Shown one piece after another: positions 1 through 64,000 of a stretch of DNA of 64,000 nucleotides. The stretch covers positions 1 to 64,000 of IMG/VR virus record IMGVR_UViG_3300029267_002727, one strand, 5' to 3'. The stretch is from a virus. The notes under the pieces are model-generated. The model saw only the letters and a program-made list of their open reading frames with translations, was not told the origin of the DNA and did not search any database. Both the position numbers and the translations under genes were made by a program. The first letter of the stretch is position 1. The number at the start of each line of letters is the position of its first letter.

Positions 1-2691
1 GGCGTCGCTCTGGTGATTGTGCACAGCGTCGGCCCATACCACGTCCCAGTCCAACTGCCCGCCCGAGTCCGCAGCATGAGTGTGGGCCTCGTCGTGATGA
101 TCGTCTGTGCCCACGCCAGAGAGGTCGCTGTGAGCAACCTGCCCACCATCCCCCGCATCCCCAGTATGATCATGGTCCGGGACCGTTGAGAGGGCGTCGG
201 CGCCGCCATGGTCGTGCCTGGCGGAATGGTCACTGACATCCACTCCGTCTACGTCGCCTACGTTTGTAACCTCATTCGCACCCATATCCAAATTACCGGA
301 CATGGCTCGAGTGCCGTCCTCTAGGAGGTATTGTGTGTGATCGTCGTCCGTGAGGCCGCCCAGGTCTCCGTGGTCGGTTACGGGCACCCCTTCCAAGACC
401 GCGTTTGCGGGCCGGATATCCAGGAAGTCGGCGTTCGAGATGTCTGTCTCGCCCTCCTGGAAGACGATCGCGGCGAGCGGAATGCAGCGCGCCAGGCCGG
501 GGGGAGTTACGGGGTTGTCCGCTGCTAGGGCCGCAGCTTTGTTGGCGAACGTCTCAATGGGGTAGATGTAGTTGATTTTGTTCAGGGACCAGTAGAACAT
601 CCCCCGTACCCACTGGTTGTTAGGAATGGGGATCAGGCCGGTCCCGTCGTCCGGGTCGTCGTAATTCGCCGTGTCCACGTCGTTCGCGGACCCAGAATCC
701 CATGCGTCCGCCGCGTCGTGGAAGTGGGTTCGCATTGCGGTGTCCTTGCTGTTAGACGCGGCATGGGAACTGATGGTGTGGCCACCGATCACGAACACGA
801 TTGCGGTCATGACGACATCCAGGTCGCTTGCAGGATCAGAGGTGTAAGCAGACACGATGCCACCACTGATCACGCGCACCGGGAACATAAGCTCAAGGGC
901 AAAGGACACAGAGTATAGTCGGTCGTCTGCATCCTCGTCGTTCACCACGCCAACTATATCATCATCTTGCGCGCAGACTATGGCAACCAGCACCTGGTCG
1001 CTGTCTGTTGGCTGCGTCGTGGAGACCTGGAGAGTGTCGTGAGACACACCCTCGTCAAAATAGATGTAGTTGGGGGAGTTGTTGGTCATGGCCTGCGCGG
1101 CAGCCGAGTTGATCGAGTATACTGTGTTGTTGTAGTAAACTGTCCCGCTAGTCCAGTCCACATTCAGGCCGCCAGCATCCGTAACAACGCATCCTGTAGC
1201 GAGGCCCGGACTCCGACGCTCATACCTGATGTGGTCGTCATCGTTCAGGCCAAGAAGGTCGCCGTGTTCTAGGTGCGATATCCCCCAGAAGTCGCTCACG
1301 TCGGATGCGCCAGCACAACCTGCCGCGCCAGAGATCCACACCATGACATCCCCAGCAGATGGAGTTTCGTTATCCACGCAATTGCCGCGGATCCCCTTCA
1401 CGGTGACAGCGCCGCCGGCCGCTACTTCTGCGTCCTGAGAGGCTGCAACGCTCTGCCAGGCCGCCCCGCTATCCACTAGGATGTGGCCTGCCGTCCCGGC
1501 TGCCGGGACACTCCCGGAGCCTCCCCCGGCACCCCCGCCTATGCCACACCAGTATGTGCCATCATAGATCAATAGTAGGTGGTCATCTGCGTCGTCCAGA
1601 GAGACGTTTGCGGCCCCCTGAAACCAGATATTGTCCTGGTTGTGGCGCACGACTACTGTGCGGGCACTGTCGGCAGCCTTGATGATCAGCAGGTTTCCAA
1701 GCACGCCCCCGTTGATCGTGTCCAGGTTGTCAGTGGCCGCATCCCCGTTAGTGTCGATAGAATGATACAGTTGGGTCCTGGTGACCGCGCCAGCGGCGTC
1801 AATAGTAAGTTCTGTAAAGTCTTCTGCTTCGAGCTCTTTGATCTGGCGCAGGTCCTGGCCACCCTCCGCGTCGGAGGAGTGGTCGTGCACTGCGTCACTC
1901 CAGATGTCGTCCCAGTCGAGCTGGTCACCCTCACCGGCGCCACTATGGTCATGGTCTGGTAAAACGGTTCCGTCTGCCAGGTCCTGTAGCGCCCCCTCCA
2001 CATCATTTCCGGCAAAGTGCCCGCCTGCATCCTCGATGCCGATCATGGAGGCGCCCTCTCCGTTCGCAGTAGAGGCGAGCTCTGTTTCGGTGCGGTAGCG
2101 GCCGTCCCAGGTTACGCTAGTGTTGTCTGTCCAGGACGACCAGGCAGAATACATTACATCGTTGTCGCCGAGCCACCGGATAGCCCGAACCCGAAAATAG
2201 TACTGAGTTGGGTTGCCGGTATCGGTGTCTGCGTCTACTATCGGATACCGATAGTATGACCCGCGAGTGACCAGGGCGTCGGTCGCGCCGGAGGCGTCGG
2301 CCGAGGAGTTCGATTGCACCTGCCAGCAAATATCCTCGCCGGGGTAGGTATCCCACTGTACCCACAAGGCGCCAGGTACGGCCTTGACTGCCAAGTTGTT
2401 AGGTGGCGCGAGTATGCCGCGGTGGGACATGCGCGCCTTGAGCTCTTGTGATATCTTAGCCACGGCTATCACGCGTGCCAGGCGTTCGACGCGCGCTACC
2501 AGAACCTCGTCGCCCACATCGAGGTCTACGCATGACCGGGTGCGCTGGCACACCGTGCCACCGCTTAGACGTACAGACACCGTGCGGGACCCGCGAGAGT
2601 CCATGGCGATGACAGTCCCCACGTCGAACAGGGACGGAGACTCCTGCCTGATCATTTTACGTATGACATTTACGTCTTGGGCATTAAGCAT
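1..2691 (-). CDS. Tail fibre / receptor-binding protein (partial, runs off the window; >=897 aa; absent from the ORF track)
   Basis: Manual translation from ATG at 2691 (MLNAQDVNVIRK...) is open to position 1. It has an FN3-like segment (LAPPNNLAV...YYFRVRAIRW..YSAWSSW), repeated HxH motifs and a DHGDLGGLTDDDHTQYL motif typical of trimeric fibres. It is the last gene of the tail module. Confidence 0.8.
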   Translation of the reverse strand, partial: MLNAQDVNVIRKMIRQESPSLFDVGTVIAMDSRGSRTVSVRLSGGTVCQRTRSCVDLDVGDEVLVARVERLARVIAVAKISQELKARMSHRGILAPPNNLAVKAVPGALWVQWDTYPGEDICWQVQSNSSADASGATDALVTRGSYYRYPIVDADTDTGNPTQYYFRVRAIRWLGDNDVMYSAWSSWTDNTSVTWDGRYRTETELASTANGEGASMIGIEDAGGHFAGNDVEGALQDLADGTVLPDHDHSGAGEGDQLDWDDIWSDAVHDHSSDAEGGQDLRQIKELEAEDFTELTIDAAGAVTRTQLYHSIDTNGDAATDNLDTINGGVLGNLLIIKAADSARTVVVRHNQDNIWFQGAANVSLDDADDHLLLIYDGTYWCGIGGGAGGGSGSVPAAGTAGHILVDSGAAWQSVAASQDAEVAAGGAVTVKGIRGNCVDNETPSAGDVMVWISGAAGCAGASDVSDFWGISHLEHGDLLGLNDDDHIRYERRSPGLATGCVVTDAGGLNVDWTSGTVYYNNTVYSINSAAAQAMTNNSPNYIYFDEGVSHDTLQVSTTQPTDSDQVLVAIVCAQDDDIVGVVNDEDADDRLYSVSFALELMFPVRVISGGIVSAYTSDPASDLDVVMTAIVFVIGGHTISSHAASNSKDTAMRTHFHDAADAWDSGSANDVDTANYDDPDDGTGLIPIPNNQWVRGMFYWSLNKINYIYPIETFANKAAALAADNPVTPPGLARCIPLAAIVFQEGETDISNADFLDIRPANAVLEGVPVTDHGDLGGLTDDDHTQYLLEDGTRAMSGNLDMGANEVTNVGDVDGVDVSDHSARHDHGGADALSTVPDHDHTGDAGDGGQVAHSDLSGVGTDDHHDEAHTHAADSGGQLDWDVVWADAVHNHQSDA

Positions 2692-3886
2692 TTAGACACT
2701 CTCTAGTCTGCAAGATCGATCTAAGCACATAGACGATATCGTTTTCCCGAGCAACGCGGTATGATATAACGCTGACACGCCAATTGGTGCTGCCGTAGGT
2801 GATTATATCCTCTGGCTCTAACACAGGATTTGGGGCCATGTTGAACGTGTAGGCGTGTGCGTCCTCATACACCTGCTTGTGGCGCCGGGACGCCCGCGCA
2901 GACGTTTCGCTCTCAGAGAGGGCGTTTGGATCCGACTCGACGGCGAATATGTGTCCCTGCGTGGCCTCAGAAGTGCGAAAGTTCTCGATCTCATGCAGCG
3001 CTCCCACTAGCCGCAGGTGGGTCGGCGGGTAGATCTGGAGGCTCTCTGACACGGTAACCGGCCGATCAGAAGGAACTGTCCAGTCGGAGTCCGTGCCGGC
3101 CTCTCGCCATACCTTAACCGATCCGTCGTAGCGGGCCTGCGCCCGGATCTTGTCATGCCCCGCCACTCGGCCATACCCGGCCGACACGGCCTCTCCCGGG
3201 TCCACCGAGGCCCACTCTATCAACTGGTGTAATTGCGGCACTACCAGGCCATTGAAGGTGATCGTGTCGGATCCGTATACAGCGAACCCGAGGAGCGCGC
3301 CCCCATGGTCCTCGTCGTACTCCATCGTGTGCGTGAGAAGGTGCTTGTCGTCAAACCAAAGCATCACAGAGGCGTCGTCGATCGTGTCTATTGAACTGTA
3401 CCGGCGCGGCCATACAGCCACGGTGACGGCGGCCGCCCCGGTCTCCGCCATTGGCAAGCTGACAAGTACTGTCTCGACCCCCAAGTCAAGCTGCGACACC
3501 CCAACCGCGGTAGAAGTCCACCATATCATATATCCATCGTATGCCGAGTCGCAGTTGAAGAGAAATGCGCCCCGGTCACCAGTCTTCGTGAACGACGCAA
3601 CAAATCCCACGCTCGTTGCCGTGCGATACCTGACTTTGTACCACTGTGCGGCACCACCCCCAACCCCGTACAGAAGACCGCCGCTTGTGTACCAGGTGCC
3701 TTCTGCCCCCTCTAGGCTTACAACGGACGGCGTGGATGTATCGACGTCGAAGGCCTCGTTGATCCATGTCGCGAACTCCACATCATGGATCCCAGCGAAT
3801 GCCAGGCAGCGCTGGATCCCCACCTCCTGGGTGGTGGGCAGTCGGTCGTCATGGCATTGAAGTCCCTTGTATTTCGAGTTACTCAT
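2684..3886 (-). CDS. Minor tail protein (400 aa)
   Basis: Long ORF between tail tip genes with overlapping stop/start junctions; beta-rich composition. Confidence 0.6.
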   Translation of the reverse strand: MSNSKYKGLQCHDDRLPTTQEVGIQRCLAFAGIHDVEFATWINEAFDVDTSTPSVVSLEGAEGTWYTSGGLLYGVGGGAAQWYKVRYRTATSVGFVASFTKTGDRGAFLFNCDSAYDGYMIWWTSTAVGVSQLDLGVETVLVSLPMAETGAAAVTVAVWPRRYSSIDTIDDASVMLWFDDKHLLTHTMEYDEDHGGALLGFAVYGSDTITFNGLVVPQLHQLIEWASVDPGEAVSAGYGRVAGHDKIRAQARYDGSVKVWREAGTDSDWTVPSDRPVTVSESLQIYPPTHLRLVGALHEIENFRTSEATQGHIFAVESDPNALSESETSARASRRHKQVYEDAHAYTFNMAPNPVLEPEDIITYGSTNWRVSVISYRVARENDIVYVLRSILQTRECLNA

Positions 3887-6800
3887 GCTTGATATACTGA
3901 ATCGGCGCTGCCGACCCCCTCGCGGATCCGTCTACCCCCATCCAATTTACGTTGATTGCCGTTGCCCAATCCCCCGTTCGGTCATAGAAATTAGTGAATC
4001 GGTCATTTGTCCATACGATGACATTGCGCTCTGGATTGACTGTAATGTTGTATAGTGTTCTCGTTGCCCAGGCGACCTCGTTGGCATTCTGGCGTGTAAA
4101 GATCGCGCGCCCTGACCCCATACCGGAATGCCCAAACACGGTGCCCGCTGCCGCCACGCTAGTCGTCCCAGTCCCAAGATACAAATCCCCGTCATTATGA
4201 TACAGCAACAAACCACCAAGTGCATCTACTCCATGTTCGCCGGTGCCGCCCCCGGTTGGCGTAACTACCAAGGAGGCCGGGTTATAGCCAGAGTAGATAT
4301 AGCCGTTCCATGTTTGTACAAACCCCTTGCATACAGCACGTACCACCTGCCCGTCACTATGTCCGCTACTCACCCAGTCTGTGTACGTACCCGCCGACCA
4401 TAACAGCCCGTCCGCGCACCCGCCTGCATAACAGCCAAACCTCGGCACGCCATCCTCTGCGTATGCGGCGTAGCCGCAGCCTGTATTCCTAACCGTGACA
4501 TTGCAGACGCTGGCGCTATATGCTGCAAACCTGGTGTAACTTAACCCCCCGGCTGTTCCAGAGAAGTAGCCACACAGCACATAATTGAAGTTTGCCCAGC
4601 CTATGTATACGGTGCCATCTGGTCCAATGTCCAGGGCCCCGAATGTGCCGCTCCCATCATCGCCCGTCGCTGCGGCGCGCCCGGCCGCCGTGCTCATGAT
4701 TTGCGTCCATCTAATTGGGCTTGCCTCTATATCTACTGTGTAGTACACACCGTCAGACGTTGTGCACCAGGCCTGCTGCGACGGCCCAAGTGCGATGCGA
4801 TAGAGGGTCCCGGACAGTCCGCTGCTAATGTTTTCCCAGTTCGCGTCCTCATCCACATCGAAGAAATTCGAGCTCCTGCCAACATACGTTTGGTCGTACA
4901 GAATCATGCCGTATTCGTGCTCTACGCCGGGCACCGGCCAGGGGATCGGATCCCATGATGGCCAATCATCGGCATCAGAGTAGCTGTATCCCACCAGGCC
5001 GAACTTTCCAGTCCACGCACCGATAAACTCGCTCTCTGGCGACAGGACGCCGTCTAACTCGCCATCTCCGCTGTCCCATGCCAGCGCGGTGTAGGTTATA
5101 CCGTCCGTGCTTGTGTAGACATAGATCATCCCGTAGTGCACACGAGCCCAAATGTAGTACCAATTTGACCCGTCGATGGTCCAGCCCATGGCGGCAGAGG
5201 CGGCCAGGGTTGTCTCTATGCCGCCAGCCATCTTTTTTAAGCGGATCACGTCGTCGTCTGCGTAGTAGGACGCGTGAAAGAAATTGTCCTTATCATAAAT
5301 GTGAAATGCTACACCGGCATACTCTTCTTTGTCGGTGTAGTTAAGCTGAAACCCGGTGCGCGCAGACCCACTGAGCGCATTAGACACAAACGTGCTCACA
5401 GCTAGGGCCTGCATATTCGCAGAAACGAGGTCGCACTCCCCACCGGATGCCTTCCAGGATCCCAGGTACGGCGCCGTGTGCCGCAGCCCCCCGTATCCCG
5501 TACCAGTAGGGTCATTATAGGCGTCACGGCCGGCTTGCTGCCCGGGCCATTCTGCTGCGAAGTCGGACCTGATACGATTGAGCCTGCTCAGTCTGTCGCT
5601 GGTGGCCAGCTTGAGTTGGCGCTGCGGCATTTGCAGTGTGTCCTGCCACTGTACCAGATCCTCGGTAGACGTCTGTACCTGCAATGCGGACCCAGAGTAG
5701 TACCCCAGATGATATACAGCCTCAACGCGGTCCTCTGTCTTGGCAAGCGTACCGCTTAGTACGTCTGCCGGATTGGAGAGCGCCACGCTCGTGTTACGAA
5801 TGTTAGCCGCGTTTGACTCAAGTCCAATGACGTAGTCAGTGACATCCGTTGCTGTCGGAGACTGGCCAGCCCACGTTGTCATGGGGCTGCGCTTCGTCTC
5901 ATTCACACCCACGACATACAAATAGTCGTTGTCACGTGGCAGGATCACACAGGGAGACGCCTCACCCTCGATAAACTCCGGGAACTCCCAGTTGTCGCCA
6001 TCCATTGATCTCATGACGGCGGTCTTTGTGTAAGTGTAATCCCCAGTGCCTCCCCGGCGCATGTACGTGCACCAGGCATAGCCTCCCTCAAATGAGAGCC
6101 TGAGATGCTGCCTGGATGGGTACACTTCGATATTGTCGATCACGTCCATGGCGTCATGGTCTGACCAGCGCCCCCCGGACTCCCAAAACCGGACGATGCC
6201 TTGTACTCTATTGACCACGGACGTTACTTGTGTTCCTACTGCCCTGGAGCTCAGGTACGGCGACATTTCTGCGGCAAACATGATCAGATCCTTGCCGCCC
6301 ACAGTTGCGGCATCCATGGCATAGATAGGGAATGGCCAATAGACGTCGCTGTCCGTATTGCTCCATGAGGCGCCAGAATACTCGTAGTAATGCAGTTTGT
6401 GGTTTGCGCTCGACGTCGAGGTGACGTAGTGTACCTTGGTGTGGGATGTCGCGGCGAGATGCTCGCAGTTTGTTGCGGCTCCGACATCGACCTCTGCCCC
6501 GAATACCGCGGGGGCTGCACCGATGCTGTCGCACTTTCTGTAACAGATTCTGTCGTTAGTATTGACGTAAAAGAGGTATACCTCACTCCCATTGGCAACA
6601 AGAGATGGCTTAACCTTATACTTGGCGCCCGTAAGCGTAATCGTCGCGGCTTGCCACGTGTAATCGGACCCAACTTCAGACTGTAATGTTTCCACGATAG
6701 TGCTAACGGTGGAATCCGAGACACAGGATACGTCAGCTTGCTCAGCACTGTACGCGCGTACAAGCCATGTAGACGCCTGGATGGCGTCAAACCAATCACC

Positions 6801-6938
6801 GCTACGGGATTCGGTATCATGGGACGACCAGACAGGCCCGCTTCGCTGGAGCTCTACTTTAATGGAGATGTCTCCAGTAGCAGCCTGTACCGCCGCGTAG
6901 TTCGCAGCGCTTAACCCGCTTTCGGCTTGAGTGATCAT
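3879..6938 (-). CDS. Large tail tip / host-specificity protein with Asp-box (beta-propeller) and lectin-like segments (1019 aa)
   Basis: Lies two genes after the TMP; Asp-box-like RSMDGDNW and TSTDGITY; W/Y/G-rich. Confidence 0.6.
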   Translation of the reverse strand: MITQAESGLSAANYAAVQAATGDISIKVELQRSGPVWSSHDTESRSGDWFDAIQASTWLVRAYSAEQADVSCVSDSTVSTIVETLQSEVGSDYTWQAATITLTGAKYKVKPSLVANGSEVYLFYVNTNDRICYRKCDSIGAAPAVFGAEVDVGAATNCEHLAATSHTKVHYVTSTSSANHKLHYYEYSGASWSNTDSDVYWPFPIYAMDAATVGGKDLIMFAAEMSPYLSSRAVGTQVTSVVNRVQGIVRFWESGGRWSDHDAMDVIDNIEVYPSRQHLRLSFEGGYAWCTYMRRGGTGDYTYTKTAVMRSMDGDNWEFPEFIEGEASPCVILPRDNDYLYVVGVNETKRSPMTTWAGQSPTATDVTDYVIGLESNAANIRNTSVALSNPADVLSGTLAKTEDRVEAVYHLGYYSGSALQVQTSTEDLVQWQDTLQMPQRQLKLATSDRLSRLNRIRSDFAAEWPGQQAGRDAYNDPTGTGYGGLRHTAPYLGSWKASGGECDLVSANMQALAVSTFVSNALSGSARTGFQLNYTDKEEYAGVAFHIYDKDNFFHASYYADDDVIRLKKMAGGIETTLAASAAMGWTIDGSNWYYIWARVHYGMIYVYTSTDGITYTALAWDSGDGELDGVLSPESEFIGAWTGKFGLVGYSYSDADDWPSWDPIPWPVPGVEHEYGMILYDQTYVGRSSNFFDVDEDANWENISSGLSGTLYRIALGPSQQAWCTTSDGVYYTVDIEASPIRWTQIMSTAAGRAAATGDDGSGTFGALDIGPDGTVYIGWANFNYVLCGYFSGTAGGLSYTRFAAYSASVCNVTVRNTGCGYAAYAEDGVPRFGCYAGGCADGLLWSAGTYTDWVSSGHSDGQVVRAVCKGFVQTWNGYIYSGYNPASLVVTPTGGGTGEHGVDALGGLLLYHNDGDLYLGTGTTSVAAAGTVFGHSGMGSGRAIFTRQNANEVAWATRTLYNITVNPERNVIVWTNDRFTNFYDRTGDWATAINVNWMGVDGSARGSAAPIQYIKHE

Positions 6939-7348
6939 GTTACAGTCGAGTCGTCAAGAATCTGAAATGTCACGTTCCAATACACGCCGGACGGGTCTAT
7001 GTTCACGATGCCGCCCCGGTCAATCGAGAGGTACCCGGTGACCATGTTGTCCGTGATGTTTACGTCGTCGTGATAGTTTGGGATGAAGTAGACCTGCTTA
7101 CCGATCAGCCCCCGAAGGGTGAGCATCTCTGTCAAAGACACGCGAACTGTAGCCTTGTCCTCCTCGAATTGGTACGGGTCTCCAGAGCCGTCCACGACAC
7201 GATGCACGTGCAACCTGCCAGTCACGCTACGCTCGGACACCAGTGGAACGGTGGGCGTGTGGTCCCACGAGTCATGTAACACGTGGTAGGTTGCCACGGG
7301 TGGGTTTACTGTGTCCAGGTAGCAAATATCTTGTATGCCGTATGCCAT
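6935..7348 (-). CDS. Putative distal tail (Dit-like) protein
   Basis: 137 aa, directly after the TMP; assigned by synteny only. Confidence 0.45.
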   Translation of the reverse strand: MAYGIQDICYLDTVNPPVATYHVLHDSWDHTPTVPLVSERSVTGRLHVHRVVDGSGDPYQFEEDKATVRVSLTEMLTLRGLIGKQVYFIPNYHDDVNITDNMVTGYLSIDRGGIVNIDPSGVYWNVTFQILDDSTVT

Positions 7349-10300
7349 TATCTGCCCCCAATCACGCCGCCGGTGGTATCCTGAGATCCAGGCGGGATGT
7401 TTTCGTAACCGGGTGGCCGGTAGTAGAGTGTGCTGTCATAGCTTGGCGTCGATGCGGCCGCGGCGCCCATTTTCGATAGCCAGTCAGACGCGAGAGAGTT
7501 TGCGCGAGTCAGAGCGGTAATCAGGTTCTGTGCAAACACCCGCTGGAGGGCCACTGCGTTCTCCAGGCTCTGGTTGACCGCCATCTGCACGGCATTGATC
7601 GCGCGGGTCTTCTCCTCGAGTTGCTTCTGCATGTCAAGCTGTTCACGCGCCATGTCGATGTTGAGGCGCGCCCCGTGCTCCCGGATATCCTGGAGCTCGT
7701 TCTCCAATGCCCTGCGTTGCTCGATGTAGCTTCTGTACCGGGACTGGTACTCGTCTTGCAGCTTGAACCGTTCTAGGAACTGTCGCTTCTCGCGCTCGAG
7801 ATCTTCCTTGGCCCACTGCTCCCGGACATCCAGGCGCTCGCCCTGCGTCTCGAGACGGCCCATCCCCATCGCGTACTGGATGGTTTGGCGGTCCTGCTGC
7901 TTCATGAGGGCCCTGCGCTCGCGCCCGGTGGCGTAGCGCATCTTCTCTTGGATGTCCTCCTGCCCCCAGGCGTATTGGAGGGTCTGTTGAGCCCCCTGGA
8001 AGGCCAGGTCCTCGCGCTGCCAACCAAACTGGACCGGCGTGCGCTCAGCCTTGACTTGCCAGTTCTCCATAAACTGGCTGAACTGAAGTTGGCGCTGCTG
8101 CTGCTGGTATTGCTGGGTGAAGTCCTCCCAGATCCGACCCAGGTTGCGGAGTTCTCGTTGGATAGCGAAGGAGCCGCGCGTCTCGAACCCCTCGAAGTTG
8201 CCGCCGAATTGGGAAACCTCGCCCCATTGCTGCTTGCGCTCTGCCTGAGCGAACTGGAAGTCCTTGTACTCGTACTGGAGGCCCAACTGCTCACGCTGAA
8301 GGCCCCGGAGACCCTCTTCCTGCACCAGGCCCGCGTACTCACCCATCCTGCCCACATCGACGCCGCTCGCAGGTCGGAACCCCTCCAGGAACCCGCCGTA
8401 CATCTCGGTGGTGCCCATCTTGAGGCCGCTCGATTCAGTGAGGGGGCGAAGCTCCTTGAACATCCCCTCTAGGGCACGTACACCAGAGGGGTCCGTATGA
8501 CGAATCTCGTCCATGAGCGCCGTGAACGGCTCTGCGATCTGGCCGGCGACGTCGAACTGCATGGCTCCAACCTGTGCCGTGCCGCCACCGACGTTCCCTG
8601 CTCCAATCAGGTTGAGCATTTGCTGGTCGCCCTGCATGAAGCGAGTAAAGTTCTGCATGGCTTCGATGTTGCCCCCGAACCCCTCAGTAATTCCGGCTCC
8701 AGTTAGGCCATATTGAGCCAGTTGGCCCTGGAGTCCCATTTGTGCCTGAAGGAGAGGCATCTGCTGAAGGCGCTGTTCCTCTACCGGGGCCGCCCCTTCT
8801 CCCAATTCCGGTTCGGCCGGCTCAAGGCCGAGCAGGCGCGCCTGTTGAGCTTGCGCCCCCCACTGGCCGAGTGCGGCCTGGCCCAGGGCATCCAGGCGCT
8901 CGAGTTCTGGCTCACCGCGCCCGGTGTACCAGCGCCCCTCTTCTTCGTCCCACATTCTCTGCTGGCGACCGAAAGCCATCTCGCGCACTTCTTCGCCTTC
9001 CATGCCGAATTGGGTGAGGGGTTGCCACTGCCGGGCTATCCATTCAGAGCGCTGTGCCTGGCCGGGAGACACCGCAAGCTGCTGGTCCATAACAGCCTGC
9101 CAGTTCGATGGGTCCATGCCCCACTGTTGCGCGACTTGTTGGAACTGTCCGGGCTGCATGCCGCGCATAGCCATCGCAGCAAACCTGGGATCTCTGTAGA
9201 CGTCTCGTATATTGGTCTCGTCGGGTGTAGCCTGCATCCAGGCCTGCGCCCCGGCCATCGCTTGCTCTGGCGCCATCCACTCGGGCGCGTAGAGGCGAGT
9301 AGCTTCTTGTACTGCTGCGAGGCGACCGGCGCCAGTCAGGCCTGCCAGTTCTCCCGATCTGAGTCGCTCTCCGTACGCTGTAAGTTCGACTGGCGGGCCC
9401 TGAGTCGCCCCCCTGGAAAGATTGGGGCGCGCCCCTGGCGCGTACCTGCGATCGGACATAGCCGCCAGTCTGTAGTCCCAGCCGGCTGACGGGCCCTGGG
9501 CAGCCGCGAGCGCCATCTTTTCCCTGTCGCCCATAGCCTGTTGTGAATAGCTTGTAGTGCCGTACAGGGCAGCCAGCGCCGCGATCGGTAGCCCAACGCC
9601 AGTGGCTGAGAGGCCGGCTATGCCGGCAAGGGAGCCACCCACCAGGCCGGCCCCGATCGCAGGTAGTCCAATGCCAGCGGCCTGCGCCAGTCCACCGCCA
9701 GTTACCCCCTGTTGCGCCCACCCCCATGCACCAAACGCAGCCTCGCCCACCTGCCCCTTAAACTGTTGCTGCTGGGCCTGGTAGGCCATAAGCTGCATGG
9801 CCATATCTCCGCTGGCGACTTGACCCATTGGCATCCCGACAGACGCCACCTGTGCGGCGGCCATTTCTTGCTGTGCGGCGATCGGTATCTGGCCCATGGC
9901 GTACCCGCCAGTCATACCCCACAGCCGCTTGAGACGCATAAGTTCCCAGCCGCTCGTTACCCCTCTGACCATCTTGTCTGCGCCGCGTAGCGGCCCCCAG
10001 GCCCCGAGGGCACCCTTCTGCCACTCCGGCGTTCCTGCTGGCGGGCCACCCCGACCGCCGTCCCCACCATCTCCTCCCGCCGCCAGGCGATTAAACTTGG
10101 CCTGCTGCATGAACTCGTCCATGCGGGCCAGGTTCTCCATTCCCGGGAGTACGTAGGTGCCACCCTCTTGCGCGGTCAGCGTTTCCCCGGCTCCCCGCAA
10201 CTCCCGCATTTCCGCACCCTGCCATGTTTGCCGCAACCCACGCTCGACGTTTTTCTTCCATTGGAGCGTCTGGTTGGTGAGCTCCTTCATCTCCTTGGTG

Positions 10301-13300
10301 AACTCTTCTGTCCCCTCGACTGCGGGGCGCACCGTCTCGTTCCACGTATCCAGGTTCTTGGCGAGCATTTCCACGGACGTGCGGAACGTTCGGGCGCTGA
10401 CACCAAGAATGCGCTCCACCGGCGATCCACCCTGAGCCTCTCCTGTCTCTGACACAGGACGGTTTCCAGCCTGTACTGGGCGCTGCGGAGCGGGCGCGGC
10501 AGTAGCAGCGGGCCTACTCGGCGGCTTTTGTCCGCCACCCTGACCTTGCTCGATCACCCATCGGGCGTTCATAGCCTCTTCTTGCGCTTCCTTGTCGCTC
10601 ATCCCGGCCGCTATCGCTCGGTCGTATGCCTGCTTAGCAGCGGCACTGGCTTGCGCCGCCTCCGGGCTACTAGCATCTATTGAGCCAGCAGGTGTCCCGC
10701 CGAACTCGGCCTGCTCTGAGAATGTAGTAGCCTCGGGCGGGGTTGTGGACGGGGGCTGTAAGCCGGCTTCCTGCGAGGTGATCCCGTACTCGGCCTCCAA
10801 GGGCGCCGCGGTACTGACAGGCCTTGGTAGCGGGGTGCCGGCCTGCGTCGTCATTGGCGCACTTGCCACGTCCATAAATTGCCAGCCGCGCTCTTCTGCT
10901 GGGGCTGTGCTTCTGGACTTGACGAACCCGGCCCCTAGTCCGGCCTCGTGCACCGCCTTCGCGCGCGCTACCGCCCAGTCATTATATTCTTCGGACCCGG
11001 GCCTCACCCCCTCTGGGGGATGCTTTGACATTGCCAGCCGCCACGACTTGATATCTTTCGTGGCTTCGGCAAGTTGCCCGCTCTGTAACCACTCCTCGGG
11101 GAGATTAGCCAGGAAGCTCTCTGCTGCCGACTGCTCCTTGGCTAATTTCGCATTGGCTTGTTCCTGCGTTTGCCCCTCGAATGGCGTTGCTTCACGTTGG
11201 CGCATTTTGGTCTTGGCGCGCTCGACAGCACTCACCGTTGCCGCGCGACCAAGTGGCGACTCCAGCATCCTCTCTTCGCCACCGGCATAGCGGGTGAGCA
11301 TTCTCCCGACTTCGACTTGTTCCTCTGTACCAAGTCCGCCAGCAGCTATGCGAGCAAATTGCTCTTCCATGGCCCCGATGTTGCCCTCGGGGGCAATGAG
11401 CTCGGCGGCCTGGCGTGGCGTCAGCGCAGCTTCTTCTTCTGACAGGGAGCCTGGTTGCACCAAGCTCTTCAGGGAACTGAGCAGGTTCTGTTGCATGCCG
11501 GCTAGCCCGGTCATTCTCCCACCACCTGGCTTCCCACTGGCTGTTCTCCAGCCACCAGTCCAAGGCTTGTATCCACGGAAGATGTCTGTGAACTGCTGAA
11601 GTGCTGGGGGTAACTCCTTGGGTCGCTGTGCGGTCTGGTAGGTCATATTGAACAGCGCTTGTGCTGCGCCCAGCCGCTCGCCACCACCCTTACCCATGCC
11701 GGCCGCGCGCATTAGGTTCTCGTAGGTGTTGTAGATCCCGCCGATTCGCTCTCGGAGCTCGAGATCTCCTGCGAGGGCCTTCTGCAATTCTTCTGGGGTG
11801 TATTCGTTCCACTCAGATACATCCAGAGCTTTGTGCATCCCCGCCGCGCTACCAGGGCCAGCCCCAACCTCCCCGGCCAACTCACCGGCACCCCAGCCTA
11901 CTTGCTGCTGAGCCATCTCCCTAAGTTGTTCTCGTGTGGCGAATGGCGCTTCCTGCCCGGCGATCGTCATGCCGCCACCTTCGCCACGTGTTACCCTGCC
12001 CAGCCACATGCGCATCATCAGGTCGGCGTCCCAGTCGCCGGCACCGGACTGTGTGAGTTCCTGGCTTGTAATAAACGGTGTTTCTTCACTGAGAAGGACA
12101 CCCTTCTCTGATGCTGCGCGTGGGTGTATCGCGCGACCGGCAACCTGGAACGGCTCGTCGCCAACAACGGGATACCTGGTAAGCGCCGCGGCAGGGACGG
12201 GCAGGCCGGCCTCGCGTGCCTCCTCGATGCCCATCTTGCTGCCCTTGTACCAACGCCTCTCGAACTCCTCTGCCTCCCTTGACCCTGGCTTGATGCCGTA
12301 TCCGCGCAACACCGCTTCTACTGGTGCCTGGAACTCCTCTGGCGCCAACGCTGGGTCACCATGGATCACACCACCCTCGCCCCGCTTAATGAATGCGCCG
12401 GTAGCAGCGCGCATCATTTTTCTGCCAAGGCCAAGTTCTGCCTGCGCTCCGATGGCCCTCTCCATAATCTTCTCGTACTCTCCCTCGCCATAGCCGCCCC
12501 GGCCAGTTGCGAGGGCCTGGAGGGCTTGCCCGTAGCGCCAATTAAACGCTGTGACCTCTTCTCCCTCTACTCCGCCATGTGCCCGGAACCTCTGCGCAAC
12601 GGCAGGCGCAGCCAGATAGCGCCCTCCACCGATCGAGATCGGACTGGTTCCGTATTGTTCGGCTGCCTGCTCCAGGATCGCGCCCTGCATCATCCCCGGA
12701 GGAATATTCCTTGGTGTGCCTTCCTCTGTCATTCCGACGCGCGCCTGGGCACGGACCTGGGCGCCGGCCATGAGTTCCCTGAGAGATTCCTTGGTCGGGG
12801 AAATTGTTCCCTGCGGGGTCTCGAACTCGCCGGTGCTGGCCAGGGCGGCATTGACGATACCCTGATAGGTCTCTCGCGTGCCCTGGGATTCTGCCATCAC
12901 ACGCTGGTGCATCTCTGGGTTCACGCGCTCCATACGCTCGAGCTCGCGCGCACTGTAGAACGGCCTGCGTGTGGGGAAATTGCGCCCGATAGGCGTAAAC
13001 GTCTCACCCATCATCAGGGTGGGGACCTCGGCGCTGAACTTGTACATCCCCTCACCCTGAGCCTCCCATGTGGCCCCCGGGATCTTCTTGGAGAGCTCCT
13101 CCCACCCTCTGCTTCCCTCATGTACCATCCTGGTATACCGGACATTCTCGGTGATGTCAGGAAGCATTTGTTGGAACGCGCGCACAAGGGGCTCGCCGGC
13201 CTCCTTCCACGTCTCCGGCATCTCGCCGGTGTACCCCTGTTCTGCGAGTAGCGCCTGGAGCCTCTCTGGCTGCTGAGCCATCATATACTGCCAGGCTGTG

Positions 13301-15303
13301 CCCAGTGGCTCCTTGTACTGCATCAGCATCTCGATATCACTGCGCCCCGTGAATGCCTGGATATCACCAACGGGCAGGGTTTCTTTGGTGCCGCCCGTCT
13401 TTCCGTACAGCGCGGCCCTTTCGGGTGCGATACTGCGTTCAAATACGGCCCGGTAGCCGCCGCCCTCCCTCTCTGCTATGTCGAGTAGCTCCGCCTGTTC
13501 CCAGGCCCCCCTACGCAGCAGGTTAAGCGGGGACGCCCCTTCAAACATCCTTATGTCTTCACCGACGCCCCACTTGGTGCCCACCTTTGCGAGTTCTTCA
13601 ACCGGGAATCCCTCGGGGACGTCAATATCCTTGGTGTAGCGCTGTGACACGCGCTCGATCGCGCCCTCTCCCAACATACCCATGCCGGCAGGAGTGACAT
13701 TCATCAATGGCATTGCTGCCCTTAACAAGGTCCCCCGCTGAGGCGTTTCGGAGGCGGGACCGCCACGCATAGCCGCCGGAACAGAGGTCTCCCGAAGGCC
13801 CTGCGCTGTCCACTGATAGATATCGAGGCCCTCATGTGATCCCAGGAGGGCGGTACGCTTGGCCAGCTTACTCTCGCCAACGGGGGTTTTAACGGATCCC
13901 GGCGTAGAGCCAGGTAGCCAATATCCAGATTCTGCTAGTGTACTAACGGGATAGAAAGCGGAGGACCCCTGGCGCGTCCAGATAGGCTCATTTGCACCCA
14001 GCGCCGTCTCTGCCTGGGACCACTGGGTGGCACCGGGCATGCGTCCATACTGTTCCTCCTGTTTGGCACCCCACGGCATCTCTGCTCTACCACGGACTCT
14101 CCGGTGCTCCTCCATGTAGCGCCACTCACGCGGAGAGTACGGGTCCTTCATCTTCTCCAGGGTGGGATCATAACGCGCCTTTGGCCGCGCGCCAAACCGA
14201 GACGTCATTTGCTGCTCGAGGTAGTCGCGGGCCGCCTCCGGCGTGCTGGATTCTCCAAGGCCCTCCTTGAGCATGCCCCTGAGCTCGCTCTGGGTATATC
14301 CGTACCTCATGTAATCAGCGAGGACGGTTTGGTATTGCTGCTGGCTGGTCTCGGCCCTTGCCTGGGCGGCCTGCGCGGCTTGTTGCTGTTGCTGGAATTG
14401 GTGATAGGGGATCTGCGTCACCTCGCCAGTGGAGCCGACCACGCCTATCATGGGGTTGGTGGGGCTCCCCGCTGGCGATGCAGAAGTGCCAATTCCTCTA
14501 GAGATCGCCTGGGCCTGCGGCGTCATCTGAGACGACACAGCGGTGCCGGGAACGGGTGCCCCCCGGGCTTGCCCCATCTGCACAAGCTGGTCGAGCAGCC
14601 TCTTGGTGGCACTAACGTCTGCCAGGGCATCGTGCGCCCCAAACTCCGGGAGGCCGAGTTTCTTACTGATAGCACTCAGCTTATACGACCCGCCAGCCTC
14701 CTGCCTGTTGACGACCCTGCGAGCCAGGGCGAGCGTGTCAACTAGTTGCATGCCATGCAGACTAGACGATGGAGGGGCAAACCCAATATCGAACGGTGAG
14801 TTGTGACCGACAGCGCTCTCCACGCCCCCGACACTGGCGATTAGACGGTCTAGCTCGCCCCATGCCTCCTGCTGTGAGGGGGCGCCCTGTAGCTGCTCGG
14901 GGCCAATGCCGTGGACGGACTGAGCTTCCGGGTTGATTGGCACCCCACCAGGGTCGATATAGGTGTTGTAGGAGATGGGGTCCCGACCAGGGACGTGGAT
15001 CTGCGCGCCAAGCTGAATGGCGACATCCTTGGAGGTAAGGCCGGTGGTCTCTACATCGAAGACGACGTGTGATCCAGGGGTTGGGTTTTGTTGTGTAGCC
15101 GCTGGGGCAAATTGGGCCTGAAGCACGGGGTATTCAGCTATCACTTCTGGTGGCACCGGCTTGCCCGCCGCCAGGGCCTGCCTTACATACTCGGCATGGT
15201 CCTCTGCATCGCCGTAGCCGCCTTGCCATTGCTCGCGGCGTGCAGCCTCCATAAATTCCTGTTGGCTCATTTCCCAGAATGGGCGTTTAGCTGATACTGC
15301 CAT
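7348..15303 (-). CDS. Tape measure protein fused to an N-terminal DEDDh 3'-5' exonuclease and a two-barrel (DPBB) RNA polymerase-like region (2651 aa)
   Basis: Follows the tail tube and frameshifted chaperones. Exonuclease motifs: FDVETTG (D83/E85), HNSPFD (D172), HDALAD (H224/D229). Beta'-type DPBB motifs: GGVIHGDPAL, LTRYP (R1043), GDWDAD (D1090/1092/1094). C-terminus has a hydrophobic G/A/L segment and a long Q/E/R coiled coil. Confidence 0.8.
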   Translation of the reverse strand: MAVSAKRPFWEMSQQEFMEAARREQWQGGYGDAEDHAEYVRQALAAGKPVPPEVIAEYPVLQAQFAPAATQQNPTPGSHVVFDVETTGLTSKDVAIQLGAQIHVPGRDPISYNTYIDPGGVPINPEAQSVHGIGPEQLQGAPSQQEAWGELDRLIASVGGVESAVGHNSPFDIGFAPPSSSLHGMQLVDTLALARRVVNRQEAGGSYKLSAISKKLGLPEFGAHDALADVSATKRLLDQLVQMGQARGAPVPGTAVSSQMTPQAQAISRGIGTSASPAGSPTNPMIGVVGSTGEVTQIPYHQFQQQQQAAQAAQARAETSQQQYQTVLADYMRYGYTQSELRGMLKEGLGESSTPEAARDYLEQQMTSRFGARPKARYDPTLEKMKDPYSPREWRYMEEHRRVRGRAEMPWGAKQEEQYGRMPGATQWSQAETALGANEPIWTRQGSSAFYPVSTLAESGYWLPGSTPGSVKTPVGESKLAKRTALLGSHEGLDIYQWTAQGLRETSVPAAMRGGPASETPQRGTLLRAAMPLMNVTPAGMGMLGEGAIERVSQRYTKDIDVPEGFPVEELAKVGTKWGVGEDIRMFEGASPLNLLRRGAWEQAELLDIAEREGGGYRAVFERSIAPERAALYGKTGGTKETLPVGDIQAFTGRSDIEMLMQYKEPLGTAWQYMMAQQPERLQALLAEQGYTGEMPETWKEAGEPLVRAFQQMLPDITENVRYTRMVHEGSRGWEELSKKIPGATWEAQGEGMYKFSAEVPTLMMGETFTPIGRNFPTRRPFYSARELERMERVNPEMHQRVMAESQGTRETYQGIVNAALASTGEFETPQGTISPTKESLRELMAGAQVRAQARVGMTEEGTPRNIPPGMMQGAILEQAAEQYGTSPISIGGGRYLAAPAVAQRFRAHGGVEGEEVTAFNWRYGQALQALATGRGGYGEGEYEKIMERAIGAQAELGLGRKMMRAATGAFIKRGEGGVIHGDPALAPEEFQAPVEAVLRGYGIKPGSREAEEFERRWYKGSKMGIEEAREAGLPVPAAALTRYPVVGDEPFQVAGRAIHPRAASEKGVLLSEETPFITSQELTQSGAGDWDADLMMRMWLGRVTRGEGGGMTIAGQEAPFATREQLREMAQQQVGWGAGELAGEVGAGPGSAAGMHKALDVSEWNEYTPEELQKALAGDLELRERIGGIYNTYENLMRAAGMGKGGGERLGAAQALFNMTYQTAQRPKELPPALQQFTDIFRGYKPWTGGWRTASGKPGGGRMTGLAGMQQNLLSSLKSLVQPGSLSEEEAALTPRQAAELIAPEGNIGAMEEQFARIAAGGLGTEEQVEVGRMLTRYAGGEERMLESPLGRAATVSAVERAKTKMRQREATPFEGQTQEQANAKLAKEQSAAESFLANLPEEWLQSGQLAEATKDIKSWRLAMSKHPPEGVRPGSEEYNDWAVARAKAVHEAGLGAGFVKSRSTAPAEERGWQFMDVASAPMTTQAGTPLPRPVSTAAPLEAEYGITSQEAGLQPPSTTPPEATTFSEQAEFGGTPAGSIDASSPEAAQASAAAKQAYDRAIAAGMSDKEAQEEAMNARWVIEQGQGGGQKPPSRPAATAAPAPQRPVQAGNRPVSETGEAQGGSPVERILGVSARTFRTSVEMLAKNLDTWNETVRPAVEGTEEFTKEMKELTNQTLQWKKNVERGLRQTWQGAEMRELRGAGETLTAQEGGTYVLPGMENLARMDEFMQQAKFNRLAAGGDGGDGGRGGPPAGTPEWQKGALGAWGPLRGADKMVRGVTSGWELMRLKRLWGMTGGYAMGQIPIAAQQEMAAAQVASVGMPMGQVASGDMAMQLMAYQAQQQQFKGQVGEAAFGAWGWAQQGVTGGGLAQAAGIGLPAIGAGLVGGSLAGIAGLSATGVGLPIAALAALYGTTSYSQQAMGDREKMALAAAQGPSAGWDYRLAAMSDRRYAPGARPNLSRGATQGPPVELTAYGERLRSGELAGLTGAGRLAAVQEATRLYAPEWMAPEQAMAGAQAWMQATPDETNIRDVYRDPRFAAMAMRGMQPGQFQQVAQQWGMDPSNWQAVMDQQLAVSPGQAQRSEWIARQWQPLTQFGMEGEEVREMAFGRQQRMWDEEEGRWYTGRGEPELERLDALGQAALGQWGAQAQQARLLGLEPAEPELGEGAAPVEEQRLQQMPLLQAQMGLQGQLAQYGLTGAGITEGFGGNIEAMQNFTRFMQGDQQMLNLIGAGNVGGGTAQVGAMQFDVAGQIAEPFTALMDEIRHTDPSGVRALEGMFKELRPLTESSGLKMGTTEMYGGFLEGFRPASGVDVGRMGEYAGLVQEEGLRGLQREQLGLQYEYKDFQFAQAERKQQWGEVSQFGGNFEGFETRGSFAIQRELRNLGRIWEDFTQQYQQQQRQLQFSQFMENWQVKAERTPVQFGWQREDLAFQGAQQTLQYAWGQEDIQEKMRYATGRERRALMKQQDRQTIQYAMGMGRLETQGERLDVREQWAKEDLEREKRQFLERFKLQDEYQSRYRSYIEQRRALENELQDIREHGARLNIDMAREQLDMQKQLEEKTRAINAVQMAVNQSLENAVALQRVFAQNLITALTRANSLASDWLSKMGAAAASTPSYDSTLYYRPPGYENIPPGSQDTTGGVIGGR

Positions 15304-15625
15304 GGATGATGGTCTCTAGATTCGCTATCTCGTCCTGTGCCATTGCGTATGCGTTGGCGCACACGGCAAACTCCATGAGGAGTAGGTGGGGCTGATCGGA
15401 GGTTCCTCCCTCCCACCATGGGCCATTCTTCTCACAGAGCCTCCAAAGCCGATATGGCTCAGGCATCTCTGCATCCAGTCGCGGCACCAGGGCCTGCTTC
15501 CTGATCTCTCGCTGCTTGTCTGGGTGTGCGTGCTCGTACCAGCCTTGCAGGGCCCAGTTGTGTACCGCTTCTTCTAACTCCTCGAGGTGCGCTAGGAGTT
15601 TGTCTGGTCCTTTGGCCCTTCCCCC
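15287..15625 (-). CDS. Tail assembly chaperone, frameshift extension (gpT-like)
   Basis: Open -1 frame overlapping the end of the upstream chaperone and ending at the TMP start. Confidence 0.65.
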   Translation of the reverse strand, partial: GGRAKGPDKLLAHLEELEEAVHNWALQGWYEHAHPDKQREIRKQALVPRLDAEMPEPYRLWRLCEKNGPWWEGGTSDQPHLLLMEFAVCANAYAMAQDEIANLETIIHGSIS

Positions 15626-16080
15626 TCCGGCTGCCTCAAGTCCCAGTCTGGGTTCATTTCCCATGCCGCATAGCGTAGCGCGCGCGTCACGAGCGGGCTC
15701 TGGGCGCCAAAACTCTTCAAGAAATCACGGAATGTGCCCTCGACGTAGCGAGCGTGCATCTTGCCGCTGGAGAACTTGCAGAGCGGCTCCCCGTCAGGAC
15801 CGAAGATGTTCCCCGCGTCACACATGCAACGGAACACCTGCATGGCCCATACCTCGCGCATGCGCGAGTCACGGATCTCCTGCACCTCGTTTTCAGACCA
15901 TACCACGCGGCGCTCCGAGGACATCTGGTCGATCGCCATGCTGTCGGCCTCAGTGGCCTGTCGCACGATCACGTATGCCTTTTCCTCATTGGGGCACTCT
16001 CCCTCCAGCAGTTCGATTTGCGGAACGAGGTCTTGAAGATATATTACATCGGACACGGTTGGAAGGGCCTTGATGGCCAT
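15592..16080 (-). CDS. Tail assembly chaperone (gpG-like)
   Basis: ATG at 16080 after AAGGAGAG; lies between tail tube and TMP. Confidence 0.65.
   Translation of the reverse strand: MAIKALPTVSDVIYLQDLVPQIELLEGECPNEEKAYVIVRQATEADSMAIDQMSSERRVVWSENEVQEIRDSRMREVWAMQVFRCMCDAGNIFGPDGEPLCKFSSGKMHARYVEGTFRDFLKSFGAQSPLVTRALRYAAWEMNPDWDLRQPEGEGPKDQTNS
15619..15625 (-). other. Putative -1 programmed frameshift site G GGG GAA
   Basis: GGGGGAA is in frame (codons GGG GAA) near the end of the chaperone ORF; the downstream ORF is exactly in the -1 frame. Confidence 0.65.
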
Positions 16081-16090
16081 TATTCTCTCC

Positions 16091-16375
16091 TTAGAACAGT
16101 TCGTCCCTCGGTATCGAGGGTAGCGCAGGCCTCTTAGTGACCCGCTTGCGCTTCTTCTCGGCACATTCCGGGCACGGCTCTTTCGGCTGTAGCCCCGCAT
16201 CGCCCGGACCAGCGGCAGCTAACTCTATCCGTACTCCGCGCAGTGTCTTGTTGGCCGCTACCAGTTGGGCTTGGTGTAGCCTGCGCAGGAATGCGTTTGT
16301 TGCAAAGCCTGGTGGGGCAGAGCGGGACACAGCCCGCTCTGCCAAACCAAGCAGTTGAGCAAGGGTGATCTCCAC
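16091..16375 (-). CDS. Hypothetical protein (CxxC, basic C-terminus)
   Basis: GTG immediately after the tail tube stop; fills the gap in the operon. Confidence 0.45.
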   Translation of the reverse strand: MEITLAQLLGLAERAVSRSAPPGFATNAFLRRLHQAQLVAANKTLRGVRIELAAAGPGDAGLQPKEPCPECAEKKRKRVTKRPALPSIPRDELF

Positions 16376-17527
16376 CTACGGCAAGTCGTAGTCGGCCTTC
16401 GCGTTCTGTAACAGAATGGTGAACGGGTCACCGCTCTCTGTTGACAAAACCGTCGCCGTAACCTGCAACACGATCGGCCGGTTTGGCTGAACCCGGATAG
16501 GCCGGGCCTGCCAGGCCACGTTGTCCTCGGACGTGTCGCTGATCAGGCGAATCCGATAAGGCTCTGTACCGGAGATGTAGGTCTGTGATGTGAACTCGAC
16601 ATCCACATCGGCCTTGTAAACGATGCAAGTCGCATTGGCGTCTGTCAGGCCATCGTTCGTTGCCCCAGAGAATGTCGATACGTACAGACCATAATCTTCG
16701 ATCAGGATAGTTGCCGTCACGGTCACAGCGCGCCCCAGAACCGGGTAGTCGATCGGGTCGATGGATCCGATCTGGAGCGACTGGGCGGGCGGCAGCAGGG
16801 TGTTCACCACCGTTACGGATGCAGCCGTGGCCTGGAACGACGTACTCTCGACCTTGAAGTGCCCGGAGCAATTGGCCACCGGGAAGTGATCAAATTCGTC
16901 GTACGATGCGGTCCAGCCAGGGTTGAAGTCGAAGTCGTAGTCGCTCTGGTACAGCCGGGCCATGACATCCAGGTCTGCCGTCACGGGCGCGGCAGCGGCG
17001 CCGGTCACCGTGAGCGCGGCAACGCGCGCATCCTGTAAGATCTCGCCAAGTTCGTATGTCGATGTTGGATGTGGTAGCAGTCGCCGGAGTGTCAGGTATG
17101 GGATGAAGAACTGGTCGCTCGAGTAGAAGCGGAAGATGTGAGTGTTGATCCCGGCATCGGCTCCACTGCCACCGGCTAGGTAGTGCGCGATGGTTGTGTC
17201 AGACACGGTGGATACGTCACCCATTGCAGCCAGGAGCAGCCATCCAAAGCGGTTGTCGAGACGCGGAATAAGCGAGATGCCACCCGCGCCCCATGCGCCC
17301 GCAACGAACATGCCGCTTGGCAGTGCACGGCCGCCGATCTCTGGCGGCAGCGCAGCCTGGTTCTTCATTGGCCCGAAGGCCAGGTCCCGCGCGACGTAGT
17401 AGTAAAACTGGTTGTCGGTCGTGTTGGGGACCTCGAACCCGGCCACCATCTTGGCATGGTCGGTTCCGGCGCCACTTTGCTGGATGGCGGCCCCGATCAA
17501 TGCGTTATTGGGCATGATTAGTGCCAT
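16376..17527 (-). CDS. Major tail tube protein
   Basis: 383 aa, strong RBS AAGGAGG, position upstream of chaperones/TMP, beta-rich. Confidence 0.7.
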   Translation of the reverse strand: MALIMPNNALIGAAIQQSGAGTDHAKMVAGFEVPNTTDNQFYYYVARDLAFGPMKNQAALPPEIGGRALPSGMFVAGAWGAGGISLIPRLDNRFGWLLLAAMGDVSTVSDTTIAHYLAGGSGADAGINTHIFRFYSSDQFFIPYLTLRRLLPHPTSTYELGEILQDARVAALTVTGAAAAPVTADLDVMARLYQSDYDFDFNPGWTASYDEFDHFPVANCSGHFKVESTSFQATAASVTVVNTLLPPAQSLQIGSIDPIDYPVLGRAVTVTATILIEDYGLYVSTFSGATNDGLTDANATCIVYKADVDVEFTSQTYISGTEPYRIRLISDTSEDNVAWQARPIRVQPNRPIVLQVTATVLSTESGDPFTILLQNAKADYDLP

Positions 17528-17545
17528 ACGGTCCTCCTTTCAGGG

Positions 17546-18103
17546 CTAACTGCGACAGTCTACGCGGTAGACAAACGCTCGCCAGTCTACCCAGCGGCGG
17601 CTGATAGATACTGCGCCGCCCCCGCTTTCGTGGCCGTAGGCCTGCCACGTCTCCAGTATCATGAGCGTGTTTCCCCAGTCATCTGTGAGAGGGATTAGAT
17701 TTGCGTCTCTGTTAATCGCCGCTTTCACTCGCTCATAGATCGACGATATGATAGAGATCGAATCTTCGTACTCTTCCCTCTCGCGTATGTTGATCTCGAC
17801 GCAGCCGAGATACTTTTCTACCTTGCCGCCGCCGAGTTCCTTGGGCCAGTCCCAGGGCTTCTCAGCGGTCGTCGTAGGCTTGCCGCTGACCATCGAGTCT
17901 TTGTCGGCGTTGAGGCCCAGCGGGTGCTGCATGTGGATCGAGACCACGATGTCGTCCCGTAGCTCCCTGGTAGGCTTACCAAGTACGACCCAGTTCGCAC
18001 GGGACGGGTCATTTGAGGCCACGTCTGTAATGCACCATTTTGTGATGGCGATCTTGAGTGCGGCCGCTAGAACCGACTCTATCCCCAGTTTCTCGACTGG
18101 CAT
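17546..18103 (-). CDS. Tail completion / terminator-like protein
   Basis: ATG at 18103 overlaps the upstream stop; synteny. Confidence 0.5.
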   Translation of the reverse strand: MPVEKLGIESVLAAALKIAITKWCITDVASNDPSRANWVVLGKPTRELRDDIVVSIHMQHPLGLNADKDSMVSGKPTTTAEKPWDWPKELGGGKVEKYLGCVEINIREREEYEDSISIISSIYERVKAAINRDANLIPLTDDWGNTLMILETWQAYGHESGGGAVSISRRWVDWRAFVYRVDCRS

Positions 18104-18804
18104 TAGCTCACAGTCTCCAGTCGCGCGGGCGGGAATAGGCCGATCAGGCGGTTCCACATATCGAGATGGTGCAACACGCTCTGCTGGCGCGGGTTGTGCA
18201 TAGGATTGCCACTGTCAACCCGGATCTTGTACTGGTTGATGTCAGATGCAAATACTTCCTTGGGCATCATGCAGTGTACAGTGGTCAGGTGCCCCATCGC
18301 CGGCTCTGCCCATCGCGGAGTGTAGACCCTGTCTTGCTTGTAGGTATCTACGTTTCCGTCGTCATCTACGGTGTACTCCACATCAGGGTAATAAGCCCAG
18401 TAGTACAGTGTGAAGTCTGTGCTGTCTACATCAACGTCTTTCTCCAGATAGAGGCGACCGGCGAAGATCCAGTAACGCTCGCTGTCATCATCTGCATAGC
18501 GTACGTCTCCCGGTTCCCAGTCTACCGGACGCCACCATCGTTCATTGTCAGCATCATAGAGCCCCTGTAGCGCGAAGAAGTCGTCAGGCAGTATTGCCTC
18601 GCGCTCGCTTGCTTGCAGTGTAAGCGGTGTGGTGCGAGCGCGAGGGGTGTGGTGGACCAGGATGCGCTGGGCCCAGTTCCACGACTCGATGCGCAGGACC
18701 TCTACGAACAGGGGCGTGATAAGATCCCCTGCTGCATTGTACCTGGGCGCATCATCTAGGAACTGGTCCAGCTTACTGTTTACCTCGGTCCACGTAACTG
18801 CCAT
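18103..18804 (-). CDS. Head-tail adaptor/connector protein
   Basis: Directly after the MCP; ILPDDF motif typical of adaptor proteins. Confidence 0.55.
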   Translation of the reverse strand: MAVTWTEVNSKLDQFLDDAPRYNAAGDLITPLFVEVLRIESWNWAQRILVHHTPRARTTPLTLQASEREAILPDDFFALQGLYDADNERWWRPVDWEPGDVRYADDDSERYWIFAGRLYLEKDVDVDSTDFTLYYWAYYPDVEYTVDDDGNVDTYKQDRVYTPRWAEPAMGHLTTVHCMMPKEVFASDINQYKIRVDSGNPMHNPRQQSVLHHLDMWNRLIGLFPPARLETVS

Positions 18805-20282
18805 TAGTACGACTTGCCTCCACGGTTTGCGAACGCGCCGGCCGAGAAGAAGACCTCGTAGATGTCCAGGTTCCAGCGATTCATCTCGCCGAACCAGTTG
18901 GCCGTCACGCGCTCGATGCTCGGGAAGTCCGCTACAGTGTCCTCCGGTCGGTTGTACTGGATGATGCTGCTATCGGCGTGGCGCCGATGCACCCACTGTA
19001 CCGGCTCGCGGGCGCCCATCACGATCGTCGGGTGGATGTGCTGGGCCTTGGTGATCAGGGCATACGCCTGGCCCGTCGCAGCAGCGCCGTTGAGGTTGGT
19101 GTACTCGAAGGCTTCGCGATACTCCTCGGTCACAGGCTTGCGCAGCGTCAGGCGGTTATTCCCCGCGTCCACGCTGTAGACCTCGGCACGCATGGTCTTG
19201 CCATGCAACGGGTCCAAGCCGCCGGTTATGCCATACTCGCTGGTCTGCGCAGTGTGGATCGAGACGAAGTCGCCGGCTGCAAAGTCGCTCGCGCCGAAAG
19301 CGGAGCACTGGATATAGTGCGTGGTCGATGCCGGGCTCTGCCCGGTGTACCACACGTTGTCCACCGCGCCCGAGTCTGGGTCGGTTGCACCATCACCCCA
19401 CAGAATCGGGCTGGTGACCGCGACCTGCTTGGAGATGTTGCCGGCGTTCCACAAGACGAGGGCGTGCCCGGTGTCTTGAATGACCATGTTTCTGTATTGT
19501 ACTACGTTGCCGCCATTCAAGATCCGTCCGTCTTGCAGTTGCCTTAAGTCTATCATCCACTCTTGCGCTTCGCTGTTCCACAACTCCCAGAACACGCCAG
19601 TCGTGACCATCACGAGCACTGCGCCACGGAAGTTGCTGCCAGGGACCGGCTGAGCGTAGTTGCCCCACTTGTGGAGGGTGTCTTCCACGCGATACGACAT
19701 ACGCAGCGCTACCTCCTCCAGCAGGGTGATGTCGAAGGTGTAGGACGAGCTCGCACTGATCGTGGAAAAGTCGTACGTCCCCAGCGTCCAGGCGTTCCCG
19801 TCGTGCCCCATGAACTTGAACAGGGCATAGTCGAGGATGGCGTCCCTTGCACACTTCTCGTGGATCCCCACGACCTGGTCGGCAAGCTGGGCGTCGAGCA
19901 CCCGCGTGATGAACGTCGGGGTGTCGTTCCCGTACCGGCTGATCATGGCATCCATCTCGTCCATCTGCCACTTTGCGCCATAGCGGTAGCGCGCGCGAAC
20001 CTTGCGCTTCCGCGTGTCCACGTAGATCGGGCCCATCATCCTTTGGTAGCGACCGATAGGCTCATGGTTGACGTGCGACGGGACGAGCTCTGCCCCAACG
20101 TGCCAGTAGTCATCCCACCCCACGCCCACCGGCATCACCATGCTGTTTCCCACGAGCGGCGTGAAATACACGTCCGTCCCGTGGAACGCGGTGTCGATGA
20201 TGGCCGATCGCTCGTCCCACTTGTCCTGGTCCCAGGGTCGAAATGGGTGAACATCGAGATATCTCTCAACGTCATTTGCCAT
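18804..20282 (-). CDS. Major capsid protein (492 aa, probable insertion domain)
   Basis: Strong RBS; follows the scaffold-like gene and precedes the adaptor; size and composition fit. Confidence 0.7.
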   Translation of the reverse strand: MANDVERYLDVHPFRPWDQDKWDERSAIIDTAFHGTDVYFTPLVGNSMVMPVGVGWDDYWHVGAELVPSHVNHEPIGRYQRMMGPIYVDTRKRKVRARYRYGAKWQMDEMDAMISRYGNDTPTFITRVLDAQLADQVVGIHEKCARDAILDYALFKFMGHDGNAWTLGTYDFSTISASSSYTFDITLLEEVALRMSYRVEDTLHKWGNYAQPVPGSNFRGAVLVMVTTGVFWELWNSEAQEWMIDLRQLQDGRILNGGNVVQYRNMVIQDTGHALVLWNAGNISKQVAVTSPILWGDGATDPDSGAVDNVWYTGQSPASTTHYIQCSAFGASDFAAGDFVSIHTAQTSEYGITGGLDPLHGKTMRAEVYSVDAGNNRLTLRKPVTEEYREAFEYTNLNGAAATGQAYALITKAQHIHPTIVMGAREPVQWVHRRHADSSIIQYNRPEDTVADFPSIERVTANWFGEMNRWNLDIYEVFFSAGAFANRGGKSY

Positions 20283-20293
20283 AGTAGTCCTCC

Positions 20294-21091
20294 TTACTCA
20301 TTCGTTGCACGCAATGCCTCCTCCACGGCTGACCATGCCTTGCGTTCCTCCTCAAGGGGATCCTTCCCGTCCTCGGTTCTCGTCACCCCGTTTGTAACCA
20401 GGCGGTGCCACTCCATCGCCTTTGCGCGCAGCGCCTCTGCGCCAGATGTCGGTGCCGGGGCGGCAGGCGGCGGTACTGCTCCTGCCACGACCGGAGGAGG
20501 CGCCGCGTCCGGCGACGTGCCGATCGCCGTTGACATGCGCCGTAGCTCTTGTGCCAACGCGTCTCCCTCCAGCGTGGTGTTGTTGATCAGGCTCATGAAC
20601 GGGTTGACCTGTCGCGTTTGCGGTTCCTCTGCCCCCTCGGGGGTATATTGCTCCTCGACTTGTACGGCAAGGAGTGATGGGAACTGTGTCAGGAGCTCGA
20701 GCCGCGAGGCACGGGATGCCTGCGGAGTCAATGCGTCTATCTGCCCTTGGAGTTCAGGGATAGCGGCGATCTTCTGTTCCTGATCTGCGATCGTCGCACT
20801 CAGGCGCGCGATCTCGGCCTCCTTAACTTTCACGTCTCGCTGCGCGGCCTCTAGCTGCGCCTCCAACGATCCAGCCTGGGTTGCCGATTGATTCTCTACC
20901 TGCTGCCGCCTGCCCTGCTCCCCAAAGTACTTGTCTTTCCACGTCTTGCCATCCGGGGCATAGACCGCAGGGTCAAGCCCCGGCTTAGGGCTCGCAGGCG
21001 GCTGAGGCGGAGTCGTCGCCGGGGGCGTCTGTGGCGCCGCCGGAGGCGTTTCCGTTGTTCCTTCAGTCGGTTGCTGAGTCGGGTCTGTCAT
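20294..21091 (-). CDS. Capsid scaffolding protein
   Basis: P/T-rich N-terminus, WKDKY then coiled coil, directly upstream of the MCP. Confidence 0.7.
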   Translation of the reverse strand: MTDPTQQPTEGTTETPPAAPQTPPATTPPQPPASPKPGLDPAVYAPDGKTWKDKYFGEQGRRQQVENQSATQAGSLEAQLEAAQRDVKVKEAEIARLSATIADQEQKIAAIPELQGQIDALTPQASRASRLELLTQFPSLLAVQVEEQYTPEGAEEPQTRQVNPFMSLINNTTLEGDALAQELRRMSTAIGTSPDAAPPPVVAGAVPPPAAPAPTSGAEALRAKAMEWHRLVTNGVTRTEDGKDPLEEERKAWSAVEEALRATNE

Positions 21092-21108
21092 CGAATAGTC
21101 CTCCTAGA

Positions 21109-21663
21109 CTACCATTCTGCGCCGGATGCCTCGTTGTATGAGATCGTCTTCAGGAACACCACGGCATATCCGGCGGTTGGCGCCGTAGCGTTCTTCCAAA
21201 GGATGTCCAGGGTGTCTCCCGTGCGGTAGTACTGATACCCCGCTGTACCCGCGACCGGATCGGACGCCGGGTTGTTGTACGCTGCGCTCTTGTCGGCGTG
21301 GATCGTGTTGGCGGAGCTCCAGTCATCGCTGTCACCCCAACCGTCCGTGTCGTTCTCGTCCCCGATGTCGATATCTGCGGCCACCCCCGCGTCGGTAAAC
21401 CCGGTGTCAACCCGCGCCAGGCACTCCAGGGCGATCGTTCCGCGCGGGATCTGGCAGCGAGCGATGTACCCCACAGCGCCGGGATTGCTCACAAAGTCGT
21501 CATAGTCCACAGCCCAGGCCAGCCACCGAGAGATCGGGCTCGCCCCTGTCAAGGGTGAGTCGGACTGATCCCCGTCGATCTGGGCCCGCGCATCGTGCAC
21601 CACCCGGAAGGTCATCAGGACCGTGTCGGGGGCATCATGCGATCTGACATATATTGGTGCCAT
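21109..21663 (-). CDS. Virion structural protein (head decoration-like)
   Basis: IPRGTI...VDTGF...IDIGD pattern shared with the neighbouring gene; head module. Confidence 0.5.
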   Translation of the reverse strand: MAPIYVRSHDAPDTVLMTFRVVHDARAQIDGDQSDSPLTGASPISRWLAWAVDYDDFVSNPGAVGYIARCQIPRGTIALECLARVDTGFTDAGVAADIDIGDENDTDGWGDSDDWSSANTIHADKSAAYNNPASDPVAGTAGYQYYRTGDTLDILWKNATAPTAGYAVVFLKTISYNEASGAEW

Positions 21664-21678
21664 ACTTCATCCTCCTTC

Positions 21679-22062
21679 CTACGTGAATGAGACGCCTTGC
21701 TCCATCGAGAAGAGCAGGGTGATGTCCAGGCTGCCCGCGGTATTGCCGGCGCCCACATTGGCATAAATGTCTTCGCCAAGCGTGGTGATTTCCGCGCCCG
21801 GGTGAAGCAGGCTCGGAGACGCCTTGCCGACAGCATTCACGGCCACCCCATCGATGTAGTAGTCTCCATCGCTGGTCTTCCCCACATCCAGGGTCGTGGT
21901 GCCGCCAGCAAACGCCGTTTTGACGTTGACAATTATGTCGATGATTCGAGCGCCCTTGGGCAGCGTAAAGATCTTGGCCGTGGTTGTATCGGCGTACGTG
22001 ACGTTACACGTGATCTCTCGCACGACCCTCGACTCAACGAATCTGGTTACTGTTAGAGCCAT
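21679..22062 (-). CDS. Head decoration/cement-like protein
   Basis: LPKGARIIDI..VKTAF..TLDVG beta-sandwich pattern; strong RBS. Confidence 0.55.
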   Translation of the reverse strand: MALTVTRFVESRVVREITCNVTYADTTTAKIFTLPKGARIIDIIVNVKTAFAGGTTTLDVGKTSDGDYYIDGVAVNAVGKASPSLLHPGAEITTLGEDIYANVGAGNTAGSLDITLLFSMEQGVSFT

Positions 22063-22106
22063 AGTGTCCTCCTTATCTTACTCGTGGGCACGTCGCAATG
22101 GCGCGC

Positions 22107-22364
22107 TCATACTCCTCCAAAGTCGTCGGCGGTCTCACGGGGCCGCCCCTGCGCTGGGGGGATGTATTTTGGCCGTAGGCCCGAGACGTCGGATGAGCTC
22201 CTTGGGTCACGCCAGTTCACCGTTATAGCCGGGCAGAACAGCACCTTGTGTACGTTTCCTGACTGGCATACCGGGCACTGGACCGGATACTCAGGCCCAG
22301 CCATGGGGTGCCTTTTCTCAAAGAGCTCTGCGCAATCCTCGCATCTGTAGTCGTACGCGGGCAT
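22107..22364 (-). CDS. FmdB-family zinc ribbon protein
   Basis: MPAYDYRCEDC...FE...CPVC signature. Confidence 0.8.
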   Translation of the reverse strand: MPAYDYRCEDCAELFEKRHPMAGPEYPVQCPVCQSGNVHKVLFCPAITVNWRDPRSSSDVSGLRPKYIPPAQGRPRETADDFGGV

Positions 22365-22365
22365 G

Positions 22366-22740
22366 TTATCCCTCCACCAATTCGTTAGGGGGCCATTCCC
22401 CCTTCTTAATGTGCCAATCTCCCTCGTTTACCCCGTCTTCGTCGGCGTAGCCGCGCATCTTCCAATAATCGTTTGACCACCACACCATGCCCTTGTGGGT
22501 CGGCGTTCTCGATGCGTTGTCGTTGTAGTCTGTCACCTTGGCGGACGCGACCATGTAGAAATCTGGATTATCCGCCGATGTATCAAGGACATGAAATAAC
22601 CCGCTGCCAGGACCGAACCCAGCCAGGTCGGCTTCGTACATGATGTCAAACTGGGCCGATCGGCCATTCGCAACCCAAGCGGCATGAATGGTACTGTAAC
22701 CAACGTGATCCGAGTCGATCTTATAGCTGGCCATATCCAA
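22366..22740 (-). CDS. Hypothetical protein
   Basis: Tightly packed ORF in the operon; start uncertain. Confidence 0.55.
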   Translation of the reverse strand: MDMASYKIDSDHVGYSTIHAAWVANGRSAQFDIMYEADLAGFGPGSGLFHVLDTSADNPDFYMVASAKVTDYNDNASRTPTHKGMVWWSNDYWKMRGYADEDGVNEGDWHIKKGEWPPNELVEG

Positions 22741-23044
22741 GTACGGCTACGTTGTACCAGGCCTGGTAAATAGCCGCGTGCTCCCCCGTCATCTGATCGA
22801 CGGCGACCAGGTCCGCCTGGGCCTTGTCGCGCTCCCTCTTGGCGATCTGCGCCTCGGCCAACTTGGGCAAGACTTGGGCATTGTAACGCTTGAATGTCTC
22901 GGCGTCGATCTGGTCCGTACGCCGCAGTATCAGGAGGCGCCTTTTGCACGCCTCGAGTACCTGGGTGCGCTCATCACCCCTCCACTGAGGGAGACGCCTT
23001 ATCACAGTGTCAATATGCCCTAGTGTTCGGATGTTTGGGATCAT
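22721..23044 (-). CDS. Hypothetical helical protein
   Basis: ATGA-coupled to the upstream basic gene. Confidence 0.55.
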   Translation of the reverse strand: MIPNIRTLGHIDTVIRRLPQWRGDERTQVLEACKRRLLILRRTDQIDAETFKRYNAQVLPKLAEAQIAKRERDKAQADLVAVDQMTGEHAAIYQAWYNVAVLGYGQL

Positions 23045-23265
23045 TTCTTCTTTTTCCTAGTCACTGATCTCGCGGCCTTCGCATACGCCGCTTTCTTGCG
23101 AATGGCCTTGCTCTTACTGCGCCTTGCCTCGGCGATGCATTTAGCGGTCACGCCGCTGTAGCCCTTACTCTTTCAGTACCGAGTAAAAGACCCGACAGTG
23201 CCGCGCTTTTCCATGCTCTTGCGGGCACGCTGCATCCACTTCTTTTTGCCAGATGACTTGGCCAT
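23041..23265 (-). CDS. Small basic protein with in-frame UGA at codon 31 (candidate selenoprotein, 74 aa)
   Basis: MAKSSGKKKWMQRARKSMEKRGTVGSFTRY*KSKGYSGVTAKCIAEARRSKSKAIRKKAAYAKAARSVTRKKKK. RBS GGGGGAGGG; final TGA overlaps the next ATG; a hairpin follows the UGA. Confidence 0.6.
23143..23157 (-). promoter_or_regulatory. Candidate bacterial SECIS apical hairpin AGCGG-CGUGA-CCGCU
   Basis: Loop begins 20 nt after the UGA (23175-23173) and has GU at loop positions 2-3. Confidence 0.45.
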
Positions 23266-23277
23266 CCCTCCCCCTTA

Positions 23278-23335
23278 CAAACAGACGCCACCCTATGTGG
23301 GCGGCGTCGATACGCCAAATCTGTAATTCGGTTGT
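23278..23335 (-). promoter_or_regulatory. Repeated late leader element, copy 2 (ACAAC..AGATTTGGYGTAYCRACGCC hairpin)
   Basis: Homologous to 27289-27352. Confidence 0.6.
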
Positions 23336-23345
23336 CGGGTTCCGG

Positions 23346-23705
23346 CTACTCGAACGCGATAACGGTGACAGTGGCCTCCGCAGCAGCGCCGTTGGATAGC
23401 AGAATCTCGTCGATGCCCAGGCCGTCGTTCTCTGCCCCGATCACGGCGACAGGGTCCGCATGGATTGGATCGGTACCAGTGCTGTCCAGCTTGAACGAAA
23501 CGCCCTCGGAGGCAAACACCACCAAGATCTTGGGATCGGTGAGCAGGTTCAGCTTAAGCTCGGTGTCCGCCGCGGCCGCTGGCAGCTTCACCTCAGCCCA
23601 AAACGTCTCGGAGCAACTGTCGTCTGCGGTTTCTGTCTTTGTGCGGTCGGTTGTAGTGCCGGTCTTTACTGCCGCTACCACCTGTACGGAATAGTTATCT
23701 GACAT
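23346..23705 (-). CDS. Putative structural protein
   Basis: 119 aa, acidic, beta-rich, head module. Confidence 0.5.
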   Translation of the reverse strand: MSDNYSVQVVAAVKTGTTTDRTKTETADDSCSETFWAEVKLPAAAADTELKLNLLTDPKILVVFASEGVSFKLDSTGTDPIHADPVAVIGAENDGLGIDEILLSNGAAAEATVTVIAFE

Positions 23706-23717
23706 AGAGCCACCCCC

Positions 23718-24032
23718 TTATTTCGTGAGCATGTTCATTAGGTATGACACGATGGCTACGACAATGCCCGTCAATAGCGGCGTCCACACCTTTCTCCAGC
23801 TATTGAGTTCTGCGATTTTTGCGTTGAGCCTGCCCTCCATCTCCCGCATCTCAACGCGCAGTCTACCTACCTCCGTCGCGGTATCGAGATCGCGCATGTG
23901 CAGCTTCTGCGAATGCTCGCGCTGCCTGGCCTCAATCTTATCCAGGCGCTCATCTTGACGGCCGTCATCTTCCGTAAGTTCAGACAGGCGGCTGGTGACC
24001 CAGCCCTTGTCCTGGTCCCATGTGACCGCCAC
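23718..24032 (-). CDS. Coiled-coil protein with C-terminal TM helix (XhlA/holin-like architecture)
   Basis: Coiled coil followed by WTPLLTGIVVAIVSYLM. Confidence 0.55.
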   Translation of the reverse strand: MAVTWDQDKGWVTSRLSELTEDDGRQDERLDKIEARQREHSQKLHMRDLDTATEVGRLRVEMREMEGRLNAKIAELNSWRKVWTPLLTGIVVAIVSYLMNMLTK

Positions 24033-24361
24033 TACGATCCCGCCTCCGATACCCGCGCCACGACATAGATCGTGCCGCTGGTGTACGCACTGACACGGGC
24101 CCTCATCACAGCCAGCCCGGCACAGTCCGCTCTATATAGTCCGGCAGCGGCGGTGGTTGTGGCTGCATTGCCGGTCGTCAGATTGGTCACCTTGATAGCC
24201 ACCCAGGTGCCGGTACTCAGCCTGGCCTCGAACGTGATTGTGCCGACGAATGTGCCCCAGACCTGAAACACGGCCGTGCTGTGGCCAGCAGTGCAAAGCT
24301 CCTTGCCATCGGCGGTTGCGGTAACCCCGTCCTGTAGCCTGCGATCCCTGTGTTCTCTCAT
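24032..24361 (-). CDS. Putative structural beta-sandwich protein
   Basis: GTFVGTITFEA...RARVSAYTSGTI pattern. Confidence 0.5.
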   Translation of the reverse strand: MREHRDRRLQDGVTATADGKELCTAGHSTAVFQVWGTFVGTITFEARLSTGTWVAIKVTNLTTGNAATTTAAAGLYRADCAGLAVMRARVSAYTSGTIYVVARVSEAGS

Positions 24362-25413
24362 ACTCTACCCTCCAGCATCTTCTGGTATGCAGCGCCCCAC
24401 CTGCGGTGCCCCGTCTTTATGTCTCGATTCTTGGTTACCCAGGCGAGGCCCTGCACGGCCAGTCTATGCCTCAATCTGTGATCGTCGATCAGCAGAGATA
24501 AGGCCTCGTACCACTCGCTGTTGTCAATTAAAAGTCCGTTGTGCTTGTTCTGCACGGTGCGACGATAAACCTTCACGTTGGTGCACGCTGGCACCGCTCC
24601 GCCCACCTTGCCGTTAGGTAAGCGCCTGGCTGCCGCCATAGCCTCCAGGGCCTTGATCGACGACTTTGACATGTTAAACCCATCCTCGGCATCCAGGCTA
24701 CAGCACACAATGTCGAATTGGCGCATCAACTGTGGGTACATAACGTATGGCACCGGATCGAGCTCGTGAAAGTTTGGCAATGAGCTCAAATAGTCCGGCG
24801 AGTACCCCGCCGCCAAGATGGTAATGTCTGGGTGCTCTCGAGCCAGCCTATGTAGTGCCCCCATCGGGAACTTCCAGTCAGCATAATGCGATGCGGTTCC
24901 AATGAACCCGATCGTGAGCCCTTTGTGCTGCCGTTCTGTATGATAGCTCTCGCCAGAGAACCACCCTACATCCACATGGTTCGGGAGCACGACAGGTCTG
25001 TGCTTCGTGTGCGCCTCCAGGCGGTCTCGTAGATACGGCGTACTAACGGTGACGTAATCTACATCGCGCAGGACGCCCTTGAAATCATCCCCACGCCCCA
25101 AGTCCCGGAAATCGTCCGTCAGGTCGTCGTCCGTGTCGAACACGACAATTCCACCATGCCGATGAAGAACGTCTATAAACTCGTGACGCCCGGCACGGCC
25201 GGCGAACAGCCTGGAAGTGAGATACAAGTCCCTCCCTAGAAGGTCGTTAGAACGCCCCTCTTCCACGATCGCTCGGATCTCTTTTTGTCCCAGGATCTCG
25301 ATCTTGTGCCTGGGGTCTTTGGCAAGGTGCTGTAAGGGTGATACCGCTCGGTAGTAATTGATCGCCGATATGCCGGTAACCTCAGAATGGCGCACAAACG
25401 CCATGGCGCGCAT
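24358..25413 (-). CDS. Glycosyltransferase (GT-B/GT4-like) in the head module
   Basis: YYR..P, VVFDTDDDL, VTVSTPYL, VLPN, IGFIG..SH, KS.IKALE motifs. Confidence 0.85.
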   Translation of the reverse strand: MRAMAFVRHSEVTGISAINYYRAVSPLQHLAKDPRHKIEILGQKEIRAIVEEGRSNDLLGRDLYLTSRLFAGRAGRHEFIDVLHRHGGIVVFDTDDDLTDDFRDLGRGDDFKGVLRDVDYVTVSTPYLRDRLEAHTKHRPVVLPNHVDVGWFSGESYHTERQHKGLTIGFIGTASHYADWKFPMGALHRLAREHPDITILAAGYSPDYLSSLPNFHELDPVPYVMYPQLMRQFDIVCCSLDAEDGFNMSKSSIKALEAMAAARRLPNGKVGGAVPACTNVKVYRRTVQNKHNGLLIDNSEWYEALSLLIDDHRLRHRLAVQGLAWVTKNRDIKTGHRRWGAAYQKMLEGRV

Positions 25414-25429
25414 CACGCCCTCCTTTTGT

Positions 25430-25771
25430 TTACGTGCCGCACAAATAGATGTAGACAGTTGTGTCAACGCTCGCCTGGAGCGAGAACGACGTGATACTCG
25501 TGCCGATCATCAACCACGCATCTGTGAATGACCACGACTCCGGCGAGAGCTCCTTGAACAACTGGACCGTGGCTGCATTCCCAGACACCTTGATGTAAAT
25601 GTACTGGATGGTACTCATTTGTACCTTGATTTCAGTCTTGGTGCCGGCCGTCAAGGATACAGACGGCAGGATCTGCTCCTCGTCATAACTGCGCCTGATG
25701 AAGCGGTCCTCTGCGTCAGCTAGTTGCAGGCCGTTGTTTCTGCGCTTGATTTCCAGTCTGGTTTCCAGCAT
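25430..25771 (-). CDS. Hypothetical (likely structural) protein
   Basis: ORF with GGAGGG RBS overlapping the portal end. Confidence 0.55.
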   Translation of the reverse strand: MLETRLEIKRRNNGLQLADAEDRFIRRSYDEEQILPSVSLTAGTKTEIKVQMSTIQYIYIKVSGNAATVQLFKELSPESWSFTDAWLMIGTSITSFSLQASVDTTVYIYLCGT

Positions 25772-27278
25772 TTACCCCTCCAGGCGGGACGGCCTTAGCC
25801 TTGGCCTCCGCCTCTGTATCCATCTGTTCCTTCATCCAGTCCAGGATGCGCTGTCGCTCACCCTCAACATCCTCGATCCCCATCGCTTTCAGATAGCCCT
25901 CGATACTGATACCGAATTGTCCCAGGCGCTCGATCATCTCGCGGTGGCGAACCTCCTGATCTAGCGGGATCATCTCTGGCCAGCGCTGCATTATCTTTGT
26001 GGTCATGATCTGCCTGGGCGTGATCTCAGGAACGGGAAACTCGACGCTATCCCTCTTGGATACAATGAGTCGCAGTGCAGCCTTATCCGCCGAGGTCTTG
26101 GCGTCTGCAAAGTTGGAGCGGGCCGTAACGGCGTGAGCGATAGATGTCCACATGCGCTGTGCGATCGCTGGCCCTGTGATGCGCCCCGAAGATGTATCAT
26201 CTAGGCCAAATACGGCAGGACTGATCCGGGACACCATCATCCAGAAGTCTAGCAGTGTCTTGGGGAACCGGGAGAGCTCCTCGGGGAGATCTGGCGTGGG
26301 CATCTCCTTCGCCTCCGGCTTGACTGAGCCGCCCTGCATCGCTCGCGAGTTCCCCAGGTCCACAATACGCAGAACGACCTGGCCGTCAGCCGTGACCTTA
26401 CGCATGCTGGGGTTTCTGGTGATGTCGGTCCCCAGCAATACACCAGGTAGGGACTTGCGCACTACGTCCGCCAGGTCCGCTGTCCGTGCGTTTACCTCTT
26501 CCACAAGCTCGGTCTGCCCCTCGACCAGGCTGTCCCCCCACAATTCCTTTGTGGTACGTTCGTGCGGAATATAGAAGATCGGCACAAAGCCGAGCGGGTT
26601 CTCGCCGGCCAACGTCCAGGCATCGTCCCCGATCTTCATCTTCACAACTCTGTCATTCACGGTGATCCGGTATTCGGAGTCAGTCCAGTGCTCCATGTAG
26701 AGGGCCGTTGGCGACGCCACCTCGATACCGTACTTGGCCATGGCGTCCTCGGCCGAGATCTCGTACCCGACATAGCACTCGAGCAGTTTCCATGGATTGA
26801 GCCAGTCGGCGCGGGGCATGATGTGGCCGGGATTCTTGATTAGCCGTATGGCCGTGCCATACGGGAGCTCTATCTCCCACGGCTCCCAGGAGACTTTTAG
26901 CACGGTGCCGCCGTAGATCATCATAGACAGAAGCGCCTCCTGCTGGAGGGGGCCTCCGTGACTTGGGCGCCACACACCCTCGTTGATAAGGTTCTCTAGG
27001 GCCTCGGCGTTCTCGGTTCCTCGGTCCACGACTGATTGCACAAAGAGCGGGTCGTCTTGGTCGGGCATCCCCCTAACCAGGTCCCGGTGCACGGTGCAGG
27101 CCAATTCCACAAGGTTGATGTCAAGCGGAAACTTTCTGACCTTTTCGCCCGTTTCACGATCCCGTGTAGGCATGGTGCCATCGAGCTTGGTTCCGTCGAA
27201 CCATTGCTCGTACTGCTGATATTTCAGGCGCCGGGATTGCCACTCCGTGCTTTCCCAAATATCGCGGTCTCGTGCCAT
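25716..27278 (-). CDS. Portal protein
   Basis: ~520 aa after the terminase; GENPLGFVPIFYIPH...WGDS motif (SPP1 gp6-like); ATG at 27278 after GGGAGG. Confidence 0.85.
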   Translation of the reverse strand: MARDRDIWESTEWQSRRLKYQQYEQWFDGTKLDGTMPTRDRETGEKVRKFPLDINLVELACTVHRDLVRGMPDQDDPLFVQSVVDRGTENAEALENLINEGVWRPSHGGPLQQEALLSMMIYGGTVLKVSWEPWEIELPYGTAIRLIKNPGHIMPRADWLNPWKLLECYVGYEISAEDAMAKYGIEVASPTALYMEHWTDSEYRITVNDRVVKMKIGDDAWTLAGENPLGFVPIFYIPHERTTKELWGDSLVEGQTELVEEVNARTADLADVVRKSLPGVLLGTDITRNPSMRKVTADGQVVLRIVDLGNSRAMQGGSVKPEAKEMPTPDLPEELSRFPKTLLDFWMMVSRISPAVFGLDDTSSGRITGPAIAQRMWTSIAHAVTARSNFADAKTSADKAALRLIVSKRDSVEFPVPEITPRQIMTTKIMQRWPEMIPLDQEVRHREMIERLGQFGISIEGYLKAMGIEDVEGERQRILDWMKEQMDTEAEAKAKAVPPGGVNAGNQTGNQAQKQRPATS

Positions 27279-27288
27279 AGGCCTCCCG

Positions 27289-27323
27289 AAAAAGAAAAAC
27301 GCCACCTCGATTGAGGTGGCGTT
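27289..27323 (-). terminator. Intrinsic terminator directly upstream of the portal gene
   Basis: AACGCCACCTC-AATC-GAGGTGGCGTT followed by TTTCTTTTT. Confidence 0.75.
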
Positions 27324-27352
27324 GGTACACCAAATCTTGGGGTTTCTGTTGT

Positions 27353-27513
27353 ACAAGTGAGTATGGGGCGTGCCCCCTGGGAGCCAGTTATTCCCCGGCT
27401 GGGGCTCCTCCGCGCATCGCGGCGGCAGCGCATGGGATGCCTGTTACGGAGTGCCGGGCCAGATGCTGCCTGCACAGGGGCACATTGGCAGCCCACGCCC
27501 CATACTCACTTGT
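27353..27513 (-). ncRNA. Candidate structured ncRNA closed by a perfect 20-bp stem
   Basis: ACAAGTGAGTATGGGGCGTG (27353-27372) and its exact complement (27494-27513); internal hairpins; intergenic. Confidence 0.55.
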
Positions 27514-27538
27514 TAAACTGCAATTTGTCGTCGTAGAG

Positions 27539-27769
27539 CTACATTTCGTAGTCGTCCGGGAGCTCGATCCTGATATACATGTTCCCGTTCTCGTCTTTGA
27601 CCACCGTCCCGCACGTGACGGTCATGTGCGCAGTGCGGAACTCGACCTGCGTTCTGTTACAGAAAAGGATGTGCTTCGACCGCATTCTGCCGAACTGGTC
27701 CTTGTACCAGATCAGCAGGCGGCCATCACTGTCCACCTGTACGCCTGGTTGTCCCTCATGATATCTCAT
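27539..27769 (-). CDS. Hypothetical protein (start uncertain)
   Basis: ORF between the KTSC gene and the ncRNA candidate; a promoter overlaps its 5' end. Confidence 0.45.
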   Translation of the reverse strand: MRYHEGQPGVQVDSDGRLLIWYKDQFGRMRSKHILFCNRTQVEFRTAHMTVTCGTVVKDENGNMYIRIELPDDYEM

Positions 27770-27786
27770 ATTGTGTGCCTTGTCAA
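27758..27786 (-). promoter_or_regulatory. sigma70-type promoter TTGACA-17-TATCAT
   Basis: Consensus hexamers with a 17-nt spacer. Confidence 0.6.
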
Positions 27787-28010
27787 GACCCCTCTTTGAT
27801 CTTGCGACCCTCAAAAAGTGGCTTGATGCAAGTATGGAAGAACTTGCCAGCAGACTCTGCGACCATCATGCCCTCAAAGTACTCCCTCGGGGCGTCGTAA
27901 ACGTAGATGTCGCCGCTGTTGAACTCGACCACAAGGACACCGTCCCACCCGGCAGACCGAATCATGGATGACGTTACTTGTGTTCGCTCTATTTCGAGTG
28001 CTGTAGTCAT
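27783..28010 (-). CDS. KTSC domain protein
   Basis: VTSSMIRSAGW..LVVEFNSG.IY.Y....F..M..AESAGKFF...IK. Confidence 0.85.
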   Translation of the reverse strand: MTTALEIERTQVTSSMIRSAGWDGVLVVEFNSGDIYVYDAPREYFEGMMVAESAGKFFHTCIKPLFEGRKIKEGS

Positions 28011-28189
28011 GACAACCTCCTGTGTCTGTCTTCTGTGGCGGCGTTCTCTCCCTGGAAAACGCGGCTGCGGTACAGTTTATTGAGGGCCCAGTCGCGGAAA
28101 TTCCACTCCAGGGCACCAATCAGGGACACCACAATGTGCTTATGCAAGGCGCGCATGGCGGTCGTCACCGACTTGCGTAACTTCGTCAT
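28007..28189 (-). CDS. Hypothetical protein
   Basis: Short ORF bridging the terminase and KTSC genes. Confidence 0.35.
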   Translation of the reverse strand: MTKLRKSVTTAMRALHKHIVVSLIGALEWNFRDWALNKLYRSRVFQGENAATEDRHRRLS

Positions 28190-29900
28190 CCACGAGGACC
28201 GGAACGGGCTGCCCATCTTCTCCCTCCTCCCATTTGTAGGTCGCCATAAGACGCTCCCAAAACGCGTTCTCCTTCTGAAACGCCATACACAGTACGAGTA
28301 GGCAACATATCAAGTCGTCTGCCCTGGTCCTCTTGGACACGTCAAAGATTCTGGCCTGATGCCACAACCCCTTGATGTACGGCCATGCAAATTGCGCATC
28401 CCGCATCAACTGAGTCAGAATCGTCACCGACCAGCGCTTGGGGACGATGGTCCCGCTGAAAAAGATTGGCTCGACTGGCCAGTTGAAGTCGCCACCAAAG
28501 GCGCCCTCCAGATCGTCGAACGCGGTCTGTACGTTTCCAGCATCATAGTAGCCCGATCCCCGATACTTGAGCATCATTGCCTTCATCTTGTCGATCCAGG
28601 GCGTGTAAGATCCATCCCCGTCGATCCAATGAAGGGCTACCAACTTGGTACCGTGCCTGCGCATCAGGAAGTCAGTGACGTCAGCCACCATCACAACAGG
28701 AACATTCATGGTGGACTGAGATGCGATGACACTCAGGCCCGGGTCCCCAAAAACGACGTAGCCGTGTCCGGGCTCGTACTCCATCTCGTACGCGCGCAGC
28801 CCCACGACGTCGTCGTGCCTACCGAACTCCTCTGCATAATTGTCCATTTCCTGTGTTCGGCAACGTTCCAGAAGATGCTCGCTGATCCCCATGCCAGAGA
28901 AAGCGGCCGACATCATACCGCCATGCCAGCGATCTACCTCCAGGCCGCTCATCACACGGGACTGTTTCTCTAGCTGCCACTTGGTCACATAGATGTTAGC
29001 ACTAGAGTCCTCGCCCTCGAGAACCAAAACATCCTTCGCGCCCTTGTCGATAAGGTCCTGATACTTTCCCATCAATGCAGACAGTTCCGGGTTGGGTCCC
29101 GGGTTCGTGATCCAGGTCACCTTGCCCCATCTCAGGGCTCCTGTACTCCGTGTGCCACGAAGACGGGTGTATAGCGCGGGCTCGGCCGCGGAAATCCCCG
29201 CCAGAAGCTGCGCTTCGTCACAGTTGATCCAGTCCTGCTCAGAGCCCAGGATGCCCGTGGCGTCCCTACCCACAGTTTGGCACATAAGCTGTGACGGGTA
29301 TCCATCATAGACCTCAATTGTGATTAAGGGATACGGTCTTTGCACCCACAGCGAGTGCGCCCCCCTCGAGGGCTTAATAAATCGCCTGAACAGAGACTTG
29401 TTTGCGCACCACTTCTCGATCTCTCCCAACATTAGCTCGGCCTGGTAACCAGTGGGGGCCACGTTCAGAGCCCGAAACCCTGGGTACATCGCGCAGTACG
29501 ATAACATCGCGATGGCCAGGCTACACGTCTTGCCACTACCCGCTCCAGCGATGGCAAGACCCAGGTTAATGTCGGGAGAAATAAACCTGTTGAGCCAGGG
29601 CAGCATCAAGAACCCATGCCGTAGCAAGAATACCGGGTACCCGTTGTAATGCTCGGCTTCGTCCCACTCCACCCGCAGTGTAGTGGGGACATCCCCAAGC
29701 ACAACCTCGAAATCTGTGTCCGGCTTGCCGGCCTTCTGCCATGCATCATGCAGAAGGTCGTACTGCTCCACGCGATCTTCCGGCGTAAACCGGGTACCGC
29801 TGTTTGGCAGCCTGAAGAAGCGCTCTGTGAACAGGCTCAAGTTGCCTGTTTTCAGGGCCTCGTCAAAGACGTGCTGCTCCTCGCGTGTTAGTTCTGCCAT
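28140..29900 (-). CDS. terL: Terminase large subunit
   Basis: Walker A AGAGSGKT, Walker B WINCDEAQ, ITNP coupling motif, nuclease FGDPG and DDL. Confidence 0.9.
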   Translation of the reverse strand: MAELTREEQHVFDEALKTGNLSLFTERFFRLPNSGTRFTPEDRVEQYDLLHDAWQKAGKPDTDFEVVLGDVPTTLRVEWDEAEHYNGYPVFLLRHGFLMLPWLNRFISPDINLGLAIAGAGSGKTCSLAIAMLSYCAMYPGFRALNVAPTGYQAELMLGEIEKWCANKSLFRRFIKPSRGAHSLWVQRPYPLITIEVYDGYPSQLMCQTVGRDATGILGSEQDWINCDEAQLLAGISAAEPALYTRLRGTRSTGALRWGKVTWITNPGPNPELSALMGKYQDLIDKGAKDVLVLEGEDSSANIYVTKWQLEKQSRVMSGLEVDRWHGGMMSAAFSGMGISEHLLERCRTQEMDNYAEEFGRHDDVVGLRAYEMEYEPGHGYVVFGDPGLSVIASQSTMNVPVVMVADVTDFLMRRHGTKLVALHWIDGDGSYTPWIDKMKAMMLKYRGSGYYDAGNVQTAFDDLEGAFGGDFNWPVEPIFFSGTIVPKRWSVTILTQLMRDAQFAWPYIKGLWHQARIFDVSKRTRADDLICCLLVLCMAFQKENAFWERLMATYKWEEGEDGQPVPVLVDDEVTQVGDDRHARLA

Positions 29901-29906
29901 ATTATG

Positions 29907-30098
29907 TTACAGCCAAGAGACCTCCCAATGCACATCGGCGGCCGCCTCTTCGATCCACTTCATCGCCCCTTCCGCGGTGTCATTGACCGGCCCCTCGTCG
30001 GGAGGGGGTACCTCTGGGATATCCGGGATCTTGATACTCGCTGCAATGATGCCCAGCGCACCAAGGCTGAAACCCTTTAGAAACTCACGTCTTTTCAT
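29907..30098 (-). CDS. Small protein with twin-arginine (Tat)-like signal
   Basis: MKRREFLKGFSLGALGIIAAS. Confidence 0.6.
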   Translation of the reverse strand: MKRREFLKGFSLGALGIIAASIKIPDIPEVPPPDEGPVNDTAEGAMKWIEEAAADVHWEVSWL

Positions 30099-30838
30099 TT
30101 CTCTACCAGTCCCCCCTCTTCGTACAGAATGTGCGTGGCATGCTGCGTACCCCGGAGCCGCCAGCGCCAATCATCCCCCTCATGCTTCAGGAGTTCCAGG
30201 TTGTGTTTGGCGGCCGGGCAGTCTCTACGGGTCCCCAGCTTGTGGTCCTGATGGAACGCCATGTGGGCTGGGGTGATATCCACCACGGGATACCCGGACT
30301 CGAGTGCGATGCACATCAGATCGGTGTCCCAGGCATACGCAGCGACGGCATACGGCGGGATTCCGGCATCCCAGATCGGTCCCCGCCAGCAGAAGTAGTC
30401 CATGCCAGAGGTGGGATGCAGGCGCAGGGAAGGCCGGGACTTTAGCAGGGTCACCATCTCCGCCTCCTCGAGGTCGGTTACGTCTATGTTCACATCGACG
30501 TCCCAACGTTGCCCCGTGATCATGAAGACTGGGAATTGGTCGGCGACGTATTCTACCGCGTCAATGAACGCAGTGGTGAGGATGATGTCGGCATTGACGT
30601 AGCAACAAAACGGCTGTGTAGACATCTCCTCGGCCAGGCGGAACATCTCGTCTACTCGAGGGCGGCCGTATACCGTATCGACTACGGTGCATGGCCAGTT
30701 GTCAGACTTGAGCTCCTCGCGGTCGATCTCCGACCCGAAGATGATCAGATCGGCAGTGGGGTCGATACGCCCCCAACTTTCGATGGCGTTGTGTTGCGGC
30801 ACCCCCACTTCCTTGCAGGTCGTGAAAAACGTAATCAT
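30095..30838 (-). CDS. Glycosyltransferase (GT-A-like)
   Basis: YVNADIIL, QRWD, GMDYF, HQDH motifs. Confidence 0.7.
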   Translation of the reverse strand: MITFFTTCKEVGVPQHNAIESWGRIDPTADLIIFGSEIDREELKSDNWPCTVVDTVYGRPRVDEMFRLAEEMSTQPFCCYVNADIILTTAFIDAVEYVADQFPVFMITGQRWDVDVNIDVTDLEEAEMVTLLKSRPSLRLHPTSGMDYFCWRGPIWDAGIPPYAVAAYAWDTDLMCIALESGYPVVDITPAHMAFHQDHKLGTRRDCPAAKHNLELLKHEGDDWRWRLRGTQHATHILYEEGGLVEK

Positions 30839-30896
30839 GGCAATATACCTCCTGTTTTGTTAGGGTTATTGTCACCACTCCGCATGTTCATGTGTC

Positions 30897-31496
30897 TTAC
30901 TCCCTTGGCCTGAATGTATGCAGAAGCCACTTGTGATAAGGGCACCCCAGATACTCACACACGCGCTCGATTTGTTTCTCTGTGTCGGTTAAGAAGTCCT
31001 CGTACCTGACATGTAGTATATCCCAGTCGGCCTCCAGATACTTGGCAGCCATATCGTAGTATCTGGTGTGCGCTCCTCGATATTCGTTCGGCGTCATTGC
31101 GGAAGGGTGATTCCTGTATATCGTATCCGCCGATCGGAAGATCACTATTGCCTTCCTGGGTTCAAACCACGGGTAGATCCAGGGTAGCTTGACACATTTG
31201 AAGACCTCGACGCCGTGACTCCTGGCCATATCGGCAAGGGGCTGGCCGATGGCACTGTTAGGCCGCACCGGGGCGACCGGGATCTTCTGCACGTCGAAAT
31301 TGCCACCAGAAGCCATCCAGAAAGCCCTGCGCAACGGCAAATACTCCCAAAATCCGTACCGGTTGTTGTGGTCTGCGGGCTTGAGGCCGTCAGCCGGCCC
31401 GGGCGACAGGCCCGTAGCCCTGACTACCAACTCTGTAAGGAATGATGTGCCAGAATTGGCTATGCCCGCAGTAAAGATTTGGGGGAATAGTTTCAT
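30897..31496 (-). CDS. Sulfotransferase family protein
   Basis: 5'-PSB AGIANSGTSFL, N.YGFWE, VIFR, VRYEDF. Confidence 0.8.
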   Translation of the reverse strand: MKLFPQIFTAGIANSGTSFLTELVVRATGLSPGPADGLKPADHNNRYGFWEYLPLRRAFWMASGGNFDVQKIPVAPVRPNSAIGQPLADMARSHGVEVFKCVKLPWIYPWFEPRKAIVIFRSADTIYRNHPSAMTPNEYRGAHTRYYDMAAKYLEADWDILHVRYEDFLTDTEKQIERVCEYLGCPYHKWLLHTFRPRE

Positions 31497-32239
31497 TGAA
31501 CCTCCGGCGCGTGCGAGGGGCGCCTCCATGCGTACAGGTCCCTGGTATTTCCCAGATCAAGCCAGGAGTAACCGGTCTCGGCCAGATAGTCCGTGATGGT
31601 TTCTATCCCCGCATGCTTGTGCTCGATCAGGAGTGCGGGCTGCACAGTTTTGAGAAATTGCCGGCCTCCTTGCAGGACCCTCAGTTCCCACCCCTCCACA
31701 TCTATTTTCACAAACGACACCGAGGTGCAGCCGAGCCTGTCTAACGTTGTCACACGCACAGAGATAGGATCCCATCCATTGCGCTTTTTGCAAGACGAGA
31801 GCCCGGATTGATACCTCTGTGGATGCTGGTACAACTCAATGTCCCCCAGCTTGTCAGACATCCCCATATTGAAGGCCGCCGAACGATCCTGGAGACGGTT
31901 GAGCGCGAGGTTTCTCTCTAGCACGGCAAACGGGCCCGGCTGCGGCTCAAACGACCAGCAGGATAGCCCTGGCACAAACACGGGCAGCAAGCTGAACGAT
32001 CCCGTGCTTGCCCCGATGTCAAGCATAAGCTGAAATTCAGGATTCCGCATGAGACAATTGTAGGCAAATTCGAGCAAGGCCGCGTCGTAGGCCATTGCCT
32101 GGCCGCCGCGGGCCGGATAGAGCCAGGCTCCGCCCCACTCGGGCGTCTCCGAGTCTAGCTTGACCTGGTGGCCCGGGAAGAGGAGGCCTCTAAGTGTGGG
32201 CGCCTCCTCCGCAGGGCAGACCGCACTCCTAGAGTCCAT
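31493..32239 (-). CDS. FkbM family methyltransferase
   Basis: LDIGASTG, SFEP, TLD, VKIDVEGWELRVLQG. Confidence 0.9.
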   Translation of the reverse strand: MDSRSAVCPAEEAPTLRGLLFPGHQVKLDSETPEWGGAWLYPARGGQAMAYDAALLEFAYNCLMRNPEFQLMLDIGASTGSFSLLPVFVPGLSCWSFEPQPGPFAVLERNLALNRLQDRSAAFNMGMSDKLGDIELYQHPQRYQSGLSSCKKRNGWDPISVRVTTLDRLGCTSVSFVKIDVEGWELRVLQGGRQFLKTVQPALLIEHKHAGIETITDYLAETGYSWLDLGNTRDLYAWRRPSHAPEVQ

Positions 32240-33050
32240 AAATCTCCTTTCGTTTCTCTAGCCAGTCATCATCGGGAAGAAGGCCCCGCCCAGGCTTCCA
32301 ATCGACCACGCTTCCCCCCGCAGTGTGAAAGCGGAAGCTGCCGCGGCTTGCATACGGCTGCCCCTCATTGATCCGCTCCGCTACCTTGGCCAATAAGCCA
32401 GGGTGCCCCCGGCACCCATGCAGAATAATCGCACGCCCCCGGAGTAAGCCCCCGAAATTCGCCTGGGTCAGGTAGTTTTCCCCTATTGTAGTGAAGCGTG
32501 CGCCACTGTAGTACAGCGCCCGCCTCAACGAGGGCTGACAGGCATGTGCGCCATGCCCAATCGTCTCATCAGGCCTTTCAGCAATCCATCGCTCCTGCCT
32601 GTCTCCCCAGTCACCAAACAACGCGCGTGTCTCGGGGGTCCACCTCCACAGTATCACGCCCGAATTGAGGGTGGGGAATGCCAGGGGGACATCCTCAAGG
32701 AAGGCGCCTCTCCGGGCGATGCCCTGATGTATAGCCAGGTCAAATTGCTCCATTAACCGAAACATGTCATCCAGGCTGTCGTCTACGTAGGTGTCGGCGT
32801 CCAGGTGGAGATTGATGTCGTACGGCGATCTGGCCAGGCACCTCACCCGATCCAGATGAAGCTCGTTGTGGGGGTACTGATCATTGATCGACTCGTAGCG
32901 CATGACCTGGTTAAATGGAGTTGAGCCAACATCATCGTTGCAGAATAGCGTGGCCGGCATATCTGGATGGAAACGCCGCAGGCTATTCAAGGAATTTATG
33001 GCATGTTTCAGATAATGCCACCCGACTACGAAGTAGATGATGCCTATCAT
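32229..33050 (-). CDS. Glycosyltransferase (nucleotide-diphospho-sugar transferase)
   Basis: SPYD..LHLDADT DxD motif, NSGVI, QPSLR.AL. Confidence 0.8.
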   Translation of the reverse strand: MIGIIYFVVGWHYLKHAINSLNSLRRFHPDMPATLFCNDDVGSTPFNQVMRYESINDQYPHNELHLDRVRCLARSPYDINLHLDADTYVDDSLDDMFRLMEQFDLAIHQGIARRGAFLEDVPLAFPTLNSGVILWRWTPETRALFGDWGDRQERWIAERPDETIGHGAHACQPSLRRALYYSGARFTTIGENYLTQANFGGLLRGRAIILHGCRGHPGLLAKVAERINEGQPYASRGSFRFHTAGGSVVDWKPGRGLLPDDDWLEKRKEIYGL

Positions 33051-33820
33051 TTGTTTTGCCTGTAAGGAATCGGCCATAGCCGCCCCGGCGTACCAGGGCT
33101 CTCCACATCTTCGTTTGAGAGACGCACGACATTCGTGAATAGCCCCCCTGGCCTGATGCGGTCCAGGACCGCGGTGTTGGGAATGATACAATGTCCACCA
33201 ATAAAGCCTGGCTGGTGAATGACATGCGGCAGGTTGGGCATTTCATTCACTCTCTGGGCTGTCATAAAGTCGGCTCCGACTTCATCACAGTAGCGCTGCA
33301 TTTCCTGTGCCCAGGCGACCAGAATGCCAGTGTACGTAGTTTGGAATAGCTTACCTAGCTCTAGGGAGATGGCATCTTTCATCACGGTTACCGTGAACCC
33401 TGCCTCTATCAGGGAGGTAGCAGCGTCGTGCGCAGCAGACTCCAGGGGGGCACCAACGAGCTTGGTGAAATCATGCAAATCCTTCACAAGCTGCCCGTGC
33501 CGACCGCGGACTGGGCTGTACGCCATTAGGCACGTCGTGCGGCGCTGAATCTCCCTCGTTGTACCCGGAAGAACCGTACTATGAATGATGCACGTCCCGG
33601 GACTGTACTCCTCGATGTACCCGAGAACAGCCTCGTTAAAACCCTCCAGGTCGCCCGGGAAGCAAATGTGCAAATACTCACATGTCCCCTCGTGCCTGTC
33701 CTCGACATCTACACCCATAACATCATTGCGATGCAAGACCAGGCACTCCAGAATCGCACTGCCGACCTCTCCCAGGCCCACTACGATGTGCCTTACGGCG
33801 CCTGCTACAATGTGTGTCAT
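33047..33820 (-). CDS. UDP-glucose/GDP-mannose dehydrogenase family protein (short form)
   Basis: VVGLGEVG, IHSTVLPGTT, SPVRG, ELGK, GFIGGHC. Confidence 0.85.
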   Translation of the reverse strand: MTHIVAGAVRHIVVGLGEVGSAILECLVLHRNDVMGVDVEDRHEGTCEYLHICFPGDLEGFNEAVLGYIEEYSPGTCIIHSTVLPGTTREIQRRTTCLMAYSPVRGRHGQLVKDLHDFTKLVGAPLESAAHDAATSLIEAGFTVTVMKDAISLELGKLFQTTYTGILVAWAQEMQRYCDEVGADFMTAQRVNEMPNLPHVIHQPGFIGGHCIIPNTAVLDRIRPGGLFTNVVRLSNEDVESPGTPGRLWPIPYRQNK

Positions 33821-34848
33821 GCCATCTTCTCCTTTACTTTGTCATAGATCCAGGCATACGTGCGCTCCATGCCCTCCTCCAGCGATACCTGCGGCTCATA
33901 CTTGAGCTCGCGGCGCATCAAAGATAAGTCTGCGTTTCTTCCCCTGACGCCCTGCGGCTTGCTGATGTCGTGCTCCAGGGTCGCCTTGTCCTCAATGCCC
34001 GCGCACCTGGCGGCGATCATGGCAAGCTCGTCCACCGACACCGATCGGTCGGTCCCGATATTCATAGGGGCCCCGAAGTCAGACTGCATGAGGGCCCAGA
34101 CCATCTCCACGCAGTCGTCGATGTAGCAGAACGACCGCCGCTGCTGGCCGTCGCCCCAGATCGGGATGTGGTACTCGCCCGTAATAGCCGCCTTGGCCAT
34201 CTTGTAGCACATAGCCGCCGGTGCTTTGACCCGGTTGTCGTTATCTGCGTCCCAGGCCCCCTCGGGCCCGAAGACATTGTGGAAGCGCGGGATACGAACC
34301 TCCACATGGCTGGCCTTGACGTCGCCGCGCATGTACATGTAGAGACTCTCGGTGAGTAGCTTCTCTCTTCCGTAAGCGTCTTCCGGGTGCCCGTCCCAGG
34401 CGTCGCCCTCTTGTAGAGGACGCGAGTCAGCGAACATCTGCCGCCGCACTGGGTAGACACACGCCGACGACGTGAACAGGAGGCGGCCGGGCTTCTCGTA
34501 GTCACGCCAGTTTACGCGCGCAGCCTCAGCCGAGAACAGGCTGATCAACATGTTGTTACGGAAGATGGTATAGTCGTGACTGGAGATAAACCCCATGCCG
34601 CCCATATCCGCTGCGAGGCAGTAGGCCTCATGAACACCATCGAACGCCTGGACGACGTTGGGGAACTCCCGGAGGTCGCAGTTCCAGTTGAAGAAATTGG
34701 GGCTGCACTCGTAGCCCTCTGGCTCTTTCCAGTCCACGCCGATCACGTAGCGCCCCTTCTCCTGAAGAAAGCGCACCAGGTGGTGGCCAATGAACCCGGC
34801 TGCGCCTGTCACAAGGGATACGACAGAGTTTTCGTCAAATGTCTTCAT
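33817..34848 (-). CDS. NAD-dependent epimerase/dehydratase (GDP-mannose 3,5-epimerase-like)
   Basis: TGAAGFIG, LAADMGGMGFI, SSACVYP, YGREK, KAPAA, WGDG.Q.RSF. Confidence 0.9.
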   Translation of the reverse strand: MKTFDENSVVSLVTGAAGFIGHHLVRFLQEKGRYVIGVDWKEPEGYECSPNFFNWNCDLREFPNVVQAFDGVHEAYCLAADMGGMGFISSHDYTIFRNNMLISLFSAEAARVNWRDYEKPGRLLFTSSACVYPVRRQMFADSRPLQEGDAWDGHPEDAYGREKLLTESLYMYMRGDVKASHVEVRIPRFHNVFGPEGAWDADNDNRVKAPAAMCYKMAKAAITGEYHIPIWGDGQQRRSFCYIDDCVEMVWALMQSDFGAPMNIGTDRSVSVDELAMIAARCAGIEDKATLEHDISKPQGVRGRNADLSLMRRELKYEPQVSLEEGMERTYAWIYDKVKEKMA

Positions 34849-35338
34849 TTGTCCTCCATTTATAAAGTAGCTCTGTTTCCAGGAGCAGGATCGCTATACA
34901 TGAATGCGGGTCTAACACCTGCCCGCGGCGCACCATCCAACCGGCGTCACCAATAGGGATACCGCCTACAGAGCTTATAGCCTCTGACGGTACGAACTTT
35001 GCTGGCAGGCTGACGCGGCAAGTATAGACGCGCACCTTGTCTCTGCGCCAGGATGTGTCGATGTACCAATCCCCAAACTCCTCCCAGTCCTCGCCCCGCA
35101 GGCCAACCTCCTCATGTAGCTCACGGGCCGCCGCATCAACGTACGGCTCACCGGCATTGATATGGCCAGCAGGAAGCTGCCACACCGCATGATGGGGGCC
35201 CTCTTTATACTGGTGGATCATGATGATCTTGTTATCTGTCGTCATGGCGGCGATCATGACGACATCCCCGCGACTGGCGTGGTAATAGTCTGCGTTAGTG
35301 TCATACCACACACGCACCCAGGGTGTTTTCAGGATCAT
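34835..35338 (-). CDS. NUDIX hydrolase
   Basis: PAG.....E....AAARELHEEVG Nudix box. Confidence 0.9.
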   Translation of the reverse strand: MILKTPWVRVWYDTNADYYHASRGDVVMIAAMTTDNKIIMIHQYKEGPHHAVWQLPAGHINAGEPYVDAAARELHEEVGLRGEDWEEFGDWYIDTSWRRDKVRVYTCRVSLPAKFVPSEAISSVGGIPIGDAGWMVRRGQVLDPHSCIAILLLETELLYKWRTNEDI

Positions 35339-35811
35339 TATGACACAGCACTAGCAAATGCGGTCGCCATCAGCTTGGCGTCGTCCAGTGTCCGCGCTAC
35401 AAAGCCCACAGGGAGACTGAGATCCTCCTCTGGATGTTCGGCCAGGTACTCGTCTGTCCACCCGGAAGTAGCGCAAACGTGGCCGGGACCGGTGACCTCA
35501 TCGCCGATCCCAAACCCGCAGATGGCACGGTGCGACCAACCGTACCACCTTTGCTCGCGCTCACAAAATCCGATAGAGCACGTGCGCCCTCGACCATCGT
35601 TAGCGTCCGGGATGGGCGGGTCTCGTGGCTCTGGCTTGATGCCGCGCTGCACGATCAAGCGATGGGCAGCTACGCTATCCCCAATATAATGGCCCTCGGG
35701 GGTATACGCAGACTTGATGGTCACCTTGTCACCGCCATCAAAGGCAACCTCTTCAGTCCTGACCTCGTAGCCCGCCTTGTACTGGCGCACCCTTAATACC
35801 CTTGTGTCCAT
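35338..35811 (-). CDS. Hypothetical phage protein
   Basis: SIGF...WYGWSHRAI.GFGIG motif; operon packing. Confidence 0.6.
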   Translation of the reverse strand: MDTRVLRVRQYKAGYEVRTEEVAFDGGDKVTIKSAYTPEGHYIGDSVAAHRLIVQRGIKPEPRDPPIPDANDGRGRTCSIGFCEREQRWYGWSHRAICGFGIGDEVTGPGHVCATSGWTDEYLAEHPEEDLSLPVGFVARTLDDAKLMATAFASAVS

Positions 35812-36110
35812 TAGTCCGCCCAATCATGCACCATAACCGGGTTATAGCACGAGCCCGGGAAGATGCCGCGGCCACAACGGACGCGCACCTCTTGGCCGGC
35901 AGATACCAGGCCAGCGCCAACTGTAAAGGCAAACGGCCTCTCGCGATAGCTCGTGGCCACATCGACCTGGTCGTAGCGCCAGCCAGCCGACGACACCTGC
36001 GTCACGCGGCCGGCGATTAAGACCTTACTGGCGGCAGTCATGTCAATCAGCAAAAAGAGGATCACCAAGGCGAGAAATACTACACCAGAGAACATGAGCA
36101 CCCTTGTCAT
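35811..36110 (-). CDS. Membrane-anchored hypothetical protein
   Basis: N-terminal hydrophobic helix; RBS GGAGG. Confidence 0.55.
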   Translation of the reverse strand: MTRVLMFSGVVFLALVILFLLIDMTAASKVLIAGRVTQVSSAGWRYDQVDVATSYRERPFAFTVGAGLVSAGQEVRVRCGRGIFPGSCYNPVMVHDWAD

Positions 36111-36112
36111 TT

Positions 36113-37366
36113 TTAGCCTCCAAAACGAATCAGGGCGGGGATCTTGTTGGAATCCAAGAACCCCCACATGTCGATCACCGTTTTCCCAGAGAGGTCCATT
36201 TCCTCGAGAGCATGATAAGCCTCCCAGGGTGTCATGAGCACCAGTACGTCGCACATATCGACTACTTCATCGAGGGACGGCACACGATCACTGGTGGGGT
36301 CATGGTACCACACCACGGCCGCTGACGGGAGCATCTCGCCCAGCTTGATGCCGGGCGACTCCTCCATGATATCCACGCCGGGTTTGTACGTCAGGCCCAG
36401 GATCCCAATTCTGGAGCCGTAATGCCACACCTGCGCAGCGAGCCAGTGCGCCATCACATTCGTGAACGCCTCCACGCCGCCGATCAGGACGGCAGGCGTA
36501 TCTGTGATGCCCGCATGCGCAGACAGGGCCCGGCAATCGCGGGGGAAACATGGCCCCCCAGGCCACACACCAGGTGAGAAGTACCTATGCCCGATGCGGG
36601 AATCGTCCCCAATCGCCCCCAGGACATCCCCCGCGTTTGCTCCGGGTGTATTGTGACAGATCATCGCGACCTGGTTGGCAAGCTGAATCTTGGTGACCAC
36701 TGACACATTGAGCGCGATCTTGGCCACCTCGGCGCTCGCGACACTCATAAAACGGAACGGCACGAAATTGTCTTCCACATCGACGATACTGCGATAGTAC
36801 CGCGCCACGACATCGCTGGCCCGCTCCGTGTCAGCGCCGATCATGACCATGTCCGGGTGCCTGAAATCTCGGACGATCCGGCCCTGCGCCACGAACTCTG
36901 GCGAGTAGGTAATGCCCCACTCTTCACCCAGTACTCCAGCGGCCCAAGCGGACAACGCAGTAGCGATCTCTCCGTTGACGGATCCTGGCATAACAGTGCT
37001 TACGATGTTGACGACCTGATACTCAGAGTTCTTGCACATGCCTAGCCCGATACGCTCGCACGCGTCAAGGATGAACGCGTTACTGAACGACCCGCCACGC
37101 TTGCTGGGCGTCGGAACAATCACATTGATCAGTTCGCCCCATGAGCAGGCCTCGGCGATGTCCGTAGTGGCTTGCAGTTCTTTGCCGCCGTACTCAGCTA
37201 CCAGATCAGTCACGCCTGGCTCCATCGTGTCTACGTCGCCGGCATTGACCCTGTCCACCATCTCTTGATTGATATCTGCACAAAACACCTCGTGCCCGCA
37301 GTCCGCAGACACCGCAGCCAGGGGTAGCCCCAGCCGGCCACAGCCACCCACGTACACTACCTTCAT
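36113..37366 (-). CDS. Nucleotide-sugar dehydrogenase (UDP-glucose 6-dehydrogenase family)
   Basis: GCGRLGLP, VPTP, STVMPG, SPEF..G, AEVAK, GGPCFPRD, LGLTYKP. Confidence 0.9.
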   Translation of the reverse strand: MKVVYVGGCGRLGLPLAAVSADCGHEVFCADINQEMVDRVNAGDVDTMEPGVTDLVAEYGGKELQATTDIAEACSWGELINVIVPTPSKRGGSFSNAFILDACERIGLGMCKNSEYQVVNIVSTVMPGSVNGEIATALSAWAAGVLGEEWGITYSPEFVAQGRIVRDFRHPDMVMIGADTERASDVVARYYRSIVDVEDNFVPFRFMSVASAEVAKIALNVSVVTKIQLANQVAMICHNTPGANAGDVLGAIGDDSRIGHRYFSPGVWPGGPCFPRDCRALSAHAGITDTPAVLIGGVEAFTNVMAHWLAAQVWHYGSRIGILGLTYKPGVDIMEESPGIKLGEMLPSAAVVWYHDPTSDRVPSLDEVVDMCDVLVLMTPWEAYHALEEMDLSGKTVIDMWGFLDSNKIPALIRFGG

Positions 37367-37635
37367 CAGTCTTCCCTCCTGGTTTCGACTAGGTCGCTCT
37401 CGCGCACGACGCCCCCCTCGATGAAGAATGCGGCGCGCCACTCGATCTCACACCCCAATAACAGCGCTACTCGGTAGGCATAGTATGCAGGGTTTGCGCC
37501 GTGCGGTGCGTCTATGATCGCCCTGCCGTCGATGTACATGACGGTAACCCCATCAAAGAATACGAACACATCGGGGCCATCCGTTGTGACCTCCGCTATC
37601 TCCTCCCCGTTGATTGTATGGATCTCAGTCTTCAT
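37366..37635 (-). CDS. Hypothetical protein
   Basis: Overlapping junctions within the operon. Confidence 0.5.
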   Translation of the reverse strand: MKTEIHTINGEEIAEVTTDGPDVFVFFDGVTVMYIDGRAIIDAPHGANPAYYAYRVALLLGCEIEWRAAFFIEGGVVRESDLVETRRED

Positions 37636-38255
37636 AGCTGATATGCCAAGAAGAACCCATTCCCCACCTTGCTGTCCGGGTCCTCCTCCATGATCAGGTC
37701 CCAACCTGCCCAATAATCAATGGCCTCTTTCAGAAACTCGGGTGTGAACTTCCACCAGTGACCATACGGGCCCCCGACGCAGGGCTGCGTGTCCGCAGGC
37801 GGTACATTGTCGTGGCCCCATCCGTCCTCGTACGCGCGCTCGATGCGCTCCATGGTGAACCATTCTAGAGGTCGTTTATCGGTCTTGAGTTGATCGTGGT
37901 GCGGGACGATCATCAGGAAGTAGCCGCCAGGCCTCACGACACGTTGCCACTCATACCATGCCCGAACCGGATCTGGTACGTGCTCCATGACATGAGAGGA
38001 CACTACATAGTCCACCGTGTTGTCGAAGAGGGGAATGTAGCCGGCGCGACCATGTAGATGGCAGAACCCTCGATGGCCGCTCTTGTCCGACTCATTATAG
38101 TAGTGGTCCTCCGCCCAGGCCGGCGACACGTTGATGCACGCCTTCAGAAAGAACGAGTTGCCGTCAGGGTGATCGGAATTAGCACCGCCGAGCTCAACGC
38201 CCTTCATGCGCGGGTCACCGACAAGGTCAAGCGTTGGTTGATGTGGCCTGTTCAT
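37632..38255 (-). CDS. SAM-dependent methyltransferase (type 11)
   Basis: GVELGG, DYVVSSHVMEH, RVVRPGG. Confidence 0.85.
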   Translation of the reverse strand: MNRPHQPTLDLVGDPRMKGVELGGANSDHPDGNSFFLKACINVSPAWAEDHYYNESDKSGHRGFCHLHGRAGYIPLFDNTVDYVVSSHVMEHVPDPVRAWYEWQRVVRPGGYFLMIVPHHDQLKTDKRPLEWFTMERIERAYEDGWGHDNVPPADTQPCVGGPYGHWWKFTPEFLKEAIDYWAGWDLIMEEDPDSKVGNGFFLAYQL

Positions 38256-38536
38256 CCTGTCGTCGAGTCCTTTCCAGCCATGGAGCCGAATAGGTTCGCG
38301 GGTACATAAACCTCCTCGGCATTCCCGTCGCTCTCTGCCTCTAGGATATCCATCGTCTCGTCCGGGGTAAGCAGGAACCCAACTAGCTCTTTGGCCCGCA
38401 CTGCGTACCATCGAAGCTCGCCATTGACCCGGACCCAGATATCGATAGAGGTGCCATTCTTGCGAAACCCGATCTCGCCCCTGGTTCTCGTGCACGTCAG
38501 AAACCCACTAAGCCTCCATGGCCGCAGCTTAAACAC
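38252..38536 (-). CDS. Hypothetical protein
   Basis: GTG after GGAGGAGG. Confidence 0.5.
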   Translation of the reverse strand: MFKLRPWRLSGFLTCTRTRGEIGFRKNGTSIDIWVRVNGELRWYAVRAKELVGFLLTPDETMDILEAESDGNAEEVYVPANLFGSMAGKDSTTG

Positions 38537-39368
38537 TGATCGCCTCCTCCGGATTCTCGTACCCATCAAACTCCTGATGATAGCCGATCTCGCCGGCGTC
38601 CAACTGTCTTACGGCCTCGTCCCTGGACAACTGTGCCACCCCAAGGATCTTCGCCTTGTCCCGTCGGCTAATCGAGCCGTCGCCGAATATCCCTGTCACC
38701 CTTACGTCCGGGAGAATGGCGGAGTAGAAACAGGCAGCCCTCAGCCGCTGTTGCGTCCAGTGGTCCCCATACCCCCACCTACCCCACGGAAGAGACATAT
38801 CTGCATGCGCAGGCAGGAACTTTTCGTAGAACGGGTGCCATTCGTACCCGATGGCCGCGAAGGCAATAGGCGTGCGGGCGACACACGCCCCGTGTACGAA
38901 TGGCACCTCTACAATCCCCCCTGGGCCACGGGGGGCATCGTCGGGAGGAGGGTCGGGGTGTCGGGCCACCCGTAAGCCTACCTGGCCCAGGACTTTCCCG
39001 TTCCACATCTCCGTGTTGTTCAACTTTATTGCCGCAAGTAGCTTTTCTAGCCAGCCCGCGGCGGCGATCATATCCGAGTCAAACTTGATCCCCACCGCTT
39101 TCTCGTTGAGCATATCATCTTCCCAGGGGCGCCACCCGGTGTTTACCCCCCGAGAGATGCTCATCGGCTCCGGGATGCGCAAGGCGTAGAACCCGTTGGT
39201 GCACCGTAGCCATTCCCAGCACCGGGTGTCTGTGGATCCGTTGTCCACCGGGACGATAACATGTGGAGGCCTTACCTGCTTGCGCAATGTCTCGAGGACG
39301 CGCTTGACACAATGGTGGCGTCTATTCTCGGCGGTGTTGAAAAACGGAACGGCGACAACCCCTATCAC
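38529..39368 (-). CDS. Glycosyltransferase family 2
   Basis: VPFFN, VDNGSTD, N.G, KFDSD, GAC, WGYGD. Confidence 0.85.
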   Translation of the reverse strand: MIGVVAVPFFNTAENRRHHCVKRVLETLRKQVRPPHVIVPVDNGSTDTRCWEWLRCTNGFYALRIPEPMSISRGVNTGWRPWEDDMLNEKAVGIKFDSDMIAAAGWLEKLLAAIKLNNTEMWNGKVLGQVGLRVARHPDPPPDDAPRGPGGIVEVPFVHGACVARTPIAFAAIGYEWHPFYEKFLPAHADMSLPWGRWGYGDHWTQQRLRAACFYSAILPDVRVTGIFGDGSISRRDKAKILGVAQLSRDEAVRQLDAGEIGYHQEFDGYENPEEAISV

Positions 39369-39676
39369 GAGTTCGCCACCTCGACCAACCACTTGCCCAT
39401 AGCGGCCGGAATCTGAACGACCAGGTCCCTGTGAAGTCGAACAACCGCCTTGATGCGATCCTGTTGCATCTTTGTGAATGGCGGTTTCTTGATCATCTTG
39501 CGGGCCTCGTCCAGGTCTATCACGCCCGCCTGGGCCAGCGCGGCCACTCCCTGATAGAGCAGTCCGAGACCCATGTTGTTGATCGCCGAGGCAGAGATGG
39601 CGACCTCTTCCACCGGGGGGATCGCGCGTTCTGTTACAGAATCTGCAAATTCGGCACCTACGTTACTCTTTTTCAT
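39365..39676 (-). CDS. Hypothetical protein
   Basis: ORF with AGGAG RBS. Confidence 0.5.
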   Translation of the reverse strand: MKKSNVGAEFADSVTERAIPPVEEVAISASAINNMGLGLLYQGVAALAQAGVIDLDEARKMIKKPPFTKMQQDRIKAVVRLHRDLVVQIPAAMGKWLVEVANS

Positions 39677-40373
39677 TTAATTGCTCCTGTAGGCGTAGCA
39701 TGGCTGCGCGCTGCTCGTGGTTCTGGCGTGTCAGCCTCGCAAGTAGCTCCTCGTACTCGTACACCATAGCGCCGGGCATACGCTCGCCTTTCTGTAACAG
39801 AACGGCCCAGTGCGACACATACGACGCATCGTAATTCGGTGTACGGAACATGCCATATCTGGCAAATTCCCGCATCCAATATGCAGTGGGGCGCGAGTTG
39901 ACGTGGGTGGGCTCGGTGTAGTCCTGGGGGTTACTGGAGAAGAGGACGTAATCGGCGCGCTGAGACATTAGGCCAATAGCGTTTTTTGCCGCAGCCGGCA
40001 GGAGGTGCTCGACGACCTCGATGCACACGACCAGGCTAAAACGGTCGAGCTCGTGCGCATAGGTTTCGGGGTTGCTGGCGTCCCCTCCCCACACAAAATC
40101 CTGGTACTCGTCCGGCACACACTGAATAGCATGATTCGAGACATCAAACCCGAATGCTCGCACCCCCCTCTTTCGGAGGGCTGCCACCAGCATGCCCATC
40201 GCACACCCAACGTCCAACACTGTCTCCGGGCCAACGTCGGTCACGATCCGGTCTGCTATGGCATCAAAGAACGACAACCAGGGCTCCTCGTATTGATAGG
40301 GCCGCTCCCCGAGTCCGTGTTGATAGTAATGGTTCAAGTACAGATTGTCCAGACGCCCTCGAAGATTAGTCAT
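39663..40373 (-). CDS. Class I SAM-dependent methyltransferase
   Basis: VLDVGCAMG, G.DVS, VVCIEVVEHL, HVN. Confidence 0.9.
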   Translation of the reverse strand: MTNLRGRLDNLYLNHYYQHGLGERPYQYEEPWLSFFDAIADRIVTDVGPETVLDVGCAMGMLVAALRKRGVRAFGFDVSNHAIQCVPDEYQDFVWGGDASNPETYAHELDRFSLVVCIEVVEHLLPAAAKNAIGLMSQRADYVLFSSNPQDYTEPTHVNSRPTAYWMREFARYGMFRTPNYDASYVSHWAVLLQKGERMPGAMVYEYEELLARLTRQNHEQRAAMLRLQEQLNEKE

Positions 40374-40599
40374 GCGCGAAAAACTCCACTATCCCTTTTG
40401 ATGTAGCATCCAAAGATACTGTTGGCGCGATCTCCCAGATCAGCGATATGACAAGGAAGAGTAATGCAAGGCCCAGACCCGGCAGAAACAACATGGCAAG
40501 AAGCGACTGGGCGTTGTGCTTTTTGTCGTAGGCTCCGAATGCAACGCCGCTTATAAAGCCCCAGAAGAAGATGTACACACCGACAAGAATCTCAGACAT
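40366..40599 (-). CDS. Small membrane protein (2 TM)
   Basis: Two hydrophobic segments. Confidence 0.55.
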   Translation of the reverse strand: MSEILVGVYIFFWGFISGVAFGAYDKKHNAQSLLAMLFLPGLGLALLFLVISLIWEIAPTVSLDATSKGIVEFFAHD

Positions 40600-41103
40600 C
40601 TACCCTGATCCAGCTAGTACCCACTTTAGGGTTGTTACTCTAAACTTCTTCCTTCCCCAATCCAAGTAGATGGGGCCTCCGTCCATCGCCCAATGAAGAA
40701 TATCAGACGTCAACAGCCCCGCAACCAACCCTATCGTCATCTCTGTGGAAAGAGGCCATTGCACACTAAAAATCCTTAGACATGCATGTATGTAAGCCAC
40801 CCTGCCGGCGGTCCCCACCACCGGGAAATGGGAAAGTACGTGTCTGTGCCGACAAACCCGGGCATAGGGATCCCAAACCGCCAACCACAGATACCCGACG
40901 ACGGGGAGCCACTTGATGAGCTTTCTCTCCCCATGGTGAATAATGATCTGGTCAATCTGGTCAAGGTCCGGCCCAACGAAGATTCCCAGAACGCACCCCG
41001 CCGCTGCAAAGAGCCCGACCCAGGGATCCACCATCGCGGCGACGAGCAATCCGGTAGGGATTGCGGCCAGGAGGGAAGCCGCTGCATGGGCTTTACCATC
41101 CAT
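40600..41103 (-). CDS. DUF2227-like membrane metal-binding protein
   Basis: G.AH, PDLD, W.PY....RHR..LSH.P..GT..R..Y, H...D. Confidence 0.75.
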   Translation of the reverse strand: MDGKAHAAASLLAAIPTGLLVAAMVDPWVGLFAAAGCVLGIFVGPDLDQIDQIIIHHGERKLIKWLPVVGYLWLAVWDPYARVCRHRHVLSHFPVVGTAGRVAYIHACLRIFSVQWPLSTEMTIGLVAGLLTSDILHWAMDGGPIYLDWGRKKFRVTTLKWVLAGSG

Positions 41104-41129
41104 CTACCATCTCGTACTTCTCCAGAAAC

Positions 41130-41459
41130 TCATTTGAGCTCATCCTCCAGAGCGCCCAGGTATGGCTCTAGCCCATATCCCAAATGCTGGTCATGGGCAT
41201 AGTTCAATAGGTCCTCGGCCGCCCTCCGCAGGCTCTTTTTGCGCCGGGGAAGAAAACCCACCAATCGCCCGAGGAAGTAGTCGTCCGCGAGTACCCTTAG
41301 CCCGATCAACCCAAAGGCCAAGATCGCCACCTTCACCGTGAAAACCCCCCACCCTGGGCCGACCATCTCCACCCCGCATACGCGAACTACCGCCCCCTGC
41401 AACATCCCCAGCAGAACCAGGATAACCAGTCTCGTTATAGACTCCCAGACGAAACGCAT
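41130..41459 (-). CDS. Membrane protein
   Basis: Two hydrophobic helices. Confidence 0.5.
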   Translation of the reverse strand: MRFVWESITRLVILVLLGMLQGAVVRVCGVEMVGPGWGVFTVKVAILAFGLIGLRVLADDYFLGRLVGFLPRRKKSLRRAAEDLLNYAHDQHLGYGLEPYLGALEDELK

Positions 41460-41550
41460 GTCATCCCCCATGCGAAAACAGGCGCGCCATTGCCGGAAAG
41501 CAATGACATGCCTGCCCCAATAGATGAAACAAGGACGCGCCCATATTTCT

Positions 41551-41590
41551 ATTTTAGCGCAAAAACCATAGCTGTCAAGGGGTCAATTCA
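41551..41590 (-). promoter_or_regulatory. sigma70-type promoter TGAATTGA-CCCC-TTGACA-16-TAAAAT
   Basis: Consensus hexamers plus the shared upstream AATT. Confidence 0.65.
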
Positions 41591-41804
41591 AGGGTACGAT
41601 CTGCTCCTCCCGCAATTCGAGGTCGTGCCGCTGCTCGTTGCAACTGGAACAGCGAATGATCCCCGCCCGCCCCGGAGAGATGTTGTCGTACGACTGGTCC
41701 ATCAGGTGGCCCGTCTCATCGAAACGCGTGACAGCCCAGCCGATCACCTGCCGCTTCAGATATACACCACAAAGAGACCCGCAATGAGGACAAGCAGGAA
41801 GCAT
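41583..41804 (-). CDS. Zinc-finger protein (CPHC...CSSC)
   Basis: ATG after GGGGAGG; first gene of the leftward arm. Confidence 0.6.
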   Translation of the reverse strand: MLPACPHCGSLCGVYLKRQVIGWAVTRFDETGHLMDQSYDNISPGRAGIIRCSSCNEQRHDLELREEQIVPLN

Positions 41805-41900
41805 ACCAACCTCCCCACAGACCAAGAGGGCGCCCACGAGCCCGTCCGATGTGTGCGTAACTCCGTGGCGCCCTCACCAGCATGTCTGATAAGCGCTTCA

Positions 41901-41940
41901 ATGATACCACGGGAGAGGCAGGCAGTCAAGAGGCCAATTG
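41901..41940 (-). promoter_or_regulatory. sigma70-type promoter AATTGG-CCTC-TTGACT-17-TATCAT (extended -10 TG)
   Basis: Consensus elements at the head of the leftward arm. Confidence 0.7.
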
Positions 41941-42046
41941 GCATGCCCAACCTTAATGCGCGCGCCAGTCAGAATAGGTAGTAGTAATGACTGTAGATGA
42001 AGGTGGGGTCGCATCTACAACAAAATCATATAAGGAGGCAGGGGCA

Positions 42047-42265
42047 ATGTCAATCGTAGACCTGGATCAAGACAAGCGCGCAGCATTCGCAATGTACTTT
42101 TACGGCCATCGCGCGAGCCTGAATAAGGCCCTTGCAATGGCGGGGCTCTCTTATCTCGATCAAGAGGCCGCTTTGTTCGTTCGTCCTAATATGCCCATCA
42201 ATGCCGAGATTCTCGACAATGGGGATATTATCATTCGTAGGCGCTGGCAACGACCAGTGCGCTAG
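42047..42265 (+). CDS. Hypothetical pre-early protein
   Basis: AAGGAGG RBS, ATG at 42047. Confidence 0.6.
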   Translation: MSIVDLDQDKRAAFAMYFYGHRASLNKALAMAGLSYLDQEAALFVRPNMPINAEILDNGDIIIRRRWQRPVR

Positions 42266-42280
42266 TATAAGGAGAATAAG

Positions 42281-42418
42281 ATGCACAGCTATGGCGACGA
42301 TCACAACCCGATGCTCCGTATCCTGCTCATTGCACCGTTCGCGGCAGCAGTCGTCATGTTGGGGATGTATCTGATCCCCACCATCAGCACCATTATGGCG
42401 ACACTCACCTCGTTCTAG
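42281..42418 (+). CDS. Small membrane peptide (45 aa, not in the ORF track)
   Basis: AAGGAG RBS; MHSYGDDHNPMLRILLIAPFAAAVVMLGMYLIPTISTIMATLTSF. Confidence 0.6.
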   Translation: MHSYGDDHNPMLRILLIAPFAAAVVMLGMYLIPTISTIMATLTSF

Positions 42419-42425
42419 TCTCTAT

Positions 42426-42513
42426 CACCCATCCTTGTGGCAGCCTTCGGGCATTTGACTTGGATGGGTGCAGAGCATAGCACATACAACTGTGTATGTG
42501 CTGCGTTCTGCAC
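42426..42513 (+). promoter_or_regulatory. Overlapping double-hairpin intergenic element
   Basis: CACCCATCC/GGATGGGTG (with an inner cUUCGg loop) overlaps a ~21-bp stem at 42468-42513. Confidence 0.6.
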
Positions 42514-42535
42514 AATATCATATAGGAGGAAGATC

Positions 42536-42721
42536 ATGAAGACAACAGTATTGGTATTCAAGAACGATGCAGGGGACATCATCATCATTCGTAGCCGCTT
42601 CTCCTTGAGCGAGGCCGATCCCGCCAAGCTCTCGCCGTTCGAGCGCTGTGTGGCAGCAAAGGCCAGGGAGAAGGGGCTGCACGTAGAGATTGGGGAGCTC
42701 ACAATCCCCAGCCCCGCATAA
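42536..42721 (+). CDS. Hypothetical pre-early protein
   Basis: AGGAGG RBS. Confidence 0.6.
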   Translation: MKTTVLVFKNDAGDIIIIRSRFSLSEADPAKLSPFERCVAAKAREKGLHVEIGELTIPSPA

Positions 42722-42730
42722 CAATATACA

Positions 42731-42820
42731 CCTGGCCCTATCCAGCATAGGGCCCAGGTCAGAATTGTCTATATGCAAATGTAGACAGTTCTGACCTGGG
42801 AGCGCTCCGTTGTGGAGCGC
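42731..42820 (+). repeat. GCAA-tetraloop 22-bp hairpin module, copy 1
   Basis: CCCAGGTCAGAATTGTCTATAT-GCAA-ATGTAGACAGTTCTGACCTGGG at 42753-42800, with flanking hairpins. Confidence 0.75.
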
Positions 42821-42860
42821 CTATATATGCTCTCTCTTCAGAGGGCAGGAGGTTATTAGC

Positions 42861-43169
42861 ATGAACGCCATCAAGTTTGACGGGCTGCTCTTTCTCAGTA
42901 TCGACAAGCTGGCAGCTTACATCGGCCGTCGATATGGTTATCTGGCAGGCGTGCCAGAGGATCACCCTCAGATCGCTGTTGTGTCTGCTCTGCACGGGCT
43001 CAGCGAAGAATACTTCTTTGATCTCGAGGGCATAGCTGTGCAGAGGCCAAGGCACGACTGGCCAGAAACCCCGCAATGGGCCAAGGATATGGCAGAGAGC
43101 TACGGCTACCCACAACCCTCTTATGAGGAGGACGACATAGCCGATGGGCAATGCACTATGTGGGACTAA
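42861..43169 (+). CDS. Hypothetical acidic pre-early protein
   Basis: AGGAGG RBS. Confidence 0.6.
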   Translation: MNAIKFDGLLFLSIDKLAAYIGRRYGYLAGVPEDHPQIAVVSALHGLSEEYFFDLEGIAVQRPRHDWPETPQWAKDMAESYGYPQPSYEEDDIADGQCTMWD

Positions 43170-43181
43170 CAACTAAATAGA

Positions 43182-43270
43182 GGGCCCTGTACTAGCAGGG
43201 CCCCAAACCAGAATTGCCTATATGCAAATGTAGACAATTCTGGTTTGGGATGCGGGGGTAATAGTGCCCC
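43182..43270 (+). repeat. GCAA-tetraloop 22-bp hairpin module, copy 2
   Basis: CCCAAACCAGAATTGCCTATAT-GCAA-ATGTAGACAATTCTGGTTTGGG at 43202-43249. Confidence 0.75.
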
Positions 43271-43278
43271 CACATGTT

Positions 43279-43424
43279 AATGGGCCATTGCTGAGAGCCC
43301 CGCGAGAAGCCAAGTCAGGCTACATACCTTGGGCTTGCCCTCCGTATAAGTAGCTGCCGTGCGACCAACACGGTACTGGCGTAGCAGGAGACGTCCTGCG
43401 CGGGCTTCTCAGCAGTGGCCCATT
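43279..43424 (+). ncRNA. Candidate structured ncRNA / leader (~146 nt)
   Basis: ~25-bp closing stem enclosing three hairpins and a possible pseudoknot. Confidence 0.55.
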
Positions 43425-43447
43425 TTTCTATAGGAGGTGTATAGGAA

Positions 43448-43588
43448 GTGCGCAATGGAAAGGCCGCAGTATATATCGTGCTTGCGGCGAGCCTGGTTTG
43501 CGCAGGGCTCGCCTCGCCCCTGATCCTGGAGGCGCTGGAGTTCATCGCCCAAGTCCTATGGTACATGTTCCTGGGGCCTATTCAGTAG
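43448..43588 (+). CDS. Small membrane protein (46 aa, not in the ORF track)
   Basis: GTG start; MRNGKAAVYIVLAASLVCAGLASPLILEALEFIAQVLWYMFLGPIQ. Confidence 0.5.
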   Translation: MRNGKAAVYIVLAASLVCAGLASPLILEALEFIAQVLWYMFLGPIQ

Positions 43589-43600
43589 AGGAGGAATCCG

Positions 43601-43807
43601 ATGATCGAAAACGTGTACGGCAACCCCTGGATCCACATGATCAATCAGGCCATCCTGGCCAACCCGGCGCCCCTCGTGGCGCCCCCGTCCCACACCAAGG
43701 GCGTCTGCCCGCCTTACTCTGGGCCCTCCAAGAGGACCCGGGCCAAGCGTGCGGCCAAGCGTCACCCGCGCCGCGGCACAGGGAACTGCGGTAGGCAGCG
43801 CTCATGA
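43601..43807 (+). CDS. Small basic hypothetical protein
   Basis: GAGGAGG RBS. Confidence 0.55.
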   Translation: MIENVYGNPWIHMINQAILANPAPLVAPPSHTKGVCPPYSGPSKRTRAKRAAKRHPRRGTGNCGRQRS

Positions 43808-43989
43808 TCACCCTCGAGTATCAGTTCAAGTCGGATGCCGAGAGAGACTTTCTGGCCAGCTACATCTTCAACCAGGCCCTCGGCATGAAGGAGGTGGCAA
43901 AAGAGGCCGTCCTCCCAGGTGAGCGCGAGAAGCTAGAGAACAAGGCGCAGGCCCTGCGCCGGCTCGCGGTCGCGATCGACAACACATAG
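43804..43989 (+). CDS. Hypothetical protein
   Basis: ATGA-coupled. Confidence 0.55.
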   Translation: MITLEYQFKSDAERDFLASYIFNQALGMKEVAKEAVLPGEREKLENKAQALRRLAVAIDNT

Positions 43990-44041
43990 GGGTTCCAGCT
44001 TGGGCGTCGTATCAAAACATCTTACACAGCACAAAAGAATA

Positions 44042-44150
44042 GCCTGCTGGCGGGCATTGTACACCAGCGCCTAACTGGTTGAAATAGACCAGACGAATCT
44101 GTAACCCGTCTCGTGGCGGGTGTGGCCTCCCAGCGGTTTGGGCGGCCGAA
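44042..44150 (+). ncRNA. Pseudoknot plus hairpin array (candidate structured RNA)
   Basis: GCCT/GGGC with GCTGG/CCAGC; CTGGTT/GACCAG; ACCCGTC/GGCGGGT; GGCC.CCCA/TGGG.GGCC. Confidence 0.45.
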
Positions 44151-44152
44151 AC

Positions 44153-44259
44153 GCGTAAGCTCGGCGGGGGCTTACGCAAAAACCTTAAAGCCTCTATAAG
44201 GTTTTTGCGTGTGCCCCGGCTACGGCTCGAGGCGCCAATCTTCCGTGGAGGTAGGTTCG
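44153..44259 (+). repeat. Structured leader repeat, copy 1
   Basis: Shares TGCGTGTGCCCCGGCTACGGCTCGWGGCRCCAATCTTCCGTGGAGGTA with 44585-44693. Confidence 0.8.
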
Positions 44260-44574
44260 ATGGGTATGTACTGCGACGTTTATGGGGTCGAGGTCAAGAT
44301 GGCCGGCCTGCTCGCCGTTGCCGCTGACGAAGTCGTGGGTGGCGATGACTGCGGGGTCGTTGTCATCTCACGCGAAGACGCCATGGAGATCCTGTCCGTG
44401 ATGCGTGGCGAACTGCTGAACGGCTGGGCCAACAAGGCCAACGTTTACAGTGGGGACGCCCCGCTTTCGGGTGTTCAGGATATCCTTCACTTCGCCGGTG
44501 ATGTGGTCGCATTCAGGCAGCTCCTGCTATGGGTAGCCTATGAGAAAGGAGAAGAGGAGCTAGTGTTCGCCTGA
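44260..44574 (+). CDS. Hypothetical protein
   Basis: ATG after the GGAGGT of the leader repeat. Confidence 0.6.
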   Translation: MGMYCDVYGVEVKMAGLLAVAADEVVGGDDCGVVVISREDAMEILSVMRGELLNGWANKANVYSGDAPLSGVQDILHFAGDVVAFRQLLLWVAYEKGEEELVFA

Positions 44575-44584
44575 CAATCAAATA

Positions 44585-44693
44585 GCGCAAGTTCCAGCCG
44601 GGGCTTGCGCAGAGCTCACTCTCACAAGAGGGTGATCTCTGCGTGTGCCCCGGCTACGGCTCGTGGCACCAATCTTCCGTGGAGGTAAGTTCA
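44585..44693 (+). repeat. Structured leader repeat, copy 2
   Basis: Homologous to copy 1. Confidence 0.8.
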
Positions 44694-45398
44694 GTGTCTC
44701 AGTCCAAGTTTTCTCTCGCGTTGGTTGCGCTCTTGAGCGTGGCCCTCGGGGCCGTCCTGGCCCTGCTGATCGCTCGCCCCGCAGCCTCCGTGGCTGCCCC
44801 CCAGACCTCTGGCCCCGCGGCCTCCGTGGCTGCCCCCCAGGCCTCTGGCCTGTTGTCCCAGTCCGAGATGGAATCGCTGGCTGCCAATCGCGTGGAGTTC
44901 GTGCGTGAAGATGGCGCCCGCTGCACCATTCTCTCCAACGGCGAGCTCGACTGCGAGTGCTGCCAGTGCCAGCAGGAGGCCGCCCCGTGCATCAATACCA
45001 CACCTGTGGTTACCGTGTCCGCACCCGTCACGTTCACGAAGGTCGTCACCGTACAACTCCCGTGCAAGGAAGTTGCTACCGAGGACGAAGAGGCGTTCCT
45101 GATCGACGATCCCCCGGATCGCCCCGATGATCCCGGTGATGAGCCTGACACGCCCGATGGGCCCGATACGCCTGATGACCCCGGCGATCCCGACACGCCC
45201 GATGATCCCGGTGATGAGCCCGACACGCCTGACAAGCCCGACAGGCCAGCCGATGATGGCGACAAGGAGGGCAACGGGAACAATGGCGTGGGGAACGGCT
45301 ATGACCCGCAGCCCAAGGGTGACCCCAAACCCAACGACACCGGGGACGATATGGGCCCCGGTAACCCAGACAACAAGGGCGGCAAGAAGGACAAGTAA
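44694..45398 (+). CDS. Secreted/membrane-anchored protein with Cys cluster, acidic D/P repeats and GNNGVGNG.DPQP tail
   Basis: GTG after GGAGGT; N-terminal TM/signal; PDDPGDEPDT repeats; duplicated PAASVAAPQxSG. Confidence 0.7.
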   Translation: MSQSKFSLALVALLSVALGAVLALLIARPAASVAAPQTSGPAASVAAPQASGLLSQSEMESLAANRVEFVREDGARCTILSNGELDCECCQCQQEAAPCINTTPVVTVSAPVTFTKVVTVQLPCKEVATEDEEAFLIDDPPDRPDDPGDEPDTPDGPDTPDDPGDPDTPDDPGDEPDTPDKPDRPADDGDKEGNGNNGVGNGYDPQPKGDPKPNDTGDDMGPGNPDNKGGKKDK

Positions 45399-45409
45399 AG
45401 GAAAGGGCA

Positions 45410-45640
45410 ATGAAATACAGGACGGCAGCAGGCAGGGCGTTCAAGATCCCGGCCGGCTCCCACGTGCACGTGGAGGTCAGGCCAGATGAAATCATCGTCA
45501 CCAGGGGGAACGGTGGCGTCGCAAACGAACTCCTGGAGGCCGCAGTCAAGAACGGCATCCAGTACACACCGCAGGGAGACCTGCGCCTTGTTTCGGACAC
45601 CCTCAGAAGGACCGGGGGCGTCTTTCATCTCAAAGGATAG
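45410..45640 (+). CDS. Hypothetical protein
   Basis: Operon packing. Confidence 0.55.
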   Translation: MKYRTAAGRAFKIPAGSHVHVEVRPDEIIVTRGNGGVANELLEAAVKNGIQYTPQGDLRLVSDTLRRTGGVFHLKG

Positions 45641-45648
45641 GAGGCAAG

Positions 45649-45978
45649 ATGGACATCACGAGCATAACGCAAGAGATCGCCGAGGTCGGCCCCGAGACCA
45701 CTGATTATCGGAACGTCCGCCAGCGCGCGATAGACGCTGGCGCTACCGAGCTCTGCATCATCATCCAGTACAGTAATAACCTCGGTGCTGGTGTGATGCG
45801 GTGCCTCGTGGATGGGATCGAGAAGAACGTGCCCGCCCCCATGTGGAAGGCCGTCGAATGGCTGGACGGGTACGTCGTGCGCGACACCCCCGACGAAGGG
45901 GGGATGGTGCGGTACGTCGTGGGCCCCGTGGACTTCGAGGACGCGCGGCGCCGCTACAAGGAGGAGTACCGTGCCTAG
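45649..45978 (+). CDS. Hypothetical protein
   Basis: AGGAGG RBS. Confidence 0.6.
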   Translation: MDITSITQEIAEVGPETTDYRNVRQRAIDAGATELCIIIQYSNNLGAGVMRCLVDGIEKNVPAPMWKAVEWLDGYVVRDTPDEGGMVRYVVGPVDFEDARRRYKEEYRA

Positions 45979-46177
45979 CTGCTGGTATGACGCGATCCGC
46001 GTGGTAGTGCGCTACATCTTTGATGGATACGTGACCGAGATTCACGACACCGATCGCATCGGGGCCAACGAACACATCGAAGACGCCATTAACCGATTCG
46101 GCCTCGAGAAGATCGAAGCAGACGTTTACCGGGACGCATCGGGCGGCCTGGTCGTTATCACACAGGAGGCAAGTTAA
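45971..46177 (+). CDS. Hypothetical protein
   Basis: GTG after GGAGGAG. Confidence 0.55.
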   Translation: MPSCWYDAIRVVVRYIFDGYVTEIHDTDRIGANEHIEDAINRFGLEKIEADVYRDASGGLVVITQEAS

Positions 46178-46178
46178 G

Positions 46179-47516
46179 ATGGCTATCAGCAGGAAAAAGA
46201 TGATCGAGACGGCCGTGCAAGCGGCCAAGGACATGGGGTGGGAATCGGTCAAATTCGAGGATGACGGCAAGGACGTCATGATCGTTCTCAATGCCCCGGG
46301 CGCGGCCGAGCAGATGACCGAGCCATGCCGGCTACCCACGCTGGTCCGGGCCGTGCGCAACGTTGGGCCCGCAGCGGACTACCCGGCCATCGAAGAGTAC
46401 CCGGTGCGCTACGACGAGAGCATGCCCTACGAAGGCCACGAGGACCCGCGCGAGCAGTACGTCCAGCCAGTAACCAAGTGGGACGAGGTTTACTCGCCCC
46501 CAGAGGATCGGCCGGGCGATTACGTAGAAGAGGAGGCATTTCCTCCCGAACACTACGGGCCCGAGAAGGACCCCTTCACCGTGGACGCGGCCGTAGAGAT
46601 CTCCGAGGCCGAGAGCCACGCAGATGAACCGACCGAGCTCGAGAAACCCGAGCCGGATGATGATCCGTTCGCCGGCCTGGAAGTGCCGGCCGAGATCGTG
46701 GAGGTGGCGACCGAGCCGCTCCCCGAGAAGGAGGAGGCAAAAGTGGCGAAGAAACGTGCGCGTCGTGCGAGTGAGTCCCGTGACGATCTGATCGCTCGCT
46801 GCAAGGCCCTGGGGATCACGGGCTACTCTCGCCTGAACGTCAAGTCTCTGAGGGCCCTGATCCGCAACGTGGAGCGAAACCGCGAAGAGATCGGCCGGCT
46901 CGCCGCGGCGCTAGATGCCGCCGAGCAGCTACCGGGCCCAATCGAGGACGTCAGTGGTCACGGCATCGAGCCGCCCACCATCAAGGTGAGCCCCAAGATG
47001 GCGGCGACCGAGGGTGACGTGTTTGTGCAGGACCGCGGTGGGATCGCCCACCCAGAACAGATCTTCCCCCAGGAGGAAACCACAGTGAACCTCTCTGCTG
47101 AAACCGTCGAGAAGCTGGGCCTGCGCGACGAGATGATCGACCTGGGTGAGGGCCGCTGCGCCATTGCCCGCCACGGCAACGATACCAAGGTGTTCAGCCG
47201 CAAGATCAGCGCCAGCCTGAAGACTCAGATGGAGGGGAACGGCTGGAAGTTCTTCAACGTGACCGGCGAGCGAGCGCGGGAACTGTTGCGCAACAAGCGC
47301 AAGGCCGCAGGCATGGGCACCGCGCCCGTCGCCATCTCCCACAAGCGCGGTGAGGACTGCGTGGAGCGTCTGAACGGCCGGGTGTACGCAAAGCCTGGCT
47401 ACATGTTCCGCCTCAGCCTCAAATCCGACCCGTCCGTAACCAACGAGTTCGCCACCATCAACGAGGCCGTATGGCGCAAGCTCTGGAATATCGCGGTGGT
47501 GTACGTGGGCGTGTAG
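46179..47516 (+). CDS. Acidic multidomain protein with a Rho-N/HeH-like nucleic-acid-binding motif (445 aa)
   Basis: SRDDLIARCKALGITGYSRLNVKSLRALI resembles the Rho N-terminal helical motif. Confidence 0.65.
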   Translation: MAISRKKMIETAVQAAKDMGWESVKFEDDGKDVMIVLNAPGAAEQMTEPCRLPTLVRAVRNVGPAADYPAIEEYPVRYDESMPYEGHEDPREQYVQPVTKWDEVYSPPEDRPGDYVEEEAFPPEHYGPEKDPFTVDAAVEISEAESHADEPTELEKPEPDDDPFAGLEVPAEIVEVATEPLPEKEEAKVAKKRARRASESRDDLIARCKALGITGYSRLNVKSLRALIRNVERNREEIGRLAAALDAAEQLPGPIEDVSGHGIEPPTIKVSPKMAATEGDVFVQDRGGIAHPEQIFPQEETTVNLSAETVEKLGLRDEMIDLGEGRCAIARHGNDTKVFSRKISASLKTQMEGNGWKFFNVTGERARELLRNKRKAAGMGTAPVAISHKRGEDCVERLNGRVYAKPGYMFRLSLKSDPSVTNEFATINEAVWRKLWNIAVVYVGV

Positions 47517-47526
47517 ACCGTTCTCT

Positions 47527-47550
47527 GGGGGAGCCCCTGGTGGCTCCCCC
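47527..47550 (+). terminator. GC-rich hairpin at the end of the pre-early block (no U-tract)
   Basis: GGGGGAGCC-CCTGGT-GGCTCCCCC. Confidence 0.45.
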
Positions 47551-47569
47551 CACCTACTCAGGGGGCGAA

Positions 47570-47612
47570 TGTGAATTGGCCCCTTGACAGGTGTTTAGTT
47601 GCATGGTAGAAT
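47570..47612 (+). promoter_or_regulatory. sigma70-type promoter TGTGAATTGG-CCCC-TTGACA-17-TAGAAT
   Basis: Consensus hexamers, extended -10. Confidence 0.8.
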
Positions 47613-47634
47613 GAGAACCAGATAAGGAGGCCCT

Positions 47635-48183
47635 ATGAACGATCAAGACCTAGCACGGCTAGTACTGGCAGGATACCCGATCTGGGTCGAGGTGACGGAC
47701 GCACGGCTAGAAGTCTGCCCCCCGGACGGCCCTTCCCCCTCCCCATTTCCGTACGCCGAGTGGCTCGAGTACGCGGACGAGAACACCACCGAGGCCCTGG
47801 ACATCTACGTAGAGTACAACGGCGAAATGTACTGGGCCGGCGAGCTCCTGAGCGGCATAGGGATCGGGCCCCTCCTCCGTAGTGAGGACGCCATGCGGGA
47901 GTATGCGTATCAGGGCGCGCGCGACCCGTTCCGACAGTGGGACGGGTTCTGTACAGAATGCTACAAGTTTTGTAGGAGGCGGCGCGTGATGCGGTCGATC
48001 GGTGGCGGGGAGTGGCAGTGCCCTTACTGTGACGCTATCGAGTATCACCCAGGGGACCTAGAGAGCCCGACCCTGACCACGAACAAGCAGAGAGCTCGGC
48101 GAATGGCCGAGCTCCTATGGGGTCTAGGGTTGCAGGAGCAAGCCCTGGAGTACGATCCAAGATATTCCCCGGAGGTAAACTGA
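47635..48183 (+). CDS. Hypothetical protein with zinc ribbon
   Basis: CTEC...CPYC; AAGGAGG RBS. Confidence 0.65.
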   Translation: MNDQDLARLVLAGYPIWVEVTDARLEVCPPDGPSPSPFPYAEWLEYADENTTEALDIYVEYNGEMYWAGELLSGIGIGPLLRSEDAMREYAYQGARDPFRQWDGFCTECYKFCRRRRVMRSIGGGEWQCPYCDAIEYHPGDLESPTLTTNKQRARRMAELLWGLGLQEQALEYDPRYSPEVN

Positions 48184-48404
48184 TGGACCCAGAACAGGCA
48201 CGCACGATTTCGATAGTACGCGAACTGGTGTGCGGCAAGCAACTGACGCTACCCAATGGTTACACCCTGGCCATGAGCAAAGATATGACCATCGGGTTCA
48301 TCATGGGGTGTCAGGACTACATTGTGGGATCTATGACACTGGCGCAACTGCACGCACTACTCACCAAGTTCGATATCGGACCAGTCATCCCGGAGGTGAA
48401 CTGA
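48183..48404 (+). CDS. Hypothetical protein
   Basis: TGATG coupling, GGAGG RBS. Confidence 0.55.
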   Translation: MDPEQARTISIVRELVCGKQLTLPNGYTLAMSKDMTIGFIMGCQDYIVGSMTLAQLHALLTKFDIGPVIPEVN

Positions 48405-48658
48405 TGCAGAACCACAAGGACGAACTGACCAGCAAGCAGATCGCGGAACGTGAAAGGCTCTTGGCGCACGGTCTCCCCGAAGGCTATGGGGAGGAAGTCC
48501 CGGAGATGGATGGGGAAGAAGACCCCCGCAGCCGGCACGAGCGACGCGCGGACGCAGCCAGGGCCCGGAAGAAGAAGGCCCGCGAGGCCAAGATCCGAGC
48601 CAGGCGTAATCGGGCCCGCAAGAACAAGCGAGGAAAGAAGCGAGGGAAGAAGCAATGA
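48404..48658 (+). CDS. Protein with Arg/Lys-rich C-terminus
   Basis: SRHERRADAARARKKK... Confidence 0.6.
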   Translation: MQNHKDELTSKQIAERERLLAHGLPEGYGEEVPEMDGEEDPRSRHERRADAARARKKKAREAKIRARRNRARKNKRGKKRGKKQ

Positions 48659-49026
48659 GCGTGCTTAGTAACCCCACAGAGTGGGCAGAGGGATACCGGG
48701 CGTTCTGGCGAGGGCTGTCGTGGCAGGATACCCCGTACGAAAGCGGCCCAAAGTGGTCGGCATGGGATAGGGGCTGGACGTACGCGGCCAACCAAGAAGC
48801 GGAAGAACAGCGGCGGCGCAACGAGAGCGAACCAATCGACACACCCGCCAGCAGTGAACTATCCGTTGCCTGGTCCCGCGGCTATCTCCACTACTGGCAC
48901 GACAACCGTCCCAACGAGTATGAAAAAGGCTCCATCGAGTACGCCGACTGGCAGGTAGGGTTTGAAGATGCCGCCGAGGAGGACTACCTCGACACCATAG
49001 AAACTGAGGAGGAGCTTGATGATTGA
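48655..49026 (+). CDS. Rmf/CrpP-fold protein (2 repeats)
   Basis: WAEGYRA..RG....TPY.....WDRGW, twice. Confidence 0.65.
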   Translation: MSVLSNPTEWAEGYRAFWRGLSWQDTPYESGPKWSAWDRGWTYAANQEAEEQRRRNESEPIDTPASSELSVAWSRGYLHYWHDNRPNEYEKGSIEYADWQVGFEDAAEEDYLDTIETEEELDD

Positions 49027-49324
49027 GATCTACGAGGTGACGCACCACCTCCCCTACGTGTGCCCCAACTGTGAGGGCCGCCTGACTGTAGTGGGAACCG
49101 CAACGAACGAACGCAACAACCCGGTGATCGGCCTATACTGCCCGCGCTGTGACAGGGCAATGGAGATCGAGATCGTCCTCGACGGCCGGCGCAATCCGCA
49201 CGCCGAGGGATATGCCCAGTACGAGCTCTACCTCGATGTTACCAACCCCTATCGCGATGAGTGGCACGCCCAGCGCTTTCATCAGGGAGTGGAAGACGCC
49301 AAGAAAGACGAGATCCCCTTCTAG
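49016..49324 (+). CDS. Zinc ribbon plus Rmf-like domain, ending in DEIPF
   Basis: CPNC..CPRC; HAEGY..NPY..F.QG. Confidence 0.6.
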   Translation: MMIEIYEVTHHLPYVCPNCEGRLTVVGTATNERNNPVIGLYCPRCDRAMEIEIVLDGRRNPHAEGYAQYELYLDVTNPYRDEWHAQRFHQGVEDAKKDEIPF

Positions 49325-49334
49325 GAGGACCAAG

Positions 49335-49625
49335 ATGAGTAGCGAGAGCTACCACGAGGGATACCTTGACTTCCAGCGCGGCCACGGGTGCCAATGCAAC
49401 CCCTACACCCCCATGACCTGCGAGTGGCGTGGTTGGAGAAATGGTTGGTTCCAGGCCAAGCAAGATAAGGGCTGGCCCTGGCACGAAGGCTACGATGCCT
49501 ACCAGAATGGCATTTCCTGGACCGACAACCCGCATCCAGTGAACGCCGAAGACAATGCGTGGCTGGAGTGGGACGCCGGCTGGGAGCAGGCCCGGCGAGA
49601 AGAGGAAGCTATCCAGGATGAGTGA
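49335..49625 (+). CDS. Rmf/CrpP-fold protein (2 repeats)
   Basis: YHEGY..NPY..W.NGW; WHEGY..NPH..WDAGW. Confidence 0.65.
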   Translation: MSSESYHEGYLDFQRGHGCQCNPYTPMTCEWRGWRNGWFQAKQDKGWPWHEGYDAYQNGISWTDNPHPVNAEDNAWLEWDAGWEQARREEEAIQDE

Positions 49626-49893
49626 ATCAACCGCCTACGTCGAAGGATACTGCGCTTGGGCAGATGGGAGCCTGTGCCCGTACGTTTCTCTGTCTCAGGA
49701 GTGGTGGGACTGGCATCGCGGCTACTGGCAGGCTAAACAGGAGGACTTTGAGGCCCAAACCCCGTACCAGGAAGGCCATGAAGCCTACTTTCGAGACGTG
49801 GACCTGGACGATAACCCCTACCCGCCCTCTGAGTCCGCGCACGCTGACTGGAACGCCGGCTGGACGCAGGGTGAGCTAGAGGTTATAGATTGA
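49618..49893 (+). CDS. Rmf/CrpP-fold protein (2 repeats)
   Basis: YVEGY..CPY..W.RGY; YQEGH..NPY..WNAGW. Confidence 0.65.
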   Translation: MSESTAYVEGYCAWADGSLCPYVSLSQEWWDWHRGYWQAKQEDFEAQTPYQEGHEAYFRDVDLDDNPYPPSESAHADWNAGWTQGELEVID

Positions 49894-50006
49894 TAACCAT
49901 ATCTGGTTATCGACCAGGGCACGCACGTAGGGGCCCAAAAGAGTGAAGACGTCAGACACCTGTGTAGCGCTACAGTAGCGTTACACCGCGTTACAGGAGA
50001 TATAGC

Positions 50007-50324
50007 ATGAGCCCATTTGATGAAGGCTACCAAGCATACTGGAACGGCGAGGGCCCCGAGGCCAATGCGTACGAAGACGGCGAGAACAGGTTCTTCTGGA
50101 ACACAGGCTGGGTATGGGCAGAGTATGATGACGCCAGCCGCACGAATGAGCCAGCGCGCAAACTGCTCAGTGGCGAGGCCGTAGAGATCAACACGGTGGG
50201 AGGCCTGCGCGGAGCGATCGCGGCGCTGCCGGATGTACTCGATGTTCGGGCGTGCTCGGATCAGGGCTTCCACTTCATTACCCTCATGGTCGATGGGAAC
50301 ACGCTGCTTATGGAGGCTGAGTAA
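50007..50324 (+). CDS. Rmf-like domain protein
   Basis: FDEGYQA..G....NAY..WNTGW. Confidence 0.6.
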   Translation: MSPFDEGYQAYWNGEGPEANAYEDGENRFFWNTGWVWAEYDDASRTNEPARKLLSGEAVEINTVGGLRGAIAALPDVLDVRACSDQGFHFITLMVDGNTLLMEAE

Positions 50325-50325
50325 T

Positions 50326-50526
50326 ATGTGGGGCTTTGAGATAGCAAGTGATGGTACTCCGGTGGCCGTTGAGGTGCCAACCCCGTACGAGCAGGGCCAC
50401 CTGGCCTTCTTCGAGGACAAGGATCTGTCTGAGAACCCGCACATCCGTGACGACTACCGGGCAGAATGGGAGGATGGCTGGCACGCAGCCCGAGCCGAGC
50501 AGCGATGGCGGCGGAAGAGGAAATAA
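50326..50526 (+). CDS. Rmf-like domain protein
   Basis: YEQGH.A....NPH..WEDGW. Confidence 0.6.
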   Translation: MWGFEIASDGTPVAVEVPTPYEQGHLAFFEDKDLSENPHIRDDYRAEWEDGWHAARAEQRWRRKRK

Positions 50527-50566
50527 CTATGAGCGAACTGAGCATACCCGAGATGGAGGCTGAGTA

Positions 50567-50806
50567 ATGAGACCATGCGAGGAGCAAGAGTACAGGTGTG
50601 GACGCAATGCGTTCCTCGACTCGTTTCCATACGACAAAAGCAGATCGGGCGCCTGGCGCAGCGGCTGGATGCACGAGTATCACGTGGCCAGGCGCCAAGA
50701 CCGGGCCGACCTCACTGACGAGATCGAGGCAGCGCTGAGAAAGTACGGGCTATCCTTCCATGACGCGCACAATGCCGTCACAGAGGCCCTGGATCGTGTA
50801 TTCTAG
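50567..50806 (+). CDS. Rmf-like domain protein (divergent)
   Basis: YRCGRNA...PY...WRSGW. Confidence 0.55.
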   Translation: MRPCEEQEYRCGRNAFLDSFPYDKSRSGAWRSGWMHEYHVARRQDRADLTDEIEAALRKYGLSFHDAHNAVTEALDRVF

Positions 50807-50814
50807 GAGGTGAC

Positions 50815-51159
50815 ATGACCGACAAATGCTACAACGAAGGCGTATTGGCCCGCAAGCGCAACGAGTCCAGGGATAGTTGCCCCTATTATACGTCCAATCG
50901 TGTAGACTGGCTCCGTGGCTGGGATGACCAGGACTGGCGTATCTCCCGTACTACCCCTATAGGCTACGACGACATCGTGGTACGGATACCTATGTACCCG
51001 GAGGACATGGCAGACTGGCCGTACGCAGAGATACGGGAAGCCGTGATGGAAGCCCTGATAGAGGGGCTGGAAGATGTCTTCATCGCTACCCCCGCCTGTA
51101 TGAGCAGGGAAGACGCGGAGGAGTGCGTTGCCGAGGCGGTGGGCAGGGTGTGGCAATGA
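50815..51159 (+). CDS. Rmf-like domain protein
   Basis: YNEGVLARKRNESRDSCPYYTSNRVDWLRGW closely parallels RMF. Confidence 0.65.
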   Translation: MTDKCYNEGVLARKRNESRDSCPYYTSNRVDWLRGWDDQDWRISRTTPIGYDDIVVRIPMYPEDMADWPYAEIREAVMEALIEGLEDVFIATPACMSREDAEECVAEAVGRVWQ

Positions 51160-51177
51160 GCGCCGAGACATGGCAAG

Positions 51178-51408
51178 ATGGCACTATATAGTATAGCGGC
51201 CCTCGCAATAAGTGACACCGGCTCCGAAATATGGGTCGGCAGTGTTCTGGCAGACACTCAGGAGGAGGCCGAGAGGTACGGCCTCGGGGTGGCGCTAGAT
51301 TGGCTCCCCTGTTCGTGTGGGTACAGATCCCACAGATGCTGGGCAACACAGGTTCCTGACGGGTATGTACACAAAGCATACCACGAGATTCACGCTCTAG
51401 GGAGGTGA
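51178..51408 (+). CDS. Hypothetical protein (paralogue of 51997-52281)
   Basis: LY..A...GSV.A.TQEEA. Confidence 0.55.
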   Translation: MALYSIAALAISDTGSEIWVGSVLADTQEEAERYGLGVALDWLPCSCGYRSHRCWATQVPDGYVHKAYHEIHALGR

Positions 51409-51412
51409 ATGT

Positions 51413-51571
51413 ATGTCTCGAACTTGTATGAGCAACGCCTGGAAAGAAGGGTTTAAGGCATACCAGTGCGGTGTTCCGTTCGGCGCTAACCCCTATCCCA
51501 TTTGCTACGATGATGACAGGTGGATAGAATGGGAAAATGGCTGGGTCCAAGCGTGTAAATGGTCGCAGTAA
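51413..51571 (+). CDS. Rmf-like protein (52 aa, not in the ORF track)
   Basis: MSRTCMSNAWKEGFKAYQCGVPFGANPYPICYDDDRWIEWENGWVQACKWSQ; GGAGGT RBS. Confidence 0.65.
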   Translation: MSRTCMSNAWKEGFKAYQCGVPFGANPYPICYDDDRWIEWENGWVQACKWSQ

Positions 51572-51591
51572 TGAGTGAGTAAGGAGGTAAC

Positions 51592-51993
51592 ATGAAAGAC
51601 AATACAGTCAGTAACCTGGCCCTCTGGCTGGGCGATGTTCTGGCCGAACGCGCTGACGAAGTGAGTGCCCCTGAGTGCCGCGCTGCCCTGGAGCAGGCAA
51701 TGGAGAGCGTCGGGATCCCAGACCACATGGAGGGATACGACGAGATCGTCGGTTTCGACGAGAAGAGCGACACCGAGCAGTGGCTGATCTGCTGGATCGG
51801 CACGCTTACCCCGGACAAGCAGTTCGGGGACAGCCCCAGTCAGGGGTGGTCGCTCGTCGCCAACTTCTGGAGCGTGGAGTTCAACCTGTTCATCCGTGAG
51901 TTGGCCCAGAAGATGGAAGAGCACGTTGACTACTGCGTAGACGAGAAGCTGAAAGAGATCCGCGACTACTATGAGTGCGGGGATGGGTGGTAA
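51592..51993 (+). CDS. Acidic hypothetical protein
   Basis: AAGGAGGT RBS. Confidence 0.6.
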   Translation: MKDNTVSNLALWLGDVLAERADEVSAPECRAALEQAMESVGIPDHMEGYDEIVGFDEKSDTEQWLICWIGTLTPDKQFGDSPSQGWSLVANFWSVEFNLFIRELAQKMEEHVDYCVDEKLKEIRDYYECGDGW

Positions 51994-51996
51994 GCC

Positions 51997-52281
51997 ATGA
52001 GACTGTACGCAGTGGCAATGAGCGCCAGCTACGTAGAGGGCAATGAGGTGTATATCGAGACCCTAGCAGGTTCGGTGTGGGCCCGCTCTCAAGATGAAGC
52101 CGTAGGAGCAGGGTATCGCCGCGTTGCACAAGACTACCCCCTCAGCGACGGATGGGAAAACTACTCTGTCGCGGCCTCTGAGATCCCAGAAGAGGCGCGA
52201 TTGATGCCCGAAATCAAGCTGGAAGAAGACTACGAAGACTACGCACAAGGGTACGCCATGGGTTTGGGATACGACCCATAA
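51997..52281 (+). CDS. Hypothetical protein (paralogue of 51178-51408)
   Basis: LY.VA...GSVWARSQDEA. Confidence 0.55.
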   Translation: MRLYAVAMSASYVEGNEVYIETLAGSVWARSQDEAVGAGYRRVAQDYPLSDGWENYSVAASEIPEEARLMPEIKLEEDYEDYAQGYAMGLGYDP

Positions 52282-52301
52282 GACATGGTAAAGGAGCTAA
52301 C

Positions 52302-52664
52302 ATGAGCGCAACAGGCCCCGACCAAACTTGGGAAGAAGGATACAACGCCGGGTTCTACGAGGGGAAACACGCCGACAACCCATACAGTGGGCACGACGAG
52401 AGGTTTCACCCGTGGAACCAGGGCGTACAGGCAGGGTACGATGACGGCTTCTGGCCATTCTATGACGAGGGTATCGAAGCGCGCAGTGATCGCGAGCGCC
52501 TCGAAGATAACCCATACGAGCCTCGCACTCTCGAGTCAGAGATGTGGAAACGCGGCTGGATAGCCGAGTTTGAGAGAGTGCACGAAGACCGTGGGTGGCA
52601 CTGGCTGTTCAAAGCGTCTGATCGCATTGTCTTTCAGCCGGAGGGGGAGATATGCTCTACCTAG
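52302..52664 (+). CDS. Rmf/CrpP-fold protein (2 repeats)
   Basis: WEEGYNA..NPY..WNQG; YDEGIEA..NPY..WKRGW. Confidence 0.65.
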   Translation: MSATGPDQTWEEGYNAGFYEGKHADNPYSGHDERFHPWNQGVQAGYDDGFWPFYDEGIEARSDRERLEDNPYEPRTLESEMWKRGWIAEFERVHEDRGWHWLFKASDRIVFQPEGEICST

Positions 52665-52855
52665 AGATGACCGACGAACAAGAGGCCCGCTATGATGAGC
52701 TCTGCGCACGCGAAGCGGTGCTCCAGGATGAGGTGAGTCATCTCCCCGTCCTTGGCGCAGTCTACCGCCTTGCCAAGATCGACGAGGAGCTCACAGACAT
52801 TCACTATGAAGTGGCCGAGATGCTCGATGCCATGATCGCGGAGGCAAGACGATGA
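52652..52855 (+). CDS. Small acidic hypothetical protein
   Basis: Operon packing. Confidence 0.55.
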   Translation: MLYLEMTDEQEARYDELCAREAVLQDEVSHLPVLGAVYRLAKIDEELTDIHYEVAEMLDAMIAEARR

Positions 52856-53235
52856 GGGAAAGATACGGTATCTGGAGTGAAGACCTGGGATGGTACGTTG
52901 GCACGTTCCTGGGACTGGGGTTCTTCGAGCAGCACGTCAAGGATGATGACTGCTCCATTGCGGAGCGCCCAGTCGAGTTCGAGTCGTTCACGGAAGCGGA
53001 CGAGTTCTTGGAGTCTTGGTGTGGCGGCCGCGCAGGTTGCCAGGTGAGATCCTATACACGCAGTAGTTGCAATGCGTTCCTTGAACGCATCGGCTACTGG
53101 GAGTATCTGCAACAGGCCACCGATCACGAACTCGAAGAGACTGTGGATACTTGGAAACGCAGAGAGGCAACCCACATCATCGAGGGTGGCCGCGCGGAGA
53201 TGATAGCCTATATTGCCAGAAAGGAACTGGAATGA
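52852..53235 (+). CDS. Hypothetical protein
   Basis: ATGA coupling. Confidence 0.55.
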   Translation: MRERYGIWSEDLGWYVGTFLGLGFFEQHVKDDDCSIAERPVEFESFTEADEFLESWCGGRAGCQVRSYTRSSCNAFLERIGYWEYLQQATDHELEETVDTWKRREATHIIEGGRAEMIAYIARKELE

Positions 53236-53456
53236 ACGACTATGATCTCGCCCTTGAGGCAGTGGCCGAGGGATGGGCCATACTGCAAATGCTGGCCGAA
53301 ACCGACAATGACGAACGGTGGTTTGCCAGCACGTTTGCCAGTAACCTGGACGGTATCGCAGCGAAACTGGGCTGGCCCAACGCGCTGGCTATCTGCCGTT
53401 ACCAGGCAGAAGAAGAAAACAAGTACCGGGATAGGTACTACTATATGTACTACTAG
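53232..53456 (+). CDS. Hypothetical protein
   Basis: ATGA coupling. Confidence 0.55.
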   Translation: MNDYDLALEAVAEGWAILQMLAETDNDERWFASTFASNLDGIAAKLGWPNALAICRYQAEEENKYRDRYYYMYY

Positions 53457-53465
53457 GAGGCAGTC

Positions 53466-53780
53466 ATGGATCTGGTTTTAGTCAAAACTGTGAGGATAAT
53501 CGACGGCCAGCAGGTGATGGACTGGGTACAGGCCGAGTTCGGCCGCTTTGTTGGTATGGCCTGCGAGGGGGCCGTCGATATGCAGGGCGAGTCCTGCTGG
53601 TGCGTGTGGAGTGTCCAGCTTGACCAGTACACGTGTACCCACGACGTCGCCGATGTGCTCGACACGCTACAATTCCAGGTAAGCCGCCATGGAGAAGTGG
53701 AGCTCATGGATGTCCTGGAGTACCTGTACCATATTGGGGAAATAGACCCCGGAATGTACACGTTCTACGCTGAGTGGTAA
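53466..53780 (+). CDS. Hypothetical protein
   Basis: AGGAGG RBS. Confidence 0.6.
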   Translation: MDLVLVKTVRIIDGQQVMDWVQAEFGRFVGMACEGAVDMQGESCWCVWSVQLDQYTCTHDVADVLDTLQFQVSRHGEVELMDVLEYLYHIGEIDPGMYTFYAEW

Positions 53781-53790
53781 GGAGGCCAGT

Positions 53791-54021
53791 ATGAACATTG
53801 TCTGTGCAAACTGCGGAAAGTGGCGCAAACACTACGCCAAAGGGCTATGCTTGCGCTGTTATCAGAGCAAGTGGGAGCGCGAGCACGGCCACTCCCGTTC
53901 TGTGGGATTCTGTACAGAATGCAACAAGATGAGGCAATTGGTGGCCCGTGGTATGTGTTCCGCTTGCTACCAGCGCGACAGGCGCAAGAGACAGAAGGAG
54001 GCCGGGGATGCATGCACTTAA
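53791..54021 (+). CDS. Cys-rich tandem zinc-finger protein
   Basis: Two CxxC..(H/L)xA(K/R)GxCxxCY repeats. Confidence 0.65.
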   Translation: MNIVCANCGKWRKHYAKGLCLRCYQSKWEREHGHSRSVGFCTECNKMRQLVARGMCSACYQRDRRKRQKEAGDACT

Positions 54022-54226
54022 GAAACACGACGATTCCGCCAATGACTATGACCTGAACGAGATGCACACGTGCGTCTGGATCCACATCGGAAACCTGTCC
54101 GTTTGCATCCATGAAACAGACGAGGGCGTGGCAGCTAATATCTGGCCACGCCCCGCCGCTGACGCGCAGGGGCCCCTCACCAGTACGTACGCGTTCTTTA
54201 CGGAGGCCGAAGATGGCGAAAGTTAG
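54008..54226 (+). CDS. Hypothetical protein
   Basis: RBS GGAGG; VWI.IGN.SV.I..TDEGV. Confidence 0.55.
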   Translation: MHALKKHDDSANDYDLNEMHTCVWIHIGNLSVCIHETDEGVAANIWPRPAADAQGPLTSTYAFFTEAEDGES

Positions 54227-54425
54227 ATATAAACGCACGGTCACGATCACGATCCAGTTCGGCGAGAAAGACGATCTCGAGACGCTGTGCAGTATATTCG
54301 AGGAAGTGATCGGATGCGTCCCCGCAGACATCACCCTGGATGAGATCGAGGACGCATTCATGAACGTGCTCGCGGCAGAGCGGGAGTGGGAACTGGGAGG
54401 AGACGAAGATGCAAACAGTGAATGA
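54213..54425 (+). CDS. Hypothetical protein
   Basis: GGAGG RBS. Confidence 0.55.
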   Translation: MAKVRYKRTVTITIQFGEKDDLETLCSIFEEVIGCVPADITLDEIEDAFMNVLAAEREWELGGDEDANSE

Positions 54426-54753
54426 AGTCAGGCTCGCCATCCTCGAGAACTTTATGAAGGATGTGTCTATCGCCCTTCAGGACGAGAGTGACCCAGAAAA
54501 CTTGCGGTGGCGACTGTCCGAGATCGAGGCGACATACGTCTCCGCGCTGGAGGTTGCCACGCCCAAGGTTGGTGACAAGGTGAAGATCGTCCGTGCGTGC
54601 ATCGACGCCGACATGCTGAACATTGCAGATGCTATGATCGAGAAGCTGCACGAGCGCGGCACAGTAAACGCGGTCTACCCAAGGACGCAGGCAGTCGAAC
54701 TCGACTCTACCGTGTTCGCGTTCACGTTCGACGAGGTGGCCCTGTGCAGGTAG
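54409..54753 (+). CDS. Hypothetical protein (C-terminal SH3-like segment)
   Basis: KVGDKVKIV...GTV. Confidence 0.55.
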   Translation: MQTVNEVRLAILENFMKDVSIALQDESDPENLRWRLSEIEATYVSALEVATPKVGDKVKIVRACIDADMLNIADAMIEKLHERGTVNAVYPRTQAVELDSTVFAFTFDEVALCR

Positions 54754-54941
54754 GCGACCGCGCCGTAGTCCGCGCCAACCCCCGCTCCAAGACAGTCAAG
54801 GGCGGGGAAGAGATAACCATCCTTGAAATCAGGTATACCGAGGTCACGGCGCAGGTACACAACCTGCCCGCGGGCAAAATAGGACAACGTCGTATCCTCC
54901 GGGAGGATGTTGTCATACCCGAGCAGCTTCAACTGCTCTAA
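54744..54941 (+). CDS. Hypothetical protein
   Basis: GTG after GAGGTG. Confidence 0.5.
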   Translation: MQVGDRAVVRANPRSKTVKGGEEITILEIRYTEVTAQVHNLPAGKIGQRRILREDVVIPEQLQLL

Positions 54942-54951
54942 GGAGGTCATC

Positions 54952-55215
54952 ATGGCCAGGCGCAAACAGTGCCCGCGTTGCGGGAAGAGACCGCGCCTGT
55001 ATGGCGATGGCCACTGGTGCCGTAAGTGTACCTCAGACCACAGTGCGTTGATCGCCGAGCTCGTGGGTTACGTAGTGATGGGGCGAGCCGTGGGTCATCG
55101 TGGCACCGCGCAATGGGAACAAGAACTGCTTCAAGAATTGGCTATTGCACCAAGCGACATGTGGAGTATCGTATCCGCGGCCCAAGAAGCAACGGGCCTA
55201 TACCCTACCTATTAA
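54952..55215 (+). CDS. Zinc-finger hypothetical protein
   Basis: CPRC...WCRKC. Confidence 0.55.
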   Translation: MARRKQCPRCGKRPRLYGDGHWCRKCTSDHSALIAELVGYVVMGRAVGHRGTAQWEQELLQELAIAPSDMWSIVSAAQEATGLYPTY

Positions 55216-55225
55216 GGAGAAACAA

Positions 55226-55840
55226 ATGTCTTACCAGAATCTCACGGCCAGTGTCCAGATGTTGAGTGTGACGCAAGGATTCGCAGCTTTCTCGCAGAGC
55301 GGAGACAAGCAGATCCCCATGATGTTGCAGGCCGGCACCGACAAGATGGCGTCGTTCTTCAAGAGCCTGGAGAAGGGCGACGTGGTCCTGATCTCCGGCA
55401 GCCGCATCGAAGGCGTGAGCCAGGGGACGTCCACAGAGTTTTATAAGGTCACGGTCTTTCAGGCCGTGAAGATGGGACGAAATAGCGACGTCAGTGTCGC
55501 GCAGGTTGTGCTGGAAGGCAACCTGGGATCCGATCCCCGGCTGAACACGACGGGCAAAGGAACGCCCGTCTGCAATTTCAGCATGAACGCCGACGATGCG
55601 TGGTTCTCAGTCACGGCGTGGGGGAACACCGCCAACGCTGCGGGCAAGTTCCTGAGCAAGGGCTCCCGTGTGCTCGTTGCGGGGCCACTTCAGCCCGTTG
55701 AGAAATACAAGTCAAACGGCGAGACCCGCATCAACGCCAAGGTTACCGGGTTCCGCGTGATCTTCCTGGATCCTCGCAAGAGCAGTCCGCAGACCGCGCC
55801 GCAGGCCCCGCAGGATGACGGTGAGGAGATCCCCTTCTAA
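55226..55840 (+). CDS. ssb: Single-stranded DNA-binding protein with probable tandem OB folds
   Basis: VVLEGNLGSDP...G.PV.NFS...WF.V.AWG..A...LSKGSRVLV.G; acidic tail DDGEEIPF. Confidence 0.85.
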   Translation: MSYQNLTASVQMLSVTQGFAAFSQSGDKQIPMMLQAGTDKMASFFKSLEKGDVVLISGSRIEGVSQGTSTEFYKVTVFQAVKMGRNSDVSVAQVVLEGNLGSDPRLNTTGKGTPVCNFSMNADDAWFSVTAWGNTANAAGKFLSKGSRVLVAGPLQPVEKYKSNGETRINAKVTGFRVIFLDPRKSSPQTAPQAPQDDGEEIPF

Positions 55841-56190
55841 TGGCTATCGGAGACATAGGCTATTACCTGCACATTGGGGACTTCATAGAGTCGTCCAAGT
55901 ACGTTTTCCTGGGCGAGGTAGTCGAGGAAGGGCTCGTCGTGGATCTAGGACACATTGACACCGGCGAACAGTGCGAACTCGGACATGATGAATATGTCGT
56001 TGAAACCGAGGATCACGAATTGTGGTATCACCGCCCGCACGTTCTTGGCCCCTACACGGTTGAACAAGCGCGTAACCTACAGGATATCGCCGACAAGATA
56101 AACGGCCTGGTGGCCCACATCGAGGCCGCAAACATGGACTTGAAGCACTTCGGTGAGCAGCTTGACTCGAAAGCTGAGGAGTGGCTATAA
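55840..56190 (+). CDS. Hypothetical protein
   Basis: TAATG coupling. Confidence 0.55.
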   Translation: MAIGDIGYYLHIGDFIESSKYVFLGEVVEEGLVVDLGHIDTGEQCELGHDEYVVETEDHELWYHRPHVLGPYTVEQARNLQDIADKINGLVAHIEAANMDLKHFGEQLDSKAEEWL

Positions 56191-56411
56191 TGCGTGTCAG
56201 CGACAGCAGGATCCACGTAGCAGTCGGCGACCTGATGCTGCGCCCGGACGGATGGTGGCGCGTGACGGCGCTGATCCCCACGTACGCCCTGGAGATCGGC
56301 GGTGACGACTTTGACGGCGGAGTAGCGTGCGAACGCGAGTTCCGGCCGCCGCCCGTCGGCACCAAGTACATCGAGCGCCTCGGCGAGACGCAAGTCAAGA
56401 CCTGGAGGTAG
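56190..56411 (+). CDS. Hypothetical protein
   Basis: TAATG coupling. Confidence 0.5.
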   Translation: MRVSDSRIHVAVGDLMLRPDGWWRVTALIPTYALEIGGDDFDGGVACEREFRPPPVGTKYIERLGETQVKTWR

Positions 56412-56413
56412 TG

Positions 56414-56860
56414 ATGAAACACCTGCTGTATCAAGAGGAATATCCAACTGGCAAGGCATGCGAGTACTGCGCAGCCGGCGAGATCGGCGAGGATGGCTTC
56501 TGCGATCGCTGCGGGCGATATGTATCGCCAGGGGTAATCCATCTCTGCCCAATTTGTGGCCATGACATCGACACATATCACTGCTGCTACATGGATTGTG
56601 GCGAGGAACAGATCGTCTACCTGGGCCTTGACTCGAACTCGTCCAGGAACTACATCGCGTGGGACCAGGATGGGGACCTGTGGTACTTTGCGTACCGCGC
56701 CGACTATGACGTAGACAAATTGCTCAGATCATGCCCGCGCCCGATCAGCAGGAGCGAGGCGCAGGAGATTGTCGATGAGTACGAGCAGGAATGCCACCGC
56801 GAGATCGCTGCCCTCGAGGCCGAGATCGAGCGCCTCAATCGGGAGACGGCTCGTCTATAA
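56414..56860 (+). CDS. Cys-rich zinc-binding protein
   Basis: CEYC, CDRC, CPIC, CYMDC. Confidence 0.6.
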   Translation: MKHLLYQEEYPTGKACEYCAAGEIGEDGFCDRCGRYVSPGVIHLCPICGHDIDTYHCCYMDCGEEQIVYLGLDSNSSRNYIAWDQDGDLWYFAYRADYDVDKLLRSCPRPISRSEAQEIVDEYEQECHREIAALEAEIERLNRETARL

Positions 56861-57437
56861 TCTCCCCATCGAAAGTGTCGCCCTTCTTGAAGGTGACGGT
56901 GTCCCCGGACGGAGTGGTTGCCGTCACCTTCGAGAAGGCGAGTCCGGGGAATTGGGGAGGCGGCTTGCTTGCCTCCTCTTCCTGTAACAGAATTGCGCTC
57001 TCCTCCGGAAGAACGCCGAAGGTGGCAACCTGAAGAAGAAGTTCCATTGCCCTGGCGATATCCCTGGGGTAAGGGATAACGTTCTTGTCGCCAACCTGCC
57101 GTACTTCGCCCCGGGCAATGGCGGCCAGCATGGGCACCCCCTCGAAGACCGCATCGCGAGCCTGGCGCTGAACCTCCACGGACGCGCCGACCTGCGACAG
57201 CAGGAACTCGGAATGTCTTCGGCGCATGATCGCAGCAGCACGATCCGCTGCGACTCCCTGCACCTCCTCCACTTCGTCCTCGAATGCATCGCGCCATCGG
57301 TAATAAGTGGAGGTGGGGACGCCCGCGTTGGACATCGCCTTGGTAATCGGCGTCTGGTTCAGGTAGTAGTCGATGAACCCGGCCTCGAGACGGTCCCTTT
57401 CTTGGGACTCCAAACTTTTTTTTGCAGAGATTCCCAC
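56835..57437 (-). CDS. HTH protein, terminase small subunit-like
   Basis: ITKAMSNAGVPTSTYYRWR HTH followed by helical region; own promoter and GGGAGG RBS; lone minus-strand gene in the arm. Confidence 0.55.
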   Translation of the reverse strand: MGISAKKSLESQERDRLEAGFIDYYLNQTPITKAMSNAGVPTSTYYRWRDAFEDEVEEVQGVAADRAAAIMRRRHSEFLLSQVGASVEVQRQARDAVFEGVPMLAAIARGEVRQVGDKNVIPYPRDIARAMELLLQVATFGVLPEESAILLQEEEASKPPPQFPGLAFSKVTATTPSGDTVTFKKGDTFDGEIIDEPSPD

Positions 57438-57456
57438 GTGTACGCCTCCCACGACA

Positions 57457-57495
57457 ATTATAGCGCACTTAACACCGTGCGTCAAGGTGTGAATT
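57457..57495 (-). promoter_or_regulatory. sigma70-type promoter TTGACG-17-TATAAT
   Basis: Consensus hexamers upstream of the HTH gene. Confidence 0.75.
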
Positions 57496-57530
57496 GGGGG
57501 GTTGACAGGCGTCAAGCGATATGCTAAAAT
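57488..57530 (+). promoter_or_regulatory. sigma70-type promoter TGTGAATTGG-GGGG-TTGACA-17-TAAAAT
   Basis: Consensus hexamers, extended -10; TTGAC-N4-GTCAA palindrome over the -35. Confidence 0.8.
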
Positions 57531-57550
57531 AAGACACAGGAGGACAAAGC

Positions 57551-57811
57551 ATGAAAGTCTACACAGTCATCAAGTCGTGCGCCCACTACGTCGAGCTCGT
57601 CCAAGTGTTTAGAGACCATGCGGACGCAGCGAACGCCTACCGCCAGCAACAGCGCCTCATCCTCGAAGCCGCCGGGGTTCGCACCATGGGGCAGCTTCGC
57701 GAACTGACGGCAGATGAGTTAGAAGACTTGATCTGGGAAGAGTACTACGACCTGGACTGGGACGACGGCAGCCCCAGCATCGTCTCCTGGTACACAGCGG
57801 AGTTGGAGTGA
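57551..57811 (+). CDS. Hypothetical protein
   Basis: AGGAGG RBS. Confidence 0.6.
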   Translation: MKVYTVIKSCAHYVELVQVFRDHADAANAYRQQQRLILEAAGVRTMGQLRELTADELEDLIWEEYYDLDWDDGSPSIVSWYTAELE

Positions 57812-58101
57812 TGGGCTTTGTCTACCTCCTCCACTTCGATAAGCGCATCGGCGACCTCAACAACCCACGGGGACAAGCGCAGCATTACATCGGGTACGCC
57901 GAGAATGTCCCCGCACGAATGAAACGACATAGGGAAGGTAACGGGGCCAAGATTATGGCCTTCTTAGCCCGAGAGGGCATCGGGTTTACCCTGGTGAGGG
58001 TGTGGATCGGAGACAAGGATCTCGAGAAGAGGCTAAAGCGCCAGCACAACGCAAGGCGCTTTTGCCCTATCTGTAGGAGGGAACATGGCACGCAGGCTTA
58101 G
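57808..58101 (+). CDS. GIY-YIG nuclease family protein
   Basis: FVYLL...HYIG....RM..H..G.GAK...E..LK. Confidence 0.8.
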   Translation: MMGFVYLLHFDKRIGDLNNPRGQAQHYIGYAENVPARMKRHREGNGAKIMAFLAREGIGFTLVRVWIGDKDLEKRLKRQHNARRFCPICRREHGTQA

Positions 58102-58387
58102 AGAAGATGGGCTAGAAGTACTCATCGACACGATCCGTGACCTAGAGCGGTTCATTCCCTACGGCGTAGAGGCCGTTTCCACATTCACGGGCATGGAGCC
58201 CATCGTGTGGCTAGAGAATACCACATTCTGGGAGTTGTTCCCGGACGCCGGGTGGGACTGCTCTGAGAAGCAAGAGGATGGGACTATCGTGTGGAGTTGG
58301 GAGTATAGCGGGGTTACGTTCATGACAATGCTGGGGACAGAACGGGAGCCCGAGTACGAGCCGCATGAAAGTGTGAGGTGGCATTGA
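58085..58387 (+). CDS. Hypothetical protein
   Basis: AGGAGG RBS. Confidence 0.55.
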   Translation: MARRLREDGLEVLIDTIRDLERFIPYGVEAVSTFTGMEPIVWLENTTFWELFPDAGWDCSEKQEDGTIVWSWEYSGVTFMTMLGTEREPEYEPHESVRWH

Positions 58388-58539
58388 TGGGTAAACGTAA
58401 GAGCAGGCGCAAGAAAAAGCGACAGAAAGAGCGCGCCAAGAAGAAAGAGCCACTGGGCGTGGCGCTCAAGAGGCGCAAGAGAGAGTTAGCCGAAAGAGAC
58501 CCGGTCTCTCATAGCACTACGGTGTATCGGAGGGCCTAA
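58387..58539 (+). CDS. Arg/Lys-rich peptide (50 aa, not in the ORF track)
   Basis: MGKRKSRRKKKRQKERAKKKEPLGVALKRRKRELAERDPVSHSTTVYRRA; coupled on both sides. Confidence 0.6.
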   Translation: MGKRKSRRKKKRQKERAKKKEPLGVALKRRKRELAERDPVSHSTTVYRRA

Positions 58540-58796
58540 TGAAGAGCAAAATGGGAAAGTTTGAGCCGGTCGAGCTCCTGGTGGATGGGCAAACGTACCT
58601 GCGGCTCGGAAATGAGCCGGACCACGTGTACATTGGCCCATTTGATGAAGGGGATGTGCACATTCGCCATGGGATACTGTACATGGGGCCCCAACAGGTC
58701 GGGTGGATCGACTATGATGAGCCATACATGGTGTTCCGGGTGAGCGGCGAAAGGTTCTATGCCGATACCCTGGACGTCGTTACGGCCCATTTCTAG
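58539..58796 (+). CDS. Paralogue family B, member 1
   Basis: FE.VE.L..G..YLR...IGPFD. Confidence 0.6.
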   Translation: MKSKMGKFEPVELLVDGQTYLRLGNEPDHVYIGPFDEGDVHIRHGILYMGPQQVGWIDYDEPYMVFRVSGERFYADTLDVVTAHF

Positions 58797-58805
58797 GAGG
58801 AGAGC

Positions 58806-59078
58806 ATGAACAAGTTCGAGTCGGTCGAGTTCTTGGAGCCTGGGCACACATACCTGCGGCTGGTGCGCCGGACGTGGCGCGCAGATGATACAGAAGAATT
58901 TATCGGCCCATTCGATCCACGCCTCACTCTCAATGGGTCCTTGCTGTATATGGGCGATGTATATGTGGGGGGAATGCGTGAGGACGCAGGGGGCTGGATG
59001 ATCGAAGTAGGCGGGAAGCTCTGGGAATACGATATTGTAGAGGTCGTCACCATTCCGCATGGCGGCTGGGATGACTAG
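58806..59078 (+). CDS. Paralogue family B, member 2
   Basis: FESVEFLEPG.TYLR...IGPFD. Confidence 0.6.
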   Translation: MNKFESVEFLEPGHTYLRLVRRTWRADDTEEFIGPFDPRLTLNGSLLYMGDVYVGGMREDAGGWMIEVGGKLWEYDIVEVVTIPHGGWDD

Positions 59079-59087
59079 GAGGAGGAC

Positions 59088-59426
59088 ATGAGAGAGTTTG
59101 TGTCAGCCAAGTTCTTGGAGCCCGGACGCCCGTACATTCGCGCAGAGCGCGCGGGCTTTGTGGGAAGCAGAGAAGACCGCGCTGTCGTCATCGGGCCATT
59201 CGATCACTGCATGGTCACAATCGACCGCGAGCTCCTGCTAGTTGGGTTTGTTGCCGTGGCCCGCATGACCGACGAGCGCACCTGGCTCATCGACGTGGAC
59301 GGCGAGGTGGACGAGTTCGATTTCATAGAGACCTTCCTGGCCCCCATCAGCCGGGGCGCTCGTATTGGCGACTGGGAAGGCTATTTGCAATCGTGCGCAG
59401 ACCACGATCACGCACTAGGGAGGTAA
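59088..59426 (+). CDS. Paralogue family B, member 3
   Basis: F.SAKFLEPG.PYIR...IGPFD. Confidence 0.6.
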   Translation: MREFVSAKFLEPGRPYIRAERAGFVGSREDRAVVIGPFDHCMVTIDRELLLVGFVAVARMTDERTWLIDVDGEVDEFDFIETFLAPISRGARIGDWEGYLQSCADHDHALGR

Positions 59427-59432
59427 AGACTG

Positions 59433-60032
59433 ATGATTACGATCGAAGACCTAACGAGAGAACTGGACCGACTCGAGAGCGAGGCGTACGGACTGAGCCT
59501 GGACGCAACGCCGGATGAGTGCGATGTCATCTTCATCAAGGCCGACAACCTCTTCAGCGCCGTGGAGGAATACTTTGGAGTGAGCTATTGGAACCCAGGC
59601 GAGCCCTGGTGTACCAATAGCCAGTTCAAGATCCCGGTGACTTCCACGGATGCGGGGAATAACGGCGGCCTGCGCACCTACGAAGAGGACAGGGCAGAGC
59701 GAGAAGCCTACGATGCCGGCATCACCGAGCCGCTGCTTGACCACAACTTGTATTGGGCTCGCTTGCGCCTGGCCCAGGCCCACGACCTGATCGAGGACGG
59801 GTGGCAAAGTGCCGGCGAGGACTACGACGAGGTGAAGTTCGCGTGGGCTGGCGGCGAGTTTGCCCGGAACGACCTGCCGGAGTACTGCACATTCGCGACG
59901 GACGAGCAGATGGAGGAGATTGCGCGGCTGGCGGACGAGATCATGGAGAACGCCGGGCACCACTCTAGCGCAGTCCTGGAGTGCGCCGCCTACAACGTGA
60001 TTGGCCACGAACTGGAAGATTTGGAGGTCTAA
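59433..60032 (+). CDS. Highly acidic hypothetical protein
   Basis: GGAGGT RBS. Confidence 0.6.
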   Translation: MITIEDLTRELDRLESEAYGLSLDATPDECDVIFIKADNLFSAVEEYFGVSYWNPGEPWCTNSQFKIPVTSTDAGNNGGLRTYEEDRAEREAYDAGITEPLLDHNLYWARLRLAQAHDLIEDGWQSAGEDYDEVKFAWAGGEFARNDLPEYCTFATDEQMEEIARLADEIMENAGHHSSAVLECAAYNVIGHELEDLEV

Positions 60033-60256
60033 TGGCATACGAGGATTCCGTAACTCACACAAACGTCTTCACTCACTATGAGCCTGGCGACCTGGTCGTG
60101 GCGTCATCGACACGCAGCCCGCTAGAGCGTGGTACCGTGTACGAGGTTCGGTGCTTTGTACCACCGTCACCCGGCGAGGATCACGGAGGCACGGTCTTTC
60201 TCGAAGGTGTTCGGTGGGGACAGAATGCCGAGTATGTGCGCCTACAGGAGGCCTAA
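60032..60256 (+). CDS. Hypothetical (SH3-like) protein
   Basis: YEPGDLVV...G.VYEV. Confidence 0.5.
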   Translation: MAYEDSVTHTNVFTHYEPGDLVVASSTRSPLERGTVYEVRCFVPPSPGEDHGGTVFLEGVRWGQNAEYVRLQEA

Positions 60257-61053
60257 TGAACAACATTACGCTGCGCACCAAACTGAGCGATCGCAGTGAG
60301 CAGGCCCCGCTCTTTGAGTGGGATGCCTACAAGGTGTGGAAGGCAGAAGTTGACTACCTGATGAACGAGAAGGGGATGTCGGAGGAGGACGCGCAAGATC
60401 AGGCATCTCATCACGACTGGGACCTGGAGGAGAGGGAGTGGCGCTGGCTGTGCGAGTGCGTCGAGGAGTGGATGGCAGACAACGACTTCTACCACTTCTA
60501 CATGGAAGTGGGTAACGTCGGGTGGCGCAAGCTCCATGGCAATACCACGTTTGCCGTAGACACCGGCGCACAGTTCCTTCGCAAGGTTGCGGCCATGGAT
60601 CAATATGACCGCATCACCCTGTACGAGAGCGGCAAGCCGGGCGACGATAACTACTACCTGTATGGCACTGTCAGTGAACACGACGGCACTGGCAGCCGGC
60701 AGGTCTACCCTGTTCCCGGGTGCTGGATCTGCGGCGAGCCCATTGCGCCTGGCGACGAAGGCTCGTTCGATGGCGGAGTGTGCCACAAGGACTGCGCGTA
60801 CGCCGAGTTCGATGCCCTGATACAAAAGGAGCAGTACTACGAGTTCGACGAACTGCTCGCTGCGGCCATCGAGGCGTGCCCGGATCACACATACTCTAGC
60901 TATCAGGATCTGACGCGCGCGCTGTTCGAGTACGGGTACGACTGGACGGACGACCTGTATGAATTTGCTGAGGAGCACAGGTTGTTCCCGCAGGCCGTGA
61001 TCGACGCGGCCCGCGCAGCCATGAAAGAATTGGAGGCGAAATGGCGAGCCTGA
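60256..61053 (+). CDS. Acidic protein with zinc finger
   Basis: CWIC...CHKDC. Confidence 0.6.
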   Translation: MNNITLRTKLSDRSEQAPLFEWDAYKVWKAEVDYLMNEKGMSEEDAQDQASHHDWDLEEREWRWLCECVEEWMADNDFYHFYMEVGNVGWRKLHGNTTFAVDTGAQFLRKVAAMDQYDRITLYESGKPGDDNYYLYGTVSEHDGTGSRQVYPVPGCWICGEPIAPGDEGSFDGGVCHKDCAYAEFDALIQKEQYYEFDELLAAAIEACPDHTYSSYQDLTRALFEYGYDWTDDLYEFAEEHRLFPQAVIDAARAAMKELEAKWRA

Positions 61054-61346
61054 GAGATTCTGTAACAGAAAAGATCCTTGCGGTGAAAGTCAGCCCAATG
61101 TTTATGGCGATTCTGGATTGCCTGCTGGACGTGGAGCCCCGGCGCACCGACCCCGGCCTTGTATCCCTGGTGATCACGAGCGACGGAGGATTGCTCGGAC
61201 AGCAAGCCGACCACGTGGGCTACAACGACTTCCTCGGCAGCAAGTCCGATCTGTACTACAATATCGACGGCATATCCGAGGTCGCGGAACTCACGAACGA
61301 AGAGTACGACTGGCTCCAAGAACGCGTGGAGGCGCTGTGCCGATGA
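61041..61346 (+). CDS. Hypothetical protein
   Basis: GGAGG RBS. Confidence 0.6.
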   Translation: MASLRDSVTEKILAVKVSPMFMAILDCLLDVEPRRTDPGLVSLVITSDGGLLGQQADHVGYNDFLGSKSDLYYNIDGISEVAELTNEEYDWLQERVEALCR

Positions 61347-61828
61347 AATATTTTGTCAGCCGACAGAGCTACTGGGGAGAGGAAGAACCCCTGGTCGTGG
61401 AGATCGCCCAGGGTGGCTGCGACTTCGCGGGCTCCGATATGCTCGCAGACGGACCCGAGTTCCGCAAGCTCGGAAGCTGTGAGGAGTACACCGACCCGCG
61501 CGAGGCATTGGCGGCAGCGTTTCGCATCAAAGAGGCATGGGAGCACATGCTCTACCTGGACGGGGATCACGATCCCGTACGCATCGAGACCGGATTCACC
61601 GCCGGATTCACCATGCCGTTCACCAGCTACCCCTCCGACGACGATCTCAGGAAGTGGGCACAAGAAGAGTGGGACAAGCTGCCCAAGTGCGACTGGTGTG
61701 GCGAAGCAATCACCGGTGACGCGTGGATGCTCTGGGAGTATGTAGACTCCAAGTTCTGCTCTCAGTACTGCGCCGACGAGTTCTGGGCAGATCAACAAGA
61801 GGAGGAAGAGGCCGATGACGAATTTTAA
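61343..61828 (+). CDS. Acidic protein with TRASH/YHS-like zinc finger
   Basis: CDWCG...FCSQYC. Confidence 0.6.
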   Translation: MKYFVSRQSYWGEEEPLVVEIAQGGCDFAGSDMLADGPEFRKLGSCEEYTDPREALAAAFRIKEAWEHMLYLDGDHDPVRIETGFTAGFTMPFTSYPSDDDLRKWAQEEWDKLPKCDWCGEAITGDAWMLWEYVDSKFCSQYCADEFWADQQEEEEADDEF

Positions 61829-62141
61829 GCAGGACGAAACCCATTTGTACGGACGAAAGTGGGTCGAGCTTTGCGATATCGTGCACGACCTGAAGAGCCA
61901 GGAGGCGAGCGCGATCAATAACGCCGGCAAAGAAGCCCAGATCGCGTACATTACCGGGCTGACCACAGACGATGTCGAGTACGTGATCCACCGGCTCCGG
62001 CTGATGGTGTATGAGCTAGGCGGCCCCGCCGAGCGGCGCCGGTCTGACGATCTCCTGGACAGCTTTGGACTGCTTAGCGACACGGTCACAAAGGCGCAAG
62101 CCGAGGCCCTGCGCGATCACCTGGAGATGATGGGCCGATGA
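61815..62141 (+). CDS. Hypothetical protein
   Basis: Operon packing. Confidence 0.55.
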   Translation: MTNFKQDETHLYGRKWVELCDIVHDLKSQEASAINNAGKEAQIAYITGLTTDDVEYVIHRLRLMVYELGGPAERRRSDDLLDSFGLLSDTVTKAQAEALRDHLEMMGR

Positions 62142-62308
62142 TCGTCGTGATGCACGCGACATACTGGACGATGAGCGCGGGCAGTGTAAAATGGCGACTG
62201 ACGCCGAAGCAGTTCCAGGACTGGCAGCGCCTCTTTATTGAGTCGCGCTGCGAGATGGGATGGTTTCAGGGCGGCATAGCATTCAGAGTGGGGGTGCAGA
62301 ATGTATAA
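62138..62308 (+). CDS. Hypothetical protein (56 aa, not in the ORF track)
   Basis: ATGA-coupled MIVVMHATYWTMSAG... fills the gap. Confidence 0.45.
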   Translation: MIVVMHATYWTMSAGSVKWRLTPKQFQDWQRLFIESRCEMGWFQGGIAFRVGVQNV

Positions 62309-62576
62309 CATCAAAACCGAGATCGACGCGCTCGATGAAAGGACTGGAGAGAACGGGGACCAGTACACCGACTCTGGCCAGGCGTGGGATCTCCTGAACT
62401 GGATTCGCGGCCAGTTCGTAGGCCTGCGACCGGCCACCGGGAAAGAGCTACACACAGCCCTGGAACAGTACGGCACAGACGACGTCCAGTTCGACAACGA
62501 CGCGATGGCATCGGACAACGATGAAGGCGGCGTGTGGGTGCAGGCGTGGGTGTACTTGCGCCCGGAGGAGGACTGA
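62301..62576 (+). CDS. Acidic hypothetical protein
   Basis: D..A..S....GVWVQAWVY motif. Confidence 0.55.
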   Translation: MYNIKTEIDALDERTGENGDQYTDSGQAWDLLNWIRGQFVGLRPATGKELHTALEQYGTDDVQFDNDAMASDNDEGGVWVQAWVYLRPEED

Positions 62577-62577
62577 C

Positions 62578-62883
62578 ATGCACGAATGGCTAGTTGAAAC
62601 AATAGACGCGGACGACCGCCCGGCAGGGCTGTGGCTAGTGGTGACGTATAATTACATCAGCGATCGATCAGCACTTGCCGACGCCATTCAGGCTGTCGCA
62701 TGCTTGCTCGGTGAATCTGACGCATGGAAAGAACGCTACGGCTACCCCGTCGAGTTTTCTGATCTTGCGGAACGCGCCACCCCTAGCACCCTGAATACAT
62801 GCGGCATCTTGCGAATCGAACGTACTTACCCGGCGCTCATCTACAATCACTATGAGCCCCTATCGGAACAGGAGGAACTCTAA
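62578..62883 (+). CDS. Hypothetical protein
   Basis: GGAGGAGG RBS. Confidence 0.55.
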   Translation: MHEWLVETIDADDRPAGLWLVVTYNYISDRSALADAIQAVACLLGESDAWKERYGYPVEFSDLAERATPSTLNTCGILRIERTYPALIYNHYEPLSEQEEL

Positions 62884-63143
62884 TGGCCACCGTTGTCAAT
62901 CCGTTTGGTGAAGAGTACGAAGCAAGCCGCGTCCTGGTTCAGCGCACAGTGACCATGCTCATCGAGGCTGTCGTAGACCTGGACGATGACAGCCCGGAGC
63001 CCTGGACTGAAGACGAGGACATCTCAGAAGAAGTAAATGATCAGGTCTCCCGCGCCCTGAGATACGCACGAGCCGCCGTGCCGCACTTCCAGATCGAGGT
63101 GTACAGCACCGACGATCAGACCGTGGAGGCGGTCGATGGCTAA
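62883..63143 (+). CDS. Acidic hypothetical protein
   Basis: TAATG coupling. Confidence 0.55.
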   Translation: MATVVNPFGEEYEASRVLVQRTVTMLIEAVVDLDDDSPEPWTEDEDISEEVNDQVSRALRYARAAVPHFQIEVYSTDDQTVEAVDG

Positions 63144-63549
63144 CAACTATCTTCAGTTCTCAGTCCAGATCCTGCACCTTACACCGCAGGAGGAAGCGTA
63201 CTGGCGAGGCGTGATGCTCCGCCAGGAAAACGAGTACGACGAGGGCTACACCCTCAACTACAGCTTTAGGTTCTATGGCGACTACGTGATGCTTTACGCC
63301 GAAGAGTTTGGGGACCTGGAGATCCTCGCGGACGACATCCAGATGTTCCTGAAGAAGTTCCGGCCCACCAAACGGATCGAGGTGGAGTGGGCCGAAACCT
63401 GCTCCAGCATGAGGCCGGGCGAGTTCGGCGGCGGAGCGCTGCTGATAACCTCATATCAGCAGTATTGGATGAGCACACAGAGCGCATTCGAGATCCTGAG
63501 CCGAGACGCCGACGCAACCGAGGTCGGCCTGGTGATACACACGGAGTAG
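63136..63549 (+). CDS. Hypothetical phage protein
   Basis: MANNYLQFS...WAETCS.MR.GEFGGGA motif. Confidence 0.6.
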   Translation: MANNYLQFSVQILHLTPQEEAYWRGVMLRQENEYDEGYTLNYSFRFYGDYVMLYAEEFGDLEILADDIQMFLKKFRPTKRIEVEWAETCSSMRPGEFGGGALLITSYQQYWMSTQSAFEILSRDADATEVGLVIHTE

Positions 63550-63559
63550 GAGGCTTTTG

Positions 63560-64000
63560 ATGCTTAACCCCAGAATCTGGTGCCTACTGGCTGACGAGAC
63601 CGAGTACTGGCGCGACGACTACCAGGCCGCCGCCGGTCGCCTGATCGGGATCTACCTGTACGACGAAAGGGAGATCACGCACCTGTGCGAGTTCATCGGC
63701 AGCTATTGCTGCTGGCACGTGGAGACGACCACACACAGGCACGTCACCGACGAGATGTGGGAGAACATCCGAGATGCCGACGCGGACGGCCCGGGTGTGG
63801 AATATCGCCACACCTACCAGGTCGATGCATGCCTGGAGATCAAGCAGGGGGACAAGTTCCCGGACGGCATGAAGATGGCCCGGTTCTTCCTCTGGGAGCT
63901 CACGGATGAAGAGTGGGCGGAATGCAAGGAAGAAAACCCGGAAGAGCCGCGCAGGGTGGCGATGGATGAGGCCCTGGAGTATGCCCGGGGCAATAGCCTG
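63560..64000 (+). CDS. Hypothetical protein (partial, runs off the window)
   Basis: AGGAGG RBS, ATG at 63560, open to the window end. Confidence 0.55.
   Translation, partial: MLNPRIWCLLADETEYWRDDYQAAAGRLIGIYLYDEREITHLCEFIGSYCCWHVETTTHRHVTDEMWENIRDADADGPGVEYRHTYQVDACLEIKQGDKFPDGMKMARFFLWELTDEEWAECKEENPEEPRRVAMDEALEYARGNSL

Follow-up and report, generated by a model that had tools for sequence, protein, structure and literature searches.

A predicted cellular-type RNA polymerase within the 2651-residue tape measure protein of an uncultured marine-sediment phage

Virion RNA polymerases allow phage transcription to start before host control and possibly help to pull the genome in. According to previous study, gp96 of phage P23-45 is such a virion RNA polymerase, which is fused to the tape measure protein and acts as a promoter-specific transcriptase (PMC10770324). 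This type of fusion was shown for P23-45 and its close relatives only, where the association was described as unsuspected until then (PMC10770324), and our literature search found no other report of an RNA polymerase-tape measure fusion. The window, i.e., the whole 64,000-nt stretch of viral DNA analysed here, carries a giant gene in which a sequence-only reading had recognized a single-chain, two-barrel RNA polymerase belonging to a lineage separate from that of P23-45. This main claim is borne out by the invariance of the metal-binding triad, the matches of a structural model, and the non-homology to gp96; at the level of the predicted structure, a complete cellular-type RNA polymerase within a 2651-residue tape measure protein of an uncultured marine-sediment phage is supported.

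The giant gene and the tail genes next to it are as follows.
7348..15303, minus strand: the whole open reading frame of 2651 residues, with exonuclease, predicted RNA polymerase, linker, and tape measure part in a single polypeptide (continuous frame)
15287..16080, minus strand: tail assembly chaperone pair, made up of a 162-residue ORF (15592-16080) and an overlapping -1 ORF (15287-15664)
16376..17527, minus strand: tail tube protein gene (Pfam Phage_tube_2, PF18906, E 5.9e-11)

Translation of 7348-15303 on the minus strand gave one uninterrupted frame of 2651 residues, and all of the motifs quoted in the sequence-only reading, including GEGGVIHGDPALAPEEFQAP (residues 982-1001), AAALTRYP (which contains R1043 and P1045), PFQVAGRAIHP, PFITSQELTQSGAGDWDAD (which carries D1090, D1092, and D1094, nt 12036-12022), and YGKTGGTKE (which holds K635 and K640, nt 13407-13381), were recovered where it had placed them and in the same order. 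Logan contigs from two runs (X2 and X3), which are possibly the source samples themselves, cover the full gene without any difference or indel, and no RNA run was listed among the public runs that hold the sequence. The giant gene occupies the tape measure slot of the tail module, as had been proposed from its position after the tail tube and chaperone genes: the Phage_tube_2 gene is followed by the overlapping -1 ORF pair and then by the giant ORF. The same order is conserved in the related IMG/VR loci L002 and L010, both of which possess a Phage_tube_2 family member upstream of the giant ORF. As well, both chaperone ORFs are kept in L002 (36% and 41% identity), where they likewise overlap in the -1 frame and have the run GGAGGGGGAAG in common, and all eight differences found between 15344 and 15434 in a co-occurring strain hit the third base of a codon in the -1 ORF.

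Outside the putative polymerase, three parts of the giant protein can be delimited.
14596..15066, minus strand: DEDDh 3'-5' exonuclease domain, residues 80-236 (Pfam RNase_T, E 3.4e-19; PHROG 192, E 1.9e-32)
10384..10893, minus strand: low-complexity linker rich in P, A, T, Q, S, and G, approximately residues 1471-1640 (composition, pLDDT)
7348..10383, minus strand: tape measure part, approximately residues 1641-2651 (Gly/Ala-rich hydrophobic segment and conserved C-terminal module)

The N-terminal exonuclease is the only domain that Pfam and PHROGs detected in the whole protein; its RNase_T match reached 70.4 bits against a gathering cut-off of 24, and the Exo I-III motifs (DVETTG, GHNSPFD, and HDALAD) are intact. 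It is restricted to the closest relatives and L002, and most family members do not possess it. The P/A/T/Q-rich linker, which had also been noticed earlier, is real, as P, A, T, Q, S, and G account for 65% of residues 1501-1600 and pLDDT is below 50 from about residue 1470 (model residue 1071). Similarity to the linker was found only within the protein's own gene call, and proteolytic processing at this site is a candidate role. In the tape measure part, the Gly/Ala-rich segment (residues 1870-1916) shows a hydropathy peak of 1.84 (19-residue window), and residues 2376-2610 recur in giant ORFs of the tail module on 15 IMG/VR contigs. This part has no match among the tape measure families of Pfam (TMP_3, PhageMin_Tail, and others) and PHROGs. 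In the ESM Atlas, the nearest clusters that have a name consist entirely of tape measure proteins (0.87-0.89), which is regarded as a lead only.

Sequence searches did not reach RNA polymerases. Searches of PDB sequences with phmmer and with the family profile returned noise only, such as a weak RAD23 UBA-like match (E 0.024). Using hhalign, the comparison with E. coli β' (E 0.15) aligned the DxDxD loop alone, that with E. coli β (E 0.43) aligned nothing in the core, and that of the family profile with gp96 residues 1-1200 (E 0.25, probability 0.24%) covered 27 columns around DxDxD. Because sequence methods reach E 0.15-0.25 at best, the case rests on the predicted structure, an AlphaFold model that covers residues 400-1500 (model residue 1 being the start of that segment), was built from only 32 sequences, and has a pLDDT of 88.9 and a pTM of 0.87. 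The polymerase features placed on this model are listed below.
12883..14106, minus strand: β/Rpb2-like module with the second barrel, residues 400-807, with K482, K640, and K664 inside (VIA-align)
10927..12828, minus strand: β'/Rpb1-like module, residues 826-1459, comprising a helical connector, the catalytic barrel, a bridge-helix-like helix, and C-terminal helices (VIA-align)
11872..12396, minus strand: predicted catalytic double-psi β-barrel, residues 970-1144, with RYP and the DWDAD metal loop at nt 12022-12036 (structure and invariance)

The model was matched almost exclusively by RNA polymerases, including cellular large subunits, QDE-1, gp96, and phage non-virion RNA polymerases. The top Foldseek matches in the PDB were all β' or β/Rpb2 chains, while VIA-align found 696 of 992 chains at Z ≥ 8 and, among the matches listed, every one is an RNA polymerase. 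Rpb2-type chains were placed on model residues 1-380/408, Rpb1-type chains on 427-1060, and QDE-1 on 1-1059; the top rows of the unbiased structural search included QDE-1 (Z 10.2), RpoA' (Z 10.0, rmsd 2.2), gp96 (Z 9.3 and 9.2), and P74-26 gp62 (Z 8.6). For the β-like module, Rpb2-type matches came from Pol I-V, archaeal, vaccinia, ASFV, and bacterial enzymes (Z up to 11.8, about 280-330 aligned residues), for instance, Pol II Rpb2 (7ozn_B, Z 11.8, 294 aligned residues, rmsd 4.4, model 1-378) and vaccinia Rpo132 (6rfl_B, Z 9.9), and a β-flap (3woe_A) matched model residues 154-225 with Z 5.3. For the β'-like module, Rpb1, A190, and β' chains aligned on model residues 427-1060 with Z of about 10, the Rpb1 alignments starting at Rpb1 residue 20-25. 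A double-psi β-barrel is predicted in the AlphaFold model (model 570-744), as had been expected, and matched archaeal RpoA' (2pmz_A, Z 10.0, rmsd 2.2 over 109 residues) and a designed double-psi β-barrel (7dww_A, Z 7.0, 83 of 86 residues). Directly after the barrel comes a 34-residue helix (model 771-804, with I1187), a candidate bridge helix, followed by Q1226 and P1228 in the putative trigger-loop region.

A DEDDh exonuclease adjoining a two-barrel core, together with a match to PolD DP2 (6t8h_B, Z 5.1), might also suggest a PolD-like DNA polymerase with a fused proofreading exonuclease, which would repair or replicate the incoming genome. However, the RNA polymerase matches are far stronger than the one to PolD (Z 10-12 versus 5), the two modules align with about 300 residues of Rpb2 and about 360 of Rpb1, the region past the catalytic barrel included, and the exonuclease is missing in most of the family, which makes a DNA polymerase very improbable.

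A search of 1.84 billion proteins led to the identification of 42 relatives, most of which are 2100-2900 residues long, and relatives of 2100-3700 residues share the domain layout of the 2651-residue protein. The sequence family comprises at least 40 clusters at 50% identity as well as eight IMG/VR contigs and was assigned to uncultured siphophages from marine and other environments. Ten relatives were looked up, and one of them is labelled 'hypothetical protein' while the other nine are without any name. No match for the 2651-residue protein was obtained with tblastn against 50,697 phage records, no related loci were found with the polymerase core alone in viral and genome contigs or with P0018 or P0008 as the query, and none of 400 genomes of the host's phylum matched the query.

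Alignment of 32 relatives with 22-37% identity showed that D1090, D1092, D1094, and P1045 are invariant, and the triad is likewise invariant in 19 full-length proteins, all of which also keep K482, K640, K664, I1187, Q1226, and P1228. One DxDxD has a chance expectation of about 0.3 in 2651 residues (5% Asp), but a chance occurrence is ruled out because the triad is invariant in relatives of such low identity. R1043 is present in only about half of the relatives, P1045 being the invariant residue of that motif. The alanine of DWDAD, which had been taken as a notable deviation, loses this status, since family members have G, A, K, S, E, M, or Q as the fourth residue of the loop. The canonical DFDGD or DYDGD is found in many relatives. 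In E. coli β, K1065 and K1073 are the basic β-side barrel residues that face the active site. K635 and K640 had been put forward as their counterparts, in keeping with their location 11-16 residues after the β-flap-like element and with their conservation (K640 invariant, K635 in 17 of 19); because K482 and K664 are equally invariant, this assignment stays tentative.

In the co-occurring strain, 15 of the 17 differences in the β-like module are at third codon positions, indicating purifying selection. Such a bias, like the invariance of the triad and of several lysines among relatives so distant, is unexpected for a dead domain, i.e., a polymerase relic whose only role is that of a plug in tape measure structure or assembly, or that is removed before the virion is assembled and is absent from it. 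What speaks for a relic is that activity and packaging are predictions, that the protein could be cleaved in its long disordered linker, and that related tape measure proteins without a detectable polymerase core exist (L008, L013, and L014). Weighing both sides, we consider a relic improbable.

In the reading that we prefer, to which a probability of roughly 0.7 is given, the protein would be a tape measure protein with an exonuclease and an injected RNA polymerase cassette for early transcription. The DEDDh exonuclease (residues 80-236) and the single-chain two-barrel RNA polymerase (approximately residues 440-1460) would form an enzyme cassette in the front half of the protein, with the β-like module first, the β'-like module second, and D1090, D1092, and D1094 presumed to hold the catalytic Mg2+, and the disordered linker would connect this cassette to the classical tape measure part (approximately residues 1640-2651). 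Since it shares one polypeptide chain with the tape measure, the cassette is expected to be incorporated into a virion with a non-contractile tail, either in the tail itself or at the tail-head junction. During infection, it would exit with the tape measure, beside the leading DNA end, and, once inside the cell or while still at the envelope pore, may use the DNA as a template to transcribe the first-entering phage genes independently of the host polymerase, as was shown for P23-45 gp96. With the polymerase located inside the tape measure, the phage probably delivers its own transcription enzyme into the host. Against such delivery, it is not obvious how the tail tube would accommodate a folded core of this size (about 110 kDa), in which a connector of about 190 residues is ordered.

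The 105.7-kb contig, which may combine two related phages, carries sigma-70-like promoters and a set of replication and partition genes of temperate or plasmid-like type, to which its large early-region ORFs belong. The large ORFs encode an O-like initiator, a DnaC-like loader, a helicase, and an SSB. With these promoters and this gene set, its own polymerase is perhaps not strictly needed by the phage. The promoters could serve ordinary transcription, and no primase or DNA polymerase was found among the large ORFs of the contig, both of which would fit an active two-barrel enzyme that is not a promoter-dependent transcriptase and instead lays RNA primers on the entering DNA end prepared by the exonuclease, or acts on single-stranded DNA or RNA templates. 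QDE-1, which uses RNA and single-stranded DNA templates, is the sole solved chain whose alignment spans the entire model (Z 10.2-10.6, 376-465 residues), pointing in the same direction. On the other side, the exonuclease is confined to the closest relatives and therefore not integral to the enzyme, and the N-terminal modules of relatives (RNase_T, HhH, HTH_23, sigma-70 region 4, and Rho_N, all of which are nucleic-acid binders) include sigma-70 region 4 or HTH modules that fit the recognition of double-stranded promoters. Moreover, gp96, the tape-measure-fused enzyme that was studied experimentally, is a promoter-specific transcriptase (PMC10770324). A primer-making or single-strand-templated enzyme is thus unlikely, though the least so of the alternatives considered, and early transcription by an injected polymerase is the reading retained here.

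If the enzyme is active, the fusion design would be general among long-tailed phages and would provide a second, independent system for the storage and tail passage of a polymerase of about 110 kDa, as well as new compact single-chain polymerases, some of which have built-in DNA-binding modules. The protein also indicates that many unannotated giant tail proteins conceal enzymes missed by sequence profiles. We see about even odds that the fusion of a two-barrel RNA polymerase to a tape measure protein is a recurrent design rather than a peculiarity of Thermus phages, possibly of independent origin, in which swapped N-terminal modules may set the engagement of DNA ends or promoters, and that the fusion protein would serve here as the sole phage polymerase in a temperate or plasmid-like genome with sigma-70 promoters.

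Compared with cellular enzymes, both catalytic modules are recognizable (β/Rpb2, 7ozn_B, Z 11.8; β'/Rpb1, 2pmz_A, Z 10.0), and the order of R-x-P and DxDxD equals that of R425 and D460/D462/D464 in E. coli β'. Unlike them, the phage enzyme is predicted to be one chain without other subunits, Gly is not fixed as the fourth residue of its metal loop, and 47 residues separate the Arg from the first Asp versus 35 in E. coli β'. Among single-chain enzymes, Neurospora QDE-1 likewise has the β-like barrel first and the β'-like barrel second, and the same barrel order in one chain is found in the non-virion RNA polymerases P74-26 gp62 and P23-45 gp64 (gp62, Z 8.6, 407 residues), in YonO, and in phi14:2 gp66. 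However, QDE-1, gp62/gp64, and YonO are free-standing and phi14:2 gp66 of a crAss-like phage is fused to non-tail proteins, and there is no sequence similarity; the absence of gp66 (6VR4) among the structural matches listed is not evidence against similarity.

The closest described system is P23-45 gp96 (also in P74-26, G20c, and TSP4; PDB 8H2M and 8H2N), which is likewise a single-chain two-barrel enzyme with DxDxD, located N-terminal to the tape measure in a giant ORF after the tail tube gene. It matched the model with Z 9.3 and 9.2 over 290-329 aligned residues, and both proteins show R-x-P followed by DxDxD. Several differences are found as well. No metallopeptidase domain was found here by domain search, unlike the gp96 system, and no second phage polymerase was found, as tblastn against the whole assembly returned, apart from the protein itself, only the C-terminal end of a second tape measure protein and none is present among the large ORFs, though the contig is possibly incomplete and a very diverged paralogous non-virion copy could escape. 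The 2651-residue protein, compared with 5002 residues in gp96, comes from marine sediment or seawater, a mesophilic habitat, rather than a hot spring; an exonuclease precedes its polymerase; its inter-barrel connector has about 190 ordered residues (model 381-570) versus 67 disordered ones in gp96; and a helical region of about 190 residues, which gp96 does not possess, follows the trigger-loop area. While gp96 is flat and without a clamp, the connector, the C-terminal helices, and the Rpb1 alignments of the model point away from such a shape. With sequence homology to gp96 undetectable beyond the metal loop (hhalign E 0.25), the present protein and its relatives are, as judged by sequence, a separate family that bears the same fusion as gp96.

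A two-barrel polymerase fold, contained in one polypeptide encoded in the tail-module slot, is predicted with confidence, and its putative metal-binding triad and lysines are invariant, with the architecture kept across dozens of relatives. By analogy with gp96, the tape-measure-fused virion RNA polymerase of Thermus phage P23-45, we give a probability of about 0.7 to the reading of this cassette as an injected transcriptase, which would assemble with the tape measure, exit the virion alongside it, and transcribe the genes that enter first, independently of the host enzyme. The gene and its slot comprise the following features (model numbers are counted from aa 400).

16376-17527, minus strand: tail tube gene (Phage_tube_2, E 5.9e-11), upstream of the giant ORF
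16310-16345, minus strand: GC-rich strong hairpin, GGCAGAGCGGG ... CCCGCTCTGCC, directly 3' of the tail tube gene
15592-16080, minus strand: 162-aa ORF, chaperone gene, after the hairpin
15287-15664, minus strand: -1 frame ORF, overlapping the 162-aa ORF by 73 nt
7348-15303, minus strand: giant ORF, 2651 codons in one uninterrupted frame
aa 80-236: DEDDh exonuclease (RNase_T E 3.4e-19; PHROG 192 E 1.9e-32), all three motifs intact
14239-14340, aa about 322-355: short helical motif before the core, consensus M-x-x-G-Y-x-R-x-E-L
model 154-225: beta-flap-like element (3woe_A, Z 5.3), directly before K635 and K640
YGKTGGTKE, containing K635 and K640 (translation)
TRYP, containing R1043 and P1045 (translation)
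aa 1090-1094, nt 12036-12022, minus strand: DWDAD (translation)
aa about 1471-1640: low-complexity linker
aa 1870-1916: Gly/Ala-rich hydrophobic segment, after the linker
tape measure part, after the hydrophobic segment: conserved C-terminal module

All motifs quoted in the sequence-only reading were found in the translation of 7348-15303, in the order and at the coordinates claimed. Logan contigs from two public runs cover the whole gene with 0 differences and 0 indels, and those from a third leave out only a small part; possibly the runs are the source samples themselves. A lone DxDxD in a protein of such size would be insignificant by itself, and it is conservation that gives it significance. 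Pfam and PHROGs recognized only the N-terminal exonuclease, while the polymerase core and the tape measure part had no match in 50,697 phage records or PDB sequences. When 1.84 billion representative proteins were scanned in full by HMMER with aa 400-1500 as query, 42 matched, most of 2100-2900 aa and 27 with E < 1e-30; the relative P0002 is the same gene on the same contig with a later start codon called, and thus is not independent of the 2651-aa protein. Among ten relatives whose annotation was checked, one was a "hypothetical protein" and nine had no name.

Nearly all relatives that cover this region carry a single DxDxD, positioned equivalently, and its form is often the canonical DFDGD or DYDGD. 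P1045, D1090, D1092 and D1094 are invariant in a 32-sequence alignment, so that the expected conservation of the aspartates was borne out, and the residues around them follow the consensus R-[FY]-P-T-x-G-x-E ... S-x-x-L-x-Q-A-x-x-G-D-x-D-x-D. The 19 full-length proteins add K482, K640, K664, P830, I1187, Q1226 and P1228 as invariants, and K635 is retained in 17 of them. Two details of the earlier reading did not survive this comparison: R1043, expected to be conserved, persists in only some half of the relatives, with P1045 invariant instead, and the alanine of DWDAD, taken as a notable variant, lies at the fourth loop position, where the family has any of G, A, K, S, E, M and Q. A removed or dead domain is one of the readings sharing the remaining probability; in a minor strain from public run X4, 15 of the 17 differences from the window in 13234-13348 lie at third codon positions of the gene, indicating purifying selection on the predicted beta-like module.

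The AlphaFold2 model of aa 400-1500, built from the family alignment, has a mean pLDDT of 88.9 and a pTM of 0.87, with disorder only after about aa 1470. Its top Foldseek matches in the PDB were all RNA polymerase beta' or beta/Rpb2 chains (best E 4.6e-6), in agreement with the proposed two-barrel fold. In a VIA-align search of 48,161 representative chains, independent of Foldseek, QDE-1 ranked first (Z 10.2, 447 residues, model 1-955), and a primase-like or QDE-1-like role is a less probable alternative to the injected transcriptase. It was followed by archaeal RpoA' (Z 10.0, rmsd 2.2 over 109 residues, model 570-744), vaccinia Rpo132 (Z 9.9, model 1-381), the largest subunits of Pol I and Pol II (Z 9.8-9.9, model about 427-1060), gp96 (Z 9.3 and 9.2, 290-329 residues) and the non-virion polymerase P74-26 gp62 (Z 8.6, 407 residues), with the AR9 and phiKZ non-virion polymerases and plant RDR2 lower in the list. 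Small generic double-psi barrels, including a designed 86-residue DPBB, reached Z 6-7 on model 575-730. A PolD-like DNA polymerase is a further minority reading, against which PolD DP2 scored a Z of just 5.1.

When the best 1000 Foldseek chains were re-scored by VIA-align, 696 had Z >= 8, and QDE-1 spanned model 1-1059. Because Rpb2-type chains align to model 1-380/408 (best 7ozn_B, Z 11.8) and Rpb1-type chains to model 427-1060, aa 400-807 are predicted to form a beta-like module and aa 826-1459 a beta'-like module. The Thermus beta lysines matching E. coli K1065 and K1073 closely follow the flap. Since the flap-like element likewise precedes K635 and K640 in the model, their tentative assignment as the beta-side lysines seems positionally reasonable.

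The slot itself was also as described, after a tail tube gene and a chaperone pair with overlapping -1 ORFs, and this order (tube, 161-aa ORF, -1 ORF, 2415-aa ORF) recurs in L002, a related IMG/VR contig, where the two small ORFs are 36% and 41% identical to their homologues in the window. Tube, G/GT chaperone and tape measure is the customary arrangement; no sheath gene is apparent in the tail module. GGAGGGGGAAG, present in the chaperone overlap of both phages (window 15592-15664; L002:9484-9535), is a candidate -1 slip site, although its G-run is not a canonical X_XXY_YYZ heptamer; the slip may pair a Shine-Dalgarno-like stimulator with the G-run, or with A_AAG 10 nt downstream in the window. 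All eight differences of the X4 minor strain in 15344-15434 fall at third codon positions of the -1 ORF, which is therefore coding, and we infer a -1 frameshift between the chaperone ORFs. The hairpin, in a tube-to-chaperone gap of 176-296 nt depending on the chaperone start codon chosen, looks like an attenuating terminator, which would set the ratio of tube to tape measure expression.

A degenerate pattern built from the C-terminal module recovered 15 IMG/VR contigs. By profile search the core is present in seven distinct giant ORFs (L002, L003, L004, L005, L006, L007 and L011; E 7e-181 to 1e-22, three requiring an unfiltered search), while L008/L009, L013, L014, L010 and L015 share the last ~250 residues alone, with no core detectable by that search. 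Because some relatives thus carry the C-terminal module without a detectable core, the tail module is older and broader than the polymerase insert. In the ESM Atlas, aa 1660-2651 are nearest to tape measure clusters (0.87-0.89), which is a lead only. The exonuclease is limited to the closest relatives and L002, and other members have HhH, HTH_23, sigma-70 region 4 or Rho_N (the last in L003 and L005) before the core; these front modules are all nucleic-acid-binding, which fits a polymerase engaging DNA unaided. The helical motif is present even in members without the exonuclease, with G335 invariant in 19 relatives, and the family profile is weakly similar to the RAD23 UBA domain (E 0.024).

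Among the other loci, L008:4973-10816 (L009 is identical) encodes a 1947-aa tape measure relative without DxDxD, with a weak Sigma70_r2 match near its N-terminus (aa 86-119, E 1.7e-4, under the Pfam cut-off), and could carry another transcription-related cargo. L013 (2259 aa) and L014 (1444 aa) are likewise coreless. L010:2072-11236 (3054 aa) and L015:2186-11194 (3002 aa) each have a single DxDxD near residue 900-1000 (DTDAD and DSDGD, respectively); neither matched the core profile, even with filters off, and they may be further diverged polymerase fusions.

Window positions 90-64000 make up the first 63.9 kb of contig G000:C13, which is 105.7 kb long with 58.8% GC and belongs to a bin of 62-65% GC with 7.6% contamination, and the contig is most likely phage sequence binned together with a bacterial genome. 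Two further features concern its expression and replication.

41.5-42 kb and 47.6 kb: sigma-70-like promoters
G000:C13:76357-90938 (regions L019, L020): replication module of a temperate or plasmid-like type

The remainder of the contig holds genes for an O-like initiator, DnaC-like loader, helicase, SSB and ParB-like partition protein, and no DNA polymerase or primase was seen among the large ORFs of the replication region. A virion RNA polymerase would not usually be expected beside such a module; neither tblastn nor the large ORFs revealed a second polymerase on the contig. Sediment and seawater metagenomes from three or four studies contain the DNA, and short contigs of the second strain in X4 (13204-13378 and 15296-15476) are about 7-10% diverged, with nearly all differences at third codon positions.

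At the right end of the contig lies the C-terminus of a second, truncated tape measure (C13:104649-105725, 37% identical to aa 2376-2610), followed by a second tail-tip set (1060, 395 and 620 aa) that is 44-56% identical to the 1019-, 400- and 897-aa genes of the window (second set within G000:C13:94665-105743, beyond the window; counterparts in 1-7348). Window 1-190 repeats C13:97505-97694, and L005 is similar to the second set. Either two related phages may have been joined in the contig, or a circular genome may have been walked into a co-occurring variant.

Among the papers searched, only that on P23-45 describes a polymerase-tape measure fusion: gp96 has 5002 aa, with an active virion RNA polymerase formed by residues 327-1124; this enzyme contains DFDGD, is flat and without a clamp, and has a paralogous non-virion partner, gp64 (PMC10770324). 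As the earlier reading proposed, the present lineage is separate from P23-45, since the family profile, compared by hhalign with residues 1-1200 of gp96 (public record), aligned in only 27 columns in the metal loop region (E 0.25); the outcome was similar for E. coli beta' (E 0.15). Structurally, gp96 is no nearer to the core than QDE-1, gp62 or cellular subunits. The consensus motif parallels NRAPTLH ... NADFDGD of E. coli beta' and FRNPVMGH ... VDFDGD of gp96, and the order of beta-like then beta'-like module is common to this protein, QDE-1, YonO, gp66 and gp96. However, about 190 ordered residues connect the barrels in the present family, whereas the gp96 connector is short and disordered; helices spanning about 190 residues then follow the trigger-loop region, whereas gp96 has no C-terminal region. 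Because only the metal loop aligns to gp96 and the connector and C-terminal parts differ, the present family is the gp96 design within a different sequence family.

Follow-up and report, generated by a model that had tools for sequence, protein, structure and literature searches.

The gene on the minus strand at positions 7348..15303 of the window (the whole 64,000-nt stretch of viral DNA that was analysed) is a single open reading frame (ORF) of 2,651 amino acids without a stop, and our in silico analysis supports its reading, from sequence and predicted structures, as a triple fusion of an exonuclease, an RNA polymerase (RNAP), and a tape-measure protein. From the N to the C terminus, the protein is made of helices, a DEDDh exonuclease, a linker, a two-barrel RNAP, a low-complexity spacer, and a tape-measure part. 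The in silico support comes from the identity of the domains, the intact active site, the genuineness of the fusion, the RNAP fold, the tape-measure position, and an occurrence that is patchy yet conserved. The initial annotation had proposed that these three parts reside in one protein, and the presence of a single uninterrupted ORF in the tape-measure slot bears this out. At the N-terminal tip of what would be a tape-measure-fused virion RNAP, the exonuclease forms an optional accessory module; this add-on alone seems to be undescribed, the RNAP-tape-measure fusion being already known.

The DnaQ-type DEDDh 3'-5' exonuclease domain spans aa 75-245 (14569..15081, minus strand) and was delineated by Pfam, PHROG, and PDB matches, sequence alignment, AlphaFold, and Foldseek. 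The initial annotation had placed an intact DEDDh exonuclease at 14580-15303, that is, aa 1-241, and each of the DnaQ-type motifs that it quoted was located in the translation of 7348-15303: FDVETTG at aa 82-88, HGI at aa 131-133, GHNSPFD at aa 166-172, VDTL at aa 188-191, YKL at aa 207-209, and HDALAD at aa 224-229. The Pfam family RNase_T (PF00929), the sole Pfam match across the whole 2,651-aa protein, covers aa 80-236 with an E value of 3.4e-19 (70.4 bits, cutoff 24; positions 1-163 of the 164-position model). The domain is also matched by PHROG 192 (E 2e-32). Among PDB sequences, its catalytic motifs line up with those of two matches, the PolC exonuclease domain (1e-9) and Pol III epsilon (1e-4). 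The catalytic set D83, E85, D172, H224, and D229 is invariant in a 49-sequence alignment: D83 and E85 form the ExoI D-x-E within FDVETTG, D172 is the ExoII Asp (HNSPFD), and H224 and D229 make up the ExoIII H-x4-D (HDALAD), i.e., the "h" subtype. In the AlphaFold2 model, the domain reaches a pLDDT >95, with 10-residue block means of 88-98 across aa 71-250, and it is predicted by AlphaFold and Foldseek to adopt an RNase H-like alpha/beta fold whose best Foldseek matches (E about 1e-10) are RNase T, DinG-exo, PolC-exo, Cas2-DnaQ, epsilon, and ExoX. The RNase_T match, the five kept catalytic residues, and the confident fold establish that the domain is intact; it is a genuine DnaQ-type exonuclease, predicted from sequence and model to be catalytically competent.

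The 24 NCBIfam matches of this domain are all to DNA enzyme families (DEDD exonuclease PRK07883, PolC, epsilon, and DinG-exo), the RNase T and Orn families being absent among them, and among viral folds it comes closest to phage DnaQ/PolC-type exonucleases. This profile-based assignment to DNA is not decisive because RNA is also a substrate of enzymes with this fold, RNase T for example. An identification as the Pol III epsilon or PolC proofreading subunit was rejected, the best NCBIfam scores being 45-75 bits versus equivalog cutoffs of 71-1043, and Pfam found neither PHP nor DnaE domains in the 2,651-aa protein. The fold and the DEDDh motifs are those of the DnaQ family (Pol III epsilon, PolC-exo, and the DinG- and GIY-YIG-associated DEDD exonucleases), which provides the best sequence and profile matches. 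However, identity to the stand-alone relatives is at most 37%, the exonucleases borne on tape measures group in a clade of their own, and they are joined to an RNAP and a tail protein instead of a DNA polymerase or a helicase.

The single-chain two-barrel (double-psi beta-barrel) RNAP core, recognized by AlphaFold, Foldseek, and VIA-align, occupies aa 320-1290 (11434..14346, minus strand), with the beta-like half followed by the beta'-like half. Its AlphaFold model has a pLDDT of 93.3 and a pTM of 0.91, every top Foldseek match is an RNAP beta'/Rpb2 chain, and VIA-align superimposes it on Pol I Rpb2 (Z 10.0), P74-26 gp62 (Z 10.0), QDE-1 (Z 8.8), and P23-45 gp96 (Z 7.5). In the beta'-like barrel, DWDAD (D1090, D1092, and D1094; 12022..12036, minus strand) is the predicted metal-binding DxDxD loop, pinpointed in family alignments of 62 and 42 sequences in which each Asp is at least 90% conserved; relatives carry the variants DFDKD, DTDGD, DTDAD, DFDED, and DFDLD. 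The confident predicted fold and the family-wide motif thus substantiate the RNAP identity first put forward from the letters alone. A PDB sequence search with the polymerase region returned chance-level matches only, gp96 being unmatched at E<=10. No second (non-virion) RNAP was seen on the contig when ORFs of at least 250 aa were inspected for DxDxD motifs and two candidates were followed up: the 618-aa one has no Pfam match, and the 583-aa one was rejected as a ResIII/DEAD helicase.

The tape-measure part (aa 1635-2651; 7351..10401, minus strand) was assigned from the C termini of relatives, hydropathy, and gene position. It is 38-44% identical to the C termini of other giants of 2,400-2,600 aa, contains Gly/Ala-rich hydrophobic segments (aa about 1870-1917, nt about 9544-9708, from hydropathy), and ends with a charged helical C terminus. 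Neither Pfam nor PHROGs yielded a tape-measure family for this C terminus, and in the protein Atlas there was just a weak link to a TMP_3 cluster (score 0.89). The gene order runs from a tail tube protein gene (16376..17527, minus strand; Pfam Phage_tube_2, E 5.9e-11) through two small overlapping ORFs to the giant gene. These two ORFs (15592-16200 and 15287-15664, together 15287..16200, minus strand), the second of which is in the -1 frame, are a candidate tail assembly chaperone pair; their overlap holds no canonical slippery heptamer X_XXY_YYZ, and the C terminus encoded there is conserved upstream of the homologous gene in L007. PHROGs gave no match for ten neighbouring structural genes. 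The giant gene occupies the tape-measure position, with the hydrophobic tape-measure part at its C terminus.

The source of the contig is a metagenome bin whose estimated contamination is 7.6%, which would speak for an assembly chimera or a frameshift fusing a separate exonuclease gene to a tape-measure gene. This explanation, which the initial annotation had named as one that would undo its proposal, is practically excluded. Indeed, two independent partial relatives from other assemblies, P0006 and P0007 (64% and 52% identical), run colinearly from exonuclease into polymerase, and P0122 and P0137, full-length but distant members of the family, carry the exonuclease fusion as well. Furthermore, three public runs from three coded studies yielded separately assembled (Logan) contigs of 37-46 kb, some of which may be the source sample, that span the exonuclease-RNAP junction (13300-15700) with 0 differences and no indels. 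Run X5 holds small diverged pieces only, and no RNA sets are listed among the sequencing runs that hold the contig.

The protein belongs to a family that clustering at the 50% level reduces to about 70 representatives, mostly of 2,000-3,200 residues and from environmental metagenomes, whose polymerase and tape-measure parts go unrecognised by Pfam and PHROGs. A profile search of genome contigs with the family alignment found no relative, and tblastn of the 2,651-aa protein versus 50,697 phage records matched the exonuclease domain only, never the remainder. The exonuclease is present in five of ~75 family members, which fall in two separate clades, and has been gained or lost on the polymerase tree; because about 70 of the 75 are without it, it is dispensable for the core mechanism. 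All five bearers keep D-E-D-H-D even where their pairwise identity drops to about 30-40%. Among three close relatives, the exonuclease is the most conserved segment (74/68% identity), ahead of the polymerase (54-69%), the linker (28-51%), and the N terminus (21-30%). Conservation of this segment and retention of the catalytic residues would point to selection on the exonuclease. As for the N-terminal region at large, a scan of the entire sequences of 18 members with long N-terminal extensions retrieved RNase_T and HhH motifs as the sole Pfam domains, most of these extensions matching no Pfam family. Rho_N/HeH motifs lie before the exonuclease in P0006 and at the N terminus of the exonuclease-less L007 protein; in P0007 such a motif was seen by eye only, Pfam giving just RNase_T. 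Together, RNase_T, HhH, and Rho_N/HeH suggest a region given to nucleic-acid handling rather than a slot for varied effectors.

The initial annotation knew of no description of this architecture, which does not hold for the RNAP-tape-measure part. Indeed, gp96 of Thermus phage P23-45 has been shown experimentally to be a tape-measure-fused virion two-barrel RNAP (Chaban et al., Nat Commun 2024, PMC10770324; PDB 8H2N/8H2M), and a protein of this type is also present in Thermus phages P74-26, G20c, and TSP4 (PMC10770324). It does hold for the exonuclease: no description of one on a tape measure or a virion RNAP was found in the literature searched, and the words "exonuclease" and "nuclease" are absent from the gp96 paper (PMC10770324). 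Like gp96, the protein studied here is a giant in the tape-measure slot with its hydrophobic tape-measure part at the C terminus and a single-chain two-barrel RNAP with DxDxD, which begins about 320 residues from the N terminus. The RNAP model aligns to 8H2N over 333 residues at 14% identity, sequence similarity being undetectable. In contrast, the protein is half the size of gp96 and has no detectable metallopeptidase domain, a domain that gp96 possesses, and the region corresponding to gp96 aa 1-326, reported to be disordered and non-essential (PMC10770324), is here predicted to be a folded DEDDh exonuclease. The two proteins may be analogous, separately derived fusions. While tape-measure-fused virion RNAPs have so far been proven only in a few Thermus phages, the present locus represents a separate family, and by analogy it suggests that the region before the polymerase can carry a second enzyme entering the cell before phage expression.

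Injected polymerases inside giant virion proteins are also found in the crAss-like phage phi14:2 (gp66, likewise two-barrel, as cited in PMC10770324) and in N4-like phages, where they sit in podovirus-type cargo proteins and not in tape measures. No exonuclease module on these virion RNAPs was found in the literature consulted. Pairings of a 3'-5' exonuclease with a polymerase are known from archaeal PolD (DP1-DP2), whose DP1 is not a DEDD enzyme, and from nidovirus ExoN with RdRp, and the resemblance to them is functional only. We know of no DNA-dependent two-barrel RNAP for which proofreading has been shown. DP2 of PolD is a two-barrel enzyme as well (PMC10770324).

As to the role of the exonuclease, we tentatively propose, as the likeliest one, that it acts on DNA 3' ends where the DNA enters, next to the injected polymerase. 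If tape-measure proteins have their C terminus at the tail tip, the exonuclease tip would be head-proximal in the virion of this uncultured phage, where we infer the protein to be packaged. By analogy with P23-45 gp96, a precedent for injection and entry-coupled transcription (PMC10770324), the whole protein would leave the virion before the DNA does, the hydrophobic C-terminal part would help build the entry channel, and at the mouth of this channel the polymerase would begin to transcribe the phage genome. Tethered to the polymerase by a flexible linker of ~75 residues, the exonuclease would arrive where the leading genome end appears; there, it might trim or resect this entering end, its presumed target, or any other DNA with a 3' end found at that place, and this processing would support DNA entry and first transcription. 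DNA as the substrate is favoured by the exclusively DNA-type NCBIfam matches and by the phage DnaQ/PolC-type nearest folds. Against this proposal, a folded exonuclease-polymerase unit of 145 kDa must fit in or through the tail tube, a difficulty that is the same for P23-45. Also counting against it, a 3'-5' exonuclease at the first-entering end would remove the template strand of inward-reading genes, and resection for template would thus work only with outward-reading genes. Two bolder readings, in which the exonuclease works with the injected two-barrel RNAP, either by editing or proofreading 3' ends for it or by resecting the entering end into its template, are quite improbable. Either would amount to a new way of starting a phage infection, one that selection would have favoured repeatedly in unrelated tail-borne polymerases.

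Other roles have to be weighed against this proposal. The exonuclease could be an injected host-directed or counter-defence nuclease, possibly released by proteolysis at the low-complexity linker, that in the cytoplasm would degrade host DNA starting at nicks, or else RNAs of the host or linear oligonucleotides of its defences (guide or msDNA-type). An optional and patchy N-terminal add-on with gains or losses is what is expected of an accessory weapon, and delivery would precede all phage gene expression (inferred from PMC10770324). We nevertheless regard this role as somewhat unlikely, since the 18 relatives with long extensions show no other effector-type Pfam domain and an uncleaved exonuclease, tethered to an envelope-embedded tape measure, would have a short reach. 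DEDDh enzymes require a free 3' end, which makes cyclic defence nucleotides unlikely substrates. A transcription-coupled exonuclease acting on RNA 3' ends, which would remove misincorporated or backtracked ends, trim transcripts, or clear RNA:DNA hybrids, would parallel the exonucleases that accompany other polymerases and is consistent with the exonuclease always directly preceding the polymerase in the family and with RNase T, which cuts RNA and DNA, being among the best PDB folds. It is unlikely, however, given that the profile matches are exclusively to DNA-type DnaQ families, that two-barrel RNAPs already possess an intrinsic transcript cleavage activity at their own active site, and that most family members do without an exonuclease. 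Finally, the domain could be an inactive remnant or a purely structural or binding module that holds, e.g., a DNA 3' end in the virion uncut; metal-free DEDD folds are able to bind 3' ends with no turnover. Nothing direct favours this, and it is very improbable in view of the five catalytic residues kept in the five divergent members, the conservation of the domain above that of its neighbouring segments, and its high pLDDT. Should the exonuclease cooperate with the polymerase or process the incoming end as we propose, this would bear on how injected polymerases engage the entering genome, and the two enzymes form a compact, testable pair.

The exonuclease is flanked by two short segments. On its C-terminal side, the P/S/Q-rich linker (aa 246-319; 14347..14568, minus strand), defined by its composition, comprises a small beta-hairpin as well as the beginning of a long helix, with a low-confidence AlphaFold stretch at aa 273-280. 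On its N-terminal side, a short module containing WEMSQQEF (aa 1-74; 15082..15303, minus strand) is predicted by AlphaFold to form four helices (pLDDT 52-73), the helical part spanning aa about 10-65. The initial annotation had associated this module with large polyvalent phage proteins, an attribution that we do not retain: aa 1-75 match no Pfam family, LPD domains included, even at E<=10, and aa 1-74 can be aligned, though loosely, with P0006 and P0007 at their Rho_N/HeH motif. The protein as a whole was likewise rejected as a polyvalent (LPD-domain) giant, with no LPD or MuF modules or assorted effectors, and only RNase_T and HhH in its relatives. In a public protein collection, an identical protein is found on two contigs with its start called at M18; the ATG at 15303 is favoured as the start because homologues begin with MAI or MAV.

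The protein encoded by ORF 7348-15303 on the (-) strand (7,956 nt, 2,651 residues, no internal stop; P0001) carries at the 5' end of its gene an intact DnaQ-type DEDDh exonuclease, as predicted from motifs, profiles and fold. All the DnaQ-type motifs quoted in the initial annotation are present in the translation, residues 80-236 match the full Pfam RNase_T model (PF00929, E 3.4e-19, 70 bits for a cutoff of 24), and there is a match to PHROG 192 ("DNA polymerase exonuclease subunit", E 2e-32). Among solved structures, the closest by sequence belong to the PolC exonuclease domain and to Pol III epsilon, with which the catalytic motifs align, and D83, E85, D172, H224 and D229 are invariant in a 49-sequence alignment. 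Residues 71-250 are modeled by AlphaFold2 with pLDDT of 88-98 (means of 10-residue blocks), and a Foldseek search with this model retrieved RNase T, DinG-exo, PolC-exo, Cas2-DnaQ, epsilon and ExoX (E ~1e-10), its neighbors in the viral library being phage DnaQ/PolC-type exonucleases. Profiles, motifs and predicted fold thus confirm the annotated exonuclease at the N-terminus of a giant putative virion polyprotein. The 24 NCBIfam matches are all to DNA-type DnaQ families, with RNase T and oligoribonuclease families absent among them; since each scores far under its equivalog cutoff, the exonuclease lies outside every named proofreading-subunit family.

The exonuclease is found in the same arrangement in further data. 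An identical protein, called from M18, occurs on two contigs in a public protein collection. Two partial relatives from other assemblies, P0006 (743 aa, from an "Anaerolineae bacterium" MAG, 64% identical to residues 68-786) and P0007 (755 aa, 52% identical to residues 71-756), show a colinear succession of exonuclease, linker and next domain, and the distant full-length members P0122 and P0137 likewise start with a DEDDh domain in which all five catalytic residues are intact. Furthermore, public metagenome data contain the whole stretch in four runs (two of sediment, 2018, and two of seawater, 2021) belonging to three coded studies; some of these runs may be the source sample. The initial annotation had proposed verifying read support across the junction: Logan contigs of 37-46 kb from three of the four runs span 13300-15700 at a depth of 15-21, with 0 differences and 0 indels. 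Colinear relatives and run-level contigs exclude an assembly chimera or a frameshift, an artefact being extremely improbable. The ATG at 15303 is backed by the conserved MAI/MAV start of homologs, and the choice of start codon has no effect on the exonuclease domain.

Downstream of the exonuclease, residues 320-1290, folded with a 42-sequence family alignment, gave a model of high quality (pLDDT 93.3, pTM 0.91) whose top Foldseek matches are all beta' or Rpb2 chains of multisubunit RNA polymerases. A Foldseek-independent aligner placed only two-barrel polymerases in the top ranks, with Z values of 10.0 for Pol I Rpb2, vaccinia RNAP and P74-26 gp62, 8.8 for QDE-1 and 7.5 for P23-45 gp96. The first half of the model resembles beta/Rpb2 and the second half beta'/Rpb1, and the three Asp of the DWDAD motif (D1090, D1092, D1094), whose counterpart in relatives reads DFDKD, DTDGD, DTDAD, DFDED or DFDLD, are conserved at 90% or more across the family. 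Residues 1635-2651, preceded by a P/A/S-rich spacer, share 38-44% identity with the C-termini of other giant proteins and contain hydrophobic Gly/Ala-rich segments at ~1870-1917. No TMP profile was found among the Pfam and PHROG matches to P0001, and the one lead from the protein Atlas, to TMP_3, was weak. The gene is preceded by a tail tube gene (Phage_tube_2, E 6e-11), and between the two lie two overlapping ORFs (15287-16200, (-) strand), a candidate tail chaperone pair identified by position and frame alone, the second ORF being in the -1 frame with an overlap of 73 nt. Family searches with the two ORFs gave no match to either, and no canonical X_XXY_YYZ slippery heptamer was found in the overlap. 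The overlap contains a GGGGG run, and the second ORF has a conserved C-terminal sequence, also encoded upstream of the P0001 homolog in another locus, L007. The tape-measure position of the P0001 gene is supported, and polymerase fold and gene position together support in silico the annotated triple fusion of exonuclease, RNAP and tape measure in one ORF.

The initial annotation regarded this architecture as undescribed, which does not hold for its RNAP-tape-measure part. The N-terminal part of gp96, the 5,002-aa tape measure of Thermus phage P23-45, is an active two-barrel RNAP with a core at residues 327-1124, found in virions within the full-length protein (Chaban et al., Nat Commun 2024, PMC10770324). 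The pre-early genes that it transcribes adjoin the probable first-entering end of the genome, and the authors propose that it acts at the pore made by the tape measure (PMC10770324). Such a fusion, published in 2024, is therefore not new. However, the region preceding the polymerase is reported as mostly disordered in gp96 (residues 1-326), and the words exonuclease and nuclease are absent from that paper (PMC10770324), whereas P0001 has a DEDDh exonuclease fold there. The literature searched yielded no description of a tape measure or virion RNAP that carries an exonuclease. What appears new here is the exonuclease add-on, in a new family, on an architecture known since 2024.

Searching 1.84 billion representative proteins with a polymerase-region profile identified 70 proteins (48 at E<1e-30), mostly of 2,000-3,200 aa, in which the polymerase starts anywhere from residue ~5 to ~370. 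With a local HMM, the exonuclease domain was detected among family members only in P0001, P0006, P0007, P0122 and P0137, and Pfam analysis of the 18 members whose N-terminal extensions are longest returned RNase_T (2 members), HhH motifs and nothing else. The 150-370-aa pre-polymerase extensions of P0003 (aa 1-327), P0098, P0101 and P0111 have no Pfam match and may be further cargo modules. N-terminal Rho_N/HeH motifs occur in P0006 and in the L007 protein, which has no exonuclease; Pfam did not call Rho_N in P0007 despite a similar N-terminal sequence. In the related P0037 (L002:9374-17191, 2,606 aa), which is also devoid of the exonuclease, the polymerase and tape-measure parts are separated by a ComEA-like HhH_3 DNA-binding insert (aa 1583-1643, Pfam E 2e-8).

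In the polymerase-region tree, the exonuclease-bearing proteins form two separate well-supported clades whose sisters have no exonuclease, which implies at least three gain or loss changes. In the exonuclease-domain tree, the five tape-measure exonucleases group with one stand-alone protein of 196 aa in a single clade (SH-aLRT 96), separate from PolC and epsilon-like proteins, the long branches calling for caution. These trees fit a domain acquired once and then either lost or passed from one tape-measure gene to another. Conservation across the three close relatives is highest in the exonuclease (74% and 68% identity), compared with the polymerase (54-69%), the linker (28-51%) and the N-terminal helices (21-30%).

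On the model of P23-45 gp96, P0001 would leave the virion before the DNA does; its C-terminal part would make a channel and its polymerase would work at the cytoplasmic mouth of this channel. The N-terminus of a tape measure is the end closest to the packaged DNA in the virion, and hence would be the last out, just before the leading DNA end. We tentatively read the exonuclease as a tethered activity that may process DNA 3' ends at the entry site, and not as one weapon among many, because its profile affinities are of the DNA type, DNA-binding motifs accompany it, Pfam found no other enzyme type at the N-terminal position and it is strongly conserved. Among the alternatives, we consider a host-directed or counter-defense nuclease rather doubtful, and a polymerase-coupled function at RNA 3' ends appears unlikely; an inactive or binding-only remnant is highly improbable. 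As for DNA-end processing, a 3'-5' exonuclease at the entering end strips the template strand of inward-reading genes, so that resection to expose a template, as initially suggested, would need outward-reading first genes.

The matching phage contig C13 (105.7 kb, 58.8% GC) belongs to a 6.58-Mb bin, G000. GC is 61-65% in the 24 largest of the bin's other contigs, and the RpoB of the bin is closest to Anaerolineales/Anaerolineae MAGs (72-85% identical); this host assignment comes from binning only. No second RNAP was recognized among the ORFs of at least 250 aa of C13. The Pfam scan covered 8 of the ~20 such ORFs of its non-structural half, which may therefore encode a DNA polymerase; outside the window, it detected a 583-aa ResIII/DEAD-box helicase (G000:C13:83704-85455, (+) strand). 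The structural and packaging region includes three sugar genes on the (-) strand (PHROG E 5e-14 to 2e-61), encoding a glycosyltransferase (24358-25467), a nucleotide-sugar epimerase (33817-34848) and a UDP-glucose dehydrogenase (36113-37441). Bases 1-89 of the window correspond exactly to C13:97505-97593, and not to the start of C13, and over the following 93 bases the two places share 95% identity (window 1-182 and C13:97505-97686). This ~180-bp repeat, common to an 897-aa tail-fiber-like ORF at the contig start and to a gene near 97.5 kb, is the likely reason for the break in the contig.

Follow-up and report, generated by a model that had tools for sequence, protein, structure and literature searches.

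Introduction

The prototype of the bacterial selenoprotein gene is fdhF of Escherichia coli, which carries within its open reading frame a SECIS element that is read by SelB. Such an element is a stem-loop located immediately 3' of the UGA codon that recruits domain 4 of SelB, and in E. coli about 40% of the ribosomes insert selenocysteine (Sec) while about 60% terminate at the Sec UGA (PMC7026636). One criterion by which a selenoprotein is recognized is a UGA codon aligned to Cys in at least two Cys-containing homologues (PMC1976440). For viruses, a review of recoding names only two selenoproteins, both from poxviruses, namely a GPx1-like protein of molluscum contagiosum and a GPx4-like protein of fowlpox, the SECIS of the latter being located in the coding region (PMC8310308). 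A phage-encoded selenoprotein was not found in the literature, and the papers describing BSepDB and deep-Sep make no mention of phages.

The stretch of DNA analyzed here, referred to as the window, comprises 64,000 nucleotides (positions 1 to 64,000 of IMG/VR record IMGVR_UViG_3300029267_002727) and belongs to an uncultured phage with a genome of approximately 98 kb. It contains a small gene that resembles the bacterial SelB/SECIS genes in having a UGA at a Cys site, followed within the coding sequence by a stem-loop whose small loop contains G and U at a distance of approximately 18-20 nt. Decoding of this UGA would likewise need selA, selB, selC and selD, which are present in the genome bin to which the phage contig was assigned. 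Unlike the bacterial examples, the gene is phage-borne and not accompanied by Sec machinery of its own, the stem consists of just 5-6 bp, and the product would be a small basic protein of the head or packaging module and not a redox enzyme. The poxvirus genes share with this locus the proposed use of host Sec machinery for the decoding of a virus gene. However, they are captured cellular glutathione peroxidases that employ eukaryotic SECIS elements, whereas the phage protein belongs to a phage-specific family and its putative SECIS is of the bacterial type.

Layout of the candidate gene

A previous sequence-only reading of the window had described a 74-codon frame with a good ribosome binding site (RBS), a TGA at codon 31, a Cys 12 residues downstream, an ATGA overlap with the next gene and a hairpin with its loop 20 nt past the UGA and GU at loop positions 2-3. 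All of these features were found, on the minus strand (Table 1). The TGA at codon 31 is the only internal one of the frame and its context is FTRY-UGA-KSKGYSGVTAKCI. Judged from the translation and an AlphaFold2 model, the product would be very basic, consist of four helices and contain the pair U31-x11-C43. The 107-aa gene that follows is probably translationally coupled to the candidate gene; Pfam and PHROGs family searches yielded no match for it. The hairpin upstream of the RBS is terminator-like by appearance and its function is putative.

Genome-wide recoding of TGA, which the same reading had excluded, was rejected because TGA is a normal stop in this phage: it is the commonest stop codon of the long ORFs (61 of 127) and also terminates the candidate gene. 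SECIS-like hairpins were seen 3' of 15 further TGA triplets of the phage, none of them in a convincing split ORF. The phage genome contains neither a tRNA nor a Sec gene, so that insertion of Sec would depend on a Sec-using host.

Table 1. Positions of the candidate gene, its signals and neighbors in the window, and of related features in other sequences
Feature	Position	Strand	Description
Candidate selenoprotein gene	23265..23041	minus	74 codons plus stop; ATG 23265..23263; product begins MAK
In-frame UGA, proposed Sec codon 31	23175..23173	minus	aligned to the family Cys
Codon 43 TGC, partner Cys	23139..23137	minus	12 residues past the UGA, giving U-x11-C
Purine-rich RBS AAGGGGGAGGG	23276..23266	minus	abuts the ATG; read from the sequence
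SECIS-like hairpin AGCGG-CGUGA-CCGCU	23157..23143	minus	arms 23157..23153 and 23147..23143, loop 23152..23148
In-frame GTG	23151		36-aa ORF
Downstream 107-aa gene	22721..23044	minus	ATG overlaps the terminal TGA (23043..23041) as ATGA
Terminator-like hairpin	23284..23308	minus	10 bp, GC-rich, then TGTTTGT; consensus scan; between the stop of the upstream gene and the RBS of the candidate gene
Glycosyltransferase gene	24358-25467	minus	phrog_7162; Glyco_trans_1_4 below the Pfam cut-off
Putative portal gene	25716-27356
L054 hairpin			(C)GGCGG-CGUGA-CCGCU(G)
L055 hairpin			(U)GGUGG-CGUGA-CCACC(G)
L026 hairpin			(C)GGUGG-AGUUA-CCACU(G)
L044 hairpin			UUC-U-CUGG-CGUGA-CCAG-U-GAA
L052 segment	9861-9926		weak 3-bp version of the hairpin
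L053 segment	3065-3130	minus	GGCUUU-UCA-AAAGUC from 9 nt past the UGA
MAG FdhA gene	G000:C74:12500-14518	minus	single in-frame TGA, CARL-U-HSVTVTGL
L068 homologue (BK013346.1)	4843-5070		stand-alone Cys form

A phage protein family with a conserved Cys pair

The three closest full-length homologues of the read-through protein (58-73% identity) have Cys at the UGA site as well as at position 43. A profile search detected 1065 representative clusters at E <= 1e-3, whose members are either stand-alone proteins of approximately 60-130 residues or domains in proteins of up to 1378 residues. Among the 157 domain instances in the best 150 hits of these 1065 clusters, the first Cys, which corresponds to the UGA site, is present in 156 and both Cys residues are present in 154; two instances lack the second Cys only and one has Ala at both positions. 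The UGA thus coincides with a residue that ranks among the most conserved in the family. Loss of the Cys pair was also recorded for individual sequences: both residues are Ala in L038-L040 and P0024, and the second Cys alone is missing in L036/L041, P0012 and P0019. Among the members examined, none was seen that lacks only the first Cys.

At the DNA level, 58 distinct forms with a TGY codon at the first position were available for comparison. On the basis of the sequences, this is a large, phage-only family defined by a C-x11-C or C-x7-C domain. Searches of Pfam and PHROGs with the candidate protein were empty and the Atlas search returned unnamed viral clusters only, while the fused relatives and the window neighbors were almost devoid of Pfam or PHROGs matches. 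Relatives of the protein were not detected in the collection of genome contigs, and two DNA-pattern matches in such contigs (L056 and L057) were rejected as chance matches. One stand-alone Cys-form homologue (L068) was noted in a virus of hot-spring origin (Aquificae Joseph's Coat Spring virus), where it is flanked by genes for thymidylate synthase and ribonucleotide reductase and not by a head module.

Recurrence of the UGA codon at the first Cys position

Sequences with TGA at the first Cys position were sought among tblastn-confirmed loci of IMG/VR and JGI metagenomes and by a degenerate DNA pattern scan. Six more distinct phage sequences were found to have TGA precisely at this codon (L026/L051, L044/L045, L052, L053, L054 and L055). 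They originate from different samples and share about 38-73% identity with the window protein, in the halves upstream and downstream of the TGA. Past the TGA, 38-43 conserved codons remain open, the second Cys is kept and the frame ends at another ordinary stop codon. Downstream identity of the TGA forms to their nearest relative amounts to 53-82%, with similar values upstream. Five of the seven TGA forms have a Cys form as their nearest relative in the set (68-78% identity), which points to several interchanges of Sec and Cys. The group of seven is small and some of its members are related, L054 being syntenic with the window.

In IMG/VR, matched patterns directed at the first Cys retrieved five TGA forms and 50 TGY forms, and a second, independent pattern recovered the same five. 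The presumed Sec forms are a minority of about 9% of the pattern-matching IMG/VR members and are scattered among the Cys forms. The IMG/VR pattern scan found TGA zero times at the second Cys codon, which is just as mutable, and the pattern search did not detect TGA in the short-loop C-x7-C subfamily. The restriction of TGA to the first Cys would not be expected from random nonsense changes or from sequencing errors. Sequencing error would also be insufficient to account for the pattern because six other lineages share the TGA.

A hairpin that accompanies the UGA

In the window, the stem of the SECIS-like hairpin starts 15 nt past the UGA. It has 5 bp and a local folding energy of -6.1 kcal/mol and is part of the minimum free energy fold. 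The regional fold is no more stable than those of shuffled sequences (z-score -0.19), so that the hairpin alone is unremarkable and its significance derives from the comparative data. Among TGA triplets, just 0.6% of those of the phage and 0.5% of those of host contigs are followed by a hairpin of the same class. An Rfam search gave no match.

A hairpin with a 5-nt NGUNA loop is shared by five of the seven TGA forms. It occupies the identical position, over the codons [S/G]-G-V-T-[A/T/S], and shows compensatory changes (Table 1). Analysis of this helix across all seven TGA forms revealed 83.3% paired cells compared to 68.8% after shuffling, a value reached by none of 500 shuffles, and a covariation of 0.46 compared to 0.21, reached by two of 500. 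In three pairs both partners differ, with exchanges such as C-G to U-A and G-C to C-G. In 16 Cys forms, the same helix is paired in 57.3% of the cells, which is below the shuffled mean, and covariation is absent (498 of 500 shuffles reach the observed value).

The stability of the hairpin separates the two groups of sequences as well. Four of the seven TGA forms but none of the 58 distinct Cys forms have a hairpin at or below -6 kcal/mol (Fisher p = 5e-5, Mann-Whitney p = 3e-4), and the best hairpin among these Cys forms reaches -2.3 kcal/mol. This difference is not an effect of GC content, as segments with GC >= 0.5 reach the threshold of -6 kcal/mol in 4/4 TGA forms and in 0/22 Cys forms. 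Synonymous encodings that are as stable as the observed sequence make up 1.3-4.1% in each of five lineages, the window being at 1.3%.

A stem-loop 3' of the UGA with a small G(U)-containing loop at a SelB-compatible distance is thus found in the window and in four other TGA forms, and it is not found in L052 and L053. The weak version in L052 is common to a Cys relative, and the hairpin of L053, which has S-K-V-T at the corresponding codons, has no G in its loop. Both are lower-GC sequences and may contain another, host-specific SECIS variant, or they may reflect decay or a defect.

Selenocysteine machinery in the genome bin

Contig C13 (105.7 kb), which includes the window, was assigned to a 6.58-Mb metagenome-assembled genome (MAG) that is 96.9% complete with 7.6% contamination. 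This MAG contains a tRNA-Sec(UCA) scoring 71.9 bits, which was confirmed by ARAGORN, together with selB (329 bits), selA (562 bits) and selD (380 bits), each above the cut-off. It also encodes an FdhA with a single in-frame TGA, which is followed by GUGACC-GGUCU-GGUCAC with a 5-nt loop starting at 18 nt and GU at loop positions 2-3. The FdhA SECIS is of the same design as the phage hairpin. A scan of the MAG for more selenoproteins was too noisy in this GC-rich genome to be informative and only FdhA stood out. Of 48 genomes from the family to which the MAG belongs, 43 contain selA.

Contig C13 wraps around a genome of approximately 97.6 kb: positions 1-89 of the window correspond to C13 97505-97593, and the last 8.15 kb of the contig (C13 97594-105743) are a diverged copy of the first 8 kb with 73-94% identity in patches. 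As read from these overlaps, the phage genome is circular or concatemeric and two strain variants of one region were joined in the assembly. The wrap-around indicates a free phage genome that was placed in the MAG by binning. The GC content is 58.8% for C13 and 62.7% for the MAG, and a comparison of C13 to the remaining contigs of the MAG detected no spacer-like matches. A distant portal homologue (28% identity) is present in one of 47 genomes of the same family and is missing from all 97 genomes that represent other families of this order; in the same-family genome with this homologue the small gene is absent.

Protein structure, gene context and relationship to crAss001 gp45

AlphaFold2 modeling with a 64-sequence alignment predicted helices at residues 6-21, 26-34, 41-48 and 53-73 with a mean pLDDT of 78.6 and a core of about 90. 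In this model, helix 2 packs on helix 3, with U31 close to where helix 2 ends and C43 where helix 3 begins. The helix-loop-helix geometry, together with the joint loss of both Cys residues and the existence of the shorter-loop C-x7-C variant, suggests that residues 31 and 43 touch. Most likely the two residues would act together, either as a selenylsulfide or disulfide or as ligands of a shared metal. A Foldseek search of the PDB for a solved fold, such as the SAP/HTH-like helix-loop-helix folds of DNA-binding proteins, yielded nothing at E <= 0.001, and a wide VIA search gave a best Z of 4.7 and no informative fold. In BFVD, Foldseek matched a crAss-like protein with 41% identity over 49 columns.

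The gene is recurrently located close to the terminase and portal genes. The order is TerL-portal-gene in L052 and TerL-gene-portal in L053, while in L022 and L026 the gene directly precedes TerL and portal. The window has it between a putative portal gene and putative scaffold and capsid genes, three assignments that were made by the sequence-only reading and have no family match, and L054 shows the same synteny. The glycosyltransferase gene listed in Table 1 is situated between the putative portal gene and the candidate gene, and this position is also occupied in L054.

A link to a characterized virion protein was provided by tblastn with the family member P0043, which matched gp45 of Bacteroides phage crAss001 (E = 7e-6), whereas the same comparison of P0001 to GenBank phages retrieved nothing. 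Residues 381-423 (approximate boundaries) of gp45 (L067, MH675552.1) form a short-loop version of the domain, KFTAYCGGKVTEACI...RKRATFAQNARNW, and the translation shares the core F-T-x-[WY]-C ... V-T-x-x-C-I ... R-K-[RK]-A-x-F-A. The gp45 protein was identified as the virion cargo protein C1 of crAss001 by mass spectrometry and cryo-EM; its residues 425-552 bind the portal wing, residues 214-245 are located in the tail barrel, and its ejection is assumed to precede that of the DNA (PMC10172136). The domain stretch lies just before the portal-bound domain and is absent from the cryo-EM maps (PMC10172136). Approximately 30 genomes of Bacteroides crAss-like phages carry the domain, annotated as 'putative transmembrane protein'. 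Although the domain is the same, gp45 is a multidomain protein of 842 residues with Cys, whereas the window protein is a stand-alone candidate virion protein of 74 residues. One fused relative of the family starts with a 'virion structural protein' PHROG. Based on the terminase and portal context, the domain in gp45 and this fused relative, the best inference is that the stand-alone protein is packaged in a portal- or DNA-proximal position. The sequence-only reading had proposed a virion protein that may condense DNA; the presence of the same domain in gp45 lends some support to the virion part of this idea.

Interpretation of the in-frame UGA

The data make it probable that the gene encodes a phage selenoprotein in which UGA31 is decoded as Sec by means of host SelB. 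This proposal had been made by the sequence-only reading together with the checks that could be applied to it, and it is supported by their outcome. The homologues have Cys at the UGA in all but one of the counted domain instances, which also covers the alignment to Cys homologues asked for in the field (PMC1976440). Related phages provided six further TGA forms, four of them with the shared hairpin, and the covariation of this hairpin is specific to the TGA forms. Of the host genes selABCD, the tRNA-Sec, selA, selB and selD were located in the MAG, the phage being linked to it by binning only. On sequence evidence, the criteria of the field would class this as a new family of selenoproteins.

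If a Cys codon had been turned into TGA by a nonsense mutation, or by an error of sequencing or assembly, the gene would be a pseudogene; a single third-position change from TGY to TGA would suffice. Such an event is nevertheless very improbable, as seven distinct sequences of different sample origin have TGA at this codon and none has it at the second Cys, the downstream frame shows no decay, and the hairpin goes with the TGA and is missing from the 58 Cys forms. Another rival reading is intended termination at UGA31, with a basic peptide of 30 residues as the product and a C-terminal half that is either made from an internal start or not made at all. An in-frame GTG is indeed available (Table 1), and the short peptide will exist anyway if, as in E. 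coli, ~60% of the ribosomes stop at a Sec UGA (PMC7026636). However, conservation of the internal start does not extend to the other TGA forms, all other occurrences of the domain are undivided, and helix 2 with U31 is packed against helix 3 with C43 in the AlphaFold2 model, so that we consider this explanation to be extremely improbable.

Ordinary read-through by a near-cognate tRNA for Trp or Cys, or a leaky attenuator, would require the hairpin to be a generic signal for read-through or pausing. The conservation downstream of the UGA requires full-length translation but does not fix the identity of the inserted residue, and both the short stem and the two TGA forms without a canonical hairpin would be compatible with such a signal. 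Yet Trp is unlikely to be tolerated at a position that is Cys in 156/157 relatives, and the loop is of the SelB type, with GU at positions 2-3 about 20 nt from the UGA, and matches the FdhA SECIS of the bin. Read-through at a low level would moreover starve a structural gene of its product. Taken together, this explanation appears unlikely.

If UGA31 is indeed decoded as Sec, the ternary complex of host SelB, GTP and Sec-tRNA(Sec) would bind the in-ORF stem-loop of 5-6 bp with its 5-nt NGUNA loop and deliver Sec at the UGA. There, Sec would take the place of the first Cys in the nearly invariant pair, the two residues being located on neighboring helices. Failure of Sec insertion would release the 30-residue peptide and probably reduce translation of the coupled downstream gene, because the start of this gene overlaps the stop of the candidate gene; the output could in this way become selenium-dependent. 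As a tentative scenario, phages of Sec-using and probably anaerobic bacteria may have repeatedly changed the first Cys to Sec in a packaged head- or cargo-type protein. A selenylsulfide or Se-metal site could hold or switch under reducing, sulfidic conditions in a way that a disulfide does not, and the coupled UGA could tie expression of the head module to the selenium status of the host.

Implications

At present, gene callers either split genes of the Sec form or omit them. Where it can be recognized, the Sec form would flag a Sec-using host and may in this way assist host prediction. The existence of Sec and Cys versions within 70-80% identity in a protein of only 70 residues offers a tractable test of the contribution of selenium. 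The findings also draw attention to a widespread uncharacterized domain (1065 clusters) that is shared with crAss001 gp45. If the proposed decoding is true, the use of selenocysteine extends to viruses of bacteria, which would exploit the SelB/SECIS pathway of their hosts.
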